Positions 1 to 64,000 of a DNA stretch of 64,000 nucleotides are shown here, one piece after another. Position 1 is the first letter of the stretch. The number at the start of each line of letters is the position of its first letter. Under the pieces are notes generated by a model, which had not been told where the DNA came from, searched no databases, and saw nothing but the letters and a program-made list of their open reading frames with translations. The translations under genes were made by a program, and so were the position numbers. This DNA comes from Actinomycetota bacterium (GTDB lineage: Bacteria > Actinomycetota > Geothermincolia > Fen-727 > Anoxymicrobiaceae): the NCBI GenBank assembly GCA_018896525.1, contig JAHIMR010000040.1, forward strand, positions 11,492 through 75,491. The letters are read 5' to 3'.

Positions 1-60
1 GCGGTGGAGGGGCTGACCCAACGTGGCGGCGGAGCGGCCGGACCGCGGGAGGACCCGCTC

Positions 61-91
61 CGGTGACACTCGCCGTCACCGTGCCTTTTCC
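61..91 (+). terminator. Stem-loop (CGGTGAC / GTCACCG, 7 bp) followed by TGCCTTTTCC, 70 nt upstream of leuS. It is a terminator, or a T-box-type attenuator whose 5' leader is cut off by the window edge.
   Basis: The inverted repeat and U-tract are read directly. Gram-positive aminoacyl-tRNA synthetase genes commonly carry T-box leaders that end in such a terminator, but no clean T-box consensus is visible in nt 1-60. Confidence 0.35.
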
Positions 92-163
92 ACTCACCGG
101 GAGCAGTGGAGGTAGAGGGCGTCAACTGTGATATTATCCTTTGCCATGTGGAGGTGAGCGGAT

Positions 164-2638
164 TTGACACCGGAGTACGATCACCGGGCGATAGAAGAGA
201 AGTGGATGGAGCGCTGGGAGGAAGAGGGTGCCTACCTGGCGGCCCCGGACCCCGACCGGCCCAAGAAGTACGTGCTGGTGATGTACCCGTACCCCAGCGG
301 GCCCGCCCACATGGGGCACGTGGCAAACTACTCACTGGGCGATGTACTGGTGAGATACTACCGGCGAATCGGGTTCAATGTGCTCAACCCGATGGGCTAC
401 GACGCGTTCGGACTGCCGGCCGAGAACGCGGCGATATCGGAGGGGTCGCATCCCGCGACCTGGACCCGAAACAATATCGAGCTTATCAGCCGTGACTTGA
501 AGAGACTGGGCTACGCCTATGACTGGTCCCGTGAGATATCCACCTGCGACCCCGAGTATTACCGCTGGACCCAGTGGTTTTTCCTCAAGATGTACCAGTT
601 GGGGCTTGCCTACAAGGGGGACGCGGAGGCCAACTGGTGCCCATCCTGCGGAACCGTACTGGCAAACGAGCAGGTGCTTTCCGACGGGTCGTGCGAGCGG
701 TGCGGGACCAACGTGGTTTCCAGGTGGTTGAACCAGTGGTTCTTCAAGATAACCCATTACGCCGACGCCCTGCTGGAGGACATGGAACTGCTGGAGGAGT
801 GGCCGGAGCGCGTTCTCACCATGCAGCGAAACTGGATAGGAAAGTCTCACGGGGCGGAGGTTGATTTCACGCTGGAATCAACCGGCGAAACAATACGTGT
901 CTACACCACCAGGCCCGACACCCTCTACGGCGTGACGTTCTTCCTGCTGGCCCCGGAGCATCCACTGGTAGACAAGCTGGCCGCGGGCGACGCCGAACTC
1001 GAGAGTGAGGTGGCGGAGTTCCGTGAGAGGGTGGGCGGTGTCTCATCTTTCGAGAGGACCGCTCTTGAAGCCGAGAAGGACGGGGTGTTCCTTGGGGATT
1101 ACGTAATAAACCCGGTCAATGGCGAGAGTGTCCCGGTCTATACCGCCAACTTCGTGCTCATCGAGTACGGCACCGGGGCGGTCATGGCCGTGCCCGCGCA
1201 CGACCAGCGTGACTTCGAGTTCGCCCGGAAGTTTGACATCCCCATCGAGGTCGTGATCCAGCCACCGGACGGCGATCTGAACTCCGAGGCGATGACCGAG
1301 GCGTACGAGGACCCCGGGACAATGGTTAACTCCGGAGAGTTCGATGGTTTGCCCAGCGTCCTGGGGATAGAAGATGTGTGCGATCTCCTGGAGTCCAACG
1401 GGTGGGGAGAAAGAGCGGTGAACTACCGCCTGCGTGACTGGTTGGTGTCGCGCCAGAGGTACTGGGGGGCGCCGATCCCAATAATCTACTGCGACTCCTG
1501 CGGGACGGTGCCGGTGCCCGAGGATGACCTCCCGGTCCTGCTGCCCGAGGACCTGGACGTCCGAAACGACGGAAGGTCACCCCTGCCCCTGGAGAAGTCG
1601 TTCTTTGAGGTGGCGTGCCCGCGCTGCGGGGAGGATGCCAGGCGCGAGACCGACACCATGGACACCTTCGTTGATTCGTCCTGGTATTACTTCCGGTTCG
1701 TAAGCCCCCAGGACAGGGAAGGACCGTTCGATACAGGTGACGCGGAGTACTGGATGCCCGTGGACCAGTATATCGGCGGTATTGAGCACGCGATACTGCA
1801 CCTGTTGTACTCGCGCTTCTTCACCAAGGTCATCTACGACCTCGGGCTCATCGATTTCAAGGAGCCGTTCTCCCGGCTTCTCTGTCAGGGAATGATAATC
1901 CTGGACGGCGCCAAGATGAGCAAGTCAAAGGGTAACGTGGTTACCCCCGGTGAGTACATCGACCGGCTGGGCGCCGACACCCTTCGGCTATACATCCTTT
2001 TCCTGGGGCCGCCGGAGCTGAGCAAAGAATGGAGTGACCAGGGGGTTGAGGGCGCGCGCAAGTTCCTGTCCAGGGTATGGAGGATGGTCCATGAGCGGTA
2101 CCTCACCCCGATGGAAAACGGAGAGTTCGGCCGCGGAGCCGATGAGCACCGGGGCCGAGCCATGCGGAGTATTACCCATTGCACGATAAAGAACGTGACC
2201 GCGGACATAGAGGAGTTTGCGTTCAACACCGCTGTGAGCTTCATCATGGAACTGGTAAACGGTGTCTACCGGTACACATCCGGTGGAGATGTGGACCGCG
2301 AGGTGCTGGTCGAGTCGGTTGAGGCGGTGGTCAACCTGCTGGCGCCGTTCACCCCGTTCATCTGCGAGGAGTTGTGGCAGGCAATGGGTAAGCAGGGGAG
2401 CGTACACCAGCAGCCATGGCCGTCGTTCGACGAGGAACTGGCCCGGCCCGAGAAGATAACGCTGGTGGTGCAGGTCAACGGTAGAGTAAGGGAACGGATC
2501 ATCGTTCCCTCCGACATCTCCGATGAAGAGATGAAGGCAATGGCGCTCGAGTGCGAGAATGCCCGCAAGTTCATCGGCGAGAAAGAGATCCGCAAAGTCA
2601 TCATCGTACCCGGCAAGCTCGTCAACATCGTCGTCTAA
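164..2638 (+). CDS. leuS: Leucyl-tRNA synthetase (class I).
   Basis: The 824-aa product has a PYPSGPAHMGH (HIGH-type) motif, a KMSKS motif and CP1 zinc cysteines (CPSCGT...CERCG). There is a TTG start with GGAGGTGA 6 nt upstream. Confidence 0.95.
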   Translation: MTPEYDHRAIEEKWMERWEEEGAYLAAPDPDRPKKYVLVMYPYPSGPAHMGHVANYSLGDVLVRYYRRIGFNVLNPMGYDAFGLPAENAAISEGSHPATWTRNNIELISRDLKRLGYAYDWSREISTCDPEYYRWTQWFFLKMYQLGLAYKGDAEANWCPSCGTVLANEQVLSDGSCERCGTNVVSRWLNQWFFKITHYADALLEDMELLEEWPERVLTMQRNWIGKSHGAEVDFTLESTGETIRVYTTRPDTLYGVTFFLLAPEHPLVDKLAAGDAELESEVAEFRERVGGVSSFERTALEAEKDGVFLGDYVINPVNGESVPVYTANFVLIEYGTGAVMAVPAHDQRDFEFARKFDIPIEVVIQPPDGDLNSEAMTEAYEDPGTMVNSGEFDGLPSVLGIEDVCDLLESNGWGERAVNYRLRDWLVSRQRYWGAPIPIIYCDSCGTVPVPEDDLPVLLPEDLDVRNDGRSPLPLEKSFFEVACPRCGEDARRETDTMDTFVDSSWYYFRFVSPQDREGPFDTGDAEYWMPVDQYIGGIEHAILHLLYSRFFTKVIYDLGLIDFKEPFSRLLCQGMIILDGAKMSKSKGNVVTPGEYIDRLGADTLRLYILFLGPPELSKEWSDQGVEGARKFLSRVWRMVHERYLTPMENGEFGRGADEHRGRAMRSITHCTIKNVTADIEEFAFNTAVSFIMELVNGVYRYTSGGDVDREVLVESVEAVVNLLAPFTPFICEELWQAMGKQGSVHQQPWPSFDEELARPEKITLVVQVNGRVRERIIVPSDISDEEMKAMALECENARKFIGEKEIRKVIIVPGKLVNIVV

Positions 2639-2719
2639 ACACGCAACATTGTACCCGGTACAAAACGCAACATTCCTGCCAATTCCTGGTAAAGCGCAAA
2701 AGGTGACAGGCACCACAGG

Positions 2720-2748
2720 TTGATGTGCTTGTACTGCTGTGATATTCT
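2720..2748 (+). promoter_or_regulatory. Sigma-70-like promoter, TTGATG-17 nt-TATTCT, ending 9 nt before the comEA ATG. This suggests a leaderless or near-leaderless comEA transcript.
   Basis: Hexamers and spacer are read directly. No Shine-Dalgarno sits between the -10 and the ATG at 2758. Confidence 0.4.
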
Positions 2749-2757
2749 GATTAAGCA

Positions 2758-3393
2758 ATGCAGGCAAAAGACAGGTTCAAGGAGAAGGTAAGCGAAACGG
2801 CAAAGGCCGTCGTTGAGGCCGCGCGGGAGCTTACCGGTTTTCAGACCACGGTGATATTGGTGCTTCTGCTGCTGCTTGCGGCAGGTGGTGTTGTATCATA
2901 CGTCCGGTCGCGGCCGAGGCCGGTGGAGGTCAGAGAGACCGACCCCGAAGAGAGTGAGTCGGAACGACTGCTGACGGTTCACGTGGCGGGAGCGGTGATG
3001 GCTCCCGGTCTATACCGCCTGAAGGAAGGGTCCAGGGTTTCAGACGCGCTGGCGGAGGCGGAGGGACCGGCGCCTGACGCTTTGCTGGATGATCTCAACC
3101 TCGCGGCCAGGGTCAAGGACGGAGAAAAGGTCATGGTGCCCCGGGCAGCGGGAACGGCCTCCGACGGTACTGCCCAGGCGCAGGAGGACACCGGCACACC
3201 GGTGACGATAAACATCAATACCGCCACCGCGGACCAGCTCGAGGAACTGCCGGGCATCGGGCCTTCGCTGGCACAGAGAATAGTCGATTATCGCCGCAAG
3301 AACGGCGCGTTCTCGTCGATAGACGAACTGGACAACGTCGAGGGGATAGGTTCAGGAAAGCTGGAGAGCATCCGGGACCTGGTTACGATCTAG
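2758..3393 (+). CDS. comEA: Competence protein ComEA (membrane anchor, SLBB domain, C-terminal helix-hairpin-helix DNA-binding domain).
   Basis: N-terminal TM segment VILVLLLLLAAGGVV. The C-terminus INTATADQLEELPGIGPSLAQRIVDYRRKNGAFSSIDELDNVEGIG is a canonical tandem HhH. Confidence 0.85.
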   Translation: MQAKDRFKEKVSETAKAVVEAARELTGFQTTVILVLLLLLAAGGVVSYVRSRPRPVEVRETDPEESESERLLTVHVAGAVMAPGLYRLKEGSRVSDALAEAEGPAPDALLDDLNLAARVKDGEKVMVPRAAGTASDGTAQAQEDTGTPVTININTATADQLEELPGIGPSLAQRIVDYRRKNGAFSSIDELDNVEGIGSGKLESIRDLVTI

Positions 3394-3395
3394 AT

Positions 3396-3518
3396 GCCCC
3401 GCTCCATAAATACGCTCTCGGTGCTCTACCGTATCCATGGAACGGGGCACTGGGTCGCGCGCCTTGCCGGAGCGGCGCCACGCTCTCGGTGCTTAACCGT
3501 ATCTATGGAACGAGGCAC
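3396..3518. repeat. MITE/REP-like palindromic element (family A). A short form with the left TIR joined directly to the right TIR, plus one extra right arm.
   Basis: TGCCCCGCTCCATAAATACG ... CGTATCCATGGAACGGGGCAC followed by ...CGTATCTATGGAACGAGGCAC. The same termini occur at 12 other loci. Confidence 0.9.
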
Positions 3519-3521
3519 TAA

Positions 3522-5810
3522 GTGCCACGAACTGAGTCGCGCTCCACACTGTACCTGACCTGCCTGGGCGCCGCCGTCGCGGGCATCCTTCTGGGCAGGT
3601 ACTCACCCCCGCTGGCCGTTATAGCATTTCTGGCGACGATTGCGGGAGTGGTTGGGGGTGCCTGTCTGGTGTTCCCGGGGGTCTGGAAGGCGGTAGTCAT
3701 TCCCAGTGCTTTCATGGCGCTGGGCATATTGCTCATGTTTCTCGTCGTCGCGGGCATCCGGGGTGGAATACTCCCCCGCCTTGCCTCTGAAGGCCCCACG
3801 ACGACCATAACCGGCAGGGTCGTGTCGGCCCCGGCATCGAGCGGCGGCGGCACATATTTCTTCGTGGAGACCACGGAGGTGCGTGCAGAGGGGCGTCGCT
3901 GGAGGACCAGTGAGAGGGTGCTGGTCCGCATCGACGGTGATGCTTGCGAAGACGCCGTTTTCTCCGGGGTCACGGTGGAGGTCAAAGGGCGAATGTACGA
4001 CAGTGACGCCACAGGCTGGCTCCTGGATAAGGGCGCCGCGACAGTCATCGAACCCGAACCCGGAGGCCTCAAACCGCTCGGGGGGGCGGATCCGGTATCC
4101 CGGCTGGTGCACACGGTACGTGAATGGATGACGGCATCGTATGGTCGCCTGTTCTCCAGGTGCGTGTCCGGCTTCGTCGAAGGTGTGACACTGGGCAGGA
4201 AAGATGACCTGGACCCGGGTATCTCGAGTGATCTTCGCGCCTGCGGGCTTTCTCATATCGTCGCGGTATCAGGGTTGCACGTGGCGGCGGTGGTGGCACT
4301 GGTCCTGGCGGCCGCGTCGGCGATAGGGACGGGAAAGCGAACACGGCTGATGATGGCCTGCGCGGCCGCGTTACTGGTGGTAGGAATGTCCGGCTTTCGG
4401 CCTTCCGCATTAAGGGCGTCGGTGATGGCCGGTCTGGGCTTCGGCGGTATGCTCCTCGGGAGGAAGAACGACCCGTTAAGCGGCCTCTGCCTGGCCGGGT
4501 TCCTGCTCCTGTTCGCCAACCCGAGGGCGCTGTTCGACCCGGGATTCGGGTTCTCGTTTGCCGCCACCGGGGGAATCGTGGTTGTAATCCGCGGCTGTGA
4601 ACGAGAAGGACGCTGGAGGATGCTTGCTGTGGCGTGCGCCGGTGCACAACTGGGGATAATCCCGATGATGCTGGCGAGGGGTGAAGGCGTGCCGGTGACG
4701 GCCATTGCGGCGAACCTTGCGGTACTCCCCCTTGTAGGTCCTCTACTGGTGACAACATGGGGCTCCTGCCTGCTCGGGGCGCTGTCGCCAACGGCCGGCA
4801 AGTTGCTGGCGATTGTGCCCGAGGCGCTGTCACGCCTGATTATTTCTATTGCCGGGTTTCTGTCGGACGTTCCCGGCACAGGGGTTGGCGGCGTCGTGTC
4901 CGTCGTGGCTCTTATCGTCTATATCTGGGGGCTGGTGGCGCTGGTGCTCAGGGCCAGGGAGCGCAGAAGTGTGTTCCGTCCCCTGGTGGCGGTAACCTGC
5001 TCGATCTTGATTGCTATGGCCCCGGTGTTCATCACCGTCACAGTACGGAGCCCGAACAGCATCATAATCATGGACGTCGGGCAGGGTGACGCGATACTGA
5101 TAAGGGACAGCTCAGGGGCGGTCGTGCTTATAGATGGAGGCCCGGATGAGCACCAGGTAGCCGCCAAGCTGAGGTCGCGGGGGGTGCGCAAGATAGACGT
5201 GGTGGTATCCAGCCATCCCCATGCCGATCACATCACCGGACTGGTGGAGGTCCTGGAGGAGTTCCCGGTAGGGCTCCTGCTCGACTCGGGGATGCCTGCC
5301 GAGACATCCGCCTACCGGGAACTGCAGGAAGCCGCCCGGATGAACGGGGTGTCCCGACGGATAGCCCGTGAGGGCCAGGTGATCGAGGTCTCATCACGCC
5401 TGCGGCTCGAGGTCATCTTCGAGCCGGAGCTCTCGCCCGACAGGGAGAACCCTAACAACTGCTCGGTGGTGGTCATGGTTCACCTGGACGGCGCGAAAGC
5501 GCTTATGGCCGCGGACCTGGAGAAGGACGGCCAGCGCGTCATGCTGGGCTTCCACCCCGACCTGTCATGCGACATCCTTAAAGTTCCCCACCAGGGCGCC
5601 TGGGACGCGGCTCTGCCCGAACTGGTCCAATCCACCGACCCGGCGCTGGGCATAGTTTCGGTGGGGGAGGACAACACCTACGGCCACCCGTCAGAGCGGC
5701 ATCTGGAGATGCTGGAGGAGAGAGGCGTCAGGGTTCTGCGGACCGACCTGATGGGCGACATAGAGATATCAGTGGACAGTGGTAGAATCGGGGTGTCCAC
5801 AGGGAGGTGA
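3522..5810 (+). CDS. comEC: DNA internalisation competence protein ComEC/Rec2 (polytopic membrane domain plus C-terminal metallo-beta-lactamase domain).
   Basis: 762 aa with many TM helices, a competence domain and an MBL signature (VVSSHPHADHITG ... VPHQG). The GTG start lies inside the end of the upstream repeat, so the start codon is uncertain. Confidence 0.85.
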   Translation: MPRTESRSTLYLTCLGAAVAGILLGRYSPPLAVIAFLATIAGVVGGACLVFPGVWKAVVIPSAFMALGILLMFLVVAGIRGGILPRLASEGPTTTITGRVVSAPASSGGGTYFFVETTEVRAEGRRWRTSERVLVRIDGDACEDAVFSGVTVEVKGRMYDSDATGWLLDKGAATVIEPEPGGLKPLGGADPVSRLVHTVREWMTASYGRLFSRCVSGFVEGVTLGRKDDLDPGISSDLRACGLSHIVAVSGLHVAAVVALVLAAASAIGTGKRTRLMMACAAALLVVGMSGFRPSALRASVMAGLGFGGMLLGRKNDPLSGLCLAGFLLLFANPRALFDPGFGFSFAATGGIVVVIRGCEREGRWRMLAVACAGAQLGIIPMMLARGEGVPVTAIAANLAVLPLVGPLLVTTWGSCLLGALSPTAGKLLAIVPEALSRLIISIAGFLSDVPGTGVGGVVSVVALIVYIWGLVALVLRARERRSVFRPLVAVTCSILIAMAPVFITVTVRSPNSIIIMDVGQGDAILIRDSSGAVVLIDGGPDEHQVAAKLRSRGVRKIDVVVSSHPHADHITGLVEVLEEFPVGLLLDSGMPAETSAYRELQEAARMNGVSRRIAREGQVIEVSSRLRLEVIFEPELSPDRENPNNCSVVVMVHLDGAKALMAADLEKDGQRVMLGFHPDLSCDILKVPHQGAWDAALPELVQSTDPALGIVSVGEDNTYGHPSERHLEMLEERGVRVLRTDLMGDIEISVDSGRIGVSTGR

Positions 5811-5813
5811 ACG

Positions 5814-6851
5814 ATGGCCGGAAAGCGTGTCGAGGGCATAGATGACCTGAAGAGCGTGTATTACATGCACGGCGACGAGGAACTTCTGATGAAGGAGTCG
5901 CTGGGGAGGCTTCGCAATCTATTCGCGGAGGAGGCGGACGCGGACTTCAACCTCGATATCTTGAACGCCGTGGAAGTCGGGGTCGAGCGGGTTATCGACT
6001 CCGCCCGGACGCTGCCCCTGATGGCGACGCGGCGACTGGTGATAGTGCGGAATGTGGACAAGCTGTCAAAGAAGGACCAGGAAAAACTGGTATCGTACCT
6101 GGACAGCCCCAACCCCGAGACCACGATGGTCCTTATCTCGCGCTTCCCGGAGCCCGGTGCGCCGAAAGACGCCAGGGCCAGGGGCGTCGAGAAATCCGCT
6201 CTTTTCAAGAAGGTAAAGGACACCGGCGAGGTCCTGAAGTTCTCGATGGGGAGGCAGGGGCGCCAGCGAAAGATCGCGGAATGGGTGGATGAGGAGTTCA
6301 GCAAGCGAGGCAAGCGGATAGAGAAGCCAGCGAGGGACCTTCTCCTGGAGATGGTCGGCAGGGAGCTTAGTGACCTGGAGGACGCGGTCGAGCGCATATG
6401 CCTGTTCGCGGCCGACGCAGACGTCATCAGCGCTGAAGTGGTGAGCAGGGTTGTTGTCCCCTCAGGGGAACAGGGAATATTCGAGCTCATCGATGCAGTG
6501 GCCGAACGGCGCAGGGATATCTCGCTGTACATGCTCAACAGGCTGATACGCCAGGGAGAAAGCCCCCAGAGGATATTCGGCCTGCTCCTGCGGCAGTTCC
6601 GCCTGATTGCCAGGGTCAAGGTGCTCGCCACCGAGCGTGACAGCGGGGCCATCGCTTCCGAACTGGGTATCCCGCCTTTCGTGGTGGGCAAGTGCATAAG
6701 GCAGTCCAAGAAGTTCTCGACCGATTCGCTCCGCAAACTGTTCTCCGAGTTCAAAACGGCCCAGTTGAACCTTTATTCCACCGGGTACCTGGAGGAAAAG
6801 GAGTACCGTACTGCGGTGCTGGAGAGTTTAATATTCAAGATAATCGGGTAG
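5814..6851 (+). CDS. holA: DNA polymerase III delta subunit.
   Basis: 345 aa with clamp-loader delta architecture. It sits directly after comEC, as in Firmicutes and Actinobacteria. RBS GGGAGGTGAACG precedes the ATG. Confidence 0.8.
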   Translation: MAGKRVEGIDDLKSVYYMHGDEELLMKESLGRLRNLFAEEADADFNLDILNAVEVGVERVIDSARTLPLMATRRLVIVRNVDKLSKKDQEKLVSYLDSPNPETTMVLISRFPEPGAPKDARARGVEKSALFKKVKDTGEVLKFSMGRQGRQRKIAEWVDEEFSKRGKRIEKPARDLLLEMVGRELSDLEDAVERICLFAADADVISAEVVSRVVVPSGEQGIFELIDAVAERRRDISLYMLNRLIRQGESPQRIFGLLLRQFRLIARVKVLATERDSGAIASELGIPPFVVGKCIRQSKKFSTDSLRKLFSEFKTAQLNLYSTGYLEEKEYRTAVLESLIFKIIG

Positions 6852-6860
6852 CCGACGGCG

Positions 6861-7124
6861 CTACTTCATATCGTTCAGAACATACGACATACGGGATTTC
6901 TTGTTGGCGGCCTTGTTCTTGTGGATGACTCCCTTGGAAGCGGCCTTGTCGAGTAAACGGGAGGCACTGGCGTATCTCTCTCGCGCTTCCTCGATATCTT
7001 CTGACTTTACGGCCTTTTCGAACCGATGGATACTGCTTTTCAAGGCGCTCCTAACCGACCGATTGCGCTTCCGTTGCTTCTCGGATATTCTCAATCTCTT
7101 TACCTGCGACTTGATCTGGGGCAT
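6861..7124 (-). CDS. rpsT: 30S ribosomal protein S20.
   Basis: The C-terminal 87 aa of the 309-aa ORF read MPQIKSQVKRLRISEKQRKRNRSVRSALKSSIHRFEKAVKSEDIEEARERYASASRLLDKAASKGVIHKNKAANKKSRMSYVLNDMK, a typical bS20. The ATG was verified at 7122-7124 on the - strand. The upstream part of that ORF is non-coding. Confidence 0.9.
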   Translation of the reverse strand: MPQIKSQVKRLRISEKQRKRNRSVRSALKSSIHRFEKAVKSEDIEEARERYASASRLLDKAASKGVIHKNKAANKKSRMSYVLNDMK

Positions 7125-7197
7125 TATCACTTCCTTTTCTTGAGGGATTCTAGCACAGCGGTTATTTGATGTCGAACCTATTTTGTTTGGCGTTGTC

Positions 7198-7378
7198 GTG
7201 TGTAAGACGGGGGACAGGCCCGCTGATGCATAACGAGCATCGCTTGAGTGGTATAAACAACGACACCAGCTTGGGCCAGTCCCCGTTTGATTGACGGGGG
7301 ACAGGCCCGCCGTTGCATTATGGAGAGCGGTTTGGGTGGAGAGACGAACGCAACACCTGAGCCAGGCACCGTTTGGGT
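7198..7378. repeat. Mosaic repeat family B, copy 4. It has a tandem duplication of GACGGGGGACAGGCCCGC-YGWTGCATWA modules, then a GTTGCATTATGGAGAGCGGTTTGGGTGGAG...AACGCAACACCTGAGCCAGGCACC module.
   Basis: Shares 20-60-nt blocks with 54146-54410, 58809-58990 and 59625-59830 (e.g. CGTTGCATTA-GGAGA-CGGTTTG-GTGGAG, AACGCAACACCTGAGCCAGGCACC, TTGGGCCAG-CCCCGTTTG). It lies in the divergent rpsT / lepA intergenic region. Confidence 0.8.
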
Positions 7379-7382
7379 GGCG

Positions 7383-9239
7383 ATGGGGAGCGGCGGTGTT
7401 CCATCTGCTATGATACTTAGCCGGGAGGTGTACGCACTGGATTCGAGGAATATCAGGAACTTCTGCATAATCGCGCATATCGATCACGGGAAATCTACGC
7501 TGGCGGACCGGCTGATGGAGCAAACAGGTGCTATAGAGCCGGGTAGCGAGAACCCCCAGTTCCTGGACCGGATGGAGCTGGAGAGGGAGCGGGGGATAAC
7601 CATCAAGGCCCAGGCGGTCAGGCTTTCCTACCGGCGAGGGGAGACCGACTACGAGCTCAACCTCATCGACACTCCCGGCCACGTTGACTTCACCTACGAG
7701 GTATCCAGGACGCTTGCCGCCTGCGAGGGAGCGATACTGCTGGTGGACGCGGCACAGGGGGTGGAGGCGCAGACTATTGGAAACCTGCATCTGGCCGTAG
7801 ACAACGACCTGGTTGTCGTACCGGTAGTCAACAAGATCGATCTGTCCACCGCTGAGCCGGAGCGAGTCCGAGACGAGGTCATCGAGATACTTGGGGTGAG
7901 CCCGGAAGAAGTGCTCTTCTGCTCGGCGAAGACGGGAGAGGGCATTCGCGAGATGCTGGAGGCGGTAGCAGACAGGATCCCGCCACCCACCGGCTCTCCG
8001 GATGATGTGCTGAGGGCGCTGGTGTTCGATTCGTCGTATGACCCCTACAGGGGTGTCGTTTCCTTCATTCGGGTAGTGTCGGGCGTACTGTCCATGGGGA
8101 TGGACGTGAAGATGATGGGGGAGGGGAGCAGGGTCCAGGTGGAATCTCTTGGCTACCTTACCCCGGAGATGTATCCCGCCGACACTCTGGAGGCGGGTGA
8201 GGTCGGATTCGTCGCGACCGGGACCAAGGACGTATACAGGCTGGGCGTGGGTGATACCCTGACTTCTTTCACCGGCGGCGCCGAGTCACCGTTGCCCGGG
8301 TACAAGAGGCCCAAGCCGGTAGTGTTCGCCGGACTCTACCCGGTTGACAACAATGACCATGAGCAGCTCCGCAACGCGCTTGCCAGGCTCAGACTGAACG
8401 ATTCCGCCATCGATTACGAGCCGGAGAGCTCTCAAGCGCTGGGGTTCGGCTTCAGGTGCGGCTTTCTCGGGTTGCTTCACATGGACATCGTAAGGGAGAG
8501 ACTGGAGCGAGAGTACGACCTCGACCTCATAGTGACCGCGCCTAATGTGGTGTACCGGGTGACCGATAAGAAGAGCGACGTCTTCATGGTCAACAACCCC
8601 TCGGAGATGCCTCCCGCCAACCAGGTGTCAAAGGTGGAGGAGCCATACGTGTCGCTCCTCATAATCACGCCGGGGGATATGGTGGGGCCGGTGATGGACC
8701 TGTGCCAGCGCAGGCGCTGCACCTACAAGGACATGGTCTATATCTCCAGCAACAGGGTTGAGCTCTCTTACCACATGCCCCTGGCGGAGATGGTGATCGG
8801 ATTCTACGACCAGCTCAAGAGTAGCTCCCGCGGCTATGCGTCACTTGACTACGAACTGGAGGAGTTTCGTGAAGGCCCGCTTGTGAAGCTCGAGATACTG
8901 GTGCACGGGGAGGTCGTTGACGCCTTCTCCAGCATCGTACCGAGAGAGAGCGCGCCGAGAAGAGGGCGAGAGCTCGCGAAAGTACTGAAGGAAAAGATTC
9001 CCAGGCAGCTGTTCGAGTTAGCCATACAAGCGTCGGTGGGGGGACGGATCGTCGCCAGGGAAACGGTTCCCGCCAGGAAGAAGGACGTGACCTCAAAATG
9101 TTACGGCGGAGACATAACCCGCAAGCGCAAGCTATGGGAAAAGCAAAAGGCGGGAAAGAAAAGGATGAAGATGGTCGGCAGGGTGGAGATACCTCAGGAA
9201 GCGTTCGTGGCGATGATCACCACCGAAGATGGTTCATAA
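7383..9239 (+). CDS. lepA: Elongation factor 4 (LepA).
   Basis: RNFCIIAHIDHGKSTLADRL (G1), DTPGHVDF (G3), NKIDL (G4) and a LepA-specific C-terminal domain. The start is ambiguous: ATG 7383 (after GGGTGG), ATG 7410, or the ORF-track TTG at 7287, which lies inside the repeat. Confidence 0.9.
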   Translation: MGSGGVPSAMILSREVYALDSRNIRNFCIIAHIDHGKSTLADRLMEQTGAIEPGSENPQFLDRMELERERGITIKAQAVRLSYRRGETDYELNLIDTPGHVDFTYEVSRTLAACEGAILLVDAAQGVEAQTIGNLHLAVDNDLVVVPVVNKIDLSTAEPERVRDEVIEILGVSPEEVLFCSAKTGEGIREMLEAVADRIPPPTGSPDDVLRALVFDSSYDPYRGVVSFIRVVSGVLSMGMDVKMMGEGSRVQVESLGYLTPEMYPADTLEAGEVGFVATGTKDVYRLGVGDTLTSFTGGAESPLPGYKRPKPVVFAGLYPVDNNDHEQLRNALARLRLNDSAIDYEPESSQALGFGFRCGFLGLLHMDIVRERLEREYDLDLIVTAPNVVYRVTDKKSDVFMVNNPSEMPPANQVSKVEEPYVSLLIITPGDMVGPVMDLCQRRRCTYKDMVYISSNRVELSYHMPLAEMVIGFYDQLKSSSRGYASLDYELEEFREGPLVKLEILVHGEVVDAFSSIVPRESAPRRGRELAKVLKEKIPRQLFELAIQASVGGRIVARETVPARKKDVTSKCYGGDITRKRKLWEKQKAGKKRMKMVGRVEIPQEAFVAMITTEDGS

Positions 9240-9277
9240 TAACGCTACCAGGGGCCGCAAGGCCGAAAGCGAGCTTG

Positions 9278-9304
9278 TTAGCACTCTTTGCGGGTGAGTG
9301 CTAA
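9278..9304 (+). promoter_or_regulatory. CIRCE operator (HrcA binding site), TTAGCACTC-N9-GAGTGCTAA, a perfect match to the consensus. It overlaps a TAAAAT -10-like hexamer.
   Basis: Read directly at 9278-9286 and 9296-9304, 26 nt upstream of the hrcA ATG. Confidence 0.9.
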
Positions 9305-9329
9305 AATTGAGGCGAGGAACAGGATTGAA

Positions 9330-10367
9330 ATGGTTAGAGAGATAGACGATCGAAAAAAGAAGATACTGCGGGCGGTGGTCCAGGGGTTCATACTTACCGG
9401 CAATCCGGTAGGCTCGAAGTCGGCCGCAAAGGCATCAGGGCTCCGCATCAGTCCGGCGACAGTCAGGAACGAGATGGCTGTCCTGGAGAAACTGGGATTG
9501 CTGGAGCAGCCGTACACGTCCGCCGGACGGGTGCCTACAGACCTGGCGTACCGGTACTACGTGGATATGCTTATGGAACAGCAGAAGCCTTCCGGCAGAG
9601 ACGCCGAGGCGGTCGAGAAGCTGTTCGCGGTGAAGACGCGGGAGGTGGAGGGGTTCTTCAGGGAAGCGTCTCTGATCCTGTCGAACCTGACCCACGCCAC
9701 AGCGATGGTGTTCGCGCCGTTAGGCACGGCCGACAAGGTCAGGCATATTGACCTGGTCCGCATGAATGGACCCGGGGTGATGGTAATTATAATAACCGAC
9801 CGGGGACAGGTCGGAAGGCGCCTGTTAGGCCTGGCGAACCCGGTAGAGGACGATACATTGGATAGGGTATGCGATTACCTTGACCGGTCGCTGTCCGGCG
9901 TGGGGCTGGACGCGATCGACGCCAAGGCCTTGATCGAGCGGTTCCGGTTTGGAAAGGCCGGCGTAGATCTATTGAGCGGCGCTCTCGAAGCGGTACGCGA
10001 GTACCTGGGCACTGTCGAGGAGCGCGTCTACGTGGGGGGCACCGCCAACATAGTGAGGGAGATGGATTCCGCGGGAACCGAATGGGTCCAGTTGCTGCTA
10101 GAGTCAATGGAGAAGCAGTACTTCATCCTGGACCTTTTAAAGGACCTCGTCAGCGGGGAGCGTCTGACGGTCCGGATAGGTGAGGAAAACCGCCTGAGAG
10201 AGCTCAGGAAATGCAGTTTCGTCGGCACCAGTTACCCTGCCGGCCGGGGGCTGTTCGGTTCGCTCGGAGTAGTAGGCCCCACTTGCATGGACTATGCCCG
10301 AACGATTGGGATGGTTGAGCTGATGGCCGATAGCCTGGGTCAGAGGCTCTGGGGGCCGGTGGATTAA
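9330..10367 (+). CDS. hrcA: Heat-inducible transcription repressor HrcA.
   Basis: N-terminal winged-helix region (RKKKILRAVVQGFILTGNPVGSKSAAKASGLRISPATVRNEMAVLEKLGLL), about 345 aa, autoregulated via the upstream CIRCE. The start was moved to ATG 9330, with GAGGCGAGG as RBS. Confidence 0.9.
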   Translation: MVREIDDRKKKILRAVVQGFILTGNPVGSKSAAKASGLRISPATVRNEMAVLEKLGLLEQPYTSAGRVPTDLAYRYYVDMLMEQQKPSGRDAEAVEKLFAVKTREVEGFFREASLILSNLTHATAMVFAPLGTADKVRHIDLVRMNGPGVMVIIITDRGQVGRRLLGLANPVEDDTLDRVCDYLDRSLSGVGLDAIDAKALIERFRFGKAGVDLLSGALEAVREYLGTVEERVYVGGTANIVREMDSAGTEWVQLLLESMEKQYFILDLLKDLVSGERLTVRIGEENRLRELRKCSFVGTSYPAGRGLFGSLGVVGPTCMDYARTIGMVELMADSLGQRLWGPVD

Positions 10368-10529
10368 GTGCCTAGCTCCATAAATACGCTGGCATTCGAA
10401 CCCCGCTGCATCCACACCGGCTGCGTTCCGCTCCCTAGAAGTACTACAGGAGTACGTCTAGGTCGCGCGCCTTGCCGGAGTGGCGCTTCGACGCTCTCGG
10501 TGCTTAACCGTATCTATGGAACGAGGCAC
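10368..10529. repeat. MITE/REP-like element family A, full-length copy (left arm, centre GTACTACAGGAGTAC, right arm).
   Basis: 21-bp TIRs GTGCC(T/C)(A/C)GCTCCATAAATACG ... CGTATCTATGGAACGAGGCAC. It fills the entire hrcA-dnaJ intergenic region. Confidence 0.9.
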
Positions 10530-10550
10530 AAGGAAGTAATAAGAGGATGA

Positions 10551-11645
10551 ATGCGTAACGATATAGACAGGGACCTCTACGAAATACTCGGGGTTGAACG
10601 ATCGGCTTCGCTTTCCGATATAAAAAGCTGCTACCGCGACAAGGCGCGACAGTGTCACCCCGACGTTTCCCATAACGATCCTGACGGTGAGCGGAAGTTC
10701 AAGGAGTTGACGTTCGCCTACGAGGTGCTGTCCGACGCGGAGAAGCGGAGCAACTACGACCGTTGGGGCCTTGAAGGCCTCAAGACCGGCGCTGGAGTGG
10801 ACTTCGATGGGTTCAGTTCAATCTCCGATCTGTTCGACATGTTCTTCGGTGGGGGGTTCGCCGAACCTTTTGGCCGCCGGCGGCGGCAGGATAGAGCACA
10901 GTCCCGGGGGCGGAACACGGAGACCTTGCTGAGCGTAACCCTTGCGGAGGTTGGCCTGGGTGTCGACAAGGATATCGAGATAAGAAAGAGGATGACCTGC
11001 GACGGGTGCGACGGCACAGGACTGTCGCCCGGCACGCACGCGAGCAGGTGCTCCGCCTGCGGGGGGTCGGGACAGGTGCGCAGCACCCAGAGAAGCGTGT
11101 TTGGCACATTTATCCGCGCCGGCGTCTGCCCCGACTGCGGCGGTGCCGGTGAGGTCATCAACAAGCCGTGCCCCGAATGTGATGGGGCCGGTCTGGTCTG
11201 GGACACCGAGCGCCTGAAGGTCAAAGTGCCCCCTGGGGTAGAGAACGGGGACACGATACGCCTGCGGGGCAAGGGGGAGAGTGGAGCCCGCGGTGCCGGG
11301 GCCGGAGACCTGTACGTGAGGATCAACGTCGAGCCGCACCAGGCGTTCATCAGGAACGGCAGGAACCTGAACATCACCGTCAAGATCGGCATGGATGAAG
11401 CGGCCCTGGGCACCGAGATTGAACTGCCCTCGCTTGACGGCGGTTTCAAGCTCAAGGTTCCGCCGGGAACCCAGCCGGGGGATGTTCTCAAGGAAAAAGG
11501 CAAAGGCCTGCCGCCGCGTTACGGTGGACGCAGGGGGGACATACTGGCAGGCGTCGAAGTCACGATACCGAAAAGACTCTCCGGCAAAGAGAAGGAACTG
11601 CTAGAGTCTTTCGCCGAGATGCGAAAGGGGAAGGCGGGGAAGTGA
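10551..11645 (+). CDS. dnaJ: Chaperone DnaJ (J-domain, G/F region, four CxxCxGxG zinc-finger repeats, C-terminal domains).
   Basis: HPD motif (RQCHPDVSH). CDGCDGTG, CSACGGSG, CPDCGGAG and CPECDGAG repeats. RBS AAGAGG 4-5 nt upstream. Directly follows hrcA (actinobacterial hrcA-dnaJ2 arrangement). Confidence 0.92.
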   Translation: MRNDIDRDLYEILGVERSASLSDIKSCYRDKARQCHPDVSHNDPDGERKFKELTFAYEVLSDAEKRSNYDRWGLEGLKTGAGVDFDGFSSISDLFDMFFGGGFAEPFGRRRRQDRAQSRGRNTETLLSVTLAEVGLGVDKDIEIRKRMTCDGCDGTGLSPGTHASRCSACGGSGQVRSTQRSVFGTFIRAGVCPDCGGAGEVINKPCPECDGAGLVWDTERLKVKVPPGVENGDTIRLRGKGESGARGAGAGDLYVRINVEPHQAFIRNGRNLNITVKIGMDEAALGTEIELPSLDGGFKLKVPPGTQPGDVLKEKGKGLPPRYGGRRGDILAGVEVTIPKRLSGKEKELLESFAEMRKGKAGK

Positions 11646-11713
11646 AACGCCCGGCTCGCCCATTCGGCAGGTTACCCGGGGGGCACCGGCAAGATATCAT
11701 ATGCCCTTTCTAG

Positions 11714-11768
11714 TGCCCCGTCTCACAAATACGCTGGCATTCGAACGCCGCTGCATCCACACCGGCTA
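11714..11768. repeat. Family A element, isolated left arm only.
   Basis: GTGCCCCGTCTCACAAATACGCTGGCATTCGAACGCCGCTGCATCCACACCGGCT with no partner arm. Confidence 0.8.
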
Positions 11769-11804
11769 TCAGTACAAACTGCCTTTCTCCCGGAAGGTTG
11801 ACCG

Positions 11805-13052
11805 GTGAAAGAGCGCACCTATCGCGTCATTACACTGGGCTGCCGGGTCAACCGCTCCGATTCGCTGGAGATAGAAAAGGAGCTTTCAAGGCGTTCCTTT
11901 GAGCGGTCGCCCCCGGGGGAGCCGCCGGATCTCTGGGTGGTAAACACCTGCGCGGTTACCGTGGAGGGTATGAGGAAGTCGCGCAAGGCGGTGAGGAAGT
12001 GCCTGCGGGCCGGGGGGGAAGTGGTAGTGACCGGCTGCGCGGTTGCCTTTGACCCGGGGGCGTTCGAGGAAATGGGCGTAAGCGTGCTGGTGGGGAACGA
12101 GCAAAAAGGGAGCCTGGCAGGGATCGCCTGCGGGCCGGCACTCGGTCCCGACCCGGTGGCGCCGGGCCAGCCGGAACTGACGCGCGTCCCGATCAAGGTG
12201 CAGGACGGGTGCCGGAGGTACTGTACCTACTGTATCGTGCCGTACCTCAGGGGCCGCCCTTACTGCCGGGATGTTGAATCGGTTGTTGCCGATGTGCGCT
12301 ATTACAGAGACGCCGGGGCGGGTGAGGTGATACTTTGTGGGATCGACCTGGGGAGTTATAGAGACCCATCCACCAAAGAGGGATTGGAACTCCTGGCATT
12401 GAAAGCGGCCGAGGAGGCCGGTGATATGTGGGTGCGCTTGAGCTCGTTGGACCTGACGGACGTAAGCGAGCGGCTGATTTCCATGCTGGGTGAGGGTGAA
12501 AACCTGTGCGGGCATCTGCACATCCCCCTGCAGAGCGCTGACCGCGGGGTGCTTGGCGACATGGGGCGTGGGTACGGGCCGGAGGAGTTTCGAAGAAAGG
12601 TGGACGAGATAAGGCGCAAGGTGCCGGACGTCATCGTTACCACCGATGTCATGGTGGGGTTCCCTACCGAGGACGAGCGTGCTTTTGAGAACACCCGGTC
12701 CTTCCTCGAGGAGATGTCTTTCTCGCGGGTCCACGTGTTCAGGTACTCGCCGAGGCCCGGGACGGCGGCGTTCTCACTGGGGGACCCCGTGGGTCCGACG
12801 GAAAAGCGGGAAAGGGCCACGGAGCTTCGTCGTATCGCGAGAGAGACCGCGAAGAGGTTTCACGAGAGCCTCATTGGTCGTATAATCGCAGTATTGATAG
12901 AGGCGGAGATGGAGACCGAGCCGGGCATGGTGTTCGGACGAACGCAGGGTTTTGCCGGGATAATAGCGCCGGGGGACGGTGGCATGGTGGGGAGGAAGGT
13001 ACTCATGCGGGTTACATCCGCCGGGCCGCGGTGGATTCGAGGCGAGCCATAA
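11805..13052 (+). CDS. mtaB: MiaB-like tRNA methylthiotransferase, MtaB/YqeV type (MTTase N domain, radical-SAM core, TRAM domain).
   Basis: 415 aa with an N-terminal cysteine triad (LGCRVN ... NTCAV ... GCAV), radical-SAM CRRYCTYCIVP and a C-terminal TRAM domain. Sits after dnaJ as yqeV does in Firmicutes. Confidence 0.8.
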   Translation: MKERTYRVITLGCRVNRSDSLEIEKELSRRSFERSPPGEPPDLWVVNTCAVTVEGMRKSRKAVRKCLRAGGEVVVTGCAVAFDPGAFEEMGVSVLVGNEQKGSLAGIACGPALGPDPVAPGQPELTRVPIKVQDGCRRYCTYCIVPYLRGRPYCRDVESVVADVRYYRDAGAGEVILCGIDLGSYRDPSTKEGLELLALKAAEEAGDMWVRLSSLDLTDVSERLISMLGEGENLCGHLHIPLQSADRGVLGDMGRGYGPEEFRRKVDEIRRKVPDVIVTTDVMVGFPTEDERAFENTRSFLEEMSFSRVHVFRYSPRPGTAAFSLGDPVGPTEKRERATELRRIARETAKRFHESLIGRIIAVLIEAEMETEPGMVFGRTQGFAGIIAPGDGGMVGRKVLMRVTSAGPRWIRGEP

Positions 13053-13141
13053 GTACGGTTGCGCACCGAGAGCGTGGCGCCGCTCCGGCAAGGCGCGTGA
13101 CTCAGTGCCCCGTTCCATGGATACGGTTAAGCACCGAGAGC
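13053..13141. repeat. Family A element, right-arm type in reverse orientation.
   Basis: ...GCACCGAGAGCGTGGCGCCGCTCCGGCAAGGCGCGTGACTCAGTGCCCCGTTCCATGGATACGGTTAAGCACCGAGAGCGC. Confidence 0.8.
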
Positions 13142-13183
13142 GCATTTTGTGGAGCGGGGTACTAAAACAGAGAGGGAAGGTGA

Positions 13184-13534
13184 GTGAGGTTGGAGAACTG
13201 TATATTCTGCAAGATAGCCAACAAAGAGATCGGCAGCGAGATAGTGGACGAACGACCCACGGCCATCGCATTCAAGGATATCAATCCCAAGGCGCCGGTG
13301 CATATACTGATTATACCCAAGGAGCACGTAGTATCGCTGGATGAACTGGGAAAGAACGGGTGTGACGTGTTGAGAGACGTCTTCTCGCTCATAAGCGACA
13401 TCGCGGTGAGTGAAGGCGTCGCTCAATCAGGGTATCGCGTGGTTGTGAACATCGGAGAGGAGGCGGGCCAGGAGGTCGACCACCTGCACTTCCATCTTCT
13501 CGGTGGACGGTTTATGGCGTGGCCTCCCAGCTAA
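13184..13534 (+). CDS. HIT-family nucleotide hydrolase (Hint-like).
   Basis: CIFCKI zinc motif, histidine triad HLHFHLL, 116 aa. Confidence 0.85.
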   Translation: MRLENCIFCKIANKEIGSEIVDERPTAIAFKDINPKAPVHILIIPKEHVVSLDELGKNGCDVLRDVFSLISDIAVSEGVAQSGYRVVVNIGEEAGQEVDHLHFHLLGGRFMAWPPS

Positions 13535-13584
13535 ATCATGCATGTTTTACCCGGTCAAGGGAGAAACGGGAGGGCTTGTTGGAA

Positions 13585-14031
13585 ATGAACACCAAGGAGA
13601 GGTTACGGCTCGATATGAAAGAGTCATTGAAGGCCGGCGAAAAGCTCAGGCTTTCGACGATCAGGATTATGTTATCGGAGATAGGGAACGCCGAGATAGC
13701 GAAACGGGATGAGCTCTCCGAGGAGGAGATGGTCACAGTTGTGACCCGGGAGGCCAAGAGGAGGAAGGAAGCCATTGAGGAGTATGGGAAGGCGGGGCGA
13801 CAGGACCTGGTGGACAAGGAATCGTTCGAGTACTCCGTCATCGAGTCTTACCTGCCCAGGCAGCTGGAGGAGACCGAGATACGAAGGATGATCGAAGAGG
13901 CCGTTGAGGAGACAGGAGCGTCTTCACCGGGTGACCTGGGGAAGGTGATGTCTGCCGTGATGCCCCGCCTCAAGGGCAAGGCGGACGGCAGGACGGTGAA
14001 CCTGATGGCCCGAGAGATACTTGGAGAGTAA
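13585..14031 (+). CDS. yqeY: GatB/YqeY-domain protein.
   Basis: About 148 aa, all-helical and charged, matching the YqeY family. The start was moved to ATG 13585 (the ORF-track start at 13519 overlaps the HIT gene). Confidence 0.7.
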   Translation: MNTKERLRLDMKESLKAGEKLRLSTIRIMLSEIGNAEIAKRDELSEEEMVTVVTREAKRRKEAIEEYGKAGRQDLVDKESFEYSVIESYLPRQLEETEIRRMIEEAVEETGASSPGDLGKVMSAVMPRLKGKADGRTVNLMAREILGE

Positions 14032-14194
14032 GTGCTCCATTCCACAAACACGCTGGCATTCGAACGCCGCTGCATCCACACCGGCCGCGTTCCGCTCCTC
14101 AGACGTACTACAGGAGTACGTCTCAGTCGCGCGCCTTGCCGGAGCGGCGCATCGACGCTCTCGGTGCTTAACCGTGTTTACGGAACGGAGCAAC
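14031..14194. repeat. Family A element, full length, degenerate termini.
   Basis: GTGCTCCATTCCACAAACACGCTGGCATTCGAACGCCGCTGCATCCACACCGG ... CGTACTACAGGAGTACGTC ... GGTGCTTAACCGTGTTTACGGAACGGAGCAAC. Confidence 0.9.
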
Positions 14195-14233
14195 AAGTGA
14201 TATTTCCGTCCCGGCTCCAGGGAGGTATTCCTG

Positions 14234-15232
14234 TTGAGCTCTGACTTCACCGAAGTCAAGATCGTGGTGCCCGGCAACCAGCCGATGGTTTCCCTTCTCG
14301 GCCGCGAGGACAGGTTCCTCCGGATGGTGGAGAAGGCGTTTAACTGCCGGATAATCGCCCGTGGCAACGAGATAGATATCCGGGGCAGGACCGGGGAGAC
14401 CGAGGTCTGCACCCGGCTGTTCGAGGAGCTCATCGAGTTCCTGGAGGAGGGCCTGGTCATAACGCCTGAGAACCTCGCCCAGACCATCGACATGATCAGG
14501 AACGGGAAAGACATAAAGCCCACCGAGGTATTCAAGGAAGCGGTGTTCTCCGGGCGTGGCAAGGTCATAAGGCCCAAGACCGTGGGGCAGAAGCGCTATG
14601 TGGACATGATCCGTAACTCCACCATAGTGTTCAGCATAGGTCCCGCCGGTACCGGGAAGACGTACCTTGCGCTTGCATACGCGGTCCAGTGCCTGCTCGA
14701 CCGGAGGGTGAACAGGCTGATACTGACCCGGCCGGCGGTGGAGGCCGGTGAGAAACTGGGGTTCCTTCCGGGTGATATATACCAGAAAGTCGACCCGTAC
14801 CTCAGGCCGTTGTACGACGCTCTCTACGAGATGCTGGGCGCGAGTAAGTTTCACCAGATGATGGACCAGGGCATCATAGAGGTTGCCCCGCTTGCTTTCA
14901 TGCGAGGCAGGACGCTGAACGACTCCTTCATAATACTGGACGAGGCACAGAACACCAGCCCGGAGCAGATGAAGATGTTCCTGACCCGGCTGGGCTTCGG
15001 CAGCCGGGCGGTGATAACCGGTGACGTGACACAGGTCGATCTCCCCAAGGATCTGAGTTCCGGACTGATGGTAGTGCAGGAGATCCTCTCAGGCATTGAT
15101 GGAATTTCGTTCGTATACCTTGACGCAAGCGACGTCGTGCGGCACAAGATCGTCCAGCAGATAGTTGAGGCGTACAGGGAGTTCGAAGCTCCGTCCAAAG
15201 AGGGAAGCACCGGTGGCAATGAAGACCTATAA
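14234..15232 (+). CDS. phoH: PhoH-like ATPase with N-terminal KH domain.
   Basis: Walker A GPAGTGKT, Walker B ILDEAQN, 332 aa. Confidence 0.9.
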   Translation: MSSDFTEVKIVVPGNQPMVSLLGREDRFLRMVEKAFNCRIIARGNEIDIRGRTGETEVCTRLFEELIEFLEEGLVITPENLAQTIDMIRNGKDIKPTEVFKEAVFSGRGKVIRPKTVGQKRYVDMIRNSTIVFSIGPAGTGKTYLALAYAVQCLLDRRVNRLILTRPAVEAGEKLGFLPGDIYQKVDPYLRPLYDALYEMLGASKFHQMMDQGIIEVAPLAFMRGRTLNDSFIILDEAQNTSPEQMKMFLTRLGFGSRAVITGDVTQVDLPKDLSSGLMVVQEILSGIDGISFVYLDASDVVRHKIVQQIVEAYREFEAPSKEGSTGGNEDL

Positions 15233-17390
15233 GAAATATCTCAACATGGTGGACCGGTTGAGGTCCCGCCTCCGGACGACTTCGGTATCCTCCAGGCGGA
15301 GAGTGGTGGCTGGCTGCGTTTTCCTGTTCGTGGCGGCGTTGATCTCGGTGGAGATATCTCCCTTCGGGTACAGGATCCTGGCGGGTAAACCGAGCCCCCG
15401 CGACGTGGTGGCGCCGAGGACCGTTCAGTACATCGACGAGGTAAAGACCGAGGAGCAGAGGAAAGCCGCGGCTGAGGCGGTGCAGGACGTATTTATTCGC
15501 GATAACAATGTGGCCGGGCAGGTGGAGAAGAACCTGGAGGAGTTCTTCGCGGCGGTCGAAATGGTCGACGCAATGAACGGTACTCTCCAGGAAAAAGTCG
15601 ACCGGCTGGTCGGCATGTTCCCCGGAGGGATCTACGCCTTCGAAGCCGAGGATATTCTTTCAATGCAGGTTCAACAGCGCCACAGCGTTCAGGACGCTTC
15701 ACTGGAAGTCACCAGGCGCGTCATGGAAGAACGAGTTACCAGCGACACTATTAGTGAAGCGGTACTGAAGGCGGAGGCGATCGCCGCCGAGATCTCGACT
15801 GATCCGCGTGTTCAAAGCCTGGCGGCGCGGATAGCCGCCTCTTATGTCCAACCGAACTCGGTCATAGACGAGAAGGAGACTGAGAAGAGGAGGGAGGCGG
15901 CCCGCGAGGCGGTAACCACGGTTATCACAACCCGGCTGGAGGGAGAGGTGATACTGGCGAAAGACGATATGGTGACCGCGGAGCAGGTGACGGTGCTCAA
16001 GAGCCTCGGCTTCAAGAAACCTACGTTTACCCCGGTCAATCTGCTTTACTTCGGGGTGTTTGTTCTTCTGCTTATGGGGGCCGTCAGCATGTACCTGGAG
16101 AAGAACAAGCGGGTGATCTACGATAGCCCCGGACTCCTGGCGTTGCTGGGGGCGTTGGTGATCGTATACACCATGCTGGCCAAGATCATCGCCATCGCCG
16201 CCGGATACCTGTCACCCTCCTGGGGATACCTCATGCCTATCGCGGCTGTGGCACTAATCATAGCGGTCCTGATGGACACATCCGTCGCGATAGTAATAGT
16301 CGTCGCATGCTCGCTGATAACCGGGGTGGTGTCCGGAGGCAACTTCTCGCTGGCGGCATTTGCCCTGATTGGCGGGTTCTTCCCGGCGCTGATGGTTTCC
16401 CGCAGATCCAGCCGCCACGAGCTCAGACGGGCTGGCGTTTACATCTCCCTGTGGTTAGCCGCGGCGGCGATCGGAACAACCGCCATAACCCAGCTCCGCC
16501 AGAGCGCGCTGCTGAACGCCGGCATAGGCTTCGCCAACGGTTTCCTTTGCACGATAGTGGCGATAGGCATGCTACCGTTCCTGGAGACGACGTTCAGGGT
16601 AACAACCAACACCTGGCTTCTCGACCTGGCGTCCCCCGAGCAGGAACTGCTCAAGGAGCTGTCGATGAAGGCGCCGGGTACCTACTCCCACAGCGTTATG
16701 GTCGCCAACCTGGCCGAGGCGGCGGCGAGGGAGATCGGCAGCGACCCGATGCCGGCGCGGATAGCCGCCTACTACCATGATGTGGGGAAGCTCAAGAGGC
16801 CGCAGTTTTTCATTGAGAACCAACCCGAGAACAGCAGCCCTCACGATAACATAACTCCCAACCTGAGCGCCCTGGTAATAACCGCTCACGTCAAGGACGG
16901 GGTGGAGATGGTGAGAAGACACCACCTGCCACCGGATATCGTGGATGTCATAGAGCAGCATCACGGGACCAGCGTGGTCAGCTTCTTCTACGACCGCGCG
17001 ATGAAGTCGGCTGACGGCGAGACGGTAGACATCGACAGGTTCCGGTACCATTTCCCGAAGCCGCGGAGCAAGACGGCCGGCATCCTGTTACTGTCCGATT
17101 CTGTCGAGGCGACCGCGCGCACGTTGAACCGCCCTTCGGCGGGGGCTATGAGGCAGATGGTCAACCGTATAGTGGACGCGAAGATAAGCGACGGGCAGTT
17201 GGACGAGTCGGGCATCACGTTCAGTGATATCAGCAAGATCAAGGCCGTGTTCTCCAGTATCCTGATAAGCGCTTATCATCCCAGGATTGAGTATCCTGTA
17301 GCAGAGTTTAATTCGGGGGGTGGCAAGAAAGGTGCTCGTAAGAGTAACGGCGGAGGTCCCGGTAGGAAAGAGAAAACTGCACTTCCTTAG
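15219..17390 (+). CDS. 7TM-receptor-linked HD-domain phosphohydrolase (YqfF family).
   Basis: Extracellular N-domain, 7 TM helices, cytoplasmic HD domain (HSVMVANLAE ... YYHDVGKL ... EQHHG). The start is probably ATG 15219, overlapping the phoH stop. Confidence 0.85.
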   Translation: MKTYKKYLNMVDRLRSRLRTTSVSSRRRVVAGCVFLFVAALISVEISPFGYRILAGKPSPRDVVAPRTVQYIDEVKTEEQRKAAAEAVQDVFIRDNNVAGQVEKNLEEFFAAVEMVDAMNGTLQEKVDRLVGMFPGGIYAFEAEDILSMQVQQRHSVQDASLEVTRRVMEERVTSDTISEAVLKAEAIAAEISTDPRVQSLAARIAASYVQPNSVIDEKETEKRREAAREAVTTVITTRLEGEVILAKDDMVTAEQVTVLKSLGFKKPTFTPVNLLYFGVFVLLLMGAVSMYLEKNKRVIYDSPGLLALLGALVIVYTMLAKIIAIAAGYLSPSWGYLMPIAAVALIIAVLMDTSVAIVIVVACSLITGVVSGGNFSLAAFALIGGFFPALMVSRRSSRHELRRAGVYISLWLAAAAIGTTAITQLRQSALLNAGIGFANGFLCTIVAIGMLPFLETTFRVTTNTWLLDLASPEQELLKELSMKAPGTYSHSVMVANLAEAAAREIGSDPMPARIAAYYHDVGKLKRPQFFIENQPENSSPHDNITPNLSALVITAHVKDGVEMVRRHHLPPDIVDVIEQHHGTSVVSFFYDRAMKSADGETVDIDRFRYHFPKPRSKTAGILLLSDSVEATARTLNRPSAGAMRQMVNRIVDAKISDGQLDESGITFSDISKIKAVFSSILISAYHPRIEYPVAEFNSGGGKKGARKSNGGGPGRKEKTALP

Positions 17391-17814
17391 GAGGTCGCTG
17401 GGTAAAATGCTGGGTAGCCTCGCTTCGGGACGGGACCTGGAGCTGAGCGTCATGATGGTCGGCGACGAGACAATGAGGCGACTCAATCTCGAGTATCTTG
17501 GCAGGAATGAGCCCACCGATGTCATGGCTTTCCCCCAGGCGGCTCCCGAAGAGATAGGCAATTACGCCCCCGGCGCAGGTCAGCCGGAACTGCTGGGTGA
17601 CATCGTCATCTGCGTCCCGACAGCCCGGCAGCAGGCGCGGGAGAGGGGGGAGCCTCTTATCCGGGAGCTCGAGCTTCTTGCCGCTCACGGATTGCTGCAC
17701 CTGTTCGGCTACGGCGACTCGACCCCTGACGAGAAGCGGGTGATGTACGCTATGGAGTCGAAGCTGCTTGGTCGAAGAACAGCACGGACGAGTGATAGGA
17801 GAATAATCCGATGA
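17320..17814 (+). CDS. ybeY: rRNA maturation endoribonuclease YbeY.
   Basis: H3xH4xH motif AHGLLHLFGYGD. Overlaps the end of the 7TM-HD gene. The start may instead be ATG 17407. Confidence 0.88.
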   Translation: MARKVLVRVTAEVPVGKRKLHFLRRSLGKMLGSLASGRDLELSVMMVGDETMRRLNLEYLGRNEPTDVMAFPQAAPEEIGNYAPGAGQPELLGDIVICVPTARQQARERGEPLIRELELLAAHGLLHLFGYGDSTPDEKRVMYAMESKLLGRRTARTSDRRIIR

Positions 17815-19103
17815 CAGTTGTCCTGGTGGTGATATCGCTGGTAATCCTCCTGGTGATAGCCGCGTTCCTTGCGGCATCGGAGACCTCGCTCATGCGTGTC
17901 AGCCGCATAAGGGTAAGGTACCTGGCTGAGAACGATGTCCCCAGGGCCGATAAGCTGGAGGAGTTGATAGAGAACCCTGGATACTTCCTGCCTTCACTGC
18001 TCTTGATGATCCTGTTGGTCCAGCTCACCACCGCGTCGCTGTCCACCTGGCTGTTGACCCGCTTGACGAACAACGCCGGCATCGGTGTTGCCGCCGGGAC
18101 GGCGGTAGCCACCGGTTTCATGTTCATCTTCGGGGAACTGATCCCCAAGGCCTCCGCCAGCCACGATTCGGAGAGGGTGGCGTTGCGTATCACCCGGCCC
18201 GTAGCGCTCCTCAGCAGAGTGATGCGCCCGGTGGCGGTGCTGTTCGAGTTTATCGCCAACGGGATGCTTCGGTTGTTCCGCGAAAAAGATCTTACAACCG
18301 AGATGATAGTAACCGACGAGGGAGAGATAATGGCGATGGTGAGCGCCGCCGAAGAGCACGACGTGATCGAAGAGGAAGAAAGGGAGATGATCCACTCGGT
18401 CTTTGAGTTCGGGGACACCATCACCAGGGAGGTCATGGTCCCCCGGCCGGACATGGTGACGCTGCCGCACGGGGCGACCGTGATAGATGCGCTGACCTTG
18501 GCAATCAAGCATGGGTTCTCGAGGATTCCGGTGCGGGGCAGGAACCTGGACGACATCGTGGGGGTTCTCTATGCCAAAGACCTGATGAAGTACCTCCAGA
18601 AGGGGAACCTGGGGCACGACATCAAGGATGTCGTGAGGGACGCCTACGTAATTCCGGAGACCAAGAGCCTGAGCGACCTGCTCCGGGAGTTGCGGAAGCG
18701 CAAGGTGCACATGGCGATTGTGGTGGATGAACACGGAACCGTCGCCGGACTGGTTACGATCGAGGACCTTCTGGAGGAGATCGTGGGAGAGATATTCGAC
18801 GAGTTCGACATGGAGATCAACCTCGTAGACCAGGTTGCCAGCAACCGTTACAGGGTTGACGCCAGGGTAACCATCGACGATGTCAACGAAAAGCTTAACA
18901 TCAAACTGCCCGAGGAAGGCGACGTGGACACGGTGGGTGGCCTGGTCTTAAAAGTCCTGGGTCATCTACCTGTGCCTGGAGAGGCGTTCGTATATAACGG
19001 TATCGCGATAAAGGTGGAAAAGCTCAAAACAAACAGGATATCAAGTGTAACGATGGAGTTGGTTGACGTAGGCGACGTGGACGTGAACAATCGGGACGGT
19101 TGA
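17811..19103 (+). CDS. corC: CorC/HlyC-family transporter-associated protein (DUF21 membrane domain, CBS pair, CorC_HlyC domain).
   Basis: 430 aa with 4 N-terminal TM helices, a CBS pair and a C-terminal transporter-associated domain. Has an ATGA overlap with ybeY. Confidence 0.85.
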   Translation: MTVVLVVISLVILLVIAAFLAASETSLMRVSRIRVRYLAENDVPRADKLEELIENPGYFLPSLLLMILLVQLTTASLSTWLLTRLTNNAGIGVAAGTAVATGFMFIFGELIPKASASHDSERVALRITRPVALLSRVMRPVAVLFEFIANGMLRLFREKDLTTEMIVTDEGEIMAMVSAAEEHDVIEEEEREMIHSVFEFGDTITREVMVPRPDMVTLPHGATVIDALTLAIKHGFSRIPVRGRNLDDIVGVLYAKDLMKYLQKGNLGHDIKDVVRDAYVIPETKSLSDLLRELRKRKVHMAIVVDEHGTVAGLVTIEDLLEEIVGEIFDEFDMEINLVDQVASNRYRVDARVTIDDVNEKLNIKLPEEGDVDTVGGLVLKVLGHLPVPGEAFVYNGIAIKVEKLKTNRISSVTMELVDVGDVDVNNRDG

Positions 19104-19915
19104 TGCTTGAGTCAGTATGCCGAAACGGCATTCACCTCATAGAGGCCCCGTCACTGGAGATAGAGCTCGGGGTGCGCGCCGTGTTTACCTGCAGGGACGG
19201 AGGGGTCAGCCGGGGTCCGTTTTCCAGCCTCAACCTCTCGTACAACGTCGGAGACAGCAGAAGCGACGTGACCTCCAACCGCAATCATCTGCAGGAAGCA
19301 ATGGGTATCGCGCTTTCCAACTGGGTTTTTTGCCGGCAGGTTCACGGTGTCACCGCGACCGTTGTCGGGCCGCTGCAGGTCGGTCGCGGGTCAACCGATT
19401 TCTCGTCCGCGATACCGCGTTGCGACAGCCTTGTTACCCGACTGGAGCGGGTACCCCTGGCCGTGCTGACTGCCGACTGTGCCCCGGTGATCATGGTAGC
19501 CCCGGGAGGAAACGCGGTATCGGTGGCCCACGTGGGCTGGAGGGGCGCCCTGGCAGGTGTGGTTACGGTGGCACTGGACAAGCTTACCGGGATCGTTTGC
19601 TGCCCTCCGGGGGGTGTTATCGCCCTGATAGGGCCTCACATCGGGCCTTGCTGCCTGGAGGTCGGTGAAGAGGTCGCGGAGCGTTTTGAACTCCGGTTCG
19701 GCGACGAGGTGATTGTCGGCAGGCCTCCCGCGGTGGCGGTTGACCTCGGCGCCGCATGCAGGCGGGAGCTCGAGGCGGCAGGCGTAATGAGCGGTAACAT
19801 CTTCGACACGGATATTTGCACCAGATGTGATGGCAGCTACTTCTCATATCGAGGCTATTCGGGAACAACAGGAAGGCAGGCGGGATTGGTGGCGATAACG
19901 CGCTACCCCGGTTGA
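19100..19915 (+). CDS. pgeF: PgeF/YfiH-family purine nucleoside phosphorylase (laccase-domain protein, DUF152).
   Basis: 271 aa containing VHG...TADC...HVGWRG... with conserved Cys and His. It starts the pgeF-yggS-sepF-divIVA cell-division cluster. Confidence 0.8.
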   Translation: MMLESVCRNGIHLIEAPSLEIELGVRAVFTCRDGGVSRGPFSSLNLSYNVGDSRSDVTSNRNHLQEAMGIALSNWVFCRQVHGVTATVVGPLQVGRGSTDFSSAIPRCDSLVTRLERVPLAVLTADCAPVIMVAPGGNAVSVAHVGWRGALAGVVTVALDKLTGIVCCPPGGVIALIGPHIGPCCLEVGEEVAERFELRFGDEVIVGRPPAVAVDLGAACRRELEAAGVMSGNIFDTDICTRCDGSYFSYRGYSGTTGRQAGLVAITRYPG

Positions 19916-20053
19916 ATCAACCTCCCCGGGTACACCTCCTGCGAACTCTTGAGGGGACCAGGTTCTCAACCTCCCTGGAGGGCGGCTGGGCAGGTTCCCT
20001 CGAGATGGCCATCAGGTAAGCAGTGGTAACGAACGAACGGGGAAGGAAGCGGT

Positions 20054-20335
20054 ATGCCGGAAGTAGTAAGGGCTCATGTCGTGGTGAACGGGAATGTCCA
20101 GGGGGTGTTCTTCAGGTCGGACACCATGGAGAAGGCGATTTCACTGGGACTCGCGGGCTGGGTCAGGAACCTGCCGGGCGGGGAGGTGGAAGCGATTTTC
20201 GAAGGCGAACGGGCGGTGGTTGAACAGGCGGTGCAATGGTGTCATCGGGGCCCGCCGCACGCTGTCGTGCAATCGGTTGATGTGGGCTGGGAAGAACCGG
20301 AAGGTGAGAGAGGTTTCAAGCTTCGTTACGTGTAA
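20054..20335 (+). CDS. acyP: Acylphosphatase.
   Basis: 93 aa; VNGNVQGVFFR plus GWVRNLPGGEVE is the acylphosphatase signature. Confidence 0.85.
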   Translation: MPEVVRAHVVVNGNVQGVFFRSDTMEKAISLGLAGWVRNLPGGEVEAIFEGERAVVEQAVQWCHRGPPHAVVQSVDVGWEEPEGERGFKLRYV

Positions 20336-20364
20336 ATATTGCTAAAACGGAAATACCGACGCGT

Positions 20365-20473
20365 ATGGTGGACAATAGTGGATTTGAACCACCGACTCCA
20401 GGCACGCGGAAATCAGGGTTCAAATACACTCGGATGTAATGATAAACAAACGGTCCGCGAGCAAACGCACAGA
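20365..20473 (+). ncRNA. Conserved ~110-nt structured element (copy 1): 9-bp stem ATTTGAACC / GGTTCAAAT closing a 26-nt loop, then a conserved tail ...CGAGCAAACGCACAGAAGCAA. It is 68 nt upstream of yggS.
   Basis: A second copy at 39775-39885 has the same stem with a compensatory C:G to T:A change and an identical 26-nt loop length. The GGTTCAAAT(CC) T-loop-like sequence does not extend to a full tRNA. Confidence 0.45.
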
Positions 20474-20540
20474 AGCAAATGAAACGATACACATCTACGC
20501 CGGCGGGTCAAAGGAATAACGCGGAAATTGGGCGAATGAT

Positions 20541-21230
20541 ATGGATAAGGAAATAGAAGAGAACGTCAGGTCGGTTCTGGGGCGCATGAGGGCGTCTTCT
20601 GTTGCGGGTGGAAGGAACCCCGACGACACGAAATTGTTGGTGGCGGTCAAGAACAGGCGGCCGGAACTGATAGAGGAAGTGTTGAGCGCCGGGGTGAAAC
20701 TGGTCGGCGAGAACAGGGTTCAGGAGATGCTGGCCAAGATGGAGTCGGTTGATGGTGATGTTGAGTGGAACTTCATAGGGCATCTACAGCGAAACAAGGT
20801 GAAGCAGGTCGTGGGCGTGGTAAGTCTGATACATTCGGTGGACAGCCGGCGGCTGGCGTTGGAGATAGACAGGAGGGCGGAACAATCGGGGGTTGTCCAG
20901 CCGCTGCTGTTGCAGGTAAACGTGGCGGGGGAGGAGAGTAAGTACGGGCTCGAGCCCAAGGGCGTCAAGCAGTTACTCGAGGACCTTGCTGATTGTGAGG
21001 GAATCGAGGTTCTAGGGCTTTCGACGATAGCGCCGTTGGTCAAGGATCCGCAGGAAGTCAGGTGGGTGTTCAGGGAACTGCGAGAACTCGGGAAGCGGCT
21101 TGAAGGAGCGGTTGAGGGGTTTGTTTGTCGGGAGTTATCGATGGGCATGACGAATGATTTCGAGGTGGCCATCGAGGAGGGGTCAACAATCGTAAGGGTT
21201 GGGACCGCGGTGTTCGGGCCGGTCCAGTAA
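20541..21230 (+). CDS. yggS: YggS-family pyridoxal-phosphate homeostasis protein (alanine racemase N-terminal-like fold).
   Basis: 229 aa containing LLVAVKNR (the PLP-binding Lys region). Confidence 0.85.
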   Translation: MDKEIEENVRSVLGRMRASSVAGGRNPDDTKLLVAVKNRRPELIEEVLSAGVKLVGENRVQEMLAKMESVDGDVEWNFIGHLQRNKVKQVVGVVSLIHSVDSRRLALEIDRRAEQSGVVQPLLLQVNVAGEESKYGLEPKGVKQLLEDLADCEGIEVLGLSTIAPLVKDPQEVRWVFRELRELGKRLEGAVEGFVCRELSMGMTNDFEVAIEEGSTIVRVGTAVFGPVQ

Positions 21231-21286
21231 GTAATGTCGGCCATTGATGCTTGAATGTTGGATGTCTATGCAAGGAGGTCGTTGAG

Positions 21287-21736
21287 ATGCCCGGTTTCTG
21301 GGGCAGGGTCGCCGAGTGGCTTGGTCTGAAAGAGCCGGATGAGTTCGGCGAGATGAGGGACCGTGAACAAGCGGTCGATGAGATATCGGACAAGGTGCCG
21401 CGCGGCAAGCGCGCCAGTCCGGGTAGCGGCAGAATACTGCATCCGGTACCGGAGACGCCTGCCCGGGTGCACGTCATAGAGCCCAAGAGCTTTAACGATG
21501 CCGAGCAGATAGGCGGCAAGTTCAAGAGCGATACACCGGTGATAGTCAACCTTCAGAGCATAGACCGTGACCTTGCCAAGAGATTGATTGATTTTGTCAG
21601 TGGGCTTACTTACGGCCTTGACGGCGGTATTCAGCGCGTTGCGGAGATGGTGTTCCTGCTCACGCCGGCTGATGTTGAGGTGTCCGCCGAAGACCGGAAG
21701 TGGATGCGCGAGAAGGGGTTTTTCAACCAGTTCTAG
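21287..21736 (+). CDS. sepF: Cell division protein SepF.
   Basis: C-terminal PVIVNLQSIDRDLAKRLIDFVSGLTYGLDGGIQRVAEMVFLLTP is the SepF domain. Start ATG 21287, preceded by AGGAGG. Confidence 0.88.
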   Translation: MPGFWGRVAEWLGLKEPDEFGEMRDREQAVDEISDKVPRGKRASPGSGRILHPVPETPARVHVIEPKSFNDAEQIGGKFKSDTPVIVNLQSIDRDLAKRLIDFVSGLTYGLDGGIQRVAEMVFLLTPADVEVSAEDRKWMREKGFFNQF

Positions 21737-21751
21737 CCAACGGAGTTCGAA

Positions 21752-22555
21752 TTGTACAGGGTATCGTTGATAGGTGCGGGCAACATGGGCAATGCGATGC
21801 TCAAAGGATGGCTGGAGTCCGGTACGTTAGAACCGGTTGATGTAATCGTTAGAGACCGGGAACGAGCCAGGGGTGAGTTACTGTCCGATCGATACGGTGT
21901 CGCGCTGGCCGAAGACAACCTGGAAGCTGCCGGTGACTCGGAGATAGTGGTGATCGCGGTAAAACCACAGGATAGCGGTGAAGTTCTTGAAGATATCTCC
22001 CGGACGGACCTGGAAGGAAAAGCAATCATTTCGATCGTTGCCGGGTTAACGCTCGATTCGATAAGGGCCGCTGTGGGAAGTGGACCTTCACTGATAAGGG
22101 TCATGCCTAACATGGCTGCTCTGGTTCGAGCGGCGATGTCCGTTTTCGCGATTGACACGGGGAACGGGGAGTTGGACCGTGAGATGGTCTTCGATCTGCT
22201 GGGAGCCATTGGGGAAGTGATGGAGGTGGAGGAGAGTTTCATGGACCTGGCCACGGCCCTCAGCGGAAGTGGTCCGGCTTACTTCTTTCTTCTTGTCGAG
22301 GCCATTGAGCAGGCGGGGATAGATGAAGGCATGCCCCCTGATATATCCAGGAAGCTGGCGAGGGAGACGCTCTGGGGTGCCGCCAAGGTGTTGAAAGAAA
22401 CCGACAGTGAATCCGCTGCGTTAAGGGAGTCGGTATCATCACCAGGCGGAGCCACGCTCGCAGCTCTGAAGGTACTGATGGACGGAGGTTTTGAGCGCAT
22501 GGTCGGTGATGCGGTAAGCGCGGCACGACTCAGGGCCGGTGAGCTGGCAAGGTAG
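21752..22555 (+). CDS. proC: Pyrroline-5-carboxylate reductase.
   Basis: Rossmann motif IGAGNMGNAM and a P5CR C-terminal dimerisation domain; 267 aa. Confidence 0.85.
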   Translation: MYRVSLIGAGNMGNAMLKGWLESGTLEPVDVIVRDRERARGELLSDRYGVALAEDNLEAAGDSEIVVIAVKPQDSGEVLEDISRTDLEGKAIISIVAGLTLDSIRAAVGSGPSLIRVMPNMAALVRAAMSVFAIDTGNGELDREMVFDLLGAIGEVMEVEESFMDLATALSGSGPAYFFLLVEAIEQAGIDEGMPPDISRKLARETLWGAAKVLKETDSESAALRESVSSPGGATLAALKVLMDGGFERMVGDAVSAARLRAGELAR

Positions 22556-22582
22556 GACTTCGAGTAATGGAGGTTTTGGCTA

Positions 22583-23704
22583 ATGGCGTTAACTCCGCTG
22601 GATATTCATCACAAGGAGTTCAAGCCCGCACGGTTCGGCGGGTATAAAGAGGAGGAGGTAGACTCGTTCCTCGACCAGATAGCCGATGAACTCGAGAAGT
22701 TCATCCAGGAAAACGTGGATCTCAAGCAGCAGATAGAGCATTCCAAGAAGAGGTTGTCCGAGTTCGAGGAGATGCAGACGTCTCTTCAGAGCGCATTGCT
22801 GGCGGCGACGAAGTCTGCCGAGGCGGTCAAGGAACAGGCGAAGCAGGAATCAGAGATGATGTTGAGCCAGGCCCGTGAGACAGCCGACTCCATAACCAGA
22901 AGCTCGCGTGAGGAAGCCGATTCCGAAATAAGAAGCGCTCAGGAGCAGGCCAGGCAGATGTTGCTAAGGGCCCAGGGCGAAAGGCAGAAGCTGGAAAAAA
23001 GCCTGGACCGGCTGAAAGAGGTGAAGCGCAGCTACATCCAGTCGATCCGTGATCTTGCCGATGCGCATATGAAGAGGATCTCGGAGATCGAGTCGGATGA
23101 AGACGTGGCTGCCTTTGATGAGATCCCGGAGCCCGAACCTGTTGAGAAAATCGCAGCCAGGCCGCAGGTGCCCGTGGAGAAGCCTTCAGTAGAAAAGACT
23201 CCAGCGGAGGTGCCCCCAGTCGAAAGTCATCAAATAGAAGTGCCCCCTGTAATAGACCAGCAGCCGGGAACTGCGGGCGCAAAGGCGGCACCGGTTGAAC
23301 CTCCTGTTACTCCACCCGCTGAGCCGCCGGCAAAAGCGAAAGTGAAACCGGCTTCCAGAGCGGTTGAGGCCACTGACAGGCCTGAAGTGGTTGACGCTTC
23401 CAGCACCAATGTCCAGAAGACGGGAACGGAGATGAGCGCAGCGCCACCGGCCGTGGATGCCGGTGCGCCCCCCGAAGTGGCCGGGAGACCCTCTATGAAG
23501 AATGGGGCTACCGCCGTTTCGGTCAAGGAGGAACCTGAGGTCAAGCCGCCACCGAGTTCGAACCTTGTTGAAGAGGTATTGTCCATGGAGGGAGACGAGG
23601 GCATCTTCGGGGATTTCACCGAGGACGGAAACGGTGCGGAAGCGGAAAACAAGCGCAAGAGGAACCGTAAAGAGAAGGGTGACAAGCACTTCTTCTGGGA
23701 GTAG
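22583..23704 (+). CDS. divIVA: DivIVA (Wag31-like) cell-division protein with a long Pro/Ala/Glu-rich C-terminal extension.
   Basis: N-terminus MALTPLDIHHKEFKPARFGGYKEEEVDSFLDQIADELE is the DivIVA lipid-binding domain, followed by a coiled coil. 373 aa. Confidence 0.9.
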   Translation: MALTPLDIHHKEFKPARFGGYKEEEVDSFLDQIADELEKFIQENVDLKQQIEHSKKRLSEFEEMQTSLQSALLAATKSAEAVKEQAKQESEMMLSQARETADSITRSSREEADSEIRSAQEQARQMLLRAQGERQKLEKSLDRLKEVKRSYIQSIRDLADAHMKRISEIESDEDVAAFDEIPEPEPVEKIAARPQVPVEKPSVEKTPAEVPPVESHQIEVPPVIDQQPGTAGAKAAPVEPPVTPPAEPPAKAKVKPASRAVEATDRPEVVDASSTNVQKTGTEMSAAPPAVDAGAPPEVAGRPSMKNGATAVSVKEEPEVKPPPSSNLVEEVLSMEGDEGIFGDFTEDGNGAEAENKRKRNRKEKGDKHFFWE

Positions 23705-23716
23705 TCCGGTCCGTTA

Positions 23717-23879
23717 GTGTTCCGTCCCATGGGTAGCTTTACGCACCGAGAGCGTCGATGCGCCACTCCGGCAAGGCGCGTGACCGAGGCTGTACTCACG
23801 TAGTACGCCGAGGGAGCGGAACGCAGCCGGTGTGGATGCAGCGGGGTTCGAATGCCAAGATATCTGTGGGACGGAGCAC
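23717..23879. repeat. Family A element, full length, reverse orientation.
   Basis: GTGTTCCGTCCCATGGGTAGCTTTACGCACCGAGAGCGTCGATGCGCC ... ATATCTGTGGGACGGAGCAC. Confidence 0.9.
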
Positions 23880-23953
23880 TAGACTGTTTAGAAAGCGACG
23901 GACGTTCGGGCAGGTAAGGTCAATCGGGCGTATTCGAGGTTTTGAGGAACTCG

Positions 23954-24195
23954 TGAGCAGGCGTGAAACCCATACTGGAGAACTGTTGACCACGAAGTCT
24001 TCACGCCCCAGGGTTGACAGGGTTGAGGATGGCTCGTACAAGGTTTGCGTTTCAAGTGCTCCCGAAAGAGGCAAGGCCAACAGAGAGCTATTGACAGTGT
24101 TGGCGAGTCACCTTGGAGTAAAGAAGAGCGAAATCAGTATTGTGCGTGGAGAAAAGTCAAGAAACAAGCTTATAAGGGTCGAGTATGAAGCGTAA
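23954..24195 (+). CDS. DUF167/YggU-family small protein.
   Basis: PERGKANRELLTVLASHL ... IVRGEKSRNKLIRV matches the YggU signature. GTG start at 23954 with GAGGAACTC upstream. The upstream part of the ORF-track ORF (from 23758) lies inside the repeat and is not coding. Confidence 0.65.
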
Positions 24196-24235
24196 TATGC
24201 TTGTATTGCTTAACGGTCGGTGTTAGACTGGTACC

Positions 24236-24805
24236 GTGATGAACGACAAACGCGAGCCGATGGTAAGGTTATTTACGGGGATACCATTGAGCGACTCAGC
24301 GCGTGAACACGTTGCCAGGACAGTGGACGGGGTTTCGGGGGAGTTGCCCGGGGTTCGGTGGGTAGCGGAAGGAAACTGGCACGTTACGTTGAAGTTCCTT
24401 GGGCCGTGCGAGCAATCCCGCATGGACGAGATTTGCTCCATGATGCTGAAGACCGCGCCGCTGTTGCCTTTCAGGATTGAGATAGGTGGTATTGGGGCAT
24501 TTCCGTCGAATAGATCGGCCAGGGTCATATGGGTGGGAGCCGACGATATTGACGGAAGGGCACAGGAGGTCCACCGGGTCCTTGACAGGGCTGCGGTGAG
24601 GTACGGGATCGCCAGGGAAAAGCGCAGGTACAGCCCGCACGTTACGGTTGGGAGAGCGCGGAAAAAGCCGGTACTGATACCGGTGGAAATAGCGGAGAGA
24701 TACCGCGACACGATAACGATGGATGTTGACCATGTGCTGCTGCTTGAGAGTGAACTGACGAGAAGCGGGGCGGTATATTCTGTAGTAGAGAAGGTCGGTG
24801 GATAG
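24236..24805 (+). CDS. thpR: RNA 2',3'-cyclic phosphodiesterase / 2'-5' RNA ligase (2H phosphoesterase).
   Basis: Two H-x-T-x motifs (HVTLKFLG and HVTVGRA); 189 aa. Confidence 0.85.
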   Translation: MMNDKREPMVRLFTGIPLSDSAREHVARTVDGVSGELPGVRWVAEGNWHVTLKFLGPCEQSRMDEICSMMLKTAPLLPFRIEIGGIGAFPSNRSARVIWVGADDIDGRAQEVHRVLDRAAVRYGIAREKRRYSPHVTVGRARKKPVLIPVEIAERYRDTITMDVDHVLLLESELTRSGAVYSVVEKVGG

Positions 24806-24954
24806 CGGTGATATCAGCCGGCACGGAGAGGCGACCGGATCTTGTAGGGTTTGCGACGGCGCTGGGTGGTTTTACGTGTCATTCTTGTCATATATGAATA
24901 GCGCAATGGTAGGTAATCACCGGAAGAGCCGGGCATCCGGAGAATAACGAGAGG

Positions 24955-26055
24955 GTGAGAGGTTTGGACAAGGAAAAGTCGCTTGATATGGCACTCATGC
25001 AGATTGAGCGCCAGTTCGGCCGGGGCTCAATCATGAGGCTGGGAGCGGAGGCGGACCGAATGTCGGTCGAAGTCATCCCCACCGGCTCGCTGGCGCTTGA
25101 CATCGCACTCGGAGTTGGAGGAGTGCCCAGGGGCAGGGTAATAGAGATCTTCGGCCCGGAGTCCAGCGGCAAAACGACGGTTGCGCTGCATATCCTGGCG
25201 GAAGCACAGAAGAAAGGCGGCGTGGGAGCGTTCATAGACGTCGAGAACGCAATGGACCCCCAGTACTCGAAAAGGATAGGGGTTGACATAGACGAGTTGC
25301 TGATAAGTCAGCCCGACACCGGGGAGCAGGCCCTCGAGATAGCTGAACTCCTGATACAGAGCGCGTCGGTTGACGTAGTGGTGATAGACTCTGTCGCTGC
25401 GTTGGTCCCCAGGGCGGAGCTCGAAGGGGACATAGGTGATACACACGTTGGTCTGCAGGCGCGCCTGATGTCGCAGGCGCTTCGAAAATTATCGAAATCG
25501 ATAAGCAGGTCTCGAACCGTCACCATATTCATCAACCAGTTGAGGGAGAAAATAGGGGTCATGTTCGGCAATCCAGAGGTGACCCCCGGCGGAAGGGCGC
25601 TTAAATTCTACTCGTCGGTGAGAATAGACCTGCGCAAGATCGAAACCCTCAAGAAAGGCACCGATATGATCGGCAACCGAGTCAGGGCGCGGATTGTAAA
25701 GAACAAGGTAGCTCCACCATTTCGTAGCGCCGAATTCGACATAATGTACGGTGAGGGGGTATCCATCGAGGGGGACATCCTCGACCTCGGTGTCGCAGAG
25801 GGAGTTATCAAGAAAAGCGGCTCCTGGTATGTATACGACGAAGACCAACTGGGTCAGGGGCGTGAGAACTCAAAGGCTTTCCTTGCCGAGCATCCCGAGA
25901 TATCCGGACGAGTGGAGGAGATTATCAGGGAGAAGTCCGGGCTTGTCCGGAAGAGTGTTGAGGCGGGATCAGGCGAGGATGGCAAGGCCGAAGTGAAGAA
26001 ACCTGAAGGCGATAAGAAAAGCGGGAAAGAAAAGGGCGGTGCCGCGAAGAAGTAG
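24955..26055 (+). CDS. recA: Recombinase RecA.
   Basis: GPESSGKTT Walker A and the L1/L2 loops. The lysine-rich C-terminal tail is unusually long. The start may be TTG 24964 ([15 protein letters not shown]...). Confidence 0.95.
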
Positions 26056-26065
26056 CATGGGGAAT

Positions 26066-26460
26066 AAGTCCCCCGCTCCACAGATACGCTGGCATTCGAA
26101 CGCCGCTCCCGTCCACTCCGGCTGCGTTCCGCTCCCTCGGCGTACTAGAGAAGTACGGATAAGTCCCCCGCTACACAGATACGCTGGCATTCGAACGCCG
26201 CTGCATCCACTCCGGCTGCGTTCCGCTCCCTCGGCGTACTAGAGAAGTACGTCTCGGTCGCGCGCCTTGCCGGAGCGACGCTTCGACGCTCTCGGTGCTT
26301 AACCGTATCTATGGAACGGGGCACTGAGTCGCGCGCCTTGCCGGAGCGGCGCCACGCTCTCGGTACGTAACCGTATTTATGGAACGGGGCACTGAGTCGC
26401 GCGCCTTGACGGAGCGATGCCACGCTCTCGGTACGTAACCGTATTTATGGAACGGGGGAC
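26066..26460. repeat. Family A nested array: 2 tandem left arms, 1 centre, 3 tandem right arms (about 395 bp).
   Basis: Left arm twice (…CCCCCGCT(C/A)CACAGATACGCTGGCATTCGAACGCCGCT…CTCCGGCTGCGTTCCGCTCCCTCGGCGTACTAGAGAAGTACG…). Right arm three times (GTCGCGCGCCTTGCCGGAGCG..GC..CGCTCTCGGT.C.TAACCGTATTTATGGAACGGGG.AC). It fills the recA-recX gap. Confidence 0.9.
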
Positions 26461-26463
26461 TAA

Positions 26464-26943
26464 GACATCGATGACAAGGCGCTTCAACGGGCATTAAGAT
26501 TCATCGATTACAGGCCGCGGTCGGCGGGAGAAACCCGGGACAGGCTAAGCAGGTGGGGATACACCGGCGATGTGATCGATGAGGTAATAGCTTACCTCCA
26601 GTCGAAAGGGATTATTGATGACCTGCTGTTCACAGAACTGTTCATGGAGGAGATGCTGCGGAAAGGCTTCGGTTGCCGCCGTGTTCGTAGTGGGCTTAAA
26701 AAGAAAAAACTGGATATCGAACTGGTAGAGGAGGCAATGTCCGGTTACCCGCTGAACCAGGAGGCTGAAAGGGCGCGGACGATAGCGGCAGTCAGGGTCT
26801 CGCGGATGGCGAACGAGGAACCGGCCAAAAGAAAGACAAAGATCATGCATTACCTGATAAGGCAAGGCTATTCGCCGGAGGTGGCAGACGAGGTCAGTCG
26901 CTCTGTTGTCATTGACACTCAAACGGGGCGAGAATACAATTAA
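26464..26943 (+). CDS. recX: RecX regulatory protein; the 5' end abuts the repeat array and there is no canonical start codon.
   Basis: The open frame from 26464 reads DIDDKALQRALRFIDYRPRSAGETRDRLSRWGYTGDVIDEVIAYLQSKGIIDD..., typical RecX helical repeats. The first ATG/GTG/TTG in frame is GTG 26572, which would remove the first conserved helix. A TAA at 26461 sits directly after the last repeat unit. Confidence 0.7.
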   Translation, partial: DIDDKALQRALRFIDYRPRSAGETRDRLSRWGYTGDVIDEVIAYLQSKGIIDDLLFTELFMEEMLRKGFGCRRVRSGLKKKKLDIELVEEAMSGYPLNQEAERARTIAAVRVSRMANEEPAKRKTKIMHYLIRQGYSPEVADEVSRSVVIDTQTGREYN

Positions 26944-27077
26944 GTCAGTAACGAGTTGCGTTAGGATACCAACTAATTGCCTAATGAGGTATGTCAGGGT
27001 TAGTGGACGGTCAAAGACAGGTTGTACCTGAGCGTTTGAATAGCTCAGGGTAGTTGAGAAGTTCATTGGTATTCTTG

Positions 27078-27105
27078 CGCCGAGCGTTGCTCGGCGTGTT
27101 TTATT
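27078..27105 (+). terminator. Rho-independent terminator after recX (GCGCCGAG-CGTTG-CTCGGCG plus TGTTTTATT).
   Basis: 7-8-bp GC stem and a U-tract, read directly. Confidence 0.7.
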
Positions 27106-27123
27106 AATAAGGGGGTTACTTAA

Positions 27124-28656
27124 ATGATCTACGCTATTATCGTAACCGTTGGGTTGGCGGCGGGCTTCGTCACCGGATTCTTCATTCGCAGGTACATCGG
27201 AAACTCACGGGTGGCAAACGCCGAAACGACGGCCACTCGATTGGTTTCCGACGCCAAGAGAGAGTCGGAGAACCTGAAACGTGAAGCTCAACTTGAGGCA
27301 AAAGACAGCATTCACACGATGAGGGGTGATGCGGAGCGCGAAATAATGAGCAGGCGAAGTGAACTGCAGAAGTTGGAGCGCAGGTTAAACAAGCGTGAGG
27401 AGAACGTCGAAGGGGAAGAAGCGGATACCAGGAACAGGATGAAGAAAATCGTTTCCAGGGAGGAGCACCTCAAATCGCAGGAGTCCAAGTTGGCCAGGGC
27501 AGCCTCCGAGCAGAAGCGCCTGGTTGAGAAAGTGGCGATGATGTCCACGCAGGAAGCGAAGGAGTACCTGCTGGAAACCGTGAGAAGCGATGTCAGGAGT
27601 GAGAGCGCCCTGTTCATAAAGGAAGAGGAAGGAAGGGTTCGTGAAGAGGCCGACAAGAGGGCGAGAAAGATAATCTCGTTGGCGATTCAGAGGTGCGCGT
27701 CGGAACATGTGGCGGAAACAACGGTATCCGTCGTAATGCTTCCCAATGACGAGATGAAAGGCAGGATAATCGGACGGGAAGGGCGAAACATACGCACCTT
27801 CGAGAACCTGACCGGCATAAACCTGATAATTGACGACACCCCTGAAGCGGTCATACTGTCGAGCTTTGATCCCGTCCGTCGTGAGATCGCCAGGATATCA
27901 CTGGAGAAGTTGATAAGTGACGGCAGGATACAGCCGGCACGTATAGAGGAGATGTACGAGAAGGCCAAGGCGGAGGTGGAGAACGAGATAAGGGAGGCTG
28001 GTGAAGAGGCGGTCTTCGAGGTTGGGATACATAACCTCAACAAGGAGTTGGTACGGGCGCTGGGCAGGTTGAAGTTCAGGACCTCCTACGGACAGAACGT
28101 CCTCATGCACTCCCTGGAGGTTTCCAGGCTCGCCGGGATAATGGCCTCGGAACTTGGGCTGGAACCGCGCGTATCAAAGCGTGCCGGCCTGCTACACGAT
28201 ATCGGGAAGGCCATAGACCACGAGGTGGAAGGATCACACGCGCTCATCGGCGCGGAACTGGCAAAAAGGCTGGGAGAGAGTGAAATCATATGCCAGGCCA
28301 TAGAGGCCCATCACGGCGAGGTGGACGTAAAGACCATCGAGGATGTGTTGATACAGGCGGGCGACGCAATATCAGCGGCCAGGCCGGGGGCAAGGCGAGA
28401 GACACTCGATAATTATATCAAGAGGTTGGAGAAGCTTGAGGCCCTGGCCGATTCGTTTGATGGCGTGGACAGGTCTTACGCGATGCAGGCCGGACGCGAG
28501 ATACGGGTAGTGGTACAGGCGGATTCGGTCGATGACGTGATGAGCGCGTCGCTGGCGCGAGACATCGCCAGAGAGATCGAGGATCAACTGGACTACCCTG
28601 GACAGATAAAGATAACGGTCATCAGAGAGACCCGAGTTGTCGAGTATGCCAAGTAG
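27124..28656 (+). CDS. rny: Ribonuclease Y (N-terminal TM anchor, coiled coil, KH domain, HD domain).
   Basis: MIYAIIVTVGLAAGFVTGFFI TM helix; KH motif IGREGRNIRTFENLTGINLIIDDTPEAVILSSFD; HD motif HSLEV...LLHDIGKA. 510 aa; GGGGG RBS. Confidence 0.92.
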   Translation: MIYAIIVTVGLAAGFVTGFFIRRYIGNSRVANAETTATRLVSDAKRESENLKREAQLEAKDSIHTMRGDAEREIMSRRSELQKLERRLNKREENVEGEEADTRNRMKKIVSREEHLKSQESKLARAASEQKRLVEKVAMMSTQEAKEYLLETVRSDVRSESALFIKEEEGRVREEADKRARKIISLAIQRCASEHVAETTVSVVMLPNDEMKGRIIGREGRNIRTFENLTGINLIIDDTPEAVILSSFDPVRREIARISLEKLISDGRIQPARIEEMYEKAKAEVENEIREAGEEAVFEVGIHNLNKELVRALGRLKFRTSYGQNVLMHSLEVSRLAGIMASELGLEPRVSKRAGLLHDIGKAIDHEVEGSHALIGAELAKRLGESEIICQAIEAHHGEVDVKTIEDVLIQAGDAISAARPGARRETLDNYIKRLEKLEALADSFDGVDRSYAMQAGREIRVVVQADSVDDVMSASLARDIAREIEDQLDYPGQIKITVIRETRVVEYAK

Positions 28657-28668
28657 AGATGGCTACTT

Positions 28669-28831
28669 AGTACCCCGCTCCATAGATACGCTGGCATTCG
28701 AACGCCGCTGCATCCACACCGGCTGCGTTCCGCTCCCTCGACGTACTCCAGGAGTACGACTCGGTCACGCGCCTTGCCGGAGCGGCGCTTCGACGCTCTC
28801 GGTGCTTAACCGTATCTATGGAACGAGGCAC
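28669..28831. repeat. Family A element, full length.
   Basis: TACCCCGCTCCATAGATACGCTGGCATTCGAACGCCGCTGCATCCACACCGGCTGCGTTCCGCTCCCTCGACGTACTCCAGGAGTACGACTCGGTCACGCGCCTTGCCGGAGCGGCGCTTCGACGCTCTCGGTGCTTAACCGTATCTATGGAACGAGGCAC. Confidence 0.9.
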
Positions 28832-28890
28832 TTGAATTCGCGACGCACACCTGCGGGTCATGAGTCAAGCCGGACGAACTCGAGTAAACG

Positions 28891-29997
28891 ATGACAGGTC
28901 ATGAGAAAATCCCTCCCGGGGAAAATGAGCTGGTTGATTTCGTATCCAGCATCACTGACCAGGCGCTCCTGCGAATCGAGGAGAAGCTGCCGCACGGCTA
29001 TGTCCGTCTGAAGGTTGCGGAGGCGGAGAGGCGCCAGGCACAGCATGATATCCGCTCAGTGGAAGACATAGTGATTGAACTGGTCAGGAACTCCCGTGAC
29101 GCCGGGGCGAGGATAGTGCTGGTCGGGTTCCAGAAGGAGCAGGGTCGTTACCGCAGGATAACTGTTGTGGATGATGGGTGCGGCATACCGGAAGAGATGC
29201 ACGGGATTATCTTTGAGCCCCGTGTCACCTCCAAGGGCGATGAGTTCAACGTGGACCGGTACGGTGTGCATGGGCGGGGCATGGCGTTGTTCTCAATCGA
29301 GTCACGCGCTATCGACGCGCGGGTATGTTCGTCTGTACCCGAACAGGGAACCGCTATCGTGCTCTCGGTTGACACGATGTCGGTGCCCGAGCGTTCGGAC
29401 CAGGCCACGGTCCCCAGGCTCGACGAAGTGGATGGCAAGGATGAGGTGGGGGGAGGGCCCCACAATGTGCACAGGGCGCTCCTGGAGATGTCGGTCGATT
29501 ATCCGAAGATGCGTTTCTATCTGGGGTCATTTGCCGAAGTGATAGCCACACTTGGATCGCTTGCCGGGGACGGAGAGGAGTATGAGGGCGTACTCTGGCA
29601 GGGACTTTCGGACGTGAATGACGCCAGGCGATTAATGGATATTGCCCAGCCGTTGGGGCTCCCGATATCGGAGAGGAACGCTTATCGGGTACTGGGCGGG
29701 AAGATCGCGCCGCTTGGGACGGTCTATGACATGGCGGTGAAAAACCGGCAAGCCGCCACGGTTGCCGAAAAGCCTGCGACTCCATCGGCGCGTCACCGGG
29801 AACCCCGGAAGAGAAATCCCCTGCGGAGGATCAGGCCTGATGACCTGGCCGAGATCGGAAGTGAAGCCGGTCGGGTCGCCGAGCGGGTGTTGGGCAGGTA
29901 TTATCTGAAATCCTACGGAACTCCCCAGGTTCGGAGGGGGAGGGGCAAGCTCACCATATCGATCTATGTCAACGGAGAAGACGGTGAAGATCAATAA
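28891..29997 (+). CDS. Orphan GHKL/GHL-type ATPase resembling the MutL N-terminal ATPase domain (HATPase_c_3-like), with an uncharacterised ~200-aa C-terminal domain.
   Basis: ELVRNSRDAGA (compare MutL ELVENSLDAGA, N-box), VVDDGCGIPEE (compare MutL DNGCGI, G1), PRVTSK (compare MutL ATSK, motif III), GVHGRGMALFSI (compare MutL GFRGEALASI, G2). There is no MutL C-terminal dimerisation/endonuclease domain and no H-box as in histidine kinases. Confidence 0.6.
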   Translation: MTGHEKIPPGENELVDFVSSITDQALLRIEEKLPHGYVRLKVAEAERRQAQHDIRSVEDIVIELVRNSRDAGARIVLVGFQKEQGRYRRITVVDDGCGIPEEMHGIIFEPRVTSKGDEFNVDRYGVHGRGMALFSIESRAIDARVCSSVPEQGTAIVLSVDTMSVPERSDQATVPRLDEVDGKDEVGGGPHNVHRALLEMSVDYPKMRFYLGSFAEVIATLGSLAGDGEEYEGVLWQGLSDVNDARRLMDIAQPLGLPISERNAYRVLGGKIAPLGTVYDMAVKNRQAATVAEKPATPSARHREPRKRNPLRRIRPDDLAEIGSEAGRVAERVLGRYYLKSYGTPQVRRGRGKLTISIYVNGEDGEDQ

Positions 29998-30929
29998 TGT
30001 CGGGGTCAGGCCTTAGGCGAAGAACGGTGCTTCAAATCATCATCGCGCTACTGGTGTTGCTTGCGGCATCGGGGATTGCCGAGTATTTTCTGCACAGGGC
30101 CCGGTCGAACGCCGCTAGCGTGAAGGAATACCACGAGGTCGTAGCAAGTGACTGGGGCAAGACCGTCGAGCGCTCGGAGAGCGTAAACACGGCCCTCACC
30201 GGAGTGGTTTCACCAGCTGATCTCGGGAGCGTGGCGAGCGCCGCGGGGCTTATGAGGGGAGAGCTCCAGGGGATTCTGGACGCGCGTGAGAAAAACCCGC
30301 CTCCGTCGGGCGAACGAAACCTCGCCGGAGCGGAGACGGAGTGCTTGACCTCACTGGACCGTTACCTTGAGATGGTTGAAGAGCTTGCTACGGGTGGTGA
30401 TGAGGAGAGCATTGTGGAGGACCGGGCACTGTTGGAAAGCCGCGCGGCTCAGGCGCTTTCAAAGGTCAACGACTTCCTCTTCAACGCGGAGTTCACCGGA
30501 GACCAGATATCAGGTGAATTCTTCAGGGCGGGTGAATCCCTGGCAAACGCGTTCGCCCCGCCAGAGTGGCAGAGCGCTGAAGAAGAGGTGGCGTACGGGA
30601 TAGTCAACAGTTTCATGGACGCGGACATCAAGGAGTTTAACCCGGACGTGCTCTGGTCACTATCTTCGAGCAAGCGTATCGAGGGCCTGAGGTTAATGGG
30701 AGTCACAAGGGAGAACTTCGCCGAGGGCTGGATTGACGCCCGGGGCGAGGAGAAGCATCCGGTGGATTTCCACGTCAGCAGGCGCGGCATCGTGTTTACT
30801 CCATCCACCGTTGAGTTGGAGGTAGTCGTATACCTGGAGCGCGGTGCCCCCTGGAGAGAAACCGTTCGCCTGGTGAGGGAAGCTGATGGATGGAAAGTGG
30901 AAGGATATCCGTTTGTGGGCTGGCTGTAG
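29997..30929 (+). CDS. Membrane-anchored (single N-terminal TM) extracytoplasmic protein of unknown function, co-operonic with the GHKL ATPase (ATGA-type overlap).
   Basis: MSGSGLRRRTVLQIIIALLVLLAASGIAEYF signal anchor, a helical region, then a beta-rich C-terminus. No recognisable motif. Confidence 0.5.
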   Translation: MSGSGLRRRTVLQIIIALLVLLAASGIAEYFLHRARSNAASVKEYHEVVASDWGKTVERSESVNTALTGVVSPADLGSVASAAGLMRGELQGILDAREKNPPPSGERNLAGAETECLTSLDRYLEMVEELATGGDEESIVEDRALLESRAAQALSKVNDFLFNAEFTGDQISGEFFRAGESLANAFAPPEWQSAEEEVAYGIVNSFMDADIKEFNPDVLWSLSSSKRIEGLRLMGVTRENFAEGWIDARGEEKHPVDFHVSRRGIVFTPSTVELEVVVYLERGAPWRETVRLVREADGWKVEGYPFVGWL

Positions 30930-31255
30930 TGCCCCGTCTCACAAATACAATGGCATTCGAACGCCGCTGCATCCACACCGGCTGCGTTCCGCTCCCTCGA
31001 AGTACTAAGGAAGTACGTATGAGTACCCCGCTCCATAGATACGCTGGCATTCGAACGCCGATGCATCCACACCGGCTGCGTTCCGCTCCCTCGAAGTACT
31101 ACAGAAGTACGTCTCGGTCACGCGCCTTGCCGGAGCGGCGCATCGACGCTCTCGGTGCTGAACCGTATCTATGGAGCGAGGCACTGAGTCACGCGCCTTG
31201 CCGGAGCGGCGCACCGACGCTCTCGGTGCGTCACCGTACTTATGAGACGGGACAC
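30929..31255. repeat. Family A array: left arm, left arm plus centre plus 2 right arms.
   Basis: GTGCCCCGTCTCACAAATACAATGGCATTCGAACGCCGCTGCATCCACACCGGCTGCGTTCCGCTCCCTCGAAGTACT... repeated, ending ...CGGTGCGTCACCGTACTTATGAGACGGGACAC. Confidence 0.9.
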
Positions 31256-31370
31256 TAGTGTTTGTGATAGACAGGGACGATGTTTTAAAATGGACTGATT
31301 ATCGCCGAAGAGCGCGGTGAGTGACTCAAGCGATTCCAGCGGATAGAGGTTTGCGAGGGGGAACGGGTAG

Positions 31371-31748
31371 ATGGCACTTACGATACTTCAAATAGTGGGA
31401 GCGGTGGCGGTCGTTATCCTGGTACTGCTCATGATCCCGATCATGCTGAGGCTCCGAAGAACCATTGGCGAGGTTGGCGAGATCGTGGCGGACAGCCGCC
31501 CTCAGGCGATTACGCTGCTGAAGAAGGCTCAGTCGACCCTGGACAGTGTGAACCGGGAACTGGAGAGCATTGAGGAGATCACCGAGGAAACCCAGGTACT
31601 GATGGAGAAGGCGGGAGACGCATCGGCGGCGGTCGAGAAGGCGATCAAGTCCCCGCTGTCACGGATGGGGTTGATAACCGCAGGGGTGGCCGCGGCGGGT
31701 TTTGCCGCGAAAAGGCGGTTGTCCAGGGACCTCTCCGCTAAACGGTAA
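31371..31748 (+). CDS. DUF948-like small membrane protein (N-terminal TM plus coiled coil).
   Basis: ILQIVGAVAVVILVLLMIPIMLRL TM helix, then a charged coiled coil. 125 aa. Confidence 0.6.
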   Translation: MALTILQIVGAVAVVILVLLMIPIMLRLRRTIGEVGEIVADSRPQAITLLKKAQSTLDSVNRELESIEEITEETQVLMEKAGDASAAVEKAIKSPLSRMGLITAGVAAAGFAAKRRLSRDLSAKR

Positions 31749-33094
31749 TGACCGGCCATGCTTCAGGTGGACGGCCCACCTCTTACTTTATTCGCACTTT
31801 CGGCTGCCAGATGAACATGCACGATACCGAGCACCTGGAGGGAGTCCTTGAGGATTCCGGGTGCATCCTCGCCGTGGACATAACGCAGGCCGATGTAGTG
31901 ATCTTCAACACCTGCATGGTCCGGAAGAGCGCTGAGGATAAGGCGTGGGGCCAGATTAGAGCAACAGCGTCCCGGAACCAGTCGGCCGTGATCGCGGTTT
32001 GCGGCTGTATGGCCGAGAGATACGGGGTCGAGATAATGAGTCGTTGCCCGGGGGTCAACCTCGTGTTCGGGCTGGATTCCTTCGATAGGCTGGCCGATTT
32101 GCTGGAGAGGTGTGATGGGAGGCTCTGCGACCTTGGGAGTATCGATGACGCCTCCATAGATCGATTGCCGTCAAAGAGGTCAAGCCCTTCCGCCGCCTGG
32201 ATCCCGGTGAGCCACGGTTGTGACCGCTTCTGCTCCTACTGCATCGTTCCCCTGGTCAGGGGGAGAGAGAGGAGCAGGCCGTTTGATGAGATTACAGAGG
32301 AGGTCCGTCGCCTGGCTGATGACGGCGTCCTGGAGGTCACGTTGCTGGGACAGAACGTCAACTCCTACGGAAGAGAGCTGGACGGGGCCTCCTTCGCCGG
32401 ATTACTGGAGGCGGTGGCAAACCAACCCGGGATCCGGCGGGTGAAGTTCGAGACCTCGCATCCCGGCGACCTGTCCGACTCGATTTTGAGGGTCATGTCC
32501 GAGACCGCGGAGGTGTGCGAGTACCTTCACATCCCTGTCCAATCGGGCTCGAACAGCATTCTCGAGGCGATGGGGAGAGGTTATGACCGGGATTACTACC
32601 TTCAGCGAGTTGAACGCGCACGTGAACTCATGCCCGGAGTGGTTGTTTCGACTGACATAATGGTAGGTTTTCCCGGTGAAACCGACGATGATTTCGAGAA
32701 CACCATGGACCTTGTTCGGGCGGTGGGATTCGATGCCGCCTTTATGTTCATATACTCTCGCCGTGAGGGCACCGCAGCCGCGGCGATGGAAAACGAGGTG
32801 TCACAGTCGGTCTTAAAGGAGCGATTCGAGGCCCTTAGCCGCCTGCAGAGCCGTCTAACGGGGAGTTCCCTGAGCAACCTGGTGGGGAGCACGGTGGAAC
32901 TGCTGGTGGAATGCGAGGCCAGGAGTGGTGAATACGTGGTGGGAAGAACACGCGGAAACCAGGTCGTGCTGCTGCCGGCCGAAGATGCGCCGCTTCATTC
33001 ACTTGTTGAAGCGTCGGTAACGAGCGCCGGTGGCCACGCCGCCAGGGGACGGGTGGACAAGGTGATAAGGGAGCCGGGTCGTAGCACCTGGTAG
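31748..33094 (+). CDS. miaB: tRNA-2-methylthio-N6-dimethylallyladenosine synthase MiaB.
   Basis: YFIRTFGCQMNMHDTE (MTTase N-terminal), radical-SAM CDRFCSYCIVP, C-terminal TRAM. 448 aa. TAATG overlap with the upstream gene. Confidence 0.9.
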   Translation: MTGHASGGRPTSYFIRTFGCQMNMHDTEHLEGVLEDSGCILAVDITQADVVIFNTCMVRKSAEDKAWGQIRATASRNQSAVIAVCGCMAERYGVEIMSRCPGVNLVFGLDSFDRLADLLERCDGRLCDLGSIDDASIDRLPSKRSSPSAAWIPVSHGCDRFCSYCIVPLVRGRERSRPFDEITEEVRRLADDGVLEVTLLGQNVNSYGRELDGASFAGLLEAVANQPGIRRVKFETSHPGDLSDSILRVMSETAEVCEYLHIPVQSGSNSILEAMGRGYDRDYYLQRVERARELMPGVVVSTDIMVGFPGETDDDFENTMDLVRAVGFDAAFMFIYSRREGTAAAAMENEVSQSVLKERFEALSRLQSRLTGSSLSNLVGSTVELLVECEARSGEYVVGRTRGNQVVLLPAEDAPLHSLVEASVTSAGGHAARGRVDKVIREPGRSTW

Positions 33095-33115
33095 CGCAGC
33101 AAGGAGGAGGAACTG

Positions 33116-33646
33116 ATGAGTCTGTTCACCGGGGAAAGCGCGTTGCTAGTCGTCGACATGATAAACGATTTCGTCAGGCCTGACGGCGCGTTGCCGGTAC
33201 CGGCGGCAATGGGGATAGTGCCTTACGTCGCCTCCCTGGCAGATGAGGCGCGCAGGCTGGGAATCCCGGTGGTTTACGTCGACGATTCCCACGATCCCGA
33301 CGACAAGGAGTTCGAGGATTGGCCCGTCCACGCGGTCGAGGGAACCGATGGCGCCCGGGTGGTCGATAAGCTCGAGCCGAATGAGGGAGACCACGTGGTC
33401 ACCTGCAAGTGCTACTCAGGCTTCTTCGGGACCAAACTGGACGAACTCCTGGGTGAACTCGGTGTCGAGCACGTCGTGGTGACGGGGACGGTCACGAATA
33501 TCTGTGTGTACGCCACATGCCTGGACGCCTATATGCGGGGGTACAGGATAACGGTCCCCAGAAACGGTGTCGCGGGATTGAACGAAGAGGAGCATGAGTT
33601 CGCGTTGAGACAGATCGAGCAGGTCCTGTTCGGAGAAGTGATTTAA
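33116..33646 (+). CDS. pncA: Nicotinamidase/pyrazinamidase (isochorismatase-fold cysteine hydrolase).
   Basis: Catalytic-triad context VVDMINDF (Asp), ...CKC...K, TNICV (Cys). 176 aa. Perfect AAGGAGGAGG RBS. Confidence 0.8.
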   Translation: MSLFTGESALLVVDMINDFVRPDGALPVPAAMGIVPYVASLADEARRLGIPVVYVDDSHDPDDKEFEDWPVHAVEGTDGARVVDKLEPNEGDHVVTCKCYSGFFGTKLDELLGELGVEHVVVTGTVTNICVYATCLDAYMRGYRITVPRNGVAGLNEEEHEFALRQIEQVLFGEVI

Positions 33647-33667
33647 GGACGCAGGAGAGGAGCATTC

Positions 33668-34831
33668 ATGGGTTTTCAAACCGCTTCCGATGACTGTATC
33701 AAGAAAGGCCGGGTCACCGATGTCTACTTCGAGCGTGTGGCCAGGTCGCTGGAAGGCCGGGGGATAAACCCGCTGGTTTCGATGGAGGTGCGGGCGACCG
33801 ACCTGCCCGGTGACTGGGAGTGGGCCATATTCGCCGGCCTCGCCGAGGTGCTCGAGCTTGCTCAAGAACTTCCCGTCTCGCTGAGGGCGCTGGAAGAAGG
33901 TGACATCTTCCATGCGGGCGAACCGGTCCTCCAGGTATCCGGTAAGTACCTCGATTTCGGTGTCTACGAAACGGCCATACTGGGGCTGATCTGTCAGGCG
34001 TCGGGGATAGCCACCAGCGCCGCGCGCTGCAAGCACGCCGCCGGAGAGCGGACGGTCATCAGCTTCGGAGCCAGAAGAATGCATCCCGCGCTCGCACCGA
34101 TGATTGAGCGTAACGCTTTCGTAGGCGGTTGCGACGGAGTCGCGGTGGTGGAGAGCGCCGTTCGCATAGGGGAGGAGCCTTCCGGAACAATGTCCCATAC
34201 GCTGATACTCTGCGCTCGTGACGAGAGGGTCGCTTTCGAGGCGTTTGACGAGTCCATGGGCCCCGACGTAAAGAGGATAGCCCTGGTTGACACGTTTCAG
34301 GACGAGAAGTTCGGTGCGCTTTTCGCCGCCGAGGTGCTGGGGGAGAAACTGTTCGCGGTCAGGCTGGATACGCCGGGTTCCAGGCGGGGTGACTTCCCGC
34401 GGATCATGGAGGAGGTGCGTTGGGAACTGGACATACGCGGATTTGAGGACGTGAAGCTGTTCATCTCCGGCGGAATTGACGAGTACAAGATCCTCGACTA
34501 CAACCGGTGCGCCGACGCCTACGGGGTGGGTACCCACATCAGCAACTCGCCGGTTGTGAACTACTCCATGGACATCGTGGAGATCGATGGTGTGCCGATG
34601 GCCAAACGGGGCAAGAAATCCGGGCTGAAGCAACTATGGTCCTGTCCCTCCTGTGGAGCCCGGATACAAACGCTATCCTCCAGCGACAGGCCGGAGTGCC
34701 GGGAATGCGGGGAGGAGATGAAGGCGATGCTTTCCGAAAAACTCGATAGTGGCGATAGACTCTCCGGCGATCTGACACCACGGCAGATAAGGTCGCGTGT
34801 TCTCGAGGGCCTGAGCACGGTTCGGTTGTGA
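33668..34831 (+). CDS. pncB: Nicotinate phosphoribosyltransferase (type II PRTase fold) with a C-terminal C4 zinc ribbon.
   Basis: 387 aa with a NAPRTase-like core. C-terminus CPSCGARIQ...CRECGEEM. Adjacent to pncA, so a NAD salvage pair. Confidence 0.75.
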   Translation: MGFQTASDDCIKKGRVTDVYFERVARSLEGRGINPLVSMEVRATDLPGDWEWAIFAGLAEVLELAQELPVSLRALEEGDIFHAGEPVLQVSGKYLDFGVYETAILGLICQASGIATSAARCKHAAGERTVISFGARRMHPALAPMIERNAFVGGCDGVAVVESAVRIGEEPSGTMSHTLILCARDERVAFEAFDESMGPDVKRIALVDTFQDEKFGALFAAEVLGEKLFAVRLDTPGSRRGDFPRIMEEVRWELDIRGFEDVKLFISGGIDEYKILDYNRCADAYGVGTHISNSPVVNYSMDIVEIDGVPMAKRGKKSGLKQLWSCPSCGARIQTLSSSDRPECRECGEEMKAMLSEKLDSGDRLSGDLTPRQIRSRVLEGLSTVRL

Positions 34832-35679
34832 AAACGGGGGCGGGATCGGCAGTCCTGGACGGAAAAACGTGGCGTTTCATCGTGGACCGCGGTCTACGGG
34901 GATGCTCCAACATGGCCCGTGACGAGGCGCTTGCTGCCGGAGTCGCCGGGGGCGCCCCCCCGGCGCTCAGGGTATACAGGTTCGAACCGCCAGCGATAAG
35001 CATCGGGAGGTTCCAGGAGATTGGGCGGGAGATTGATCCGGAAACCTGTCGCGAGGAAGGTGTGGAGGTGGTCCGGAGGCCAACCGGAGGGTTGGCCATT
35101 CTCCACGCCGATGATTTCACCTACAGCGTAACGATACCTTCGGGCGACGTCGGCCTGGCCGCGAAGGAACTGTGCTTTAAAGGTGTGGCGGCCGGGATAC
35201 TCGAGTCGCTTCGAGAACTCGGCGTATCCGCCCGGCTGTCCAGGCACTCAGACAACGGTGAAGCGGCTTCCATCTGGTGCCTTCAGAGCGCGTTCGGGGT
35301 TGACCTCGAAGTGGACGGAAGAAAGATTTGCGGAAGCGCTCAAAGGGTGTCCCCCCGGGCGATACTGCAGCACGGCACGCTTTTCTTGAAAGACAACCAT
35401 AGACTCGCGGATAGAATCACCAGGGGCGGTTCTCTTGCCGGTGAACGCACCGGGCCGCTGTTCGTTACGCTCACCGAAGCGTGTGGCAGAGAGATCACCT
35501 GGGAGGAAGTGAAAGCCGCGTTCCAGGCGGGGTTCGCCGGTGCCCTTGGCATAACTCTCGAGGCCGGTGCCCTGTGTGAAGAGGAGGAGGCGATGGCACG
35601 GCGCCTGCTGGTGAACAAATATGGGAGTGAGTCGTGGACCGGCGGTGGGGGAGAGGACGCCGGCCTCCCGGCTTTGTGA
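34828..35679 (+). CDS. Lipoate-protein ligase / octanoyltransferase family protein (BPL/LPL catalytic domain).
   Basis: RVYRFEPPAISIGRFQ ... RRPTGGLAILH ... KICGSAQR is the LplA/LipM-type catalytic core. 283 aa from the GTG; the start may be ATG 34912. Confidence 0.7.
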   Translation: MKTGAGSAVLDGKTWRFIVDRGLRGCSNMARDEALAAGVAGGAPPALRVYRFEPPAISIGRFQEIGREIDPETCREEGVEVVRRPTGGLAILHADDFTYSVTIPSGDVGLAAKELCFKGVAAGILESLRELGVSARLSRHSDNGEAASIWCLQSAFGVDLEVDGRKICGSAQRVSPRAILQHGTLFLKDNHRLADRITRGGSLAGERTGPLFVTLTEACGREITWEEVKAAFQAGFAGALGITLEAGALCEEEEAMARRLLVNKYGSESWTGGGGEDAGLPAL

Positions 35680-35716
35680 TATTATCTAGGTAGATGGTAT
35701 TAATGGGGAGGTTGCG

Positions 35717-35944
35717 ATGACTGATAAAGACGTAGAACGGAACGTAAGGTCTTCGACACCGGAAGGCATACGGACACCGACCGAGCGCCACGTGCATGGC
35801 ATAGGGGAGAAGCACAGTATCTCGTTCGGTGAGAAATCACAGGCCTCCAAGACCAGGGAGAGCCTCCTCGAGAAGTTCCGAAAGAGAGAGAAAAAGAGGA
35901 GAGGCGCGATAAGCAAGGAAGAGTCTGGAGAGGCCGGTGAGTAG
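35717..35944 (+). CDS. Small, highly charged (K/R/E-rich) hypothetical protein.
   Basis: 75-aa ORF in the garA-upstream position. No motif; coding status uncertain. Confidence 0.3.
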   Translation: MTDKDVERNVRSSTPEGIRTPTERHVHGIGEKHSISFGEKSQASKTRESLLEKFRKREKKRRGAISKEESGEAGE

Positions 35945-36140
35945 TGAGGATACCATGCCGGATGTCGGTGTTTCTCCCGGCAGGGTAATCATTGAACTAA
36001 GTGAGTTATCGTCAAAGAAAAGGAACGTGGTTCTCGGACTCGTAAAGGACATGGGATTCACGCCGGAGGAGATTAGGGAAGTGGTGGTCCGATTGCCCGA
36101 CCACGATATCGGTAGCGCAGACGGAGTAACGGCGCTGTAG
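35937..36140 (+). CDS. Small hypothetical protein (67 aa) overlapping the previous ORF by 8 nt.
   Basis: ORF only; weak evidence. Confidence 0.25.
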   Translation: MSSEDTMPDVGVSPGRVIIELSELSSKKRNVVLGLVKDMGFTPEEIREVVVRLPDHDIGSADGVTAL

Positions 36141-36151
36141 GGGTTGGTAAG

Positions 36152-36619
36152 GTGTTCTGTCCCGCGTGTGGCAAGAATAATCCTGAGGATAGCGCGTACT
36201 GTTCTCAGTGTGGCGCCTATCTCGTATCGCGAGATCACGAAGGTGATACGACAATCACGCTGACACCGGTGGAAGCGGATATGGAGCAGGAGGAGGATAT
36301 CCAGGTTCCCGATGAGGAGCTATCCGCCGGTGCGGCTATGCTGGTTGTCAAGAGGGGACCTCGCGCCGGAACGCGTTTCGTCCTTACCAGGGATGTCACA
36401 GGCGCCGGCCGTCACCCCGAAAGCGATATCTTCCTGGACGACATAACGGTGTCCCGTCGCCACGCCGAGATCCACAGGAGCGGTTCAGCGTTTCGTATCA
36501 AAGACATGAAGAGCCTTAACGGTACGTACGTCAATAAATTGAGAGTTGAGGAAGCGGACCTGGCGGGTGGCGACGAGATACAGATTGGCAAATTCCGGCT
36601 TATCTTTTTCTGTAAATAG
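36152..36619 (+). CDS. garA: GarA/OdhI-like FHA-domain regulator with an added N-terminal C4 zinc ribbon.
   Basis: LVVKRGPRAGTRFVLTRDVTGAGRHPESDIFLDDITVSRRHAEIHRSGSAFRIKDMKSLNGTYVNKLRVEEADLAGGDEIQIGKFRLIF is near-identical in pattern to the mycobacterial GarA FHA domain. N-terminus CPACG...CSQCG. Thr-rich GDTTITLTP resembles the GarA phospho-acceptor ETTS motif. Confidence 0.8.
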   Translation: MFCPACGKNNPEDSAYCSQCGAYLVSRDHEGDTTITLTPVEADMEQEEDIQVPDEELSAGAAMLVVKRGPRAGTRFVLTRDVTGAGRHPESDIFLDDITVSRRHAEIHRSGSAFRIKDMKSLNGTYVNKLRVEEADLAGGDEIQIGKFRLIFFCK

Positions 36620-36708
36620 CAGGCAAAATATTCACATTCGACCTCCCTTTCTCTCGTATTTAATGTTAAGGTTAGAGTATACGTTAAGAGTTAGAGGTGG
36701 TTGTGTGT

Positions 36709-37545
36709 ATGGCTTCTGAGGAAAAGAAGTACGGAATAGGAGAGGTCCAGGAGCTCCTGAAAGAGGAGTTCTCCGATATCACCATCAGTAAAATCCGGTT
36801 TCTGGAGAAGGAAGGGCTGGTTTCTCCAGAGAGGACACCGAGCGGTTATCGTAAGTTCACAAAGGCGAACATCAAGCTGTTGAGCTATGTACTTCGACTT
36901 CAGCGTGAGGAGTATTTGCCGCTCTCGGTCATAAAGCGGAAGATACAAGACCTCGAATCGGGGAAGGTCAGGGCGGGAGACCTCAACGTGATGGCCGGCG
37001 GTGTGCCGTCAATTGAGGGAGAGGTGTCGGTATCTGTCGATCTGGCGCCGTCCAAGCTTGGCCTGTCGCCGGAAACGCTCAACGAACTGATTGACTTCGA
37101 TATCGTCCATGTTACCGACGGGCCGGAAGGAAAGTACTTCGCCCCTGAAGACATGAAGGTGCTGGGCATCGCCCGGGAGTTCTCCCGCTATGGTATAGAG
37201 CCACGACACCTGCGTATGTTTTCCCAGTTCGTGGGACGTGAGGCTGCGTTGGTAGAGCAGATAGTAATGCCCCAGCTCCAGCGAAAGGACCCCAACACAA
37301 GACGTAACGCCATCAAGGACATGGAAAACCTGATGTCGCTCTGCCAGATGCTGACCCAGGCCCTACTAAACCAGGCGTTATCCAAATACCTGCCACGACA
37401 CGCACAACTGGACATTCCGGACGAGGAGTCTCCAGAAAGGGAGAGCGAGCATGCTGGGGAACCAGGTGAAATAGAGGCCACTCCTGCTCAGGACTTCCCG
37501 AAACAGGTCGGCCCCCCGGACCGGGAGATGTTTCCCGACCGGTAG
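36709..37545 (+). CDS. MerR-family transcriptional regulator with a long C-terminal extension (Rv1828-like position next to garA).
   Basis: HTH YGIGEVQELLKEEFSDITISKIRFLEKEGLVSPERTPSGYRKF. Start ATG 36709 with AGAGGTGG RBS. Confidence 0.8.
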   Translation: MASEEKKYGIGEVQELLKEEFSDITISKIRFLEKEGLVSPERTPSGYRKFTKANIKLLSYVLRLQREEYLPLSVIKRKIQDLESGKVRAGDLNVMAGGVPSIEGEVSVSVDLAPSKLGLSPETLNELIDFDIVHVTDGPEGKYFAPEDMKVLGIAREFSRYGIEPRHLRMFSQFVGREAALVEQIVMPQLQRKDPNTRRNAIKDMENLMSLCQMLTQALLNQALSKYLPRHAQLDIPDEESPERESEHAGEPGEIEATPAQDFPKQVGPPDREMFPDR

Positions 37546-37608
37546 TACCGAGTCGTTCTCTCCTGTATTATACTAACCAGTGTCCGAATATGCCTTTCAT
37601 GTTCATAA

Positions 37609-37772
37609 GTGCCCCGTTCCATGAATACGGTTAAGCACCGAGAGCGTCGAAGCGCCACTCCGGCAAGGCGCGCGACCGAGTCGTACTCCTGGAGTACGTC
37701 GAGGGAGCGGAACGCAGTCGGTGTGGACGGGAGCGGCGTTCGAATGCCAGCGTATTTATGGAGCGGGGCACT
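37609..37772. repeat. Family A element, full length, reverse orientation.
   Basis: GTGCCCCGTTCCATGAATACGGTTAAGCACCGAGAGCGTCGAAGCGCC ... GTATTTATGGAGCGGGGCAC. Confidence 0.9.
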
Positions 37773-37904
37773 AAGAGCGAGCGTGAAGGACCAGATGACC
37801 GATAGTGATTTATCGAACAAACGAATAGGAAGCGTGGAATGCCCCAGAAGCGCGATTGCTGCGGTGGGAGGGGTATTGTCTTGATCTAGTGTCGGGAAAG
37901 GGCG

Positions 37905-37936
37905 CTGTGAAACCCCCTTCCTGGGGGTTTTTTCAC
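37905..37936 (+). terminator. Strong hairpin AAACCCCC-TTCCT-GGGGGTTT followed by TTTT, 40 nt upstream of the mgtE start. Terminator or attenuator of a ~190-nt mgtE leader.
   Basis: 8-bp stem, 5-nt loop and U-tract, read directly. mgtE genes are frequently controlled by Mg-sensing leaders, but no M-box consensus was recognised by eye. Confidence 0.5.
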
Positions 37937-37975
37937 GCCCTGAAACGAGGGCCTGACGTGCGGTACCTGAGCCTC

Positions 37976-39763
37976 ATGCTGGGAAAAGTAATAAAGGACA
38001 GTAACGGCAGTACGGTTGGCCGCCTGGAGGATATGGCTGTCATGGCCGGCGCCAGGTTTCCACTTGTCAGGGGACTGGTGGCCATGTCGGGGCGTAGCAG
38101 GAGCAGGCAGTGTTTCTTCATTCCCTGGGCCGACGTGGAGGGTTGGAGCCGTGAGGGCTTTGTTGTGGACCATATCGATGAATCCAGGGAAGCCGAACCC
38201 GGGGACATTCTCATGTCCAGGGACCTGCTGGACAGGCAGATCGTGGACATGGACGGCTACAAGATAGTACGGGTCAACGATATACGCATGGCTAGGGTGG
38301 GAGATGGGCTACGCGTACTGGGGGCTGACGTGGGGTTTCTGTCTATCCTGCGCAGGCTGGCACCGGGGCGCGTTTTCGATCGGCTGCTGGGTTTCTACGG
38401 GGGGGTGCCGCGCGAGAGGATTGTTCCCTGGAACCTGATGTCCCCGGTAGACCCGATCCCTTACGATGTGCGGCTGAAGATAGGGTACCGTGAATTCCTG
38501 GCGGTACACCCTTCGGATGTCGCTGACATAATCGAGCAACTGGACGTGGGAAAGCGGGCCAAGGTCCTCGCGCTTCTGGACGACCCAAAGGCGGCCGAGG
38601 TGCTGACACAGATCCTCCCCGGAGTACGTTCCTCGGTTGCCCGGGAGATGGGAGAGAGAAGGCTCTCAGGCCTGCTGGAGATAATGCCGCCGGACGAGGC
38701 CGCGGACATACTGGGCACGTTGCCCCGGGAGAAGGCGCGATCGCTGCTATCCCTTATGGGGATTGAAGAGGCCTCGGTAGTCACCTTGCTGCTCGGATTC
38801 GATCCGTTTACCGCCGGCGGCAGGATGACTACAGAGTTCGTGTCGATATCGAACAGTATGAAGGCGGAAGAGACTCTCACCTACCTGCGGAAGGTGGGGA
38901 CCGAGGCGGAGACCATCTACTACATCTACGTGGTCGACGGTGACGGGCATCTCTCCGGGGTGCTCTCGCTCAGGGACCTCTTGCGCGCCGCCCCTGACGA
39001 AGTTGTGAGCGATATCATGCTGCGTGACGTGATCACGGCACAGGTCCTTGAGGACCAGGAGTTGGTGGCCGAGAGACTCTCGCATTACAACCTGCTGGCT
39101 ATTCCGGTGGTGGACGATGAACATGTGCTGCAGGGCATCGTTACCGTCGATGACGCGATTGACGTGATGCTGGAGGAGGCGACCGAGGATATTGCCGAAC
39201 TCTCAGGTGTGTCACCGGAGGACGAGATGACCATCATGGGAGACGCGCTGGACCCTCGTCGCTGGGCAGGCACGATGCTGACGTTACTGGGGGGATTGCT
39301 GGGCACCGCCTTGTTCGGCGCCTTCAGGAACTCGTTCGCCGCAGCCCTGGCACTGGTCTACTTCGTTCCCCTCGCGCTGCGAGCCGCTCACGACGCCTCG
39401 ATATGGTCGTTGGCGGTGGCCGTGCGCGAACTCGGCTACGGGGAGTTCAGGATGCCGGTATCGGGAAGGATACTGCTCAGGGAGTATGCATTCTCGCTGG
39501 CCGCGGCACTCCTGATAAGCGTCCTCAGTTTCCTGGCGGGACTGGTTTTCACGGAGTCGTACGGCACGGCGCTGGCTGGTGCGGCGGGCCTTTTCGTGGG
39601 AGTCTTACTGGCGGGGGTGCTGGGGCTTGTCCTTCCGATGGCCCTGAAACGCATCAGGCCGGACCCGGCGGTGGGAGGGCGGCTTCTTGGGGTCATGGTG
39701 ATGACGGTATCCATAATCTCGTTTCTGACGGTCAGCGGGTTGATCGTCAGGTCTATGGGCTGA
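37976..39763 (+). CDS. mgtE: Magnesium transporter MgtE with an N-terminal PRC-barrel domain (PRC, MgtE_N, CBS pair, MgtE TM domain).
   Basis: MgtE_N (DVADIIEQLDVGKRAKVLALLDDPKAAEVL), a CBS pair and a 5-TM C-terminal domain. The start was moved to ATG 37976; the ORF track begins at 37856, inside the leader. Confidence 0.8.
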   Translation: MLGKVIKDSNGSTVGRLEDMAVMAGARFPLVRGLVAMSGRSRSRQCFFIPWADVEGWSREGFVVDHIDESREAEPGDILMSRDLLDRQIVDMDGYKIVRVNDIRMARVGDGLRVLGADVGFLSILRRLAPGRVFDRLLGFYGGVPRERIVPWNLMSPVDPIPYDVRLKIGYREFLAVHPSDVADIIEQLDVGKRAKVLALLDDPKAAEVLTQILPGVRSSVAREMGERRLSGLLEIMPPDEAADILGTLPREKARSLLSLMGIEEASVVTLLLGFDPFTAGGRMTTEFVSISNSMKAEETLTYLRKVGTEAETIYYIYVVDGDGHLSGVLSLRDLLRAAPDEVVSDIMLRDVITAQVLEDQELVAERLSHYNLLAIPVVDDEHVLQGIVTVDDAIDVMLEEATEDIAELSGVSPEDEMTIMGDALDPRRWAGTMLTLLGGLLGTALFGAFRNSFAAALALVYFVPLALRAAHDASIWSLAVAVRELGYGEFRMPVSGRILLREYAFSLAAALLISVLSFLAGLVFTESYGTALAGAAGLFVGVLLAGVLGLVLPMALKRIRPDPAVGGRLLGVMVMTVSIISFLTVSGLIVRSMG

Positions 39764-39774
39764 GAACAGTCCTC

Positions 39775-39885
39775 GACGGTGGACCCGGCTGGATTTGAAC
39801 TACTTACTAAAGACCAGCGATAATCAAAGTTCAAATACAGCCGGGCGAAACGATGTACAAGCGTTCCACGAGCAAACGCACACAA
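39775..39885 (+). ncRNA. Conserved ~110-nt structured element (copy 2): stem ATTTGAACT / AGTTCAAAT, 26-nt loop, tail ...CGAGCAAACGCACACAAGCAA. It is 38 nt upstream of the Nramp gene.
   Basis: See copy 1 at 20365-20473. The covarying base pair is nt 39801 paired with 39828. Confidence 0.45.
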
Positions 39886-39922
39886 GCAAGCGGTATTGGA
39901 ACATCTAAGCTGGTGAATAACG

Positions 39923-41161
39923 GTGAAAAAGAGAAAATGTATCAAGCGGGAAGCGCTGATGTACGCCGCGGTGGCCGGGCCCGGTATCGTCACCGCGCTG
40001 GCGGGCAACGGCGCGAGCGGGATAACCACCTACTCGGTGATCGGCTCCAGGTTTGGCCTTTCCCTGGTCTGGCTGCTCACCATATGCACGGTCAGTCTCG
40101 CGGTCTTCCAGGAGATGTCGGCGCGCATGGGCGCTGTCACCGGCAAGGGGCTTGCTTCCCTCATCAGGGAGCGTTTTGGGCTTCGTCTCACATTCTTTGC
40201 GATGATGGTCCTGCTGGTGGCCAACGTCGCCATAACCATCGCGGAGTTCGCCGGAGTAGCCGCCAGCCTCGAGCTTTTCGGTTTGAGCAAGTACATCACC
40301 GTTCCCGCGATCGCCATCTTTATCTGGGTGGTGGTTACCAAAGGCTCCTTCAGCAGAGTGGAGAAGGTTTTTCTCGCCATCTGCCTTATCCAGGTCTCCT
40401 ACCTGATTTCCGGCTTCATGGTAAAGCCCGATTGGGGACAGGTTGCCCTGGCGATGGTGAAACCGGAGGTAAGCACGAATCCGGCGTTCGTGCTCGCCGC
40501 GATCGCCATCGTGGGAACCACCGTGGCGCCGTGGATGCAGTTCTTTGTGCAGTCGAACGTGGTGGACAAGGGAATCGATATGGCGGAGTACAAGTACGAG
40601 AGGATGGACGTGATAACCGGGTCGATCCTCTCGAACGTGATATCCCTGTTCATCATCATATGCACCGCGTTTACTCTCTTTCCCGTCCAGGTGGTGGAGA
40701 CGGCCGAGCAGGCCGCCGTGGCATTGAGTCCCCTGGCCGGGTCTGGCGCCAAATGGCTTTTCGGATTCGGGCTTTTCGGCGCCTCCATGCTTGCCGCCAG
40801 CGTCGTTCCGCTTTCAACCTCCTACGCGGTGTGCGAGGCTTTCGGCTGGGAGAGCGGTATAGGGAGAAAGCTTTCCGAGGCCCCCATCTTCTTCGGCATA
40901 TACTCGCTGTCCATACTGCTGGGTGTCGTCGTGGTGCTTATTCCCGGCGTTTCGCTGGTGAGGATAATGTTGTTGGCCCAGGAACTCAATGGTATACTCT
41001 TGCCGGTTATCTTGATTTTCATGCTGACAATCGTCAACGATCCGCAGATAATGGGGGAGCACGTTAACGGACCGGCGGCCAACGCGATCGCCTGGATCAC
41101 CGCTTGCGGGGCATTCGTCCTGGGACTGGTGCTGTTTGTAACCGGAATGTTCGCGCTCTAA
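39923..41161 (+). CDS. mntH: Nramp-family divalent metal (Mn2+/Fe2+) transporter.
   Basis: AGPGIVTALAGNGASG (Nramp DPGN-like signature region), 11-12 TM helices, 412 aa. Confidence 0.85.
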   Translation: MKKRKCIKREALMYAAVAGPGIVTALAGNGASGITTYSVIGSRFGLSLVWLLTICTVSLAVFQEMSARMGAVTGKGLASLIRERFGLRLTFFAMMVLLVANVAITIAEFAGVAASLELFGLSKYITVPAIAIFIWVVVTKGSFSRVEKVFLAICLIQVSYLISGFMVKPDWGQVALAMVKPEVSTNPAFVLAAIAIVGTTVAPWMQFFVQSNVVDKGIDMAEYKYERMDVITGSILSNVISLFIIICTAFTLFPVQVVETAEQAAVALSPLAGSGAKWLFGFGLFGASMLAASVVPLSTSYAVCEAFGWESGIGRKLSEAPIFFGIYSLSILLGVVVVLIPGVSLVRIMLLAQELNGILLPVILIFMLTIVNDPQIMGEHVNGPAANAIAWITACGAFVLGLVLFVTGMFAL

Positions 41162-41162
41162 T

Positions 41163-41319
41163 GCCACGCTCCATAAATACACTGGCATTCGAACGCCGCT
41201 GCATCCACACCGGCCGCGTTCCGCTCCCTCGGCGTACTACAGGAGTACGACTCGGTCGCGCGCCTTGCCGGAGCGGCGTCACGCTCTCGGTGCTTAACCG
41301 TATCTATGGAACGAGGCAG
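41163..41319. repeat. Family A element, full length. Its right terminus GGAACGAGGCAG supplies the Shine-Dalgarno for the next gene.
   Basis: TGCCACGCTCCATAAATACACTGGCATTCGAACGCC ... CGTACTACAGGAGTACGACTCGGTCGCGCGCC ... CGTATCTATGGAACGAGGCAG, then TAACTA and the ATG at 41326. Confidence 0.9.
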
Positions 41320-41325
41320 TAACTA

Positions 41326-42645
41326 ATGAAGAGAGTCTACAAGAAGAACCATCACCCGAAAGATCCCCGTGCCGTTCTCGAGGGCGCGTCCACGTTCCTT
41401 TCCAGGAACTGGAGAAAGACTCTGGCCGGCATCGCTGCCGCTCTTGTCATGCTGCTACTGGTGTCCAGCCTGTTGGTACTGGCTGATGCACATATCTGGC
41501 CGCCGGTGGCTCAAGAGGTCGAAGAGATGGAAACACCCGGTGGCACCCCACCCCCCCCTCCTGTTGTTCAAGCGGTCGCCGCCGTTCTCATTGACCAGGA
41601 AAGCGGCATGGTTCTCTACGAGAAGAACGCTCAACTGAGGTTGCCCATTGCCAGTACCACCAAGATGATGACCGCCCTCGTGGTCCGTGAGCAACTGGAC
41701 CTGGATGACCAGGTCACCATAACCCCTGCCGCGGCAAGCGTCGGCGAGCAGGAGATATGGTTGAGTCCCGGAGAGGTCCTGACCGTTGAGGAACTCCTGT
41801 GGGCTTTGATGGTCCAGTCGGCCAACGACGCGGCGTACGCGCTGGCGGAGTATGCCACCGGTGGCGTGGAGTCGTTCGCCCGCCTGATGAACAAGAAGGC
41901 ACAGTCGATAGGGGCCGTTGATTCCAATTTCACTAACCCTCACGGACTCGACATGGCAGACCATTTCTCAACCGCCTACGACCTGGCCTTGATCGGAAGG
42001 GAACTAATGGCGGACCCCGTGCTGGCAGAGATGGCCGGCTGCAAGCAGTACGACCTGCGATGGACGGACCACCCCTCTCCACGAACGTGCTTGAGCCATA
42101 ACGAGCTATTGGGCACCTACCCGGGGGTCACCGGTATAAAGACCGGGTATACGGCAGCCGCGGGAAGTTGCCTTGTCGCCTCCGCCACCAGGGATTCCAA
42201 GTCACTGGTAGCGGTGGCACTCAACAGTGAGTACCGGGAAAGCGACCTGGTGAGCATGCTCGACTACGGGTTCACCGCCACCGCCCGGGTTGTGCTGGTG
42301 GAAAACGAGGAGGACCTTGGAAGAACCAGGGTGTCGGCGTACCCGCGCCGCTACGTCACCGCCATACCCCGGGAGGAACTCGCGGTCCTCTCAATCGTTG
42401 GGTCGGGGAACAGGTTTGAGGTAAAGACCGCGATCGAAAGAGAGGCGGATTCAAAGGTCGAGAAAGGTGACACCCTGGGGAAGGTACTGTGCAGCGCGGA
42501 GAGCCGGCCGCTGTATGAGGTGGACGCGGTGGCGGAGTCCTCCGCCGAAAGCCCAAAAGCCGCGGAGGGCATAATATGGTTCATGTGGTACGTACTGTGC
42601 TGGGCCGGCCGCATCGTTACGGCGCCGGTCATGGTATGGCTGTAA
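41326..42645 (+). CDS. D-alanyl-D-alanine carboxypeptidase (peptidase S11, PBP5/6-like) with N-terminal membrane anchor and Pro-rich linker.
   Basis: SxxK = ASTTK, SxN = SAND, KTG = KTGYT. 439 aa. Confidence 0.85.
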   Translation: MKRVYKKNHHPKDPRAVLEGASTFLSRNWRKTLAGIAAALVMLLLVSSLLVLADAHIWPPVAQEVEEMETPGGTPPPPPVVQAVAAVLIDQESGMVLYEKNAQLRLPIASTTKMMTALVVREQLDLDDQVTITPAAASVGEQEIWLSPGEVLTVEELLWALMVQSANDAAYALAEYATGGVESFARLMNKKAQSIGAVDSNFTNPHGLDMADHFSTAYDLALIGRELMADPVLAEMAGCKQYDLRWTDHPSPRTCLSHNELLGTYPGVTGIKTGYTAAAGSCLVASATRDSKSLVAVALNSEYRESDLVSMLDYGFTATARVVLVENEEDLGRTRVSAYPRRYVTAIPREELAVLSIVGSGNRFEVKTAIEREADSKVEKGDTLGKVLCSAESRPLYEVDAVAESSAESPKAAEGIIWFMWYVLCWAGRIVTAPVMVWL

Positions 42646-42732
42646 GCCACGGCGAGCCACTCACTCCTGGCGCGGTTCCGCTTGGATTAAGTTTGATTGT
42701 CAAAGGAGTATAATAAAACCGGTGATGAAAAA

Positions 42733-43203
42733 ATGATTCCAATGACTATTGTGGGCGTGAGGGTAGAGCTGCCGGCGAACCAGCCGATAGTGCTTTTGCG
42801 TGAGATCGGCGGAGAACGCTTCCTGCCGATATGGATAGGGTCTTCTGAGGCGACCGCGATCGCCTTCGCCCTGCAGGAAGTTCCAACCGCAAGGCCGATG
42901 ACTCATGATCTTTTCAAGGACGTGCTGGAAGAACTGACAGTCGAGGTAAAGCAGATACTGATAAATGACCTCATAGACGGGACGTTCTACGCGATAATAA
43001 CCATGGTCCGGAACGGATCCCGGCACGAGGTGAGCGCCCGGCCGTCTGACGCCATAGCCCTGGCGGTCAGGATGGACGTTCCCATCTACGCCGATGAGAA
43101 CGTCCTGGACCAGGCAAGCATTGTCATAGAAGCCCCCGAAGAGGAGGAGGTCGAAAGGTTCCGCGATTTCCTCGACCACGTTGAGCCGAAAGATTTCCTT
43201 TGA
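42733..43203 (+). CDS. Bifunctional nuclease family protein (DUF151, Rv1829-like).
   Basis: IPMTIVGVRVELPANQPIVLLREIGGERFLPIWIGSSEATAIAFAL ... ARPSDAIALAVRMDVPIY, about 156 aa. ATG 42733 preferred over the ORF-track TTG at 42697. Confidence 0.75.
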   Translation: MIPMTIVGVRVELPANQPIVLLREIGGERFLPIWIGSSEATAIAFALQEVPTARPMTHDLFKDVLEELTVEVKQILINDLIDGTFYAIITMVRNGSRHEVSARPSDAIALAVRMDVPIYADENVLDQASIVIEAPEEEEVERFRDFLDHVEPKDFL

Positions 43204-43263
43204 GAACCGCGCGTCCCGGGCCAACCCCTCTCGTAACCGCGCCGCGGCCATGATCGCAACTAG

Positions 43264-43587
43264 TGCCCCGTCTCATAGAATACAATGGCATTCGAACGCC
43301 GCTGCATCCACACCGGCTGCGTTCCGCTCCCTCGAAGTACTACAGGAGTACGTTCTAGTGCCCCGCTCCATGGATACGCTGGCATTCGAACGCCGCCGCA
43401 TCCACACCGGCCGCGTTCCGCTCCCTCGACGTACTACAGGAGTACGTCTCAGTCGCGCGCCTTGCCGGAGCGGCGCTTCGACGCTCTCGGTGCTTAACCG
43501 TATCCATGGAACGGGGCACTTGGTCGCGCGCCTTGCCGGAGCGGCGCCACGCTCTCGGTGCGTCACCGTATTTATGAGACGGGACAC
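43264..43587. repeat. Family A array: left arm, then a full element, then an extra right arm (about 325 bp).
   Basis: GTGCCCCGTCTCATAGAATACAATGGCATTCGAACGCCGCTGCATCCACACCGGCTGCGTTCCGCTCCCTCGAAGTACTACAGGAGTACG + GTGCCCCGCTCCATGGATACG...CCATGGAACGGGGCAC + ...CGTATTTATGAGACGGGACAC. Confidence 0.9.
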
Positions 43588-43623
43588 TGGATCCCCGGGG
43601 CAATCACGGCGGAGAACGGTAAC

Positions 43624-44649
43624 GTGAAAAAGGTCAGAAAGAAGAACCCGTACTGGCATATCAGGACCGCCTTACTGGCATTTGTGGCTTTGAACGCCGT
43701 GGGGACGATGGGCTACATGCTCATCGAGCATATGGGTTTCCTGGACTCCCTGTACATGACGATCATCACCGTTTCCACCGTAGGGTATCGTGAGATAGCG
43801 GTTCTCACCAGGAGCGGCGAGATATTCACAATGGTCATAATCATCGGCGGCCTTGCCAGCGTCGTCTATGTGACCACCAGCATAGTGGAGTTGCTGATAG
43901 AAGGCAGGCTCATGGACATGATGGGGAGGCGAAAGGTGTTGCGAGAGCTTCAGGAGATCACCGGGCATTACATAGTGTGTGGTTACGGGAGGGTCGGCAG
44001 GCAGATCGCCAAGGAGTGCAAGGCCCAGGGGACGGGGGTTGTCGTTATAGAGGCGGAACGGGAGGTGTTGGAAGCGGGCCGCAATGACGGCTTCATAATG
44101 GTCAAGGGAAACGCGACCGAGGAGCGGGTCTTGAGGGAGGCCGGCATTGAGCGCTCGTCCGGCCTGGTGACCGCGCTGTCCTCCGACGCGGACAACCTCT
44201 TCGTCACAATGACCGCAAGAATAGTGCGCCCCGACATCTTTATCGTGGGGCGATGTAACTCGGATGAAACCGAATCAAAGCTTTACCGGGCAGGGGCCGA
44301 CAGGGCGATATCCCCGCACAACGTGGGGGGGAGACATATGGCGGCCCTTCTGCTCAATCCCCTGGTATGCGACTTCATAGACGTGGTTACCCACGGAGAA
44401 CTGATCGAACTCACTCTAACCGCCGTTCAAGTCGAACAGGAAGCCGCGGTGGTAGGCAGATCTATCAAGGACATCCTGGTCGGGGAACTGAAAGGCGTCG
44501 CAATATTAGGTCTCAAGAGGCCAAAACGTGACTTTGAGCCTAATCCCCGTGGGATTACCGTTATTGATGCCGGGGATAGCCTCATAGTAACGGGCGATCC
44601 GGATCGTGTTGAAATACTGGAGAACGCGTGCAAGAGCAGGCACCGATGA
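43624..44649 (+). CDS. Two-TM potassium-channel-like protein with cytoplasmic RCK (TrkA-N plus TrkA-C) domains.
   Basis: Pore region LYMTIITVSTVGYRE (filter-like TVGY). Rossmann GYGRVGRQIA; C-terminal TrkA-C. GTG 43624 chosen because the ORF-track start lies inside the repeat. Confidence 0.7.
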   Translation: MKKVRKKNPYWHIRTALLAFVALNAVGTMGYMLIEHMGFLDSLYMTIITVSTVGYREIAVLTRSGEIFTMVIIIGGLASVVYVTTSIVELLIEGRLMDMMGRRKVLRELQEITGHYIVCGYGRVGRQIAKECKAQGTGVVVIEAEREVLEAGRNDGFIMVKGNATEERVLREAGIERSSGLVTALSSDADNLFVTMTARIVRPDIFIVGRCNSDETESKLYRAGADRAISPHNVGGRHMAALLLNPLVCDFIDVVTHGELIELTLTAVQVEQEAAVVGRSIKDILVGELKGVAILGLKRPKRDFEPNPRGITVIDAGDSLIVTGDPDRVEILENACKSRHR

Positions 44650-44818
44650 CAAAAACCTCATAACACTCATAATATTACTTATTCAACGATATTAACATAA
44701 GTTATCAATAGTTGATTTTTCTTATCAGAAGTGTTAAGTTATATAAGCTTATAGCACGATATCTACTATAGGGTTTAGTAGTTGCAGTGACCGTATGCTA
44801 TCGCTCAAGGTTTAGGGT

Positions 44819-45811
44819 ATGAAGAGAAAGATCTGTCTATCGCGAATACTCCTGGCGGTGCCTGTCATTGCCGTCATGACGCTCTTGATCACGTTCTCAA
44901 GCGCCGTTTTCGCGCAGTACGTGCCTGATAGTGCACTGCCCAAGCAGGAGCAGGCAAGGAGTATCGAGAGGGATATTGCCTTACTCGAGCAGAAGCTCAC
45001 CAAGGCGAACTACGACAAGGTCGTGATGTCCAGGAGGCTCGAGGAAGTCGAAAAGCAAATACTTGACTGCTACATGGTTATTGACGCGACGGAAGCGGAA
45101 CTCGCCCGATTGAGGAAAAACCTTAACAGTGAACTGAGGTATCTATACATCGATGGACGCAGGGATACGATTGTGCACCTTATCAACTCGAGCGACGTCA
45201 CGGATTTCATGATCCACTTCGACCACATGGTGGACGTGGCTTCCAGTGAAGCCGAAGTGCTCGAAAAGATAAAGGCCAAGAAGAAGCGGATAAAGCAGTA
45301 CCAGGATAACCTGATAGATTACAAAAGCGAGGCGGCCGCCGTTTTGCGCAACAGCGAAACCGAGCAACTGGAGTTCCAGGTAGCGCAGAAGAAAAAGGAA
45401 CTCGCCGATGTAACCAGCTCAATAATTGCCATGCAACTGCCGACCACACAGGCTCCAGCACCCGCCGCCTTCAGCCCGTCAGCCGTCTACTCCGAGCCGG
45501 ACGACAGCGGGTTCGTCATGACAGGGCAGGTCTTCTCCGGTTATTCCAGCTGGTACGGAAACCAGTTTCACGGCAGGACGACCGCGAGCGGTGAGGTGTT
45601 CGACCAGTATGCCTTCACCTGTGCCCATAAGCAGTTGCCATTCGGCACATGGTTGCGAGTGACGTTCCGCGACAGAACGGTTATAGTCAAAGTCAACGAC
45701 AGGGGACCGTTTATCAAGGGCAGAATGCTGGACCTCTCACGTGGGGCGGCCGAGGCGATCGGCCTCAGTGGCGTTCAGTGGGTGGATTGCGAGATCGTGG
45801 TACCAAAGTGA
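44819..45811 (+). CDS. Secreted coiled-coil protein with a C-terminal RlpA-like double-psi beta-barrel domain (septal lytic transglycosylase family).
   Basis: Signal peptide MKRKICLSRILLAVPVIAVMTLLITFSSAVFA. C-terminus SWYGNQFHGRTTASGEVFDQYAFTCAHKQLPFGTWLRVTF...VNDRGPF. Preceded by an AT-rich (~30% GC) 170-bp region. Confidence 0.75.
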   Translation: MKRKICLSRILLAVPVIAVMTLLITFSSAVFAQYVPDSALPKQEQARSIERDIALLEQKLTKANYDKVVMSRRLEEVEKQILDCYMVIDATEAELARLRKNLNSELRYLYIDGRRDTIVHLINSSDVTDFMIHFDHMVDVASSEAEVLEKIKAKKKRIKQYQDNLIDYKSEAAAVLRNSETEQLEFQVAQKKKELADVTSSIIAMQLPTTQAPAPAAFSPSAVYSEPDDSGFVMTGQVFSGYSSWYGNQFHGRTTASGEVFDQYAFTCAHKQLPFGTWLRVTFRDRTVIVKVNDRGPFIKGRMLDLSRGAAEAIGLSGVQWVDCEIVVPK

Positions 45812-45839
45812 CCCAGGGCCCGTCTCTATCCACTTTCGA

Positions 45840-46550
45840 ATGAGGTTAATGGTGAGAGAGGTTTTCCCCGGCGTATACATGATGAAAAGGACATGGGGAT
45901 CCAATGTATATGTGCTGCCGGGCGACAACCCCGTTATGATTGACGCCGGCTTCCCGGTTGACCGTAGACGGATAGCGAGGCGTCTGGCCGGCTTCCCTTC
46001 CGATAAAAGATGGCTGCTGGTGGCTACCCACTATCATCTCGATCATACAGGGTCGATGAAGTGGATTTCCGAGTCGTTCGAAACCACGATAGCCGCACAT
46101 GCCGGGGACGCGCCGGTCATGGAAGGCTCCATGCCTTACGATATATTCAAGCTGAACCTTCCACAGACCGTCTACTACAAGACGCTCTCCCCGTTATTCA
46201 GGTACCAGTACGTAAGTGTCGACCGGAAGCTCGAGGAAGGGGATGTGCTGGACACCCTGGGGGGGCTGGAGGTCATACACATTCCCGGACACACCCGTGG
46301 AAGTATCGCCCTTTACCAGGAGAACCGGGGCATCCTCTTTTCCGGCGACACGGTGAGGAACGAGAACGGCGTCTTGGAGGGCCCTCCCCCCCAGTTCAGC
46401 ATCGCGCCGGTGGAGTCGTTCACCAACATCAGGGAAAAGTTGCTGAACCTGGACTTCGAGGTGCTGTTGCCGGGGCACGGTGACCCTATCATCGGCGGTG
46501 CCCGGGACGAGGTGCACAGGATGATGTCGCGCCGCGGCGGAACGGAGTGA
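45840..46550 (+). CDS. MBL-fold metallo-hydrolase.
   Basis: HYHLDHTGS and HIPGHTRGS are the beta-lactamase-fold metal-binding motifs. The start was moved to ATG 45840. Confidence 0.8.
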   Translation: MRLMVREVFPGVYMMKRTWGSNVYVLPGDNPVMIDAGFPVDRRRIARRLAGFPSDKRWLLVATHYHLDHTGSMKWISESFETTIAAHAGDAPVMEGSMPYDIFKLNLPQTVYYKTLSPLFRYQYVSVDRKLEEGDVLDTLGGLEVIHIPGHTRGSIALYQENRGILFSGDTVRNENGVLEGPPPQFSIAPVESFTNIREKLLNLDFEVLLPGHGDPIIGGARDEVHRMMSRRGGTE

Positions 46551-46554
46551 ACTG

Positions 46555-47907
46555 ATGGACGAAAGATGGGACCTTGTTGTGGCTGGGGCGGGGCCCGCCG
46601 GCTGCTCGCTTGCGGCCATGACCGCGCTCGAAGGGGCCACTGTGCTGCTCCTGGAGAAAGAGGACCAGCCGGGCCTCGGCCGCGACTGGATAGTCGATGT
46701 AGAGAGCACCGCTTTCGAGGAAGCGGGCGTCCCACCTCCAGACCCGGAGGCGTCCTGGCACCAGGCCGGGGGGCAGGTGATGATGTCACCCACCGGCGGC
46801 ACAACGATAGACCTGCTGCCACCCCCGGTGCTCCCGGTGCGAAACGGCGCCTACATCAGACAACTGGCCGGGTGGGCAGCCGAATCGGGAGCGGAGGTCC
46901 GAACCGGATGCCGGGTTCTCGGGCCGGTACTCCAGGGAGAGGCGGTCGCCGGGGTGCGGGTGGCACAGCCCGGTGGGGGAGAGGTGATCATAAGGTCGAA
47001 CCTGGTAGCCGATTGCACGGGAATCACGGGCGCCCTCAGGCGTGGAGCGCCTCCGGACTGGGACCTTGGAGGCGAAATCGACTCCAGGGATATAGTCCAG
47101 GCCAGGCGGGAGGTACGGAGAATCGACCCGGACGCCGCGGCCCACTGGGTCGAGCGAGGGGACATACCGGATAACGTGCGGGTGGACAAGACCGGTGTCA
47201 TGGCGGCGTACTCCGTCGAGGCGTGCCACCTGGACATTGACGCCGGTTACATCGATATCCTGGTGGGCGGAAAGCTGGGAGGCAGGTTTCCCACCGCCGA
47301 CGAGTGGTTCGCGCGGGTCGTGCGCAGGTGGCCGTTCGTGGGCGAGAAGATCTTCGGGGACGGCGGAATCATCCCGGTGAGGAGGACCTGGAACTCTCTG
47401 GTGGGGGACGGCATGCTGCTCCTGGGTGACAGTGCCTGCCAGGTAATCCCCATGCACGGCTCAGGAACCGCCTCCGCCCTCCTGGCGGCGAAACTGGCCA
47501 CCTCGGCGGTCATCCATGCACTGGATGAGAAACGGTACGATCGACGGGCCCTCTGGGAGTACTGCCGTGCTTTCCAGAGCGGCCGCGGTTCAATACTGGC
47601 GTTCTTCTTCGTGGTACAGCGGCACATCGATCGCCTCACCGGCGACGACATAGACGCTCTGATCAACAGGGGCATGATTACCGCGGAGGATTTCTACAAC
47701 GGCCTGGTTCCACTGCCCTTGTCCTATGACCCCCTGACCCTGGCAAAGAAGGTGGCCAGGGGCGTCGCGATTCTTCCGCTCCTCACCGGGTTCGGCCTGT
47801 CAGGTCTGAAGGCGGAAAGGATGATGAAGCATTACCAGGAGTTCCCGTCCGCTTACGACCGCCGGGAACTGGACCGGTGGATATCAGGCCTGCCGCGGGT
47901 ATCGTAG
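46555..47907 (+). CDS. FAD-dependent oxidoreductase (geranylgeranyl-reductase-like).
   Basis: N-terminus DLVVAGAGPAGCSLA is the dinucleotide-binding motif. 450 aa. Confidence 0.65.
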   Translation: MDERWDLVVAGAGPAGCSLAAMTALEGATVLLLEKEDQPGLGRDWIVDVESTAFEEAGVPPPDPEASWHQAGGQVMMSPTGGTTIDLLPPPVLPVRNGAYIRQLAGWAAESGAEVRTGCRVLGPVLQGEAVAGVRVAQPGGGEVIIRSNLVADCTGITGALRRGAPPDWDLGGEIDSRDIVQARREVRRIDPDAAAHWVERGDIPDNVRVDKTGVMAAYSVEACHLDIDAGYIDILVGGKLGGRFPTADEWFARVVRRWPFVGEKIFGDGGIIPVRRTWNSLVGDGMLLLGDSACQVIPMHGSGTASALLAAKLATSAVIHALDEKRYDRRALWEYCRAFQSGRGSILAFFFVVQRHIDRLTGDDIDALINRGMITAEDFYNGLVPLPLSYDPLTLAKKVARGVAILPLLTGFGLSGLKAERMMKHYQEFPSAYDRRELDRWISGLPRVS

Positions 47908-47910
47908 CGG

Positions 47911-48612
47911 CTACTCGCGCCTGGCGGCTATCCCCCCTACCGCCGCTACCAATCCTAGAGCGGCTCCCGCGAGCCCTACGTAGAGGCCTGAACCAACATT
48001 GGATAAAGACAGGGTGTTAACCACGTCGGCGATGTCTATCACGAATATCGCTCCGGTTATTATTGTGACTATCAGGCCCACCACGAACGGCCACCGGGCC
48101 TTCCCGATAAGCCCTACCAGGAAGAACGCGCCGGCTATGACCGCAAAGAAGAGGGTTATCTTTCCGTCTCCCTCCATCCCGCCTTTACTCGCGTAGAACG
48201 CCTGTGCCCATGGTAGAAACGATCCGATCATCACTATCATCATCGCCGCCAGACCGACACCGCCCCATATCTGCGCGCCGGAAGACGTTGTTGCACCCGA
48301 GCGCGCCGCCCGCTGTACGGGGTAACGAGCCGCCGCCGGCATCCCCGGTTGCTGGGTCATCCCCGGTGGGGGAGACATTGGCGGCGGTGCCGCTCCAGGA
48401 AGAGGGGCTGTCGGTGGTGGCGCCACTCCGGGTGGAGGTGCCACCGGGACGACCGCCGGAGGAGCCTGGGCGGCCGGCGCGGACGGCGGCGGCGTTCCCG
48501 TCGGTGACGGTGGGGGAACGGCGGGGGCCTCCAGTGGGCTCCCGCAGAACTGACAGAACTTCGCCTCAGCCGTTTCTCTGCCGCAACTCTTGCATGTGGC
48601 CACTTTCATCAC
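47911..48612 (-). CDS. Membrane protein: N-terminal C4 zinc ribbon, ~80-aa Pro/Ala-rich linker, 4-TM domain paralogous to the gene upstream of it.
   Basis: CKSCG...CQFCG. The TM core GDGKITLFFAVIAGAFFLVGLIGKARWPFVVGLIV aligns with GDGKILLALGATCFIFLVLGAWRGKRAFFGIVFL of the 48632-49111 product. Confidence 0.6.
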   Translation of the reverse strand: MMKVATCKSCGRETAEAKFCQFCGSPLEAPAVPPPSPTGTPPPSAPAAQAPPAVVPVAPPPGVAPPPTAPLPGAAPPPMSPPPGMTQQPGMPAAARYPVQRAARSGATTSSGAQIWGGVGLAAMMIVMIGSFLPWAQAFYASKGGMEGDGKITLFFAVIAGAFFLVGLIGKARWPFVVGLIVTIITGAIFVIDIADVVNTLSLSNVGSGLYVGLAGAALGLVAAVGGIAARRE

Positions 48613-48631
48613 CTCGCATATCTAGACGACT

Positions 48632-49111
48632 TCAGGTTTCCTTCCGCGCTTCCGGCTCACTCTTGAGTAACGAGTAGCCGCACTGACCGGCGAGCATTCC
48701 GGCGACGCTGGCAAGAAGCGCTATATAGAGGCCGGTTCCGGGGCCGGTTATACCCGGTCGGGTCAGAAGAAAGATTATCTCGTAAGAGGACAGGAGGAGC
48801 GCCACCACCGAGCAGAGGAACACTATCCCGAAAAAAGCTCTCTTGCCCCGCCACGCTCCCAGAACCAGGAATATGAAACAGGTCGCCCCCAGCGCCAGCA
48901 GTATCTTGCCGTCACCGGAAACCAGGTTGGCGTAATGCCAGCCCGACTCGGTGTAGAGCCCGAGCACGGAGTCGGAGCGCCAGGTGAGGAAGCACCCCAG
49001 GATCATCATGGATACCGCCAGCACAATCCCCAGTGCGGTGGTGACGAGGGTGGCGACCTTGACCTTTGTTTCCACCCTGCCTTCCATCGTCCGGGACTCT
49101 TCTCTATTCAT
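48632..49111 (-). CDS. 4-TM membrane protein, paralogue of the TM domain of the 47911-48612 product.
   Basis: See the paralogue alignment above. 159 aa. Start overlaps the stop of the upstream methyltransferase gene. Confidence 0.6.
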   Translation of the reverse strand: MNREESRTMEGRVETKVKVATLVTTALGIVLAVSMMILGCFLTWRSDSVLGLYTESGWHYANLVSGDGKILLALGATCFIFLVLGAWRGKRAFFGIVFLCSVVALLLSSYEIIFLLTRPGITGPGTGLYIALLASVAGMLAGQCGYSLLKSEPEARKET

Positions 49112-49920
49112 CGACTACCTCTACTCAACAGCCCGTTCCTGAACGCCTTTACGTATCCCCTGCAGTACCGGTCGGATCCGGCGACCGCCTCCGCCGCGTA
49201 TATGGTGGATACCAGTTCTCTGTCCATGGGGTCCATCAGCAACGCGTCGAGGCCCATGAATACCGCCGCCGCCAGCATCGACCGGTTCACCAGCGAGCGC
49301 ATCGGCAGGCCGAAAGACACGTTGCTCAGGCCCAGGACCGTCTTCACCTCCGGAAACTCGTCCCTGATGAGGGAAAGGGCTTCCAGCGTGACCCGGCCCT
49401 GCCCGGAGTCGGCGCTTATCGGGAGCGCCAGCGGGTCCAGGAACACGCTCTCTTCGGGTACGCCGAACTCACGGGCCGCGCCCAGTATCCCGCGGCACAC
49501 CTCCAGGCGTCCCGCCGGCGTCTCCGGAATGCCCGACTCGTCCATCGCCAGGGCGACGACCCGGCATCCGTGACGGGCAACAAGGGGAAGCACTCCCTCG
49601 AGCCGCGCCCGCTCCCCGTTCACCGAGTTGATGAAAAGACCCTCACGGCCGTACAGCTCCAGGCACCGCTCGAGGACCTCCGGGTCGGAGGAGTCCAGCG
49701 CCAGCGGCTTGCCCGTGGCTTCCTTCACTACTTCCACCGCCCACTCCATGGATTCGAGCTCACTCGCTCCTGAGCCGGTGCCGACATTCACGTCTATGTA
49801 ATCCGCCCCCGCCTCCGCCTGCGAAGACGCGAGGCCGGCCAGGAAGCCGTTGTCACGCCGGACGATGGCGTCTCCCACCTCGTCGATACTACCGTTTATC
49901 TTTTCTCCGATGATAATCAT
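49108..49920 (-). CDS. Pterin-binding methyltransferase of the AcsE/MtrH/MetH-pterin-domain family (methyl-tetrahydrofolate:corrinoid-type methyltransferase).
   Basis: MIIIGEKING at the N-terminus and TVLGLSNVSFGLPMRSLVNRSMLAAAVFMGLDALLMDP. Both closely resemble the MeTr/AcsE signature (IIGERING, GLSNVS.....R.L.NR.FL..A...GLDAAI.D). It is not DHPS-like. Confidence 0.75.
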   Translation of the reverse strand: MIIIGEKINGSIDEVGDAIVRRDNGFLAGLASSQAEAGADYIDVNVGTGSGASELESMEWAVEVVKEATGKPLALDSSDPEVLERCLELYGREGLFINSVNGERARLEGVLPLVARHGCRVVALAMDESGIPETPAGRLEVCRGILGAAREFGVPEESVFLDPLALPISADSGQGRVTLEALSLIRDEFPEVKTVLGLSNVSFGLPMRSLVNRSMLAAAVFMGLDALLMDPMDRELVSTIYAAEAVAGSDRYCRGYVKAFRNGLLSRGSR

Positions 49921-50024
49921 TTCCGCTCCCGGAAAAACGGCCTTTCACTGCCCTTATGCTAACAGATACCCGGAACTGTCACAGTTCCCGTCCTGGTCTC
50001 CGAGCAACAACGGGCGGCCTATAG

Positions 50025-50350
50025 TGCCCCGTCTCACAAATACAATGGCATTCGAACGCCGCTGCATCCACACCGGCTGCGTTCCGCTCCCTCGAAGTAC
50101 TACAGGAGTACGTTTTAGTACCCCGCTCCATAAATACGCCGGCATTCGAACGCCGCTGCATCCACTCCGGCTGCGTTCCGCTCCCTCGAAGTACTCCAGA
50201 AGTACGTCTCGGTCGCGCGCCTTGCCGGAGCGGCGCTTCGACGCTCTCGGTGCTCAACCGTATCTATGGAACGGGGCACTGAGTCGCGCGCCTTGCCGGA
50301 GCGGCGCTTCGACGCTCTCGGTGCATCACAGTACTTATGAGACGGGACAC
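50025..50350. repeat. Family A array: left arm, then a full element, then an extra right arm.
   Basis: GTGCCCCGTCTCACAAATACAATGGC... + GTACCCCGCTCCATAAATACGCC... + ...GGTGCATCACAGTACTTATGAGACGGGACAC. Confidence 0.9.
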
Positions 50351-50456
50351 TGGTGATTTCCAACGAGGTCACAGTAGAATATAATCTCAGTGTATGTGAA
50401 CGTGATGCCCGTGTCTCCAGCGTAAAGGCGGGCAGCAAGCAAGGAAGGTGGTTGCG

Positions 50457-52064
50457 ATGTCGTTCATGGAGAAGTTCAAGGTAATCCTCGACCCCCGGCT
50501 GACGATGGCCAACTTCTGGGACATAACCACCAATGTATATGGTGACGCGGTAGTGGCCTACCTGGAGGAACCGCTGGAGTACCGGTGCATGCCCAAGGAC
50601 TTCATAACCTACCGGGATAACCTCGTCCTGGTGAACAAGATGGGGCACGTGCTCAAAGGACTGGGAGTGAAGCGGGGTGACCGGGTGGTTATACCGATGG
50701 GCAACAGGGTCGAGCTGCTGACCCTGTGCTTCGCCTGCTTCAAGATAGGGGCGATAGCGGTTCCTCTCAACTATATGCTGAAGGGCACGGAGATAAAGTA
50801 CATAGCGGAGAACTGTGGGGCCAGAGTACTGATCACCGACAGCGATGTCTTTGTGCCTAACATCAAGGAGAAGGAAGCTATACCCAGCATAGAGACCTGG
50901 GTGATGGCCGGCTCCCGGGAGTCCTGCCTTCCCGGGTTCGTTTCACTGGACGAGGCGTTGGATAACGCGTCTGATGAACTGGAGCCGGCGATCATGCACA
51001 AAGACGAGACGGTCGCGGTATTCTACACCTCGGGCACCACCGGTTACCCCAAGGGCGCCATGTTGACCGGTAAGAACCTGCTCACCACCCAGAGAATAAC
51101 CGCGGCCATACTGCCGGTGGGCCCCGGGGACGAGGGGGTATCGGCGCTTCCCTCGGCGCACCTGATGGGCTTCGCGGTATCGCTTCTGAGCTTCATGATC
51201 GGCGCTTCCGGCTACTTCATGAGGTACTTTCAGCCAAAGAGAATCCTGGAGACGATACAGGAACGGAAATCCTCCATATTCGTGGGGGTGCCCGCGATGT
51301 ACTCCATCCTGCTTCACAGCGACCCCGAGAAGTACGATCTGTCGTCGATCAAGATCTGGGCCAGCGGCGCCGACGCGATGCCGTTGGAGCACATCAAGAA
51401 GTTCATGAGTTTCGGGGGTGTCTTCTTCGAGGCTTACGGCCAGGTGGAGACGAGCCCGATAACCTCCATCAAGGTCTCCACCAAGTACTTCACGTTCAAG
51501 CAGGGGTGCGTGGGAATACCGGTCTTCCCGGTACGGGTCCAGATATGGGACGAGAACCTCAACCGGGTTCCCGTCAGCGAGCCCGGCGAGCTGGTTGTGC
51601 GCGGTCCCAACGTCCTCAAGGGTTACTGGAACGATTCAGAGCGGAACGAGGACGCGTTCAGGGGCGGCTGGTTCCACACCGGGGACATGGCCAGGCGGGA
51701 GAAGACAGGCCTGCTCTACTTCATGGACAGGAAGAAGGACGTGGTGAAGGCAGGTGGCTACTCGGTGTTCTCCCGTGAGGTCGAGGAGGAGATAAGGTCG
51801 CATCCCAAGGTCGATGACGTTGCCATCGTTGGTCTGCCTCACCCCACCAAGGTGGAGGTGGTGGCGGCGGTGTGCACCCTTGATCCAGGGGAAGAACTGA
51901 GCAACGAGGAACTGATGGCATGGTGCCGTGAACACATAGCCCAGTACAAGGCACCCCGGTACATTGATATCAGGAGCGAGATGCCTTACGGAATGACGCT
52001 CAAGGTCTTGAAAAGGGTCTTGAGGGAAGAGTTGACGGAGAAAACCGACGTTGAGGAGCTCTAA
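50457..52064 (+). CDS. AMP-dependent acyl-CoA synthetase/ligase.
   Basis: AMP-binding motif FYTSGTTGYPKGAML and a C-terminal lid. ATG 50457 is preceded by AAGGAAGG. Confidence 0.85.
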   Translation: MSFMEKFKVILDPRLTMANFWDITTNVYGDAVVAYLEEPLEYRCMPKDFITYRDNLVLVNKMGHVLKGLGVKRGDRVVIPMGNRVELLTLCFACFKIGAIAVPLNYMLKGTEIKYIAENCGARVLITDSDVFVPNIKEKEAIPSIETWVMAGSRESCLPGFVSLDEALDNASDELEPAIMHKDETVAVFYTSGTTGYPKGAMLTGKNLLTTQRITAAILPVGPGDEGVSALPSAHLMGFAVSLLSFMIGASGYFMRYFQPKRILETIQERKSSIFVGVPAMYSILLHSDPEKYDLSSIKIWASGADAMPLEHIKKFMSFGGVFFEAYGQVETSPITSIKVSTKYFTFKQGCVGIPVFPVRVQIWDENLNRVPVSEPGELVVRGPNVLKGYWNDSERNEDAFRGGWFHTGDMARREKTGLLYFMDRKKDVVKAGGYSVFSREVEEEIRSHPKVDDVAIVGLPHPTKVEVVAAVCTLDPGEELSNEELMAWCREHIAQYKAPRYIDIRSEMPYGMTLKVLKRVLREELTEKTDVEEL

Positions 52065-52091
52065 GCCGCCTTAAAACTGGAGGGGGAGAGG

Positions 52092-52643
52092 TTGAAGAAA
52101 AAAGCGTACGTACTCATAAATGTTCTGGCGGGAGAACTCGATGGTGTGATGAGGAAACTCTCCTCAATGCCGAACGTGCTGTCGGTCGAGGGCGTGTCAG
52201 GCCACTGTGACGTGGTGGCGATCATAACCGGTCCGGACCTGGAGACGCTCCAGGACAGTATCCTGTCCACCGTGCGAGGCGTTGATGGGATCCGGTCCAC
52301 CGAGACCTGGATCGTGATGGTCCCCCAGCCGGACACCTGGACCCCCGAGGAGCTGAAGCGCTACGTGGCGGACTGCGGTAAAAACGAGCTGCTGGCGATC
52401 AGGACCCTGCTGGATAAAGGCCGCGGGATGATGATCCAGGAGTTAATCGATGAACTCGCGGAACGCCTCGGCGACGAGAACTACGATGCCCATAATCTCA
52501 CCGTCACCCTGACCGATATGACCCGCCGCGCACAGAGCCAGTACCGGCGGGAGAGCATCATCGAGTTCGACCAGGACATGGGTTACTTCCTGAACGAGCA
52601 TTACCTGGAGATGCTTGAGGATGTCCTCGCCGGGAACTCCTGA
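52092..52643 (+). CDS. Lrp/AsnC ligand-binding (RAM) domain fused to an unknown ~100-aa C-terminal domain; no HTH.
   Basis: N-terminal 75 aa AYVLINVLAGELDGVMRKLSSMPNVLSVEGVSGHCDVVAIITGPDLETLQDSILSTVRGVDGIRSTETWIVM matches the stand-alone Lrp C-terminal domain pattern. The rest is unassigned. Confidence 0.6.
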   Translation: MKKKAYVLINVLAGELDGVMRKLSSMPNVLSVEGVSGHCDVVAIITGPDLETLQDSILSTVRGVDGIRSTETWIVMVPQPDTWTPEELKRYVADCGKNELLAIRTLLDKGRGMMIQELIDELAERLGDENYDAHNLTVTLTDMTRRAQSQYRRESIIEFDQDMGYFLNEHYLEMLEDVLAGNS

Positions 52644-52718
52644 GTTCGAACGGGAACGGTAACACCACCGGCGCGGTAGGGTAGGGGAGAAGTCAGCGGC
52701 TCGTTGCAGGCGGCAGTC

Positions 52719-53732
52719 TTACTCAAGCGCTTGCCAGTTCCCGAGTTCGATTGCCTCGAGGTTTCTTACGCGTTCATCAATGGAGTGTCCCTCTTCATAG
52801 TGAACCACTAACTCCCCGCCGGGTTTCCGTATCTTTCCCCGTTCCTCTTTTCGTGCTGACTCAGGACCTGAATAGACCCTGCCACCAAGGAGGTTAGCGC
52901 TGTCCAGCTTGATCAGCGCGTTCTTGAGAGCGGCCGGGTTCCCGGTTATTTTCGACGCTATTGAATCGGTCAGTAACTCGTTGTGGAAACGTATCTGCCT
53001 CGACTTCCTCACCAGGAAAAAAACAATCACGACGAAGCAGAGGTAGTTGATGAACATAAGCAGGAACGAAAGCATGCCCATTCCAGCCTCAATCGTGAGG
53101 AACATCCCGAAGAAGGCAACCGCGATTGCCGGGAAAGCTAAAAGCCAAAGGTTATCCTGGTAACCGCGCCATGTAAGAAGATCGCCTGTAACCATGTGAG
53201 ACAGTCGTTCGGCCATTAGCGCGTCCGCTTCTTCGACGGAAATCGGCACCCACAGCACCTCCCGTGTAACCGCTACCACCGGCTTGTCTCGCGCTTTCAT
53301 GAACGCGAAGGCGGCAACGCCTTTGATATCCAGAACCATGAGTTCCGGTGGGCGAACCCCCAGGGCAATGCTCGCCCCTTCCAGGCCATTCCTGAACTTC
53401 CTCAACCACTCCTTATCCCCGATGTTAAGATTGCTTTTTACGATTAGAGGCACTCTCGATCGGGCTTTCTTGAGAACCTGGAGAACAACAAAAACAGTCG
53501 GCGTTCCAAACCCAAGGACGAATATTATCAAGGAAGCCCTCAGTTCGGCCGGTCCAAACCGGGACCGAACGAATTCGTCAGTTGACGAAGTACCGGTGCG
53601 ATACGCCCACAGGCATAACGCGATAGACGAAACCAGCGAAAACGCAAGTACTGCTACTATGAGTGACTTGAGCAGGAATACCTTTCTCTTGTGACGCGTG
53701 ATGCTTGCTATGACCTCGGGCTCAAGGTTCAC
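52719..53732 (-). CDS. Polytopic membrane protein of unknown function.
   Basis: 337 aa with at least 6 TM segments. No catalytic motif recognised. Confidence 0.5.
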   Translation of the reverse strand: MNLEPEVIASITRHKRKVFLLKSLIVAVLAFSLVSSIALCLWAYRTGTSSTDEFVRSRFGPAELRASLIIFVLGFGTPTVFVVLQVLKKARSRVPLIVKSNLNIGDKEWLRKFRNGLEGASIALGVRPPELMVLDIKGVAAFAFMKARDKPVVAVTREVLWVPISVEEADALMAERLSHMVTGDLLTWRGYQDNLWLLAFPAIAVAFFGMFLTIEAGMGMLSFLLMFINYLCFVVIVFFLVRKSRQIRFHNELLTDSIASKITGNPAALKNALIKLDSANLLGGRVYSGPESARKEERGKIRKPGGELVVHYEEGHSIDERVRNLEAIELGNWQALE

Positions 53733-54145
53733 GTTTACATCTCCCGGATTTTATTGGTACCGAAGTTCTTATAAGCCCCCGTATGCTTTCCCCTATACTA
53801 TGTGGAAAGCCCGCTGGTTGGCGAACATGCTGTTGAGTCAAGAAGACGTCCAGTACGCGCATAGCCACTAGCCGGGGTAGGGGAGGGGACGCTTTATCGT
53901 TCATCGACAGTTGTCTCGCTCAAGCGTATTCGTCCAGGACCGCGACTTCGATGTTTTCTTCTTACCGCGTTCCCTCCAGTAAGCCACCCCAGGCATTCTC
54001 AGAAACGCAAGATGGTACCCGGTACAAACGCAAGTTGTTTAGACGTAAAGTACTTGCAGAAGGGGCCAGGCCCCAAACGGAAGGTTGGGGGAGAAGTCTC
54101 CCTCGTAGCGCCGGCATCTTGCCGGCATCGCCTTTTGCAAGGTGT

Positions 54146-54410
54146 GACGCACTGGTGCCTGTCACCAGTGCGTCATTTTGTGGATATTGTTAATTATTGA
54201 GGGAGGAGTACCGCCCCTGGGCTGTTGCATAATGGGGCTTGGGTTTGGGTGGATGTTGCAACGGCACCAGCCCGGGGATGGCGTTCTTGTCTGACCGCCG
54301 CTTGTCTGAGATGAGGGGTCAGGCCTTCTAGCCGGAACGTTTACTCCAGGCCACCGCTTGAAGGCGCTGACCCCACCGGTTGGATTGGGCCAGACCCCGT
54401 TTGGGTGGGG
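54146..54410 (+). repeat. Repeat family B, copy 1. It begins with a perfect 12-bp hairpin GACGCACTGGTG-CCTGT-CACCAGTGCGTC plus ATTTTGTGG (terminator-like), then GAGGGAGG, GTTGCAT, GGGGATGGCG-TTCTTGTCTGACCGCCGCTTGT, GGGGTCAGG, GACCCCACC and TTGGGCCAGACCCCGTTTGGGTGG modules.
   Basis: About 180 nt align with copy 2 at 58809-58990 in the same orientation. Sub-blocks are shared with 7198-7378 and 59625-59830. Confidence 0.85.
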
Positions 54411-54678
54411 TAGTTGGTCTATTATAACAAGTTTACATAATATATATTATAGGACATTAGGATATACGTGAGTTTTGTACGTCTTCCAGCAGATTTGAGT
54501 TATCATATAAGAGCAGTAAAGATGGTTGAACGCGAATTGAATGCTAAAGAGTCAACGACCTCGGTGTTGTTGTTTTGGGTATTACTGAAGGGAAAACCAG
54601 CCGACTGATGTATCTGTCTTATGAGTCCGCCGCGCGGGTATTGATTGGAACCATGACGGGCAACGCCCGGGATACAGC

Positions 54679-57066
54679 ATGAAGATCAAGAAGCCCGAGA
54701 TGAATACGATGCGCCTCAAGCTTGTGCGTGAGATACTGAACGCCAAGGTGAGATTCATGGCTATCACCCTGGTGGTGGTAATCGGGGTGGCGATATTCAT
54801 CGCTTCATCGATGTCCTACCGTAACCTTGACACCTCCTACGAGTACACCTACGACCAGTTGAACTTCGCCGACTTCAGGGTCAAGGCCGACGATATACCC
54901 GGATACGTTGTGGAAAAGGCCGGGAAGGTGCCCGGCGTAACGATGGTCACCCCCAGGGCCAGGGCGGACAAACCGTTCATCATGACCGGAGGCAAGCACC
55001 TGGTGGGGCGGGTGACCGGCCTTCCATACGAGCAGCCGTTCGTCGACGACCTCATCATCAAGGAAGGAAGGTACTTCGAGCCTGGCGACTCGATGGTATG
55101 CATCGCCGAGTCGCATTTCGCCGGCTACTACGACGTTCACCCCGGGGACACAATCTACTACGACAGGAACGGCGCCGAGATTCCGGTGGAGATAATCGGC
55201 GTAGCCGGGAACCCCGAGTACCTGGTGCTTGCCGGCGAGAAAGGCGACTTCAGCCCCATACTGTCGGCTTCCGCCATGGCAATCCTGTGGATGCCCATCA
55301 GGGACGTACAGGAGATGACCCAGCTGCCCGACAGCTACAACCAGTTGCTGTTCAAGGTGGACAACCCCGAAAACATGGAACCGCAGATAGCCGCGGTTGA
55401 AGAGATAATGAAGTACACCGGCATCCAGAACATCATTACCCAGGACGAGCACCAGGGCAACGTGATGATGAAGGCGGACCTGGAGAGCTTCAAGAGCTTC
55501 GCCCTGTTTTTCCCACTCATGTTCCTTTTAATCGCCTGCTTCAGCATCTATATCCTATTGAGCAGGCTGGTCTACACCCAGAGGCCGTTCGTGGGCGTGA
55601 TGCGGGCTATCGGGTACACTAAGAAGCAGATATTGTTTCACTACCTGTCGTTCGCGCTGGTCATAGGGGTCCTGGGGGCATTTGTAGGCGCGGCCCTGGG
55701 GTACGTGTTGTCCTCCCTTATCACCAGCGTATACGCCGGTACCATGGGCATCCCGATGACAAAGATCAAGACGTACTGGTCGGTGATCTTCCAGGGGATG
55801 ACGCTCTCTATGGTGTTCTGCGCCATCGCCGGCATCATGCCGGCGATCCGCTCGGCCCGTCTGGACCCGTCCAAGGCGATGCGGGGAGAGACACTGGAGG
55901 TTGCCTACCGCCGCCCGCTGCTGGAGCGCGTCTTTCCCCCGATGTCACGTCTCCCTTTGTTCCTCAAGGTCCCGTTCAGGAACATGTCCCGGAACCGGCG
56001 GCGCACCGCGTTCACCATCATCGGGCTGGTGTTCTCGGTGATGATAGTGCTGGTGTTCCTGGCGACACTGGACACCGCCGCCGGCACCCTGGAGCGGGGT
56101 TTTCATTATAACAACCGATTCGACATGGTGGTCATGTTCCTGGGAGGGCGCGACGAAGCCCTCATCACCAAGATAAGGCGGGTTCACGGGGTTACCGACG
56201 TGGAGCCAACGTTGGGTTATAACTGCACCGTGGCCTGGGACGGCGACTCCGCCGAGACGGTAATGATGGGGATAATTCCCAGTACCCGGATGAAGTACTT
56301 CTATACCTCCGATGGGCAGCAGGTCAAGTTGACCGGGCGCCACGTCCTGATGAACCAGTGGTTCAACATGCAGAAGGGCCTGGAGGTGGGTGACACCGTC
56401 AACATCTCGACCGAGTATCGCGACAAGGACTTCATAGTGGGCGAGTTCATAGAGGAACCGATGGGAAACCTCATCTACATCCCGGCAGGCGAGGCCCGGG
56501 AGTTACTTGCCTACGGGATGGGCAGCAGGGGCGCTTTCTACGTAAAGACGAAACCGGGCGCCTATACGGAGGTCCGGAACGAGCTGCAGGAGTTCCCCGG
56601 CATGGCGGCGATAATCGACCTGGAGGAGATAAAGCGGGAGATAGAGTCGTACATGTCCCTTCTCTACATTATCGTGTACGTGATGCTGGCGTTCGCCCTG
56701 GTGATGGCGTTCACCCTTACCTTCAACACCGTAACCATCAACATACTGGAGCGGGAGCGGGAGATAGCCACGATCCGTACGATCGGTACCGAGTCGTGGA
56801 AGATATCGGCGATGACCACCATGGAGAACGTTATCTTCGGCCTCCTGTCCATAATCCCCGGGATAATCCTGGGGGTTATGGTGGGACGGTACGCCATGAG
56901 CCTGCAGCAGACCGACTACTTCTCGATGACCCTGGAGGTGTCCGCGAGAAGTTACATCCTGGTCTCGGTGGGCATCATCGTCATCCTGATACTCTGCCAG
57001 ATACCCTCGCTTCAGTACGTAAAACGGGTGCATCTCGCGGAGGCCACCAAGGAGAGGGGCGGTTAG
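54679..57066 (+). CDS. FtsX-family (MacB/LolCE-like) ABC-transporter permease with two 4-TM FtsX modules and two large extracytoplasmic domains; no ATPase gene adjacent.
   Basis: 795 aa. Two repeats of an extracellular domain followed by 3 TM helices, ending LSLQYV...; typical DUF214/FtsX topology. Confidence 0.75.
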   Translation: MKIKKPEMNTMRLKLVREILNAKVRFMAITLVVVIGVAIFIASSMSYRNLDTSYEYTYDQLNFADFRVKADDIPGYVVEKAGKVPGVTMVTPRARADKPFIMTGGKHLVGRVTGLPYEQPFVDDLIIKEGRYFEPGDSMVCIAESHFAGYYDVHPGDTIYYDRNGAEIPVEIIGVAGNPEYLVLAGEKGDFSPILSASAMAILWMPIRDVQEMTQLPDSYNQLLFKVDNPENMEPQIAAVEEIMKYTGIQNIITQDEHQGNVMMKADLESFKSFALFFPLMFLLIACFSIYILLSRLVYTQRPFVGVMRAIGYTKKQILFHYLSFALVIGVLGAFVGAALGYVLSSLITSVYAGTMGIPMTKIKTYWSVIFQGMTLSMVFCAIAGIMPAIRSARLDPSKAMRGETLEVAYRRPLLERVFPPMSRLPLFLKVPFRNMSRNRRRTAFTIIGLVFSVMIVLVFLATLDTAAGTLERGFHYNNRFDMVVMFLGGRDEALITKIRRVHGVTDVEPTLGYNCTVAWDGDSAETVMMGIIPSTRMKYFYTSDGQQVKLTGRHVLMNQWFNMQKGLEVGDTVNISTEYRDKDFIVGEFIEEPMGNLIYIPAGEARELLAYGMGSRGAFYVKTKPGAYTEVRNELQEFPGMAAIIDLEEIKREIESYMSLLYIIVYVMLAFALVMAFTLTFNTVTINILEREREIATIRTIGTESWKISAMTTMENVIFGLLSIIPGIILGVMVGRYAMSLQQTDYFSMTLEVSARSYILVSVGIIVILILCQIPSLQYVKRVHLAEATKERGG

Positions 57067-57148
57067 CCCTCTCCCCTACCCCGGAAAGCGACTACCGGTT
57101 GTTTCCCGTTCTGCTATACTCACCGGAAAGTTATAAAGTAGGAAGAGC

Positions 57149-58810
57149 ATGCAGGGAAAAAACCGAAGCATAAGAGTGCGGGGCGGACGCGCGTCATGTC
57201 TGATCATCGCTTTTGTGATTACGATTTCGCTTGTATCTCTCCCCGCGCACTCAATGGATAACCCGGATGTCAGTTTCTACCTCTCATCGAACAACGATGA
57301 CCCTCATGTGGTTGACGTGATGTTGAGCTTTAAGCTCGACAGTGGAGAATCCGCCATCTTAGAGCCACCCGACCAGTGCAACGTCAACGACGGGAGCGGT
57401 GACGTTCTCACGGTGGACGTTCCGCTGGAGCAAAACCCTGAGTTTGTAGTCGAGGCTTTAGAGTCCCCGGATATCAGTTGGAGGGTTACCGCCGTGAACT
57501 CAGGCGTGGTTTCATTGCCTTACCACGTCCGTTACTCGACCACGAAAGCCCCGCAGAGCACCGTAGAGGGCCCTGGAGCACCGGTCCGTCAAAGGTGTAT
57601 AGCCGAGGCCGACCTCAAGGCTTTCATCGGCTCAGATCTCTTTATCTGCCCTCGTAGCAGTGAAGACGGCTCGCTCCTGGGAAAAGAGTACTCTGTTGAG
57701 ATTACCCTGGAGTCCGGGGAGAAGGCGCTTGTCCCCTGGGAAAACGATGGCGACGACGGGTCTTTCATTATCAAGGGGGCAATACCTCTTCTCGAGAACA
57801 TTGTCTGCTGGGGCCGCCTCGACATAAGGACGCTCAAGAAGGAAAAACCGGAGATAGTAGCCGGGTTCTCCGAAGAGTATAAGAAGCTCACTGATGACCA
57901 GAAGGAGGCCTACGGCGAGAACCTCGTTTCCCTGTACGACAAGCTGGCTGATGTCCTTGGCCAGCGGCCTGAGCTCGAGCGCCTTACAGTACTTTTCGAC
58001 GGGGCGGGGCGTTTCGGGCTCACGGAGCCGGACTCCATGACGATGTTTGGTTCGATGGCGGTCTTTCACGGTGGCAGCAAGCTCGAGGGCAAAGCAGCCG
58101 CCGTCGCGGCCAGGGGGCTCTTCGGGCTATGGAACCGGTGGGCGTTCGTGCCCGCTCCTGAGAGCGAGGCCGGCTGGTTCCAGCAGGGGGTACCCTGGTT
58201 CTACCCGTACCGGTGCGCGGGACAGGCCGGCCTCCTGGACGCCGGGATGGCGTTCGAGGAGTTCTCCATGGTCCACGCCGCCTACCTTTCGAACCCACTG
58301 TCGCTCTCCACTTCCCTGGTCGAGGCGGAGAACGAGGCGAACAGCGACGGCCTCGTTGCCGGCAAGGGAGCCGCGCTCTGCGCCGCGATCGCCCGCAGGC
58401 TTTTCGATGAGTCCAACGGCAAGAAGGACATCGAATGGTTGCTGGGCGAGATATCCGAAAGGTTCGACCACTTCCAGGGCAAAGAGTACGAACTGGTGGA
58501 TATCACCGAGCTATGCGAGGAGGCCACCGGCAGTAGCTGGGACCGTTTCTTCACTGAACGAGTGAGAGGCGAGGATGTCATTGGTGCCAATGAGTTCTCC
58601 ACCACCGACCTGTTCGGCACGACCACGATCGCCGGCACGCAGGTTGAACTCAACGAGGAAGGGTCAGGCAATAGCTGGATGTTCCTCCTGGTCGCGGTTG
58701 CGGTCATACTTCTGATACCGATTATCTTCAGCACCTACGTCAAGCGCTCGATCAGGCTGGATGTCCAGATGCCCGGGATACTCCTGAACGATGACGACGG
58801 GGATGAATGA
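57149..58810 (+). CDS. Exported protein of unknown function with an N-terminal signal anchor and a C-terminal TM anchor.
   Basis: N-terminus CLIIAFVITISLVSLPAHS and C-terminus WMFLLVAVAVILLIPIIFSTYVKRS. 553 aa, no recognisable catalytic motif. Confidence 0.55.
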   Translation: MQGKNRSIRVRGGRASCLIIAFVITISLVSLPAHSMDNPDVSFYLSSNNDDPHVVDVMLSFKLDSGESAILEPPDQCNVNDGSGDVLTVDVPLEQNPEFVVEALESPDISWRVTAVNSGVVSLPYHVRYSTTKAPQSTVEGPGAPVRQRCIAEADLKAFIGSDLFICPRSSEDGSLLGKEYSVEITLESGEKALVPWENDGDDGSFIIKGAIPLLENIVCWGRLDIRTLKKEKPEIVAGFSEEYKKLTDDQKEAYGENLVSLYDKLADVLGQRPELERLTVLFDGAGRFGLTEPDSMTMFGSMAVFHGGSKLEGKAAAVAARGLFGLWNRWAFVPAPESEAGWFQQGVPWFYPYRCAGQAGLLDAGMAFEEFSMVHAAYLSNPLSLSTSLVEAENEANSDGLVAGKGAALCAAIARRLFDESNGKKDIEWLLGEISERFDHFQGKEYELVDITELCEEATGSSWDRFFTERVRGEDVIGANEFSTTDLFGTTTIAGTQVELNEEGSGNSWMFLLVAVAVILLIPIIFSTYVKRSIRLDVQMPGILLNDDDGDE

Positions 58811-58990
58811 CGCACTGGTGCCTGGCACCAGTGCGTCATTTTGTGGCTTTTGTTTATTTGTGAGGGAGGGGTTTCGCCCCGGGGATGGCGGTTCTTGTCT
58901 GACCGCCGCTTGTGTGACAGAAAGGGGTCAGGTGTACTAACCCCAACGCTGGTGGGTTTGCCAGTCCCCTAACACCTGACCCCACCAATT
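58809..58990 (+). repeat. Repeat family B, copy 2. The hairpin GACGCACTGGTG-CCTGG-CACCAGTGCGTC plus ATTTTGTGG overlaps the TGA stop of the 553-aa gene and acts as its intrinsic terminator. It is followed by ~150 nt homologous to copy 1, minus a 50-nt GTTGCAT module.
   Basis: Direct alignment with 54146-54410. Confidence 0.85.
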
Positions 58991-58994
58991 AACC

Positions 58995-59600
58995 TTAGAT
59001 CGCACCAATCAGCCTTACTATCTCCTGGGCTCCCATGCGGAGGTTGAAAGCATCGAGGTGATGCTCGCAGTTGGAGTCGAACAGCACCTGGGCACGGGCT
59101 TCGAACTCATCGTCCGACCCCCAGAGGATGAAGCATACCGGCACCAGCGGGAAAAGAGCGAAAGAGCAGGCCGCGTCACCGTAACGCTCGACCGTGCCAC
59201 CAATCGTTTTGGCCGATGTGATCAGATTGCCGGTGCCGGACCCGAAAGCCCGGGCCAGCGGGGCCTCGACGGTTCGCGCCACAACCGGCTCGTAGAAGCG
59301 TCCGCCCGGGAGGTCCCGGTAAGCCACCCAAGACCCCGACGGCGGCGTTCCATCAGAGTTACACAGATAGAGCAGGGTAAGCAGCTTCAACGTGAAGCTG
59401 TCGAGCTCCGGGGCGGCCTCCACCGATATCCCCGGGAACGTGATCGATATCTCCCCCCCCAGGACCGGCACCAGCAGAGTCCCCACCCCGGGCCCCTCCC
59501 CCACCGGTACCCATGTCGCCCCCGTCCTGCTAGCTATCTCCTCCGGATCGGAGTCCCGGAGCTTGTCCAGCGGTTCATCAAACGGGGAAACGCCTTTCAT
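58995..59600 (-). CDS. Conserved hypothetical protein at the end of the nrdD-grx-dut operon.
   Basis: About 200 aa from ATG 59600 (MKGVSPFDEPLDKL...). The ORF-track N-terminal 30 aa lie inside repeat copy 3 and were discounted. Confidence 0.5.
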   Translation of the reverse strand: MKGVSPFDEPLDKLRDSDPEEIASRTGATWVPVGEGPGVGTLLVPVLGGEISITFPGISVEAAPELDSFTLKLLTLLYLCNSDGTPPSGSWVAYRDLPGGRFYEPVVARTVEAPLARAFGSGTGNLITSAKTIGGTVERYGDAACSFALFPLVPVCFILWGSDDEFEARAQVLFDSNCEHHLDAFNLRMGAQEIVRLIGAI

Positions 59601-59624
59601 TTTAACCACTGCTTGCTTGGCGTG

Positions 59625-59830
59625 GGTGGGGTCTCGCCCTGGGGCTGTTGCATAGTGGGGTGTTGGTTTGGGTAAAGTGTCCAACGGCAACAGCCCGGGG
59701 ATGGCGGGTTTTGTCTTGCGTTATCGCGTATAGACGTGGTGCCAGGCACCTGCGTTGCATTAAGGAGAACGGTTTGTGTGGAGGTTTCAACGGCAACACC
59801 TGAGCCAGGCACCTTCGGGTGGCCTTTAGG
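59625..59830. repeat. Repeat family B, copy 3 (GTTGCAT module X, then GGGGATGGCGGG, then GGTGCCAGGCACC palindrome, then module Y GTTGCATTAAGGAGAACGGTTTGTGTGGAGG...AACGGCAACACCTGAGCCAGGCACC).
   Basis: Module X matches 54218-54270. Module Y matches 7309-7372 at about 80% identity. Confidence 0.8.
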
Positions 59831-60224
59831 TTCCGGTGGAGCCGAAGCCGCCGGACCCACGCTCTGTTTCATCCAGAGTGTCGACCTGTACGAAATCGGC
59901 GTGCTCCACCTTCTGGAAAACGAGCTGGCAGATCTTGTCACCCTCGCGAACGTGGAAAGGCTCCCTGGGGTCCAGGTTGATTAGCACCACCTTTATCTCC
60001 CCGCGATAATGCGAGTCGATAAGCCCCGGCGTGTTCACTATACTAACGCCGTTCCTGATGGCCAGGCCGCTGCGCGGTTGCACGAACCCGGCGTAACCTG
60101 GTGGTATGGACACCGCTATTCCGGTTGGAACGATGGCCCGGCCACCCGGCTCGAGCACCATGTCCGCACGGCTTGTGAGGTCACAACCGGCATCACCGCC
60201 GTGAGCGTACTCCGGCACGCCCAC
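59826..60224 (-). CDS. dut: dUTP diphosphatase; the true N-terminus lies upstream of the first canonical start codon.
   Basis: AHGGDAGCDL...RSGLAIRNGVSIVNTPGLIDSHYRGEIKVVLINL are dUTPase motifs 1-3. The in-frame upstream translation ...LKGSLLLSLKVAFIKVDPDV|GVPEYAH matches the conserved dUTPase N-terminal beta-strand. There is no ATG/GTG/TTG upstream of the GTG at 60224; CTG codons sit at 60251 and 60272 (overlapping the grx TGA). Confidence 0.8.
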   Translation of the reverse strand: MGVPEYAHGGDAGCDLTSRADMVLEPGGRAIVPTGIAVSIPPGYAGFVQPRSGLAIRNGVSIVNTPGLIDSHYRGEIKVVLINLDPREPFHVREGDKICQLVFQKVEHADFVQVDTLDETERGSGGFGSTGT

Positions 60225-60277
60225 ATCCGGATCGACCTTGATGAAAGCTACCTTGAGAGACAGTAGAAGGCTTCCTT

Positions 60278-60520
60278 TCAGCCGGCGTGATTGGCGATCT
60301 CGGTGGGCCTTGGGACATGACAGCGCCAGGACTGCATGACCGCTCCGTCATCGTCCACCAGCACCATCGATGGCGTACACAGCACACTGTGGAACGCCGC
60401 CTCTGCCAGGCCATCAGCCTTGTCCATGTTGAACATCTTGCTGAACGTGAACTGTCTCGCCACCTCCTTCGCCGCCGGGCAGTTAGGACAATCTTCCTTC
60501 ACGAACACCTTGAGTACCAT
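60278..60520 (-). CDS. Glutaredoxin-like / NrdH-like small redoxin (thioredoxin fold, CPNC active site).
   Basis: MVLKVFVKEDCPNCPAAKEV..., 80 aa. Lies between nrdD and dut. Confidence 0.7.
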   Translation of the reverse strand: MVLKVFVKEDCPNCPAAKEVARQFTFSKMFNMDKADGLAEAAFHSVLCTPSMVLVDDDGAVMQSWRCHVPRPTEIANHAG

Positions 60521-63500
60521 CCAGCTTCCCCCCTATAAGTGACGTACGCTTCCGCTCATTGAGCTCACCCAATTTTCCCTTGTTCCATGTCGATATCTTG
60601 GAGTAATACCCGACAATGCGGGTTACGCCGTAGGTGTCCTTAGACCCGCAAAGGGGACACTCCTCGGACAGGCCCCGGCTGGTTCTGCTGCACGCGTTAC
60701 ACACGGTGAACTCGGGGCTGAAAGCTATCTGTGCCGCGTTTGTTTCCTCGAACGTTTTCACCACGAACTTCCGTATCGACGCCGGCGGTGGCTCGTGCTC
60801 ACCAAGCCAGATATGGATAATCGCGCCGGCCTTGATGAGCGGGTGGAAAAGGCTCTGTTTCTTGACCCTGTCGATGTAATCGATGGGCGCGTCGTAAGCC
60901 ATGTGCACGCTGTTAGTGTAGTAGTAGTTGTCAATCTCGATGTCCCCCTTGACCACCTCCCGGGCCTGGCTGGGGAAGTACTTCATATCCAGCTTCGCCA
61001 GCCGGTATCCGCTTGACTCCGCGGGGGACTCCTCCAGCACCATGCTGATTCCGTACTTCTCCGAAAGCCGCTCGCAGACCAGGCTCATGTGGGCCACCAC
61101 CTTGAGCCCGAACCTCAGGGAATCACTGGACTGGTGCAACTGCTCGCCGGTGTGGTGCTGAACCATCTCGTTCAGTCCCAGGAGGCCGACCAGGTATGTC
61201 AGCCGGTTAAGCCGCAGGTACGTCTCTCCATCGTGCTCCATGGTGAGAAGCGAAACAGGCCCGTCGCGCCCAAGCTCCATCAGACTGAGGATGAACTTCT
61301 TCTTCTGCAGATGCGCCCTCGCCACCATCTCCATGGTCTTCTCGATCTCGCTGAACAGCATCTCCTCGCTGCCGTGCGCGCGGTAAGCTATGCGGGGCAG
61401 GTTCAGGGTGATGTTTTGCATGGCGGTGAATCGCATCTTCTCGGGGGTGAGCGCCTCCTGGAGGTCCACCTCGTCAAGCCTGAGCTTCAGCCGGCAGCAC
61501 TGTGATACCGTGATCTCGTCTCCCCGGTCATATACAAAGTAGGTGATTCCCTGCTTACTGGCTACCTCACAGGCCAGGTCCAGGAACTCCTCCCAGCCCT
61601 CGGTCTTGAAGAAGTCGTCGTTTATGTGGAGGAGCGGCTTGGGGAACACAAACGTCTTCCCCATGGCGTCCCCCTCCATATAGATCTCGAAAAGGGCCTT
61701 CAGGAACGACTGTGCTTCCTTCTCGTATTCACTGTAGGGCTTGCCCGTCGGCTCCCCGCCGGGGCCTATCGCCGGCGCGTCCTTGAGGTGCCTGGGTACG
61801 TTCCAGTAGAGGTTGAAATCAGTGAACACGACCTGGCTGTTATGCGCGAAAATGCCCTCTGCGGTCAGGAAGTTCTCGGTTTTTTCAACGCCTATATCGT
61901 ATACGAATTCATCGTTTTCAATAGGTTCAATCCCTGTGACAGTAGCTGGCAGCAGGTTGGTCGCCCTCTCCAGCGAATCCCTCAGCGCGGCCATCTCCTG
62001 GTTCTGGTGCAGCGCCAACCCCAGCCCGTGCTTGAGCATATTCAAGTTACTGTCAAGCTGGCGTGAATCGAAGAACGATTGTGAGTGGTTAATCCCCGAT
62101 CCGGGATTGATAGCCCGGGGGATCGAGAGGGCATCCATGACCTCTTTCATCTCCACTTGCTCATGGCAAGTACCCTTCAGCACTTCGTCGGTCCTTATGT
62201 GGGTGCTGTGAACGGGGACCTCGCCCCGTTCCAACTGCCGTAGTAGCCCGTATGAAGTCGAGTAGCACAGCTCCTTGTTGCCGAGGACGTACTCCTTGCA
62301 GACACCAACTAAATCCTCGTCATGAAGGTTCTTGAGCAACTCCATGTCGACTGTGGATAGTCGCCTGGAAACCTCGGCGCTCAGTTCCTTTATCGTTTGC
62401 GGAGATACCTTGTTCAGCGCCTTGACCGATATCCTATCGCCGAAAACGGACTTAACCTGCTCTCTTATGTGATGATATGAATAGCCTTTCTGGTCGTAGC
62501 GCTTCCCCGGTTTTCTGATAGCCGCTAGCCTCTTACCTTCCTTTTCCCGGTGCACGAACCTCACCTTGTCCATGGCCGTCTTTCCGATAGTTATGACGTG
62601 TCGCGTCTTGGTCTCCGCTACCGCGACCCCCTTGATCTCGAGGTCGTTCTCGATCTCTTCCTTCCTCATGCTGGGCATGCATCCCAGCTGGCTGAACATC
62701 AGCCAGACGTGAGACGCCAGCGTTTCCGAAACCGTCGAGCATCCAATCCTGTTGCCGGAGACCCATCCATCACCGGACAGGTAAGCGGAAAGGAACTCGA
62801 CCGCCCTCCCGCCATCACCCAGTAGTATCTCCGCGGGGACTCGCTTGTTCTCGGCGCGTTTTCCGCAAAGAGCCTCAAACAGCGCTACATGCGTCTTCCC
62901 CCCGAAGAAGCAGCTTCCGTCCCGGTGGTGGCAGGGAACTCCGAACACCGCCCGAACGCAATCCTCGACGTCCCGGGCCGTTTGCTCGTGGAATATCGCC
63001 AGCTGAACCTGGGACCCAAGGCTACCTTCAGCCACGTAGTAACCAATGAGGCGGGTTAACTCGGGTGTGATCTTCAATAAACGGTCAACGCCAAGCTTGC
63101 TCCTGGCCTTCTCGACCACAAAAACCAGCCCGTCCTCAAGAGCGACCTCCCGCCGGTCCAGTAGCGCGAGTACGTCTATCTCCTCCCGGCCAAGGTCGAT
63201 GCCTATGTTGTTGGGCACCAGGACCACGTCGGGATTCTCCTTTGGTTGCGCTTTCACTATCCGTCCATCCTCGTCAAACTTGAAAAGGGAGTGGTTGTCG
63301 GTCACCTTGACGTTCTGCCCCTGCGAGGTCTTCAGGTTGACTATCCGGTGGTTATTCTCATGGCGAATAGCGGCGTAAATCCTCGACAGGCATGTTTGCC
63401 CCGTATCGTGGTCGAAACTGAACGCGTAGTACCGGTCATCCTCAACCGGAGCGGTGGCTTCCCCCTCCCGCTGGATGAAGGAATCGGCGAACTCCCCGAT

Positions 63501-64000
63501 CTCAACCAGCTTTACTTGGTTTTCCTGCTTGTCGTAGATGAATACTCTCTCGTCCCTCCGAAGCGAGCCCCTGGCGCCGGCGAGCTGGTTGAATTCGAAG
63601 ATGAGCATCTCCGCCAGTTGCCGGATCCTCTTATAGGGCAGCCCCACCAGGAATGGGGCGAAGAACACGTTAACCGCCTCCCAACCGATTGCTCCCGCGT
63701 AATATGATTGCAGTGTGGAGGCCATCTTGACCATGTGGCCAATCAGCACATCCGGGTGGCGTGCCGGGCTTGATGTGCTGGTGATGTTGGGCAGGCGCAA
63801 CCCGAACTTCTTGACGTACTCCAGGCTGTGCCCTCCGCAATATGGCCGGACACAGAACCCCAGGTCATGCAGGTGTATGTCGCCCTCATAGTGGGCACGG
63901 GCTATATCATCGGAGAATATCCGCTGAAGCGCGTACTGCTTGAGTACCGTCTCGGCTATTGTCAGGTTTATCGACTCGGGATTATGGGTGGTGTTGCTGT
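60483..64000 (-). CDS. nrdD: Anaerobic ribonucleoside-triphosphate reductase NrdD (class III, glycyl-radical enzyme) interrupted by an intein. The 5' end runs off the window.
   Basis: The reading frame is open to nt 64000 (upstream translation ...HYEGDIHLHDLGFCVRPYCGGHSLEYVKKFGL...). C-terminus C4 zinc site CNACS...CPLCG and glycyl-radical motif TRIVGYYSK. The extein total is about 600 aa, which fits NrdD. Confidence 0.85.
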   Translation of the reverse strand, partial: SNTTHNPESINLTIAETVLKQYALQRIFSDDIARAHYEGDIHLHDLGFCVRPYCGGHSLEYVKKFGLRLPNITSTSSPARHPDVLIGHMVKMASTLQSYYAGAIGWEAVNVFFAPFLVGLPYKRIRQLAEMLIFEFNQLAGARGSLRRDERVFIYDKQENQVKLVEIGEFADSFIQREGEATAPVEDDRYYAFSFDHDTGQTCLSRIYAAIRHENNHRIVNLKTSQGQNVKVTDNHSLFKFDEDGRIVKAQPKENPDVVLVPNNIGIDLGREEIDVLALLDRREVALEDGLVFVVEKARSKLGVDRLLKITPELTRLIGYYVAEGSLGSQVQLAIFHEQTARDVEDCVRAVFGVPCHHRDGSCFFGGKTHVALFEALCGKRAENKRVPAEILLGDGGRAVEFLSAYLSGDGWVSGNRIGCSTVSETLASHVWLMFSQLGCMPSMRKEEIENDLEIKGVAVAETKTRHVITIGKTAMDKVRFVHREKEGKRLAAIRKPGKRYDQKGYSYHHIREQVKSVFGDRISVKALNKVSPQTIKELSAEVSRRLSTVDMELLKNLHDEDLVGVCKEYVLGNKELCYSTSYGLLRQLERGEVPVHSTHIRTDEVLKGTCHEQVEMKEVMDALSIPRAINPGSGINHSQSFFDSRQLDSNLNMLKHGLGLALHQNQEMAALRDSLERATNLLPATVTGIEPIENDEFVYDIGVEKTENFLTAEGIFAHNSQVVFTDFNLYWNVPRHLKDAPAIGPGGEPTGKPYSEYEKEAQSFLKALFEIYMEGDAMGKTFVFPKPLLHINDDFFKTEGWEEFLDLACEVASKQGITYFVYDRGDEITVSQCCRLKLRLDEVDLQEALTPEKMRFTAMQNITLNLPRIAYRAHGSEEMLFSEIEKTMEMVARAHLQKKKFILSLMELGRDGPVSLLTMEHDGETYLRLNRLTYLVGLLGLNEMVQHHTGEQLHQSSDSLRFGLKVVAHMSLVCERLSEKYGISMVLEESPAESSGYRLAKLDMKYFPSQAREVVKGDIEIDNYYYTNSVHMAYDAPIDYIDRVKKQSLFHPLIKAGAIIHIWLGEHEPPPASIRKFVVKTFEETNAAQIAFSPEFTVCNACSRTSRGLSEECPLCGSKDTYGVTRIVGYYSKISTWNKGKLGELNERKRTSLIGGKLDGTQGVREGRLS
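61839..63566 (-). mobile_element. Intein (576 aa) with a LAGLIDADG homing-endonuclease domain, inserted in nrdD. The N-terminal nucleophile is Ser and the C-terminus is ...FAHN followed by Ser +1.
   Basis: Block A SLRRDERVFIYDKQENQVKLVEIGEF; block B VKVTDNHSLF; LAGLIDADG 1 LIGYYVAEGSLG; LAGLIDADG 2 LSAYLSGDGWVS; blocks F/G VYDIGVEKTENFLTAEGIFAHN|S. Boundaries inferred from these motifs. Confidence 0.8.

What the first reader, a model, noticed from the sequence alone, without database searches (positions are those of the whole stretch)
54146..58990. Second mosaic repeat family (B): ~180-bp direct repeats with perfect 12-bp hairpin terminators bracket a 4.6-kb FtsX-permease / exported-protein cassette
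- Copy 1 (54146-54410) and copy 2 (58809-58990) share the same orientation. Both begin with the hairpin GACGCACTGGTG-CCTG(T/G)-CACCAGTGCGTC-ATTTTGTGG.
- They align over about 150 further nt: GAGGGAGG ... GGGGATGGCG-TTCTTGTCTGACCGCCGCTTGT ... GGGGTCAGG ... GACCCCACC.
- Copy 2 lacks a 50-nt GTTGCAT module that copy 1 has. That module recurs in copies 3 (59625-59830) and 4 (7198-7378), which also share a related AACG-CAACACCTGAGCCAGGCACC module.
- The copy 2 hairpin overlaps the TGA of the 553-aa gene. The identical hairpin in copy 1 sits in what is now a 5' leader, 500 nt upstream of the permease.
- The two bracketed genes are an FtsX permease without an ATPase partner, and an exported protein with N- and C-terminal anchors and no recognisable domain. 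Both are preceded by an AT-rich (30% GC) promoter region.
Altogether the cassette looks like a recombination or insertion cassette.
Basis: seen in the sequence. Interest (0 to 1): 0.6.

Follow-up and report, generated by a model that had tools for sequence, protein, structure and literature searches.

The report
Lineage-wide modular intergenic repeats, not a cassette
The two hairpin-bearing repeats around the permease and exported-protein genes are ordinary members of a many-copy, modular intergenic repeat family found only in one uncultured Actinomycetota lineage, and the two genes are an old, fixed part of the chromosome rather than an inserted cassette.

Summary
The repeats are real. Copy 1 and copy 2 share 80 nt at 86% and 71 nt at 83%, including a perfect 12-bp hairpin. 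The GTTGCAT module recurs in copies 3 and 4.

They are not a matched pair bracketing a cassette.
- The same modules occur dozens of times elsewhere: 10 strict S-module matches on 8 contigs of one related MAG, and 52 distinct T-module instances in four metagenome data sets.
- Copy 1 is a canonical H-T-S composite of about 245 nt, preceded by three more family modules, so the array spans 54003-54413.
- Copy 2 is the same composite with the T core deleted. It resembles copies at unrelated loci more than it resembles copy 1.
- The permease and 553-aa genes sit next to DUF3786-dUTPase-NrdD in five related genomes, down to 62% protein identity, with different repeat modules or none.

Arrays favour gene 3' ends: 21 convergent against 4 divergent sites. 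In co-directional gene pairs they mostly lie opposite to the genes, so the U-tracts do not follow the hairpins on the transcript (19 against 6).

Best reading: a lineage-specific mosaic repeat family of the BIME/BOX kind, whose H module is a terminator-type hairpin. Its means of spread is unknown. It is a new member of a known kind and of modest interest.

The parts
54003..54089 (+). Modules K and Q, the upstream part of the copy-1 array. K is AAACGCAAGAT-GGTACCCGGTAC-AAACGCAAG. Q is TTGTTTAGACGTAAAGTACTTGCAG..GGCCAGGCCCCAAACG.
   Evidence: BLAST matches to L062, L061, L023, L055 and L036 at 81-92%. A small K-like site also lies at window 2641-2670.
54096..54143 (+). Module P: TCTCCCTCGTAGC, the hairpin GCCGGCA-TCT-TGCCGGC (54110-54126), then ATCGCCTTTTGC.
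   Evidence: 88-97% matches over 25-35 nt, 17 matches in 15 loci (L020, L030, L037, L039, L049, L056, L058 and others).
54146..54199 (+). Module H, copy 1: a 12-bp hairpin at 54146-54174 plus the T-rich tail ATTTTGTGGATATTGTTAATTATT.
   Evidence: -24.8 kcal/mol, z -4.7. It belongs to the H family with the invariant apex GGTGCCWGGCACC.
54200..54284 (+). G-rich leader GAGGGAGG plus module T. The T core is at 54226-54271, flanked by CCCCTGGGCTGTTGC / GCACCAGCCCGGGG.
   Evidence: There are 52 distinct T instances in related contigs.
54285..54413 (+). Module S and a 3' tail. S has the small hairpin GGCG..CCGCC, then CGCTTGTCTGA, then the long hairpin GGGGTCAGG...CTGACCCC at 54315-54375. The tail is TTGGGCCAGACCCCGTTTGGGTGGGGTAG.
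   Evidence: (z -2.5). The tail also lies directly upstream of the AT-rich box in L066.
54432..54457 (+). Invariant AT-rich box TTTACATAATATATATTATAGGACAT, a promoter/operator candidate for the permease operon. It is not part of the repeat family.
   Evidence: Identical in the window, L007, L008, L009, L066 and L067, at 212-248 nt upstream of the permease ATG.
54679..57066 (+). 795-aa permease with two MacB_PCD + FtsX units. No ABC ATPase gene is nearby.
   Evidence: Pfam PF02687 at 5e-34 and PF12704 at 8e-18. The gene lists of the relatives show no ABC_tran neighbour.
57149..58810 (+). 553-aa protein with a membrane anchor at each end and no known domain. Its stop codon is supplied by the H hairpin.
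   Evidence: No Pfam, NCBIfam or PDB match. Eight homologues, all in this lineage. It lacks the roughly 22-aa acidic tail kept by P0001-P0004.
58809..58867 (+). Module H, copy 2: hairpin at 58809-58837 plus the tail ATTTTGTGGCTTTTGTTTATTTGT.
   Evidence: -29.9 kcal/mol, z -6.8. 98.4% identical to L039 over 62 nt and 92.7% to L056 over 82 nt.
58868..58890 (+). G-rich leader plus a collapsed T stem (GCCCC|GGGGATGGCG). The T core is deleted.
   Evidence: The only T-less junction among all loci. Alignment A8.
58891..58986 (+). Module S, copy 2, with a 12-bp hairpin GGGGTCAGGTGT...ACACCTGACCCC at 58924-58983. It ends 8 nt before the stop codon of the convergent DUF3786 gene.
   Evidence: z -2.9. 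An orthologous S abuts the DUF3786 stop in L067 and L008.
59611..59827 (+). Copy 3: leader + T (core 59649-59694), U linker, then T' (GGTGCCAGGCACC...core 59756-59800...GAGCCAGGCACC-TTCG-GGTGGC). It lies between dUTPase and DUF3786, opposite in orientation to both genes.
   Evidence: The site is empty in L007 (18-nt spacer). L008 holds an S module there instead.
7181..7387 (+). Copy 4: two tandem T-type units (cores 7227-7270 and about 7314-7357) with GGGGACAGGCCC / GGGCCAGTCCCC flanks. It lies between rpsT (-, 6861-7124) and lepA (+).
2641..2720 (+). A small K/Q-like family-B site directly after a stop codon.
   Evidence: 90% over 30 nt to 54005-54033. Sequence read.

Best explanation
Family B is a lineage-specific, multi-copy family of non-coding, modular intergenic repeats in an uncultured Actinomycetota lineage.

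It has at least six module types:
- K and Q.
- P.
- H, a hairpin with an invariant GGTGCCWGGCACC apex and a T-rich tail.
- T and its variant T'.
- U.
- S.

The modules are strung head to tail in one orientation. A recurrent H-T-S composite is about 245 nt long.

The elements spread and are reshuffled at the DNA level, by an unknown transposition-like or recombination-based route. They accumulate where they do least harm: at gene 3' ends, and inside operons in the orientation in which the hairpins are not followed by U-tracts. In the other orientation the H module, and more weakly the T and S modules, is a GC-rich hairpin plus T-run, so it most likely acts as an intrinsic terminator.

In the window, copy 1 is a full K-Q-P-H-T-S array upstream of the permease promoter. 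Copy 2 is an H-(T-deleted)-S element. It replaced the last ~22 codons of the 553-aa gene, supplies that gene's stop codon, and is probably its terminator. The two copies are independent members of the family.

The permease/553-aa pair is an ancestral, vertically inherited gene pair.

Shown: the copies, the modules, the synteny, the presence/absence differences and the orientation bias. Inferred: mobility, terminator activity and selection against polar insertions.
For: Dispersal:
- The strict S pattern gives 10 matches on 8 contigs of one MAG, JAHIPE01, the only one of 185,579 species genomes with a match.
- The strict T pattern gives 46 loci and 52 distinct instances in four metagenome sets.
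- Full H-T-S composites occur at L054 (84.6% over 247 nt), L037, L060 and L030, with unrelated flanks.
- S units form tandem arrays with periods of 97-103 nt.

Synteny of the gene pair.

Turnover at orthologous sites:
- The dUTPase-DUF3786 spacer holds T-U-T' in the window, S in L008 and nothing in L007.
- The spacer between the 553-aa gene and DUF3786 holds H-deltaT-S in the window, T-S in L067, T-U in L066 and nothing in L009.
- Truncation of the 553-aa C-terminus begins exactly at the H boundary.

Placement:
- 21 convergent against 4 divergent sites, p 0.0009.
- In co-directional gene pairs, 19 opposite to the genes against 6 in the same direction, p 0.015.

Module properties:
- H helix: 95.5% of cells paired; 9 of 14 pairs carry compensatory changes; z -4.7 to -6.8; terminator-like by scan.
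- T: indels of 1-2 nt in the core rule out coding. G.T and A.C mismatches are equal, 17 against 15, so no single strand looks selected for RNA folding.

No match in Rfam, plasmids or phages, or the literature.
Against: - No target-site duplication, terminal inverted repeat of the composite, or linked transposase was found. Mobility therefore rests only on distribution and presence/absence.
- No complete genome was available. The copy number per genome, of order 100, is an extrapolation from contig densities.
- The H instances used for the covariation count were chosen partly for having long stems, which inflates the paired fraction.
- My gene calls were home-made. They missed rpsT and over-extended DUF3786, so individual orientation assignments contain errors.
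- Two of the four window copies lie in divergent (promoter) regions, the class that is rare elsewhere.
- Terminator activity is untested.
Confidence: 0.75

Rival explanations
1. One reading: the two direct repeats are the ends of a 4.6-kb insertion or recombination cassette carrying the permease and the exported protein.
For: - Direct repeats of 80 nt at 86% flank the two genes.
- The region immediately upstream, between the AsnC-type regulator gene and the permease, differs between relatives: an HtpX-like gene in the window, a PIN/MazE pair in L007 and L008, and no gene in L067.
- A 1.8-kb stretch holding only the 553-aa gene is 100% identical in a second context, L002.
Against: - The gene pair is at the same chromosomal site in five relatives, down to 62% identity. 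L009 has no repeats at all there.
- Copy 2 is more similar to copies at other loci than to copy 1.
- The repeats belong to a family with dozens of copies next to housekeeping genes such as dUTPase, rpsT and lepA.
- No integrase or transposase appears among the Pfam-annotated genes from 47 to 68.8 kb.
Confidence: 0.03
2. The modules are primarily functional RNA elements kept by selection at each site, such as terminators, 3'-UTR stabilisers or small RNAs, rather than selfish or neutral DNA repeats.
For: - Placement is strongly non-random, at gene 3' ends and with an orientation bias.
- H has compensatory stem changes and a T-run.
- S stems differ between subfamilies by paired changes, GCCTT/AAGGC against GTGTT/AACAC.
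- The unpaired T-core nucleotides TTGGGTGG and CAACGGCA are highly conserved.
Against: - Modules differ or are missing at orthologous sites in close relatives.
- T is no more stable than shuffled sequence, z -0.6 and +0.75.
- The T stem shows little covariation and no G.U against A.C asymmetry.
- RNAalifold finds no consensus fold.
- No Rfam family matches.
- The orientation bias is equally explained by purging of polar insertions.
Confidence: 0.15
3. A simple local duplication: copy 2 was copied from copy 1, or the reverse, within this locus.
For: The two copies are 4.66 kb apart, in the same orientation, and share the same H stem variant, GACGCACT.
Against: - The same H variant with its tail occurs at L039 (98.4%), L056 (92.7%) and L054 on other contigs.
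- The S stems of the two copies belong to different subfamilies, GCCTTC against GTGT.
Confidence: 0.02

Closest known systems
Bacterial interspersed mosaic elements (BIMEs) of Escherichia coli, built from REP/PU units plus other short motifs
   Same: They are extragenic and assembled from several short motif types in variable combinations. They form hairpins, are present in many copies, and are often found at the 3' ends of genes or between genes of an operon. (My knowledge of BIMEs; the matching features here are.)
   Different: - There is no sequence similarity.
- BIME palindromic units alternate in orientation, whereas family-B modules are all head to tail in one orientation.
- The modules here are longer, 30-100 nt.
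- The host is an uncultured actinomycete lineage.
BOX elements of Streptococcus pneumoniae (boxA-boxB(n)-boxC)
   Same: They are ordered modular composites of about 100-300 nt, with modules that can be missing or repeated. They are intergenic, number dozens to hundreds of copies, and have a stable predicted secondary structure. (My knowledge of BOX; compare the H-T-S, H-deltaT-S and T-U-T' forms.)
   Different: The sequences and host phylum are different. There are more module types here. One module (H) is a terminator-type hairpin with a conserved palindromic apex and covarying stem.
REP/REPIN elements with their RAYT transposase
   Same: They are short hairpin-forming extragenic repeats that are abundant within a single lineage.
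   Different: There is no conserved GTAG-type 5' tetranucleotide and no inverted doublets. The lower stem of H varies between copies rather than being conserved. No RAYT gene could be looked for because no complete genome was available.
Miniature inverted-repeat transposable elements such as Correia/NEMIS of Neisseria
   Same: They are small non-coding dispersed elements that can carry terminators and alter neighbouring gene ends. Here, copy 2 truncates the 553-aa gene.
   Different: The H-T-S composite has no terminal inverted repeats, and no target-site duplication was detected.
Mycobacterial interspersed repetitive units (MIRUs)
   Same: The host phylum is the same. They are intergenic, have units of 50-100 nt that form short tandem arrays, and have a fixed orientation. 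Compare the S arrays with periods of 97-103 nt.
   Different: There is no sequence relation. MIRUs contain small ORFs coupled to the flanking genes, whereas family-B modules have frame-breaking indels.

Membership tests
Integron-type or other repeat-bounded gene cassette | The bounded gene block is variably present at the site among related genomes. | tested here: not met
   The permease/553-aa pair sits next to DUF3786-dUTPase-NrdD in L007, L008, L009 and L067.
Integron-type or other repeat-bounded gene cassette | A site-specific recombinase (IntI or another) lies nearby, and the boundary repeats are attC-like with conserved RYYYAAC/GTTRRRY cores. | tested here: not met
   No recombinase appears among the Pfam-annotated genes from 47 to 68.8 kb. 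The element ends TGACGCAC... and ...CCCCACCNGTTGG carry no conserved core pair. The rest of the window was not scanned with Pfam.
Interspersed mosaic intergenic repeats (BIME/BOX kind; a descriptive class) | Many dispersed extragenic copies in one genome or lineage. | tested here: met
   10 S matches on 8 contigs of one MAG. 52 distinct T instances. Five sites in the window.
Interspersed mosaic intergenic repeats (BIME/BOX kind; a descriptive class) | Built from several distinct motifs combined in variable number and order. | tested here: met
   Modules K, Q, P, H, T, T', U and S occur in different combinations. One copy has the T core deleted. Tandem S units and T stubs also occur.
Interspersed mosaic intergenic repeats (BIME/BOX kind; a descriptive class) | Sequence homology to the named E. 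coli or pneumococcal elements. | tested here: inconclusive
   Not compared directly. No E. coli genome search was run, and the Rfam and plasmid/phage searches, which found nothing, do not hold these elements. The resemblance is of kind only.
MITE | Terminal inverted repeats at the ends of the element. | tested here: not met
   The composite ends TGACGCACTGG... and ...CTGACCCCACCGGTTGG are not inverted copies of each other. The individual modules are internally palindromic.
MITE | A target-site duplication flanking the insertion. | tested here: inconclusive
   None was seen in filled against empty sites or across seven aligned copies. No clean empty-site/filled-site pair was available.
MITE | A related autonomous element encoding the transposase. 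| not testable with these tools
   No complete genome of the lineage was accessible. Only loci around the matches were fetched.
REP/REPIN-RAYT | A conserved 5' tetranucleotide plus a conserved imperfect palindrome, arranged as inverted doublets. | tested here: not met
   H stems vary between copies and start with ATGAC or ATGCG. The modules are in direct orientation.
Intrinsic (Rho-independent) terminator (H module only) | A GC-rich stem-loop directly followed by a T/U-tract. | tested here: met
   A 12-17 bp stem followed by ATTTTGTGGCTTTTG. The T-run follows the hairpin on one side only.
Intrinsic (Rho-independent) terminator (H module only) | Transcripts end at the element. | not testable with these tools
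   No transcriptome data. Copy 2 follows a co-oriented gene. Copy 1 follows no + strand gene.
Any described RNA family (Rfam 15) | A covariance-model score at or above the gathering threshold. | tested here: not met
   No matches at gathering thresholds in the window. Permissive scans gave only chance-level hits, E 0.28-3.

The most novel reading that the evidence does not exclude
The T core is about 45 nt, nearly invariant in its unpaired TTGGGTGG and CAACGGCA stretches but hypervariable in a 9-12-nt window. Together with the invariant GGTGCCWGGCACC apex of H, it could be a recognition site or a small RNA of a so far undescribed mobile or DNA-processing system specific to this actinomycete lineage. 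On that reading the arrays would record its activity rather than being passive BIME-like repeats.
Probability: 0.1. Interest if true: 0.6.

Novelty: new member of a known kind. Interest (0 to 1): 0.3.

Why it matters
It removes a false lead: there is no mobile permease cassette here.

It also documents an undescribed modular repeat family, alongside a second family A, in an uncultured anaerobic Actinomycetota lineage. These repeats:
- break metagenome assemblies; several contigs end inside them;
- can create chimeric or recombinant contigs (L002);
- reshape gene ends, as in the truncated 553-aa protein;
- probably supply terminators.

Knowing the modules helps with binning, annotation and strain comparison for this lineage. 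For bacterial genome biology in general the phenomenon is familiar.

Tried and rejected
- RNAalifold on 51 T instances gave only a trivial 5-pair stem with no covariation. A hand-drawn 14-pair T stem is 86% paired but barely covaries and has no G.U/A.C asymmetry. I therefore dropped the idea that T is a selected RNA fold.
- L002 first looked like a related strain with an "empty" S site. It is a mosaic: bases 1-890 are 99-100% identical to the L008 species, 890-2722 are 100% identical to the window, and the rest is unrelated. I did not use it as evidence of insertion.
- I looked for target-site duplications at the dUTPase-DUF3786 site and across aligned H-T-S copies. None was found.
- The T core was read as a promoter or a small ORF. 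The hexamer spacing does not fit, and indels break the reading frame (by reading the sequences).
- The AlphaFold model of the 553-aa protein from 9 sequences has mean pLDDT 52, too poor for a fold search. The PDB sequence search gave only chance hits.
- Literature search for the motif strings found nothing relevant. BLAST against plasmids and phages found no match.
Full report
**1. The observation**

- Copy 1 and copy 2 share 80 nt at 86% (54145-54224 against 58808-58887) and 71 nt at 83% (54271-54339 against 58878-58948). Both are in the same orientation.
- Both begin with the perfect 12-bp hairpin GACGCACTGGTG-CCTGK-CACCAGTGCGTC followed by ATTTTGTGG. The hairpins fold at -24.8 and -29.9 kcal/mol, z -4.7 and -6.8.
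- Copy 2 lacks the GTTGCAT core. That core occurs five times in the window, always on the + strand.
- Copies 3 and 4 share the CAACACCTGAGCCAGGCACC module.
- The 553-aa ORF ends in the TGA that overlaps the copy-2 hairpin.

Three details need correcting.
- Copy 1 really starts near 54003, because 54003-54145 consists of three more modules that recur at many other loci.
- Only the permease gene has an AT-rich upstream stretch: 29% GC at 54414-54520, against 52% GC in the spacer before the 553-aa gene.
- Copy 1 lies upstream of a strongly conserved promoter/operator-like box, so it is probably not in the permease leader. This is inference.

**2. Where the window comes from**

- The window is part of an 81-kb ENA metagenome contig.
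- The 553-aa protein has only eight homologues in 5.8 billion proteins.
- One of them is from an NCBI MAG labelled Actinobacteria bacterium. The only species genome that holds the S module is also labelled Actinomycetota bacterium.

**3. The gene pair is not a cassette**

- The contigs encoding the homologues show the same order: permease, 553-aa homologue, DUF3786, dUTPase, small ORF, NrdD, NrdR, HflX. This holds in L007 (83% identity), L008 (74%) and L009 (62%). The shorter contig L067 (85%) reaches the 3' end of DUF3786.
- L009 has no family-B sequence on either side. Its 553-aa homologue overlaps the end of DUF3786.
- What does vary is the stretch upstream of the repeat array. The window has an HtpX-like gene there, L007 and L008 have a PIN/MazE pair, and L067 has no gene there.

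**4. The repeats are a large modular family**

- A strict pattern for module S found 10 matches on 8 contigs of one MAG, and in no other of 185,579 species genomes.
- A strict pattern for the T core found 46 loci and 52 distinct instances in four metagenome data sets.
- Reading their flanks shows a recurrent grammar:
  - optional K, Q and P modules;
  - an H hairpin with the invariant palindromic apex GGTGCCWGGCACC and a T-rich tail;
  - a G-rich leader, GAGGGAGGGGTC;
  - the T unit;
  - then either S, or a U linker plus a T' unit.
- A full H-T-S composite of about 245 nt with unrelated flanks is found at L054 (84.6% over 247 nt to copy 1), L037, L060 and L030.
- S units also form short tandem arrays with periods of 97-103 nt.
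- Copy 1 is therefore a K-Q-P-H-T-S array.
- Copy 2 is an H-S element whose T core has been deleted at the base of its stem. It is the only such junction seen.
- Copy 2 is closer to copies on other contigs than to copy 1: 98.4% to L039 and 92.7% to L056, against 86%. The two flanking copies have no special relationship to each other.

**5. Turnover**

Orthologous spacers hold different modules in different relatives.

| Spacer | Window | Relatives |
|---|---|---|
| dUTPase-DUF3786 | T-U-T' | S in L008; an 18-nt empty spacer in L007 |
| 553-aa gene-DUF3786 | H-deltaT-S | T-S in L067; T-U in L066; T-S after an extra acetyltransferase gene in L008; nothing in L009 |

- The window's 553-aa protein ends exactly where H begins. 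It lacks the roughly 22-residue acidic tail kept by its four closest homologues.
- The DNA diverges from L066 right after GACGACGGGGAT. The element therefore replaced the end of the gene and supplies its stop codon.

**6. Placement and orientation**

I used a self-trained codon-usage gene caller on all loci. It is imperfect: it missed rpsT and over-extended DUF3786.
- Arrays lie in 21 convergent against 4 divergent spacers (p 0.0009). The background in these loci is 50 convergent against 39 divergent spacers.
- In co-directional gene pairs, 19 arrays are opposite in orientation to the genes and 6 are in the same orientation (p 0.015).
- In the + orientation each module is a GC-rich hairpin followed by a T-run. 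The simplest reading is that insertions that would terminate transcription inside operons are removed by selection, while those at operon ends are tolerated or useful. This step is inference.

**7. Structure tests**

- H: a 14-pair helix is 95.5% paired over 16 instances, and 9 pairs carry compensatory changes. No shuffle or slid control comes close. The caveat is that I picked instances largely for their long stems.
- S: the hairpins are moderately more stable than shuffles, z -2.5 and -2.9. They differ between subfamilies by paired substitutions.
- T: conserved mainly as sequence.
  - Its fold is no better than shuffles, z -0.6 and +0.75.
  - The consensus fold is trivial.
  - The outer stem hardly covaries.
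  - G.T and A.C mismatches are equally frequent, 17 against 15. Neither strand looks selected as RNA.
- There are no Rfam matches, no plasmid or phage matches, and no literature on the motifs.

**8. Mechanism and classification**

- Most likely (0.75) these are DNA-level interspersed mosaic repeats of the BIME/BOX kind, specific to this lineage. H acts as a terminator-type hairpin.
- How they spread is unknown. I found no terminal inverted repeats of the composite, no target duplication and no linked enzyme.
- The defining features of integron cassettes, MITEs and REP/REPIN elements were tested and not met, or could not be tested. The family is filed only under the descriptive class of mosaic intergenic repeats.
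- An RNA-function-first explanation keeps about 0.15. The cassette and local-duplication ideas are effectively excluded.

**9. Verdict**

The cassette interpretation is wrong. The family is a new member of a well-known kind. Interest is 0.3.

The most novel reading left open, at probability about 0.1, is that the conserved T core and H apex are sites or RNAs of an undescribed lineage-specific mobile system.

Noticed in passing
window 54432-54457; also L007 7283, L008 3264, L009 7278, L066 196, L067 4227: A 26-nt AT-rich box, TTTACATAATATATATTATAGGACAT, contains the perfect 14-bp palindrome ATAATATATATTAT. It is 100% identical in six genomes whose neighbouring 553-aa proteins are as low as 62% identical. 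It always lies 212-248 nt upstream of the permease start. It is a likely operator/promoter.
   Followed up: partly
window 54575-54682 (or from the ATG at 54608): A small upstream ORF of 24-35 codons has a stop that overlaps the permease start (ATGA). Its peptide ..ITEGKTxRLMNLSYESAARxLIxTxxGNARDxA is conserved in the window, L007 and L067, and more loosely in L008 and L066. It may be a leader peptide or a small subunit.
   Followed up: partly
L002 (ERZ27247110 contig) against window 56151-58872; Logan contigs L003-L006: - The 1.8-kb stretch 57040-58848, which holds only the 553-aa gene, is 100% identical in L002.
- To its left, L002 is 99-100% identical to the L008 species and only about 80% identical to the window. 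To its right it continues into unrelated radical-SAM and TiaS genes.
- Four Logan assemblies break at the same two points.
- This is either a recent recombinant or an assembly chimera. The joins are a 43-nt conserved stretch and the H repeat.
   Followed up: partly
window 3412-3523, 10364-10535, 11710-11767, 13047-13142, 14029-14192, 23713-23882, 26065-26464, 28664-28836, 30924-31258, 37607-37775, 41158-41322, 43260-43591, 50019-50351: A second, more abundant repeat family (family A) has units of about 95 nt, often in tandem and in both orientations. It occupies at least 13 intergenic sites in the window. It is also present in 22-28 segments of the related metagenome and MAG loci.
   Followed up: no
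window 52719-53732 (-): A distant HtpX-like membrane protein gene (best NCBIfam E 9e-10, far below the family cut-off) is present between the AsnC-type regulator and the permease only in the window lineage. L007 and L008 have a PIN/MazE toxin-antitoxin pair there, and L067 has no gene. This is the truly variable spot of the locus.
   Followed up: partly
window 60483-64000 (-) and beyond (L001 13335-17228): The anaerobic ribonucleotide reductase NrdD carries an intein with a LAGLIDADG domain and is 1297 aa long. L007 and L009 have intein-free NrdD of 721 and 735 aa. L008 has a 1736-aa version with two intein hits.
   Followed up: no
window 54679-58810 and the orthologous loci: The duplicated MacB/FtsX-type permease (795 aa) is always paired with the double-anchored, domain-less 553-aa protein. 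It is never next to an ABC ATPase gene in any of the relatives. The 553-aa family has only eight members in the protein database. Its AlphaFold model is confident only for an N-terminal beta-rich domain, residues 41-222.
   Followed up: partly
L034 about 4170-4290, L047 about 7090-7160, L065 about 2035-2075: Sub-module stutters occur within the family:
- tandem 17-nt T stubs, GCCCCGGGCTGTTGCAT, repeated 4 times;
- repeated half-hairpins, CACCAGGCATCATTTTGT, repeated 4 times.
They suggest replication slippage or repeated partial insertion within arrays.
   Followed up: no
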